Shown here piece after piece: positions 1 through 17,589 of a stretch of 17,589 nucleotides of DNA (the first letter of the stretch is position 1; each line of letters begins with the position of its first letter). The position numbers and the translations under genes were made by a program. Source of the DNA: Deinococcales bacterium (GTDB taxonomy: Bacteria; Deinococcota; Deinococci; Deinococcales; JAAFIG01); the NCBI GenBank assembly GCA_043778225.1, contig JAYWGM010000077.1, forward strand, positions 1-17,589, written 5' to 3'. Under the pieces are notes generated by a model. It was not told the origin of the DNA and did no database searches. It saw nothing but the letters and a program-made list of their open reading frames with translations.

Positions 1-127
1 CTAAGCGACGGAAACGTTTGAAGGCGTTATTACATGATGATTACTTGCTATCGTTACTTGGTTTATCAGGCAAGGCATAGTTGGTGCGTTTGCCCTATCA
101 TGGCAGCCTTTACAGGTTTGGTGCTGA

Positions 128-1270
<1,143 letters not shown>

Positions 1271-1287
1271 TTAGTCTCAGTTCTCAC

Positions 1288-1394
1288 AGGGCAGGCACAA
1301 GACCTGCCCCTACACAAAACAATTTTATATAGGGGCGACCCTCTCTTGACCATCTACACGCACCTCACGGTCATGGTCGCTCGTGGTCGCCCTT
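1288..1394. repeat. Inverted pair of GTAG-type REP-like hairpins; the second carries a 38-bp loop insert (1343-1380)
   Basis: AGGGCAGG-CACAAGA-CCTGCCCCTAC (1288-1313), then ATAGGGGCGACC...GGTCGCCC (1329-1392); the spacer is itself an imperfect inverted repeat. Confidence 0.8.
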
Positions 1395-1412
1395 TTACTA
1401 CGAGGAGTACCC

Positions 1413-2576
1413 GTGAAAACCCTGAATTCCCTAGATATTGCTGGAAAACGTATTTTGGTGCGCGTGGATTACAACGTGCCAGTCGAAGACGGCGTGGTTT
1501 CTGATGATACCCGAATCACCGCCAGTCTCGAGACAATCAACTGGCTACTCGAGCGTGGGGCAAGCGTAATTTTAATGTCGCATTTTGGCAGACCCAAAGG
1601 TGTAGACGAAAAATACCGACTTGCACCAGTGCATCCAGTTCTCGAGAAAGTGCTGGGTAAGTCTGTACAGTACATTCGGTCAAATCCTGCCAGTCCCGAA
1701 ACGGCGACGGCGCTTGAAAATCTAAAAGCTGGACAAGTGGCTTTACTCGAGAATGTGCGTTTTGAAAGCGGCGAGGAAAAAAACGATCCAGTCCTCAATG
1801 CAGCCTTAGCAAAACTCGGCGATGCCTTTGTCTTGGATGCCTTTGGCAGCGCTCATCGGGCGCACTCGAGTGTTTCGGGCGTGGCGGGTTTATTGCCACA
1901 CGCGGCGGGGCTGTTGCTCGAGAAAGAAATGGTGCAACTGACCAAACTACTCGAGCATCCAGTCTCACCATATGTGGTGATTATTGGTGGCGCAAAAGTT
2001 TCGGATAAGTTAAAAGTGATCGAGAATCTATTGCCCAAAGTAGACAAAATGCTGATTGGTGGCGGCATGGCGTACACTTTTGTCAAAGCCACAGGCGGTA
2101 GCATTGGCAAGTCTATTCATGAAGACGATTTTTTAGAGACCGCCAAGCGTTTACTCGAGCAATTTGGTTCTAAAATTGTCTTGCCGACCGATACCTTGGC
2201 TGGCGATAAATTTGCTGCCGATGCAGCCACACAGGTTTTTGCCACCAATGCGATTCCCGACAATTGGGAAGGCATGGACATTGGACCTGAAAGCCAAAAG
2301 GCATTTACAGCTGCCCTCGAGAATGCCAAAACGGTGTTCTGGAATGGACCAATGGGTGTTTTTGAATTTCCAGCTTTTGCCAGTGGCACAAATGCAGTGG
2401 CGGAGGCTTTGGCTAAAATCCAAGATGCCTTTACCGTGGTTGGCGGCGGCGATAGCGTTGCGGCAATCAATGAAACTGGCTATGCCGACAAAATAGACCA
2501 TATTTCGACAGGTGGCGGTGCAAGCCTCGAGTTGCTCGAGGGTAAAACCTTGCCAGGCGTGGCAGCGCTTAGGTAG
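1413..2576 (+). CDS. pgk: Phosphoglycerate kinase
   Basis: [49 protein letters not shown] and [17 protein letters not shown] start after RBS GAGGAG at 1402-1407. Confidence 0.98.
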
Positions 2577-2594
2577 CTCGAGAAAATAACCAAT

Positions 2595-2635
2595 AAACCG
2601 AGGCGAAGTTTGGGTATCGTCTCGGTTTTTGTTTT
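2595..2635 (+). terminator. Probable intrinsic terminator of gap-pgk
   Basis: Stem AAACCGAGGCGA / TCGTCTCGGTTT with one G-U pair and a 10-nt loop, followed by TTGTTTT. Confidence 0.7.
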
Positions 2636-2663
2636 ACAATATAAAAGTCTCGAGGAGGTTTGT

Positions 2664-3719
2664 ATGCGAAAATTTTGGATTGGTGCTTTGAGTTTAGCCG
2701 CATTGCTGGCTGGCAGTATGGGCATGAATCGTGGCGAAGCTCAGAAAAAAACCTTGAATTTCTTTAATTGGTCAGAATACGTTGACCCAAAAGTCGTCAA
2801 GGATTTTGAGAAAAAAATGGGGGTCAAAGTCAACCAGAGTTTCTATGAATCCAACGAAGATATGTTGGCAAAACTCAAACAGGGCGGCACAAAACAATAC
2901 GATTTGGTCGTGCCAAGTGGTTATATCATTGGTACGATGACCAAACAGAATTTATTGCGTCCACTCGATAAAAAACTCCTTCCCAACCTCAAGAATCTCG
3001 GTCCAAAATTTCGCACCCCAGACTTTGATACCAAAGGCGAATTTACAGTTGCCTATTTTTGGGGGACAACCGGCGTGGGCTACCGCAAAGATAAGTTGCC
3101 GAAAAACTTTGACCCAAGTTGGGCATTGTTTTTTGACCCAAAAAAAGTCCCCGGTCCGTTTCAATTCCTTGATGATGCCCGCCCGACGATTGGCGCTGCC
3201 TTAAAGTACCTTGGAAAATCGTACAACAGCACCAGTGCCACCGAATTAAAAGCTGCCCTCGAGCTTTTAAGAACTGCCAAAGCCAAATCGGTCGGGTTTG
3301 GCGGTAGCCCAGATGCCAAGCAAAAACTCTTGAGCGGTCAGGTCGTGATGGCAATCATGTACAACTCCGAAGCGGTGCGTGCCGCCGAAGAAGACCCGAA
3401 CATTGGCTATTTTATTCCCAAAGAAGGCGCAGAAATTTGGCTCGATAGCCTAGCGATTCCCAAAGATGCTCCTAATTGGCAACTGGCGCATCAATTTATT
3501 AACCATCTACTCGAGGCTCAAGTGGCTGCCCAGAATTCCAATATGACTGGCAACAGCAGCCCCGTGGATGCGGCTCGACCCTATATTCAGCGTAAAACAT
3601 TGGGTAATCCCGCTATTTATCCCAACAGTGCCACCCTTGCCACGCTCGAGTACAGCAAAGACATGGGTATCAATCAGCGCTTATACGATGCCGTTTGGAC
3701 ACAACTCAAAGCCCGTTAA
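2664..3719 (+). CDS. Spermidine/putrescine ABC transporter substrate-binding protein (PotD/PotF family)
   Basis: Signal peptide; LNFFNWSEYVDP, YESNEDM, YDLVVPS, YFWGTTG and PKEGAEIWLD; RBS GAGGAGG at 2652-2658. Confidence 0.9.
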   Translation: MRKFWIGALSLAALLAGSMGMNRGEAQKKTLNFFNWSEYVDPKVVKDFEKKMGVKVNQSFYESNEDMLAKLKQGGTKQYDLVVPSGYIIGTMTKQNLLRPLDKKLLPNLKNLGPKFRTPDFDTKGEFTVAYFWGTTGVGYRKDKLPKNFDPSWALFFDPKKVPGPFQFLDDARPTIGAALKYLGKSYNSTSATELKAALELLRTAKAKSVGFGGSPDAKQKLLSGQVVMAIMYNSEAVRAAEEDPNIGYFIPKEGAEIWLDSLAIPKDAPNWQLAHQFINHLLEAQVAAQNSNMTGNSSPVDAARPYIQRKTLGNPAIYPNSATLATLEYSKDMGINQRLYDAVWTQLKAR

Positions 3720-4426
3720 AGTAAAGCTCCCAATCCCTTGACTGCACCACTCGAGATTCGCACATCAGCATACTTCGAGAGCGGCGTAACTTCTGGATTG
3801 ACCTCGATTAAAAACGCCCCATTTTGTTTGGCAATTCGCCCAAGGCTGGCGGCTGGTTCGACCACACTGCTTGTGCCAATAACCAGAGCAACGTCACAGG
3901 TTGCAAAAGCGTTTGTGGCTGCCTCGAGAATCTGCGCGGGCAGCATTTCGCCAAACCACACCACGTTAGGGCGCATTCTCGAGCCGCACTTTTGGCAAGT
4001 TGGCGGCGGAGTAAAACTTGGCTCAAGTGCTTGGATATTTTTACAGGATTCACACCGAGCCGTGACGATATTGCCGTGCAACTCGAGAACGTTTTGGCTA
4101 CCGCTTCGTTGGTGCAAACGGTCTACGTTTTGTGTGACCAAGGTCAGATTTTGCTGTTGCTCGAGTTTTGCAAGTGCCAGATGGGCTGCGTTTGGTTGGG
4201 CGCTCGAGCAAGTTATAAAACGTTCGGCATACCAATCCCAGACCAGTTTTGCATCCCTCGAGTAGGCTTGGGGCGAAGCTAATTCGTGTGCCGAAAACCG
4301 CGCCCAGTAGCCAGTCTGAGCATCCCGAAAAGTAGGAATACCACTCTCGGCACTGATGCCCGCCCCAGTTAGCACGGCAATAGCTTGAGCAGATTGAATT
4401 TTGGTTTTGGCGGTCTCGAGGTTCAT
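3716..4426 (-). CDS. cobB: NAD-dependent protein deacylase (class III sirtuin)
   Basis: GAGISAESGIPTFR, TQNVDRLH, ELHG, two CxxC Zn pairs, RPNVVWFGE and GTS; YxxR (YAER) as in desuccinylases; leaderless -10 TAGAAT at 4433-4438. Confidence 0.95.
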   Translation of the reverse strand: MNLETAKTKIQSAQAIAVLTGAGISAESGIPTFRDAQTGYWARFSAHELASPQAYSRDAKLVWDWYAERFITCSSAQPNAAHLALAKLEQQQNLTLVTQNVDRLHQRSGSQNVLELHGNIVTARCESCKNIQALEPSFTPPPTCQKCGSRMRPNVVWFGEMLPAQILEAATNAFATCDVALVIGTSSVVEPAASLGRIAKQNGAFLIEVNPEVTPLSKYADVRISSGAVKGLGALL

Positions 4427-4481
4427 GGTTAGATTCTACCAACTTGGAGTAAGGGTGTTAATATGTCAGCATAACAACAAG

Positions 4482-4510
4482 TTGACACTGCCACTCACAT
4501 ACGCTACACT
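4482..4510 (+). promoter_or_regulatory. Sigma70-type promoter for the structured RNA and DUF3800 gene
   Basis: TTGACA (4482-4487), exactly 17 bp, TACACT (4505-4510); predicted start site about 4516-4517, at the 5' end of the RNA stem. Confidence 0.8.
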
Positions 4511-4515
4511 AGCCT

Positions 4516-4579
4516 TGCGGTTGAGAGTTCTGTCCTTCATGGAACGCGGAAACTTAGTTTTCCCTCAACTGCATTTTTT
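4516..4579 (+). ncRNA. Putative structured RNA (three-way junction plus U-tract) upstream of the DUF3800 gene
   Basis: P1 TGCGGTTGAG (4516-4525)/CTCAACTGCA (4564-4573); P2 GTTCTGT (4527-4533)/ATGGAAC (4539-4545); P3 GGAAA (4548-4552)/TTTCC (4559-4563); T6 at 4574-4579. Confidence 0.7.
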
Positions 4580-4583
4580 GTTT

Positions 4584-5279
4584 ATGCACTTACTCTATAT
4601 TGATGAATCCGGACACGCAGATGATGCAACCCAGAGGTTTTTTGTCATGATAGGTGTCTCGTTTTTTGAAAAACAGACTTTCTGGGTTGCCAATGAACTT
4701 GATAACATTGCAGCAAGATTCGATCCAGCCGATCCTTTTTCAATTGAACTCCATGGCTCACCAATGAAACAAGGAAAAGGTATTTGGAAAAGCATTTCTG
4801 GAAATGCCCGTGCAGAGGCTTTCAAAGATGCACTTACAATTCTTACAAAAAGTCACAAAAGCAATCGTTTATTTGGTATCGCCATCGAAAAAGCTGCAAT
4901 TTATCCTCAAGACCCCGTTCAATATGCCTTTGAGCAACTTCTAAGTCGGTTTGACCATTATTTAATGAGGCTTCATAAACAAGGCGACTCACAGCGAGGC
5001 ATTGTCATTCTCGATAAAACATCACATGAACGAACTTTGCAAAATTTGGCTACTGCATTTCGTACCGTTGGACATTCCTGGGGGGTATTGCGAAATCTTT
5101 CTGAAGTCCCACTATTTTTAGATTCAAAAGCATCTCGTTTAATTCAATTAGCAGATTTAGTTGCTTATGCTACGTTTCGCTATTTTGAAAAAAATGATTC
5201 CGAGCTTTTTAATCTAATTGAGCCTCGTTTTGACCGAGACGCAGGTACGGTTCATGGTTTACATATTAGGACACTATAA
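4584..5279 (+). CDS. DUF3800-family protein (predicted RNase H-like acidic catalytic residues)
   Basis: N-terminal LLYIDESG, ELHG, IVILDK and C-terminal FLDSKASRLIQLADLVAY are typical of DUF3800; visibly AT-rich and without CTCGAG. Confidence 0.85.
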   Translation: MHLLYIDESGHADDATQRFFVMIGVSFFEKQTFWVANELDNIAARFDPADPFSIELHGSPMKQGKGIWKSISGNARAEAFKDALTILTKSHKSNRLFGIAIEKAAIYPQDPVQYAFEQLLSRFDHYLMRLHKQGDSQRGIVILDKTSHERTLQNLATAFRTVGHSWGVLRNLSEVPLFLDSKASRLIQLADLVAYATFRYFEKNDSELFNLIEPRFDRDAGTVHGLHIRTL

Positions 5280-5282
5280 ATT

Positions 5283-6398
5283 ATGAAAAAAGTTGTTGTT
5301 GCCTTTGGAACTCGCCCTGAAGCCACAAAAATGGCACCGGTTATTTTTGGTTTACGCCAACAAGCAGAAATTGAAACAATTATCTTGTCTACTGGTCAAC
5401 ACAAAGAACAATTATTGGATGGCTTACGGATTTTTGGCATCACTCCAGACATTGACTTGGCAGTCATGACCGAGCGCCAAACCTTGGCTACTTTAATGGG
5501 TAAAATTGTGCCATTGGCTGCCGAGCAGTTGCGCCAACTCAAAGCAGACTATGTGCTGGTTCACGGCGATACCCTAACCAGTTTTGCGGTTTGCTTGGCG
5601 GCTTTTTTTGAACGCATTCCAGTCGGTCATGTTGAGGCGGGTCTGCGTAGCCACAACATGGCAGAACCATTTCCCGAAGAAGCCAACCGCCGTTTGACCG
5701 ATGTCCTGACCGATTTGGATTTAGCCCCAACCCGAGGCGCAGCCGAAAATATCCAGCGCGAAGGGAAAATCAGCCCAAATATCGTGGTCACAGGTCAGAC
5801 GGAGGTAGACGCAGTGCTGTACGCCAGTTCTCGAGGGAGGCTGCCCAATATCCCAACCGATAAACGAATTGTTGCCATGACGATGCACCGCCGTGAGAAT
5901 TTACCATTTATGGCAGACTTAGCCAGCGCCATGGCTCGAGTTGCCAATGCCCACCCAGAATGCCATTTTGTCTATCCTGTGCATTTGAATCCTGCCGTGC
6001 GTGAAGCAGTTTACCCAAGTTTAGAGCCACTGAAAAATTTTAGTCTGCTCGAGCCTCTGGATTTTGGCAGCATGGCAGCCCTGATGAAAGCCTCGAGCCT
6101 GATTGTGACCGATAGCGGCGGTTTGCAAGAAGGCGGCGCGACCCTTGGCGTGCCAGTCGTGGTGCTTAGGAACGTGACCGAGCGCCCCGAAGGTTTAGCC
6201 GTCAATGCCTTAAAACTGGCTGGCACAGACCCCGAGAATGTTTTTAAGACCATTCACAGCCTGCTCTCGAGCGATGAAGAACTGGCTAAGATGCAAAACC
6301 GCCCGAATCCATACGGCGATGGTCACGCGGGGATTCGTTGCGCTCAAGCCGTGGCATGGCGCTTGGGTTTGGCACAGCGCCCTCAAAACTGGCAGTAG
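5283..6398 (+). CDS. wecB: UDP-N-acetylglucosamine 2-epimerase (non-hydrolysing)
   Basis: [50 protein letters not shown] and NPYGDG. Confidence 0.96.
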
Positions 6399-6402
6399 CG
6401 AT

Positions 6403-7005
6403 TTAATTCCTGACAAACAGTCCACATTGCAGTGTGGTTTGGACAATGCCTACCAGATGCTCGAGGTAGCCTTGGGTCAAAGGTTCGGGTACGATTGGGG
6501 CTTCAATCAGCAGGCTGGCAAGTCCGTGAATCGTACTCCAAACAATCAGCGCCAAGGCTTGTGGGTCGCCGTTGACGACTAAACCAGAGGCTTGCATTTG
6601 GCGTATCGTTTGGATCAGAATTTCAAAGCTTTGATTGGCGGTTTCGGTCAATTCGTCGGGGCTGCCTTTTGGTTCGCATAGGTTTTTGCGAAACATAAAT
6701 CTAAATTCGGTTTGATGGCTTAGTGCAAATTTGATGTACTCGAGTCCGATACCGTACAGCACGGCTTCTGGCTCGAGATTTTGCTGTTTTTGCATCAGCC
6801 TTTTGAGTTCGTTAAAAGCATCTATGGCAAGCGCCCGCAATAAGGCACGTTTATCGGCGAAGTGATGATACGGCGCGGCATGGCTGACTCCTGCACGGCG
6901 GGCAACTTCGCGCAAGGTGATGCTGTCGATGGTGTTTTCGGCAGCCAGTTCTCGAGCCGCGTTCAGGAGTGCAAGGCGCAGATTGCCGTGGTGATAGCTG
7001 GTCAT
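6403..7005 (-). CDS. TetR/AcrR family transcriptional regulator
   Basis: YHHGNLR start, HTH LREVARRAGVSHAAPYHHF and C-terminal WSTIHG; divergent from the oxidoreductase gene. Confidence 0.93.
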   Translation of the reverse strand: MTSYHHGNLRLALLNAARELAAENTIDSITLREVARRAGVSHAAPYHHFADKRALLRALAIDAFNELKRLMQKQQNLEPEAVLYGIGLEYIKFALSHQTEFRFMFRKNLCEPKGSPDELTETANQSFEILIQTIRQMQASGLVVNGDPQALALIVWSTIHGLASLLIEAPIVPEPLTQGYLEHLVGIVQTTLQCGLFVRN

Positions 7006-7031
7006 GGTCTAAAGGGTAGCGCTTTTTTAAG

Positions 7032-7079
7032 AACTTGACAATAGAAAGATTATGGTTTATCTTTACGTTGTAAAGATAA
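7032..7079 (+). promoter_or_regulatory. Promoter TTGACA-17-TATCTT with two overlapping TetR-type operators
   Basis: TTGACA 7035-7040 and TATCTT 7058-7063; perfect inverted repeat TTATCTTTAC-GTT-GTAAAGATAA at 7057-7079; degenerate copy AACTTGAC-AAT-AGAAAGAT at 7032-7050. Confidence 0.8.
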
Positions 7080-7087
7080 GGAGTCAT

Positions 7088-7696
7088 ATGAACATACTGT
7101 TAATCCTCGGACATCCAAACCAAGCCTCGTTTTGTAACGCCTTACTCGAGCAGTACGCACTTGGCGCAGCGCAAGCCAATGTAAAAATCCTGCGCCTTGG
7201 CAACCTCGCCTTCAATCCAATCAGTCAAGGCTACGCACAACCAATGCCACTCGAGCCAGATTTAGTGCTGGCACAGCAGCAAATCACTTGGGCAGACCAT
7301 TTGGTTTTTGTCTATCCAACTTGGTGGGGCAGCACGCCAGCGTTATTGCAAGGCTTTATCGACCGCACATTTTTGCCCGAATTTGCTTTTAAGTACAAAA
7401 AAGATTCGATTTGGTGGGACAGGCTACTGACTGGCAAAACCGCCAGAATCATCACCACCATGGATGGCACAAGTTGGTGGCATTACCTGATGCACTTTGC
7501 GCCTGGAATCAACAGCTTAAAACGCGCCGTGTTACATTTTTGTGGCGTGGCAAAAGTGCAAACCACAATCATTGAAAGTGTCCGAAGCTCGAGCCTCGAA
7601 AAACGCCAGAAGTGGCTCGAGGAAATGAACAAACTTGGGTCTCGGGATACGAACTCAGTACACCGCCGAACCAACCAAGCCAGCATCGAGACCTAA
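7088..7696 (+). CDS. NAD(P)H-dependent oxidoreductase, flavodoxin-like (MdaB/KefF/NQO family)
   Basis: ILGHP..SF, ADHLVFVYPTWWGSTPALLQGFIDR, LLTGKTA and LHFCG; RBS AAGGAG at 7078-7083. Confidence 0.9.
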   Translation: MNILLILGHPNQASFCNALLEQYALGAAQANVKILRLGNLAFNPISQGYAQPMPLEPDLVLAQQQITWADHLVFVYPTWWGSTPALLQGFIDRTFLPEFAFKYKKDSIWWDRLLTGKTARIITTMDGTSWWHYLMHFAPGINSLKRAVLHFCGVAKVQTTIIESVRSSSLEKRQKWLEEMNKLGSRDTNSVHRRTNQASIET

Positions 7697-7730
7697 CTGA
7701 TTTCTTGCAGTAAGCAGAAAACACTGTACC

Positions 7731-7988
7731 TCACACTACTACCAAAACTTTTAGTTTCAAGACTTCATTAACTTGCTCTTGCTTACGATTCAATTCAAAC
7801 TGAACAACCCAAGTCAGTAACCAAAGTTGAGCCAGTCTAGCTATGGCAATCCAATCAGGATTCTCCTCATTAGCAAAAGGAAAATTAGTCCATAACACCA
7901 GTAAGTACGCAATAAACGCAATCAATAAAAACCTAAGAACGTTTTCAATGATGGTTGGGAAGTCCTGAGTGCCAATCGGTAAGTGCAT
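7731..7988 (-). pseudogene. 85-aa chimeric remnant ORF: AAA-ATPase-like N-terminal peptide fused to a probable transposase C-terminus
   Basis: Leaderless -10 TACAAT at 7995-8000; starts MHLPIGTQDFPTIIEN; the rest (VLRFLLIAFIAYLL..W..PDW..LL.WVV) resembles DDE transposase tails from memory; AT-rich and without CTCGAG. Confidence 0.45.
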
Positions 7989-8046
7989 ACTCGTATTGTA
8001 CGACAACCCAAGGTCAGCCTCATTCAAACCAAGTAGACTTATAGCC

Positions 8047-8748
8047 ATGAAAGCCTTTTTATTGACTGTTTTTTTACTGGTCTCGAGCGCCATTGCCCAG
8101 CGCTTAGAAGAGGCTCAAAAACGCTATGCCAACGGTGATTTTCTCGAGGCAAGTTTGCTGGCACGGCAACTCAGAACTTCTGATGGTTTTGCATTAGCGG
8201 CTCGAGCCTTGTACGAACACGCCATGGAATTGCCACTTTCTAAGCGTGAACCTTTGATGGTGCAGTGCGAAGCCTTTGCTCGAGAATCTTTAGAGCTTAA
8301 TCCAAAAAATGCCGATGCCTATTTTGAACTCGGTGCAAGTGCTGGACAATTTGCTTTGCTGCGTGGCACAGTCTGGGCATTTTTGAATGGTGTGCCGCAG
8401 CAGATTCGCGGCTATTTTGAACGCAGTATCGAACTCGAGCCACGCCATGTTTTTGCGATGATTGCCTTGGCGCGTTGGCACGCCGAAGTGGTCATGGGTG
8501 GTGGCGGTTTTTTATTCAACGCCAGCCCCGAAGAAGCCTTAAAACTACTCAACCGTGCGGTGCGAACTGAACCTAAAAACATCAATGTCCGAGTTAATTT
8601 TGCCCAGACGCTACTGGTCTTAGATAGAGTTGCCAATCGTACTGCCGCCAAAGCCCAACTTGAGCTTGCGATTACCTTAGAACCCCGAGATGCCCTAGAG
8701 CGCAAAGCCCTTGAAGCCGCTAAACGTGGTCTCGAGCAGCTAAAGTAG
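8047..8748 (+). CDS. Secreted tetratricopeptide-repeat-like protein
   Basis: Signal peptide MKAFLLTVFLLVSSAIA; repeated TPR-like ends (SLELNPKNADAYF, SIELEPRH, AVRTEPKN, AITLEPRD); -10 TAGACT at 8034-8039. Confidence 0.8.
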   Translation: MKAFLLTVFLLVSSAIAQRLEEAQKRYANGDFLEASLLARQLRTSDGFALAARALYEHAMELPLSKREPLMVQCEAFARESLELNPKNADAYFELGASAGQFALLRGTVWAFLNGVPQQIRGYFERSIELEPRHVFAMIALARWHAEVVMGGGGFLFNASPEEALKLLNRAVRTEPKNINVRVNFAQTLLVLDRVANRTAAKAQLELAITLEPRDALERKALEAAKRGLEQLK

Positions 8749-8826
8749 AAAAGGTAAAAAGGACAAAAGGTAAAAAATACGCATGGCTTTTACTTTTGCC
8801 CTTTTACCCTTTCGCCTTTTGACCCT
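8749..8826. repeat. Imperfect inverted element made of 8-bp tandem units (AAAAGGTA-like / TTTTACCC-like)
   Basis: AAAAGGTA AAAAGGAC AAAAGGTA ... TTTTGCCC TTTTACCC TTTCGCCT TTTGACCC; related copy at 14847-14925. Confidence 0.7.
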
Positions 8827-8875
8827 AATCTTTTTTTGCACGTCTTTTGTAAGCCTAAGGCGGTAGACTATTTTT

Positions 8876-9637
8876 ATGATTGAAGTTGTTAATTTTGAAA
8901 AACGATTTGGACGGGTCGCGGCGGTGCAGAATGTCAGCTTTTCGGTTTCGCCAGGGCAGGTGTTTGGTTTGCTGGGTCCCAATGGCGCAGGCAAAACCAC
9001 AACCATTCGGGCGATGGTCGGGCTGACCCGTCCCTCGAGTGGCACAGTGCGGGTGGCAGGTTTTGATGTTTGGAAAGAACCCGTCAAAGCCAAAGCGGCT
9101 TTTGGCTATATCCCAGACCGTCCGTATTTGTACGGCAAACTAACGGCTCGGGAGTTACTGCGTTTTATTGCTGGCTTGCATAAACTTAACAATGCCGAAC
9201 CCGAGATAGACCGATGGCTCGAGTTTTTTTCTTTAGAAAATTTTGCCAACGAGTTAATCGAGACTTTTTCGCATGGCATGAAACAAAAATTGACGATTAT
9301 CTGCGCCATGCTGCCTGAGCCGCCAGTCCTCATTGTGGATGAACCAATGGTCGGTTTAGACCCCAAAGCCGCCAAACAAGCTCGAGAAATCCTGTCTGGT
9401 TATGCCGAAAAAGGCAACACGGTTTTACTCACGACCCACAGTTTGCCAGTTGCCGAAGCCGTGGCGCACCGCATCGCCGTCCTAGACCGAGGCGTGGTCT
9501 TAGCCGAAGGCACACTACAAGAATTGCAAAACCGCACCAACGAAGAACGCAGTGGGGTCGAGGGTAATACTTTAGAGCGAATTTTCTTTAAGCTGGTCGA
9601 AGAAGAAGCCCTAGAACGCGAAAAGGTCGCCGCATGA
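8876..9637 (+). CDS. ABC transporter ATP-binding protein (exporter type)
   Basis: Walker A GPNGAGKTT, signature FSHGMKQK, Walker B LIVDEP and H-loop TTH; -10 TAGACT at 8864-8869. Confidence 0.95.
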   Translation: MIEVVNFEKRFGRVAAVQNVSFSVSPGQVFGLLGPNGAGKTTTIRAMVGLTRPSSGTVRVAGFDVWKEPVKAKAAFGYIPDRPYLYGKLTARELLRFIAGLHKLNNAEPEIDRWLEFFSLENFANELIETFSHGMKQKLTIICAMLPEPPVLIVDEPMVGLDPKAAKQAREILSGYAEKGNTVLLTTHSLPVAEAVAHRIAVLDRGVVLAEGTLQELQNRTNEERSGVEGNTLERIFFKLVEEEALEREKVAA

Positions 9638-11394
9638 GCTTGGTCTCGAGCCAGCCACAAAAGCAGACTCGGTACTCGAGTTCTTTACTGGGCATCAAGT
9701 GGCTGAGTCTTAAAAATGCAGTGCTGCGAGGCAATCGCTGGAGTTACTTGGCGGTTTTGATGTTTGTTGGCTTGGTGGCTTGGGGCGAATACGCTGGCAC
9801 AATTCGGGCGCTCGAGTACGTCTGTGATGCTGGGCGTGGATTTTTGGACTTCAATCGCAAATGCAGCATCATTGGGACTTCGATTGCTTCGCGGGTTCTC
9901 GAGGGTGGCTTGTTGGTACTGGGGGCTGGAGTCACTTTTAGCGCCATCACCACCGCCATCACGACTTTATACACCTCCGACGACCTCAATTTTTTGCTTT
10001 CGCAGCCTTTGCCAAGCGCTCGAGTTTTTGCGGTGAAACTTTTTGATACTTACCTTTCGGCGGCTGGCGTACCAAGTTTATTGCTGGTTGCACCACTGGT
10101 GGCATTGGGTGTTTATTTTCAAGCGGCTTGGTGGTACTTTCCATTGGCAATTTTAGCGGCATTGATTACTTTTATTTTGCCAGTTGGCTTAGGCGCAACC
10201 ATTGCCATCGGTCTCATGCGCCTCAGTCCGGCAGGCAGGGTGCGCGAGGTGGCGACAGGTATTGGCGTGGCACTCTCGGCGCTGTTGGTTTACCTGATTC
10301 GTGATGCCCGCCCCGAAGCGCTGCTGCGCCAACTTAACGACCGCGCTGAGGGTGATGCTGCAATCAACCGCTTGGTCGAGCAATTTGGTGGGGCGAGCAA
10401 TCCATTTTTACCCTCGAGTTGGGCAAGTAACTTTATTTGGAACAGCGCCAGAGGTGATTTTAACAATGGCATTCTTTTTTTAACCGCACTGGCAATTGTG
10501 ATGATGCTGGTAGCGCATGGCTTAGCCACCAAAGCCTATTTGGAAGGTTGGGTGCGTGGACTCGAGAGTTCACGGGTGCGTTTAGACCCAACCAAGCGCC
10601 GCGCCAGCCCGTTTGAAAAGCTGCTAGGGCGTTTTGGTCCAGCCGGGCATTTAATCGTTAAGGATGTACGCTTGTTGTTTCGGGATGCCACTCAATGGTC
10701 GCAATTGCTAATTCTGGTGGCACTGGGCGGAGTTTATGTGGTCTCAGTACGGGCTGTACCGGGCTTGGATGCTGGCAACCTCGAGCAAGCGCGGCTTTAT
10801 AAAAATGCACTTGGTTTTTTAACGATTGCTTTTCAGGGTTTTGTGATTGCTGGAGTCGGTGTCCGTATGGCATTTCCAAGCATTTCACTCGAGGGTCAAG
10901 GCTATTGGTTATTGCGAACCTCTCCCCTTTCGGCTCGCCAGATTGTGGTCGCTAAATTCTGGGGAGCGCTACCCGCAACGCTGCTTTTGGCGTTGTGTCT
11001 GGGTTGGTTTGCAGCGCGGAGTTTAGAACTGACTCCGATTGTCACCGCCATGAGTGTTTTGGTGGCGGTCTCGAGTGCCTTTGTGATGACGGGCTTAGGC
11101 GTTGGTATCGGAGCGGCTGTGCCACGTTTTAAGTTTGATAACCCCGCCGAGGTGGCGGTCAGCGCTGGCGGTTTAATTTATATGGGAACTGCCGTTTTGT
11201 TTGGTGGGGTGCTGACCCTGATTGCGGCTCGACCGACCTATGTCAGTTTATCGGATGTGAGGTACGGCACAGGACTCGAGTATTTCTCCAGCAGCGAAGG
11301 TATTTTGGTGCTTGGCTTAATGCTGCTCTTGAGTGTTTTGGGAACAATCCTGCCAATGTGGTTTGGCTGGACACGATTAGACAGGCATGAGTAG
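9634..11394 (+). CDS. Putative ABC exporter permease, multi-pass membrane protein
   Basis: ATGA overlap with the ATPase; many hydrophobic segments; duplicated motifs DLNFLLSQPL....VFAVK and SLEG..YWLLRTSPL....IVVAK. Confidence 0.85.
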   Translation: MSLVSSQPQKQTRYSSSLLGIKWLSLKNAVLRGNRWSYLAVLMFVGLVAWGEYAGTIRALEYVCDAGRGFLDFNRKCSIIGTSIASRVLEGGLLVLGAGVTFSAITTAITTLYTSDDLNFLLSQPLPSARVFAVKLFDTYLSAAGVPSLLLVAPLVALGVYFQAAWWYFPLAILAALITFILPVGLGATIAIGLMRLSPAGRVREVATGIGVALSALLVYLIRDARPEALLRQLNDRAEGDAAINRLVEQFGGASNPFLPSSWASNFIWNSARGDFNNGILFLTALAIVMMLVAHGLATKAYLEGWVRGLESSRVRLDPTKRRASPFEKLLGRFGPAGHLIVKDVRLLFRDATQWSQLLILVALGGVYVVSVRAVPGLDAGNLEQARLYKNALGFLTIAFQGFVIAGVGVRMAFPSISLEGQGYWLLRTSPLSARQIVVAKFWGALPATLLLALCLGWFAARSLELTPIVTAMSVLVAVSSAFVMTGLGVGIGAAVPRFKFDNPAEVAVSAGGLIYMGTAVLFGGVLTLIAARPTYVSLSDVRYGTGLEYFSSSEGILVLGLMLLLSVLGTILPMWFGWTRLDRHE

Positions 11395-11409
11395 TCTCCA
11401 GCTTAACTA

Positions 11410-11748
11410 CTAAAGCCGAATACGCCACAGCCACCAGAGCAGCCCAAATTGCAATGGCAAGCGGGCATATAAAATCCAAGCTGGCACACCAAATTTGGCT
11501 GGCTCGAGTGCCATATAGATATTGGCTGGATAAACCGCCACCAACAGCGCCATCAAGCCGTAAACTGCCCAATTTCGAGTCTGGGCAAACAATAAACCAA
11601 GTCCGCCTAAAATTTCAAAAAAACCAGAAATATAGGTCAATTCAAGCGCCCAAGATGCAATTTGTGGTGGCACAATCTTGACAAAAAAGTTGGGGCTAAC
11701 AAAGTGCATAACGCCAGCGAAAATAAACAGCCCCGCCAGAACAATCAC
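11410..11748 (-). CDS. DoxX-like small membrane protein
   Basis: AGVMHF..P.FF..IVP, SGFFEILGGLGLL, AVYPANIYMA and RLPLQ; GTG start overlaps the trpA stop (GTGA). Confidence 0.8.
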   Translation of the reverse strand: MIVLAGLFIFAGVMHFVSPNFFVKIVPPQIASWALELTYISGFFEILGGLGLLFAQTRNWAVYGLMALLVAVYPANIYMALEPAKFGVPAWILYARLPLQFGLLWWLWRIRL

Positions 11749-12518
11749 TTGGCACAACCCGATAGAATCTCTTGGCACAGTTCACGCAAACCTGTCCCGC
11801 GCTCGGCTGCCACCACCAGCGCACTGCCAACCACGACACCATCGGCAACTCGAGCCACCGCTTGGGCAGTCTCGAAATTTGAAACCCCAAAACCAACCGC
11901 CACAGGTTTATCGGTGCTGGCTTTAATGTTGGCGACCATCTGCGGCACTTCTTCGGGGATGCCGACTCGAGCGCCCGTTACGCCAGTCACCGACACGGCA
12001 TAGACAAAACCGGTACTCGAGGCTGTGACCAAATCAATTCGGTCTTGGGTACTGGTTGGCGCAAGTAAAAAAGTCAGTTTTAGACCAGCCGCCGCCGCAA
12101 TTGGAATCAGCGTCTCGGCTTCGTCGGGTGGCAAGTCTGGCAAAATTAAACCGTCTATGCCAGCCGCGACCGCTCCAGCCACAAACTCGGCTTCGCCAGT
12201 CGCTAAAATCGGGTTGTAATAGGTCATGATAAACAACGCTTTGTCCGATTGTTGGCGCAGTTCTCGAGCCGCCGCAAATGTACCAAGCACCGTCATGCCA
12301 TTCTCGAGGGCGCGTTCACCAGCCTTTTGAATCGTCGGACCATCGCCTAACGGGTCAGAATAAGGCAGACCAATTTCCAAAGCATCGGCGTACTCGAGAA
12401 TGGTTGTGGCTGCCTCGGTAAACCCTTGGAGGGTCGGAAACCCCGCCGGTAAATAGGCAATAAAGGCAGCTCGAGATTCGGATTTGGCAGTTGAAAAAGC
12501 AGTTTCGATTCGGTTCAT
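11745..12518 (-). CDS. trpA: Tryptophan synthase alpha chain
   Basis: EIGLPYSDPLGDGPTIQ, MTYYNPI, PDLP, LLAPTS, SVTGVTG, VGFGV and DGVVVGSA; RBS GAGGG at 12526-12530. Confidence 0.97.
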   Translation of the reverse strand: MNRIETAFSTAKSESRAAFIAYLPAGFPTLQGFTEAATTILEYADALEIGLPYSDPLGDGPTIQKAGERALENGMTVLGTFAAARELRQQSDKALFIMTYYNPILATGEAEFVAGAVAAGIDGLILPDLPPDEAETLIPIAAAAGLKLTFLLAPTSTQDRIDLVTASSTGFVYAVSVTGVTGARVGIPEEVPQMVANIKASTDKPVAVGFGVSNFETAQAVARVADGVVVGSALVVAAERGTGLRELCQEILSGCAK

Positions 12519-12530
12519 ATGTTTTCCCTC

Positions 12531-12651
12531 GTAAGGACAGACCCCTGTGTCTGTCCTGACTTGCTTTTGCAATTTGCTTTTTGCATAGTTAAGCGAGGCG
12601 TACTTCTTGACCACAAACGCGCACCTGACGGGCTGGGTCGCCTCGCCCTAC
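12531..12651. repeat. REP-like doublet between trpB and trpA: an empty REP (12531-12558) and a REP with the 38-bp insert (12593-12651; insert 12604-12641)
   Basis: GTAAGGACAGAC-CCCTGT-GTCTGTCCTG; GCGAGGCGTAC[38 bp]CTCGCCCTAC. Confidence 0.8.
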
Positions 12652-12679
12652 GGTTTTTTGGTGCATTCGCCCCCACGGT

Positions 12680-13900
12680 CTAGGCTTTCGCGGCATTTTC
12701 CATGTCATTCATGACGCGCATGACTTCTTGGACATCTTTGTCGCCGCGCCCAGAAAGATTGACCACAATGATTTTGTCTTTGCCCAGTTCTGGCGCTAAG
12801 GTTTTTAGGTGAGCGATAGCGTGGGCGGTCTCGAGGGCTGGAATAATTCCTTCGCATTCACTTAATAACTTAAACCCCTCGAGCGCTTCTCGGTCGGTAA
12901 TCGGTACATATTCAGCTACGCCATTGGCGGCATAGTAGCTGTGTTCCGGTCCAATTCCGGGATAATCGAGTCCTGCGCTAATGCTATGGGCTGGCACAAT
13001 CTGACCGTTTTGGTCGTACAGCAAATACATCAAAGAACCATGCAGCACCCCAACTTTGCCACCAGCCACACTGGCAGCATGAAGCCCCGATTCGATGCCA
13101 TATCCAGCCGCCTCCACCCCGATTAACCTTGGGCGGTTCTCGAGGTAAGCATAGGGCGCAAAAATACCAATCGCGTTGCTGCCACCACCAACACACGCCA
13201 CAATCGCATCTGGGGAAATCCGTCCCTCGAGTTCAAGCAATTGGGTTTTGGTCTCTTCGCCAATCACGCTTTGGAAATCGCGCACCATCGCGGGGTATGG
13301 GTGCGGACCAACCACGCTACCAAGCACATAAAAGGTACTGCGGACATTGGTCACCCAGTCTCGAATCGCTTCGTTGGTGGCATCTTTTAAGGTTCGTGTG
13401 CCACTCGAGACGGGGCGAACTTCTGCGCCAAGTAATTTCATCCGAAAAACATTGAGACTCTGGCGGCGCACGTCTTCTTCGCCTTGGTAGACAATGCACT
13501 CGAGACCAAACAAAGCGCACGCCGTAGCGGTGGCAACGCCGTGCTGTCCAGCCCCAGTCTCGGCAATAATTCGTTTTTTGCCCATCCGTTTTGCCAGCAT
13601 CACCTGCCCGATGGTGTTGTTGATTTTATGCGCTCCAGTGTGATTTAAGTCCTCGCGCTTGAGGTAAATTTTTGCTCCACCAAGGCGTTCGGTCAAGTTT
13701 TTAGCAAAATACAATAAACTCGGGCGACCGACAAATTCACGCAGAATTCGTTCAAATTCAGCCATAAAAACAGGGTCGGCTTTGGCTTCTTGGTACGCCG
13801 TATTTAATCCCTCGAGGGCTGGAATGAGCGTTTCTGGCACATAGCGCCCACCAAAACGACCAAAACGACCGCGAGCATCGGGCAATGGAAAATTTTGCAT
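12680..13900 (-). CDS. trpB: Tryptophan synthase beta chain
   Basis: [26 protein letters not shown] (PLP lysine), [23 protein letters not shown] and NLSGRGDKD; leaderless -10 TATACT at 13907-13912. Confidence 0.97.
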
Positions 13901-13962
13901 GGGAGTAGTATAGGGGCTGTGTTTGGGATTTCTCGAGTCAGTGGCATAGACAGGATGTAAAT

Positions 13963-13990
13963 GTAGGGATTTGCCATGGCAAATCCCTAC
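13963..13990. repeat. Perfect 28-bp palindrome with GTAG/CTAC ends (REP-like)
   Basis: GTAGGGATTTGCCA-TGGCAAATCCCTAC between the divergent trpB and hbd genes. Confidence 0.8.
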
Positions 13991-14008
13991 GTGATGTAAA
14001 CTGTGATT

Positions 14009-14848
14009 ATGAAATTTGGTGTGATTGGCGCGGGTCAAATGGGTGCAGGAATTGCACAAGTGGCGGCAGTGGCTGGCTTTGATGTGCTGCTGCGCGATGT
14101 CGAACAGCGTTTCTTGGATAAGGGCTTGACTGGAATTCAAAAGTCGCTGGCTAAATTTGTTGAAAAAGGCAAACTCGAGCCAGTGGCAATGGATGAAGCC
14201 TTAGCACGAATTAAAACCACAACTTCGCTGGCAGATTTTGTCGAAAGGGATTTGGTAGTCGAGGCAATTCTCGAGAATGAAGTGATTAAGCTCGAGCTAT
14301 TTACCGAACTTGGGCGAATTGTCAAACCTTCTGGAGTGCTGGCAAGCAACACCTCGAGTATTCCGATTACGCTCTTAGCAACCGCTTCTGGTCGCCCTGA
14401 GCAGTTTATCGGGATGCACTTTATGAATCCTGTGCCGCTCATGACCCTTGTTGAAGTGATTCGTGGGCATTTGACCTCGGATGCCACCACCACAATGATT
14501 CTCGAGACTGCCAGCCAAATGGGTAAAACAGCCGTTCAATGCAACGATTACCCCGGTTTTATCAGCAACCGAATTCTGATGCCGATGCTGAACGAAGCCA
14601 TTCAATGCGTGATGGAAGGCGTAGCCACCCCAGAAGCCATAGACCAAATCATGAAACTTGGCATGAACCACCCAATGGGTCCGATTACTTTAGCCGATTT
14701 TATTGGCTTAGATACCTGCCTTGCGATTATGGAAGTCCTGCATAAGGGTTTAGGAGATGATAAATACCGTCCCTCGCCGCTTTTGCGAAAAATGGTTCAA
14801 GCTGGCTTACTCGGGCGTAAATCCGGACGCGGGTTTTACAAATACTAA
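14009..14848 (+). CDS. hbd: 3-hydroxybutyryl-CoA dehydrogenase
   Basis: [40 protein letters not shown] and HPMGP; leaderless -10 TAAACT at 13997-14002. Confidence 0.93.
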
Positions 14849-14925
14849 GGTGAAAAGGTCAAAGGGTGAAAAGGTTAAAAGTAAAGACCGCGTTCAACCT
14901 TTTCTACTTTTTACCTTTTTACCCT
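14847..14925. repeat. Second octamer-based inverted element, between convergent genes (possible bidirectional terminator)
   Basis: AAGG TGAAAAGG TCAAAGGG TGAAAAGG TTAAAAGT ... TTTTTACC TTTTTACC; resembles the reverse complement of 8749-8826. Confidence 0.65.
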
Positions 14926-15767
14926 GCTTTCCTCTCCCACACACCGCGTTTGACGGCTTGTTCCTCGAGTTGACGCATGACTTCGCCACCGTCGCGCCAA
15001 TGCAGCGAATGCAGGTCAGCCACACTGCGCTTGAGGATTTTACCAGCCGCTTCTAAGAGCCGTTGCTCGAGCGCTTCGCCGCGCATATTAAAGAGTTTTG
15101 TGCCGATACTGAGCAGGCGTTCGACTTTGGCTTGGCTAAAGAGGTCTTCGTCTGGAACTGCTCCGTGGTCGTATTCCTCGAGTCCGTCGTCTATGTCGGG
15201 TAGGGCAGTGGCTCGAGTTGGCACAGGTTCGTCTTCGGGTTCGGGGCGTGGTTTTCGGGCATTGGTTGGCGCGGTCAGTTGCGAAGCTGGGCGCATCGGG
15301 ATACTCGAGAGTTTTGGGCGCACGACTTCTTCGGGTTCGGGTTCTCGAGCAGTAGCATCATGGATAACTTGTACTGGTCGTGATGTTTCGATGCGCGGTT
15401 GTGGTTTATCGACCACCCGAGCCTCGAGTAAACCTGTGGATTCATCAAATTCTGGGGCAAATTGTGTGCCAAAACCAAGCATCCCAAGGGCGCGTCCAAT
15501 GCTGCCTGTTTCGGCTTTCTCGAGGTAATCTGGGAAATGGGTTTTGTCCTCGCGTTTGGTGGCGCTGGCGGTTTTAATCGCGCTGCCAGTATCGTCAAAA
15601 ACCGTGACTGTGGCTTGGACAATCGCGTAAGTGTCCTCGAGTTTCAGGATTTGGCTTTGAATCGTATAACGCGGCGCTTCTTCATTAAGCCAGATTAAAC
15701 GAGCAGCCACAGGCAAATAATCTTTGCCTTTAAGGTTCATCAGGTGTTGGCGTGGGTCAAAAGACAT
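14919..15767 (-). CDS. Putative Rad52/Sak-like single-strand annealing protein with a Pro/Glu-rich linker and a C-terminal helical domain
   Basis: GKDYLPVAARL.W and EKAETGSIGRALGMLGFG resemble phage Rad52-superfamily cores; not similar to Deinococcus DdrA as I recall it; -10 TATAAT at 15773-15778. Confidence 0.55.
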   Translation of the reverse strand: MSFDPRQHLMNLKGKDYLPVAARLIWLNEEAPRYTIQSQILKLEDTYAIVQATVTVFDDTGSAIKTASATKREDKTHFPDYLEKAETGSIGRALGMLGFGTQFAPEFDESTGLLEARVVDKPQPRIETSRPVQVIHDATAREPEPEEVVRPKLSSIPMRPASQLTAPTNARKPRPEPEDEPVPTRATALPDIDDGLEEYDHGAVPDEDLFSQAKVERLLSIGTKLFNMRGEALEQRLLEAAGKILKRSVADLHSLHWRDGGEVMRQLEEQAVKRGVWERKAG

Positions 15768-15778
15768 AACTTATTATA

Positions 15779-15795
15779 TTCTGTTTGAAGCAGAA
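15779..15795. promoter_or_regulatory. RDRM (DdrO-box)-like 17-bp palindrome
   Basis: TTCTGTTTGAAGCAGAA directly abuts the -10 TATAAT of the 14919-15767 gene and fills the 17-bp spacer. Confidence 0.65.
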
Positions 15796-15798
15796 TTT

Positions 15799-17118
15799 CT
15801 ACTGCTTGCCCTCGAGTGTGGCTGTGGCAGCATCTATCGGCATCACCAGCCCTTCGATATATTCAACAATACCCAAAGCAATACCATAAGAAATGCGGTC
15901 GAGGTAATTCGAGTTTTTCAGTTGTAGCGCTTCGATTGGATGGGTCACAAAACCCATTTCCACCAAAATGGCTGGCGCTTCGGCATTTCTAATCACATAA
16001 TAATCCGCCACTTGTACGCCTCGGTTTGAGGCAGCAGTCGCCCCAAGCATCTGCGATAAAACACTGGCTGCAAGATTTTTAGAAGCATCGGTTTGGTTGA
16101 GTTGCTGCAAGACTGGGGTTGGCTTTTGGGCGGCGGCTAAGGTTGGCTGTGGCTCGAGTGATTGCCAAATGCCAAAACCATTGGCATTAGGTGTGACTGG
16201 CGTTTCGGGGGTGCTGGGAACAAGAGCGACATTGGTCGGCATCTCGGTCGGGATTTCAGGCAGAACAGTCGTATCGGCAAGCTGAGGGTCAAGAGTGCTT
16301 ATGGCTTGGGGTTCAGCCCCTTGGGCTTGAGGTTCAGGGGCTGGCGCAACCAACCACGGTTTTCGGGAGACCGAATCAAAATAATAGACTTCCGTACCAA
16401 AAGTCGAGTTCCATAAACTGCGCGGGCGGGCATTGGCATGAATCGAAACAAAAGCGGTCTTGCCACGACTTGCTTCGGTTCGGGCATTCAAGTCCGAACG
16501 CTTGTTGCTCGAGAAAACCCGATTGTCGGTACGGGTCATTTCAATTCGCACACCACTATTTTCGAGCCATTTTTTGACCCGAAAAGCCACATTGAGGTTT
16601 AGATTAGACTCGAGTAAACCATTGCCAAGCGCTCCGGGGTCTGTGCCACCATGTCCGGGGTCCAGCACCACAGTTGGGGTTTGCCCTTTGGCTTTTGATA
16701 ATTTTAAGGCTGCCACGGCTGGCAATGCCGAAATATCCGAATAAGCACCACTAAAATCTACAACCAAACGAAAACCAGCTTTACCCGCACTTGGCTCGAG
16801 ACGCTGCGCCCGAAAACCGCGCCGACTCGAAACGCCTTGGGGAGTGGCAATCATGGCAATCGCGCTGCCTGCCGCATTAGCGAGGGTATACCCAGCCACT
16901 TCGGGTTTGGTTAAACGCAGACTGACTGGACGAACACTATTGCTCGAGAACGTGACTTTAAGGGCTGCGCCAAGTGCCTCGAGTCGGTATGGCGCATCTG
17001 TTGGGACATCAAAGACCAAACGGGTATAACCCGCATAACTCGCCACTCGGGGTTGCTCGAGGGCGAAGGAAGTGTTGAACGCCGCGCCAAACAAAAATAA
17101 GCAAATAAAGCGTCTCAT
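15799..17118 (-). CDS. N-acetylmuramoyl-L-alanine amidase (Amidase_3) with an N-terminal AMIN-like domain
   Basis: Signal peptide MRRFICLFLFGAAF; YTRLVFD and RLVVDF; VLDPGHGG, ESNLNL, FVSIHANA and AILVEMGF. Confidence 0.9.
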   Translation of the reverse strand: MRRFICLFLFGAAFNTSFALEQPRVASYAGYTRLVFDVPTDAPYRLEALGAALKVTFSSNSVRPVSLRLTKPEVAGYTLANAAGSAIAMIATPQGVSSRRGFRAQRLEPSAGKAGFRLVVDFSGAYSDISALPAVAALKLSKAKGQTPTVVLDPGHGGTDPGALGNGLLESNLNLNVAFRVKKWLENSGVRIEMTRTDNRVFSSNKRSDLNARTEASRGKTAFVSIHANARPRSLWNSTFGTEVYYFDSVSRKPWLVAPAPEPQAQGAEPQAISTLDPQLADTTVLPEIPTEMPTNVALVPSTPETPVTPNANGFGIWQSLEPQPTLAAAQKPTPVLQQLNQTDASKNLAASVLSQMLGATAASNRGVQVADYYVIRNAEAPAILVEMGFVTHPIEALQLKNSNYLDRISYGIALGIVEYIEGLVMPIDAATATLEGKQ

Positions 17119-17233
17119 GCCACACAATAGCTTGTTTTTTGGAAATTGGATGAGACAAACTCCACGTATTGGGTCAGATAAATTCTTAATCTGGCACTTT
17201 TTTGAATACCCATAACAATGCACCTGTTTGACC

Positions 17234-17456
17234 TAGAGCCTCCGAAAGGTCATGATTTTAGGTTTTTTCATTAAAACATACAAACGGAAAACAGGGCGAC
17301 CCCCGTCGCTAGATGCTCCGTCGCCCCTACAAAACATATTTTTATGCCCTTTTTGTAGAGATAGACCCCTCTTGACCATAAACACGCACCTGTCGGGCAT
17401 GGTCGCCTGTGTCTATCCTGTGACAACGATGTATTTTCATTCTTTCGGAGGCTCTA
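17234..17456. mobile_element. MITE-like non-coding element with perfect 15-bp terminal inverted repeats
   Basis: TAGAGCCTCCGAAAG (17234-17248) and CTTTCGGAGGCTCTA (17442-17456); TA at both ends; no transposase inside. Confidence 0.6.
17293..17420. repeat. Inverted REP-like doublet; the second REP carries the 38-bp insert (17369-17406)
   Basis: AGGGCGAC...GTCGCCCCTAC (17293-17330); CTACAAAA...TTTTGTAG spacer; GTAGAGATAGACCC[38 bp]CTGTGTCTATCCTG (17355-17420). Confidence 0.8.
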
Positions 17457-17589
17457 TTTTTGACCTAGAGCCTATGGTCAATTATGCACCACTGATACCG
17501 AATTAACTTAATCACTCTCGTTTGACCCAAAAACGGTCAAACTGTCGCTCAAGCGTTAATTCGGTCTTTTATCACTCCTTTTAGTCGGT

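What the first reader, a model, noticed from the sequence alone, without database searches (positions are those of the whole stretch)
1343..1380. Conserved 38-bp cassette inserted into the loops of three different REP hairpins (copies at 1343-1380, 12604-12641, 17369-17406)
Seen: CTCTTGACCATCTACACGCACCTCACGGTCATGGTCGC, TTCTTGACCACAAACGCGCACCTGACGGGCTGGGTCGC and CTCTTGACCATAAACACGCACCTGTCGGGCATGGTCGC align without gaps (29-33 of 38 identical). Removing each restores a simple hairpin: GGGCGACC-CTTCGT-GGTCGCCC, GCGAGG-CGTA-CCTCGC and GATAGAC-CCCTGT-GTCTATC. The third, emptied (GTAGAGATAGACCCCTGTGTCTATCCTG), matches a real empty REP at 12531-12558 (GTAAGGACAGACCCCTGTGTCTGTCCTG) in length and loop. 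The host stems differ in sequence, and in copy 2 the host REP faces the other way relative to the cassette, so the insertions look independent. The cassette has its own inverted repeat (GACCAT/ATGGTC) and an inner CC-N4-GG mini-hairpin. Known: GTAG REPs are associated with RAYT HUH transposases, and some IS110-family elements target REPs. Inference: a very small non-autonomous element, or an excision scar, that targets hairpin loops by structure. Three copies in 17.6 kb suggest a high copy number. I do not recognise it as a described element.
Basis: partly seen in the sequence, partly recalled or inferred. Interest (0 to 1): 0.75.

Follow-up and report, generated by a model that had tools for sequence, protein, structure and literature searches.

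The report
Tiny hairpin-invading mobile DNA in Deinococcales
A 35-41-base stem-loop DNA has repeatedly inserted itself into other hairpins (REP repeats, tRNA anticodon loops, its own loop) in a group of uncultured Deinococcales, making it one of the smallest known jumping elements, with its enzyme still unidentified.

Summary
The three copies are real (29, 33 and 32 of 38 identical). One scan of species-representative genomes returned 103 loci, 98 from ten Deinococcales/Deinococcota MAGs. In 768 kb I found 159 copies, against 0 in shuffled DNA. They fall into several families whose stems differ in sequence but keep pairing.

The element is mobile and is not a long REP variant. It occupies 53 host-site classes in both orientations. 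Empty counterparts exist for 117 of 154 copies. It nests up to four deep, forms tandems, and sits at C32|U33 in 3 of 23 tRNA genes of one array. Junctions are mostly C|T, then C|A.

Best model: a non-autonomous single-stranded element moved by an HUH (Y1, TnpA_REP-like) enzyme. No such gene was found in the fetched DNA. The main rival is an IS110 recombinase: the cassette resembles IS110 right ends, and an IS110 is inserted at its central CT at three loci. The closest known kind is the Nostoc SDR repeats (recalled, paper not available).

The parts
1342..1380 (+). Cassette copy 1, family A, 39 nt (2-nt variable 5' prefix plus 37-nt core 1344-1380), in the gap-pgk spacer
   Evidence: exact empty only in this register; 45.5 bits
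1329..1392 (+). Host REP of copy 1 (degenerate GTAG foot), interrupted at a C|T after the first loop base
   Evidence: the orthologous spacer in L059 holds a different REP filled in the opposite orientation
1360..1372 (+). Inner bulged hairpin of copy 1. Its C|T at 1364|1365 is the site used for nested insertion and by the IS110 in relatives; on the minus strand the loop is G-N-N-A with a bulged T
1288..1313 (-). Empty partner GTAG REP next to copy 1
12604..12641 (+). Cassette copy 2, 38 nt, imperfect outer stem; between trpB and trpA, antisense to both
   Evidence: 53.3 bits
12593..12651 (-). Host GTAG REP of copy 2; the cassette's plus strand lies on the iREP strand
   Evidence: a similar empty REP is listed once
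12531..12558 (+). Empty REP of the subtype that hosts copy 3
17369..17406 (+). Cassette copy 3, family A, 38 nt (left edge uncertain by 1 nt)
   Evidence: 56.1 bits; the same host subtype is filled with a 39-nt form in L020, L034 and L045
17355..17420 (+). Host GTAG REP of copy 3
17293..17330 (-). Partner GTAG REP with an unusually long loop unrelated to the cassette

Best explanation
The cassette is a non-autonomous mobile element of 35-41 nt (mostly 38-39) that moves as single-stranded DNA. SHOWN: it inserts as a unit at many unrelated sites, nearly always 3' of a C (C|T > C|A > C|C/C|G on the plus strand), with no target duplication beyond 0-2 ambiguous bases. Sites are mostly in or beside hairpins: REP and iREP loops, other palindromic repeats, tRNA anticodon loops, its own central C|T and its own 3' end. 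Its fold (outer stem, asymmetric loop, bulged inner hairpin) is conserved while the stem sequence changes. INFERRED: an HUH Y1 tyrosine transposase of the TnpA_REP/IS200 superfamily, encoded elsewhere in these genomes, binds the bulged hairpin. It nicks at the two C|N ends, joins them into a single-stranded circle, and transfers the circle into an exposed C|N of another single-stranded hairpin (peel-and-paste). Some filled REPs were probably then amplified together with their host composite repeats. Mobility itself is about 0.9 likely; the HUH identity of the enzyme is about 0.5.
For: Mobility: 159 copies, 0 in shuffled sequence; 53 host-site clusters among 154 copies; an empty counterpart for 117 of 154. 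One site is filled by families B' and C in different loci and is empty in L005. An orthologous REP is filled in opposite orientations in L002 and L096. 25 of 154 copies are nested and 8 lie directly 3' of another copy. Removing cassettes raises the ARAGORN count in L027 from 17 to 20; all 3 insertions are after C32 of the anticodon loop (p about 2e-4 given CT sites). Junctions in the 117 resolved copies: C|T 61, C|A 20, C|C 6, C|G 4, T|C 14, T|T 12; 28 of 32 resolved host clusters are C|N. TnpA_REP cuts C|T, and C|A for the Marinomonas enzyme, in iREPs and linkers and performs strand transfer (passages of PMC3479197, PMC8266576, PMC3333891). Single-strand fold: with a pairing-blind detector, 29 of 36 outer-stem positions pair versus 19.7 when arms are shuffled, p=3e-4; 17 cells change on both sides versus 5.4. 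The inner loop reads G..A on the minus strand in 154 of 156 copies (57 of 59 not constrained by the seed pattern), but only 42 of 141 tetraloops are GNRA, which suits DNA better than RNA. No bias to the transcribed strand: 28 sense versus 22 antisense, p=0.48. In palindromic-loop REPs the plus strand is on the iREP strand (21 versus 6, of which 3 are double-foot REPs counted both ways), so GTAG polarity matters.
Against: No RAYT, IS200 TnpA or TnpB was detected in the 768 kb fetched (motif scan; Pfam on 146 of 626 candidate ORFs; phmmer and tblastn over all six frames). This covers only a fraction of each genome. The cassette has no GTAG guide. 35 of 54 non-REP sites with full flanks have no GTAG REP within 400 nt, and same-strand versus opposite-strand REP neighbours do not differ (14 versus 8, p=0.29), so cis-cleavage by the GTAG-REP RAYT cannot explain all sites. 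26 of 117 resolved junctions lack the 5' C. The 5' prefix varies (T 58, TG 24, TC 14, G 13, others 8), which a precise HUH should not generate anew. Target sites fold more stably than random intergenic CT sites (p=2e-7) but are not more often enclosed by a stem (45 of 53 versus 76.5%, p=0.22). No GC-skew strand bias (35 and 28 of 64 positive). DNA folding energies slightly favour the plus strand, not the G..A-loop strand. Many copies are not independent events.
Confidence: 0.5

Rival explanations
1. The cassette is a minimal derivative of an IS621-clade IS110 right end and is moved in trans by an IS110 recombinase. The enzyme would excise it as a single-stranded circle by donor-loop half-match recognition and insert it at CT-core hairpins with little or no target guide.
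For: A weight matrix from 14 plasmid IS110 right ends scores the held-out MAG IS end at 24.4 bits. It scores the first 16 nt of the common family A/A' variants at 4-15.5 bits (p 1.6e-3 to 3e-6 per position) and the cassette's last 5 nt plus CT at p=1.6e-4. In C|T targets the product has CT at both ends, as in IS110. An IS110 is joined at the cassette's central CT in L046, L067 and L069, 3 of 3 IS110 ends seen. IS621 excises single-stranded circles and recombines at half-matches (10.64898/2026.08.31.748434, parts 1-3 of 6). ISPpu10 reads a target stem-loop (10.64898/2026.03.19.712850, abstract and Discussion).
Against: IS621 cuts after the T of CT, with T nearly invariant and C loose (PMC11208158 passages). 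Here C is the stricter base, and in C|A, C|C and C|G sites the crossover is between C and the next base. Targets share no guide-length sequence. The donor-like 7-mer is free to change with the stem, so families C and D score negative on the left-16 matrix. The register was chosen after inspection, and TTGAC is also a generic -35 box. The IS left end and bridge RNA were not recovered. The IS110 may simply target the cassette, as IS621 targets REPs.
Confidence: 0.25
2. It moves through RNA: a small structured RNA is ligated or reverse-spliced into hairpin loops and copied by a reverse transcriptase, the variable 5' prefix being non-templated addition. In the extreme form it is a micro-intron that can be spliced out of tRNA.
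For: Precise 3' end but variable 5' prefix. All three tRNA insertions are sense and at one anticodon-loop position. Covariation fits RNA as well as DNA; RNA folding energies favour the minus strand in 53 of 80 variants.
Against: No sense bias. Loops are mostly non-GNRA. No Rfam match in the window apart from the unrelated DUF3800-VI RNA. No RT motif in the fetched loci. Copies are almost all intergenic, and one 38-nt copy in L036 breaks a reading frame, which argues against splicing. C32|U33 is also simply a C|T in a hairpin loop.
Confidence: 0.1
3. No dedicated enzyme: it is a long REP variant or module spread by gene conversion, template switching and RAYT-driven amplification of host REPs.
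For: Large host clusters of up to 23 near-identical filled sites and shared orthologous insertions. Tandems and hairpin-deletion variants in L048, L068 and L094 fit replication slippage.
Against: Insertions into tRNA genes, an IS630 and a coding region share no homology with REPs. Different families occupy the same base in one host. An orthologous REP is filled in opposite orientations in a way simple inversion cannot produce.
Confidence: 0.07

Closest known systems
Small dispersed repeats (SDR1-8) of Nostoc (Elhai et al. 2008, PMC2527708). Paper not held; seen only as reference entries and one sentence on SDR5 in PMC4390886; the rest is recalled
   Same: Recalled: very small (21-27 nt) mobile repeats, families sharing a fold by compensatory change, nested copies, insertion into tandem heptamers, no known enzyme
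   Different: Longer (35-41 nt), different phylum, a C|N junction rule, anticodon-loop and REP-loop targets, likeness to IS110 ends, and an IS110 inserted in it. Sequence homology to SDRs could not be tested
REP/REPIN/BIME with RAYT (TnpA_REP) (PMC3333891, PMC3479197, PMC8266576, PMC3116915 passages; PMC6006769 parts 2-4 of 10)
   Same: REP-sized bulged hairpin, C|T and C|A junctions, iREP-strand preference, mosaic and tandem arrays, intergenic
   Different: No GTAG foot, single unit rather than doublet, inserts into hairpins including non-REP ones, no linked RAYT gene found
IS110 (IS621 clade) and its non-autonomous passenger MITEPpu9/ssr9 (PMC11208160, PMC11208158, PMC12288879 passages)
   Same: CT at both ends in C|T targets, right-end-like sequence, REP targets, circular intermediate plausible
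   Different: Smaller than the two terminal boxes of ISPpu9 alone (43 and 16 bp), encodes no bridge RNA or sRNA, no sequence-specific target, opposite core tolerance
IS200/IS605 ends and their non-autonomous derivatives (IS608 details from passages)
   Same: Imperfect hairpin with a bulged T on one strand, no real target duplication
   Different: One compact hairpin instead of two subterminal ones; no conserved tetra- or pentanucleotide target

Membership tests
GTAG REP / REPIN | GT(A/G)G tetranucleotide 5' of the hairpin foot | tested here: not met
   Absent from the cassette on both strands (alignment; variant list)
GTAG REP / REPIN | Ends and targets at C|T (C|A) dinucleotides | tested here: met
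   81 of 117 resolved junctions are C|T or C|A, 91 of 117 are C|N; 26 are not
GTAG REP / REPIN | Cognate RAYT gene flanked by the repeat | tested here: inconclusive
   None in 768 kb from ten fragmented MAGs plus the window; the rest of the genomes was not available
GTAG REP / REPIN | Replicates as an inverted doublet | tested here: not met
   Copies are single, nested or direct tandem
IS110 non-autonomous derivative | Right end with -35 box, short inverted repeat, donor 7-mer and CT core | tested here: inconclusive
   Family A/B resemble it, families C and D do not in their first 16 nt; register chosen after inspection
IS110 non-autonomous derivative | Crossover after the T of CT, T nearly invariant | tested here: not met
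   30 of 117 resolved junctions are C|A, C|C or C|G with the element's T retained on its own 5' end; 12 T|T copies do fit
IS110 non-autonomous derivative | Guide-specified target sequence of about 11 nt | tested here: not met
   53 unrelated host-site classes
IS110 non-autonomous derivative | Bridge RNA donor loop matches the element's ends | not testable with these tools
   Only about 120 nt of the IS right end are on the fetched contigs
IS200/IS605 derivative | Fixed 4-5 nt target 5' of the left end | tested here: not met
   Only the last base is conserved across host sites
IS200/IS605 derivative | Imperfect hairpin with an unpaired base | tested here: met
   One bulged base in the inner stem in all 80 distinct variants parsed (A in 79)
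Classical MITE | Terminal inverted repeats and target duplication | tested here: not met
   The inverted repeat is subterminal and varies in sequence; the 2-nt duplication test gave 10 of 26 matches, p=0.055
Nostoc SDR | Sequence or structure homology to SDR1-8 | not testable with these tools
Known structured RNA (Rfam 15) | Match to a covariance model | tested here: not met
   Only DUF3800-VI at 4518-4571 up to E=1

The most novel reading that the evidence does not exclude
The cassette is a 38-nt relic of an IS110 right end that became its own kind of transposon. A folded single-stranded DNA, not a guide RNA, is read by the recombinase (or by a recruited HUH enzyme) and pasted into any exposed C in a hairpin. 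This gives a three-tier parasitism in which REPs and tRNA genes host the cassette and the cassette hosts an IS110. It would be close to the lower size limit of a mobile element and a natural structure-directed, guide-free insertion system.
Probability: 0.2. Interest if true: 0.9.

Novelty: new variant of a known kind. Interest (0 to 1): 0.72.

Why it matters
How sub-50-nt repeats spread in bacteria is an open question; the REP papers read here state that the dissemination mechanism is unclear. This family makes it testable. It is a 38-nt substrate with mapped junctions, natural compensatory variants that define the fold, and two concrete candidate enzymes (a Y1 HUH, or the IS110 found inside it). 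It also shows insertion chosen by DNA structure plus one base, reaching tRNA anticodon loops, and a layered parasitism (REP, cassette, IS110). Either enzyme would be a new way to insert short DNA into hairpins.

Tried and rejected
Searches for outside relatives: BLASTN of the 38-mer against plasmids and phages gave only chance-level hits (best E 0.1 and 6). Nested clusters gave none in plasmids and only E=0.4 in phages. The 5 non-Deinococcota loci lack the rest of the cassette and the model does not score those sites; they were dropped as chance.

Long autonomous copy: after removing complete copies, 44 left-half and 51 right-half matches remained versus 30 and 14 in shuffles. On inspection the real ones were nested or decayed copies, contig ends, hairpin-deletion variants, one 77-nt copy (L010) and the IS110 junctions; none brackets an ORF.

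Mobiliser search: nothing for RAYT, IS200 TnpA, TnpB or RT; an IS110 profile found only the C-terminal fragments. A homologue search with E. coli RayT listed only close, mainly enterobacterial relatives and did not help. The IS left end was not found.

Ideas rejected: IS1111-type circle junction (no fixed inverted-repeat sequence); group II intron junction (similarity limited to 5 nt); CRISPR spacer acquisition (no repeat-length duplication); 2-nt target duplication as the source of the prefix (p=0.055, not established); lagging-strand bias (no signal in fragmented contigs).

For the IS110 matrix, 14 of 18 fetched elements were used: L107, L113 and L119 had no recognisable end and L111 duplicated L108; L118 and L120 may be misassigned. 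The copy detector rewards stem pairing, so covariation was retested with a pairing-blind pattern.

Nine literature searches found no description of this element; subscription papers, ISfinder and supplements were not seen.

Full report
Observation. The three 38-mers are at 1343-1380, 12604-12641 and 17369-17406, with 29, 33 and 32 of 38 identities. A degenerate 21-mer finds only these three in the window, against 0.03 expected. All are intergenic: gap-pgk, trpB-trpA and upstream of an amidase gene. Rfam has no match to them. Plasmid and phage collections gave only chance hits. Copy 1 is one base longer than stated (1342-1380), because only that register rebuilds an empty REP that exists exactly in related DNA.

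Distribution. 98 come from ten Deinococcales/Deinococcota MAGs; 5 from other phyla lack the rest of the cassette and were dropped. The window is about 78-80% identical to the nearest fetched genes, so it is another member of this clade. A three-block detector with recursive removal found 159 copies (80 distinct cores of 34-39 nt, plus a 1-2 nt prefix) in 768 kb, and none in shuffled sequence. Away from the seed sites the density is roughly 20-40 per Mb in the best-sampled MAGs, a crude figure. Metagenome and viral collections were not checked.

Anatomy. Conserved: a 5' TCTTG, an inner hairpin with one bulged base and a 3-4 nt loop, and a 3' CGC. Free in sequence but paired: the outer stem, which defines at least eight families. 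The detector rewards pairing, so I retested blind to pairing: 29 of 36 stem positions pair versus 19.7 on shuffling (p=3e-4). On a 30-sequence alignment 17 cells change on both sides versus 5.4 (related sequences inflate this). On the minus strand the inner loop is G..A in 154 of 156 copies but GNRA in only 42 of 141 tetraloops. Sheared G.A loops are known to stabilise DNA hairpins (established knowledge), so single-stranded DNA is the likelier folded form. Folding energies do not settle which strand folds.

Mobility. For 117 of 154 copies with enough flank, one register matches an uninterrupted site elsewhere in the data. The 154 copies fall into 53 host-site clusters: GTAG REPs in both orientations, other palindromic repeats, heptamer tandem repeats, an IS630, a coding region and the cassette itself. 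25 copies are nested at the central C|T, up to four levels deep in L006, and 8 lie directly 3' of another copy. One site is filled by family B' in two loci, by family C in two, and is empty in L005. An orthologous REP is filled in opposite orientations in L002 and L096, and the gap-pgk spacer is filled oppositely here and in L059; other orthologous pairs share an older insertion. In a 23-gene tRNA array (L027), three genes (Arg, Gln, Leu) are interrupted, all after C32 of the anticodon loop; removal lets ARAGORN call them (17 to 20 genes). The long-REP-variant reading is therefore refuted. Large clusters of near-identical filled composites show that host amplification also contributes, so copies overcount events.

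Junction rule. Among the 117 resolved copies the junctions are C|T 61, C|A 20, C|C 6, C|G 4, T|C 14 and T|T 12; 28 of 32 resolved clusters are C|N. The 3' end is precise. The 5' prefix varies (T 58, TG 24, TC 14, G 13, others 8) and is not explained by a 2-nt duplication (p=0.055). Sites fold more stably than random intergenic CT sites (p=2e-7) but are not significantly more often enclosed by a stem (45 of 53 versus 76.5%). There is no bias to the transcribed strand (28 versus 22, with a crude gene caller) and no GC-skew signal. In REPs whose loop is a perfect palindrome, the plus strand lies on the iREP strand whichever REP of a composite is filled. However, 82 of 128 located copies are not in a detectable GTAG REP, and 35 of 54 such sites with full flanks have none within 400 nt.

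Mechanism. TnpA_REP cuts single-stranded DNA at C|T in iREPs and linkers, up to more than 400 nt from a REP, needs a bulged stem, and transfers strands; the Marinomonas enzyme also cuts C|A (passages of PMC3333891, PMC3479197, PMC8266576). Several TnpA_Y1 subclasses have no GTAG REPs or only atypical hairpins (PMC6006769, parts 2-4 of 10). The junction chemistry, bulged hairpin, size and iREP bias fit an HUH peel-and-paste route best (0.5). The enzyme is inferred: no Y1, TnpB or RT gene was found in the fetched DNA, and the cassette has no GTAG guide.

The IS110 link. Three contigs of one MAG end in the C-terminus of an IS110 transposase (top tblastn hits mostly annotated IS110). In each, the right end is joined to the cassette's right half at the central CT (L046, L067, L069). 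These ends were not the pattern matches that brought the loci in, so 3 of 3 suggests that this IS110 targets the cassette. The cassette also resembles IS110 right ends: a matrix from 14 of 18 fetched plasmid elements scores the first 16 nt of the common family A/A' variants at p 1.6e-3 to 3e-6 and its 3' end plus CT at 1.6e-4, while families C and D score poorly there (register chosen after inspection). A preprint reports that IS621 excises single-stranded circles and accepts half-matches (10.64898/2026.08.31.748434, parts 1-3 of 6), so IS110 mobilisation is plausible (0.25). Against it, IS621 cuts after an almost invariant T (PMC11208158 passages), the reverse of the tolerance seen here, and the targets share no guide-length sequence. 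An IS110 origin followed by HUH mobilisation is compatible with both sets of data. RNA/RT routes (0.1) and passive spread (0.07) fit worse.

Known relatives and novelty. The closest kind is the Nostoc SDR repeats. That paper was not held; I saw only reference entries and one sentence on SDR5, and the rest is recalled. The cassette fails membership tests for GTAG REP/REPIN, IS200/IS605 derivatives, classical MITEs and strict IS110 derivatives, while working like REP-type single-strand elements. MITEPpu9 is the nearest IS110 passenger but is larger and carries an sRNA gene (PMC12288879 passages). Nine searches found no description of this element; PMC3733652 and 10.64898/2026.10.21.760802 contain no mention of Deinococcus in the main text. 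Other papers seen: PMC11208160, PMC13626964, PMC3116915 and PMC4390886 as passages; 10.64898/2026.08.14.744561 abstract and Results part 1 of 3; 10.64898/2026.03.19.712850 abstract and Discussion. Supplements and ISfinder were not seen and could hold a prior record.

Verdict. A real and apparently undescribed family of very small mobile hairpins: a new variant of a known kind, interest 0.72. The mobilising enzyme is the open question and is directly testable.

Noticed in passing
window 4518-4571 (+) and 4584-5279 (+): DUF3800-VI RNA motif (Rfam RF02915, 44.5 bits) directly upstream of a DUF3800 gene.
   Followed up: no
window 1-17589: CTCGAG occurs 102 times, against about 4 expected from base composition (count); a HIP1-like over-represented palindrome, also common in the related MAG loci.
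   Followed up: no
window 8749-8830 and 14849-14923: Inverted arrays of 7-8-nt tandem repeats downstream of genes; similar heptamer arrays host cassettes in L011, L020, L041 and L098.
   Followed up: partly
window 17293-17330 (-): GTAG REP with an unusually long loop unrelated to the cassette; the only one of its kind among 116 REPs detected. Could be another small insert.
   Followed up: partly
window 13963-13990: Double-foot REP (GTAG at both ends) between trpB and the 3-hydroxyacyl-CoA dehydrogenase gene.
   Followed up: no
L027 746-4497 (-): Array of 23 partly degenerate tRNA genes beside ORFs that look like an IS1-type transposase (by eye, untested); three genes carry the cassette after C32.
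   Followed up: partly
L046 1-140, L069 1-150, L067 6700-6843: Right end of an IS621-clade IS110 joined at the cassette's central CT in three contigs of one MAG; left end and bridge RNA not recovered.
   Followed up: yes
L010 829-905 (-): Family B cassette whose loop carries about 43 nt of foreign sequence found nowhere else in the fetched DNA; possible cargo or a second element.
   Followed up: partly
L012 about 9990-10045: Cassette sits between the two ORFs of an IS630 transposase next to a run of seven A on the coding strand, a candidate frameshift site.
   Followed up: no
L036 950-1100 (-) and 2390-2490 (-): Cassette clusters interrupt the 3' part of an ORF without a Pfam match; one cluster includes a lone right half starting at the central C|T.
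   Followed up: partly
L022 1-100 and L070 1-100: Two contigs of one MAG end in the same unannotated sequence next to a palindromic repeat, possibly the end of another mobile element.
   Followed up: partly
window 14919-15767 (-): 282-aa ORF with no Pfam match, with a conserved-looking N-terminal part and a Pro/Glu-rich linker.
   Followed up: no
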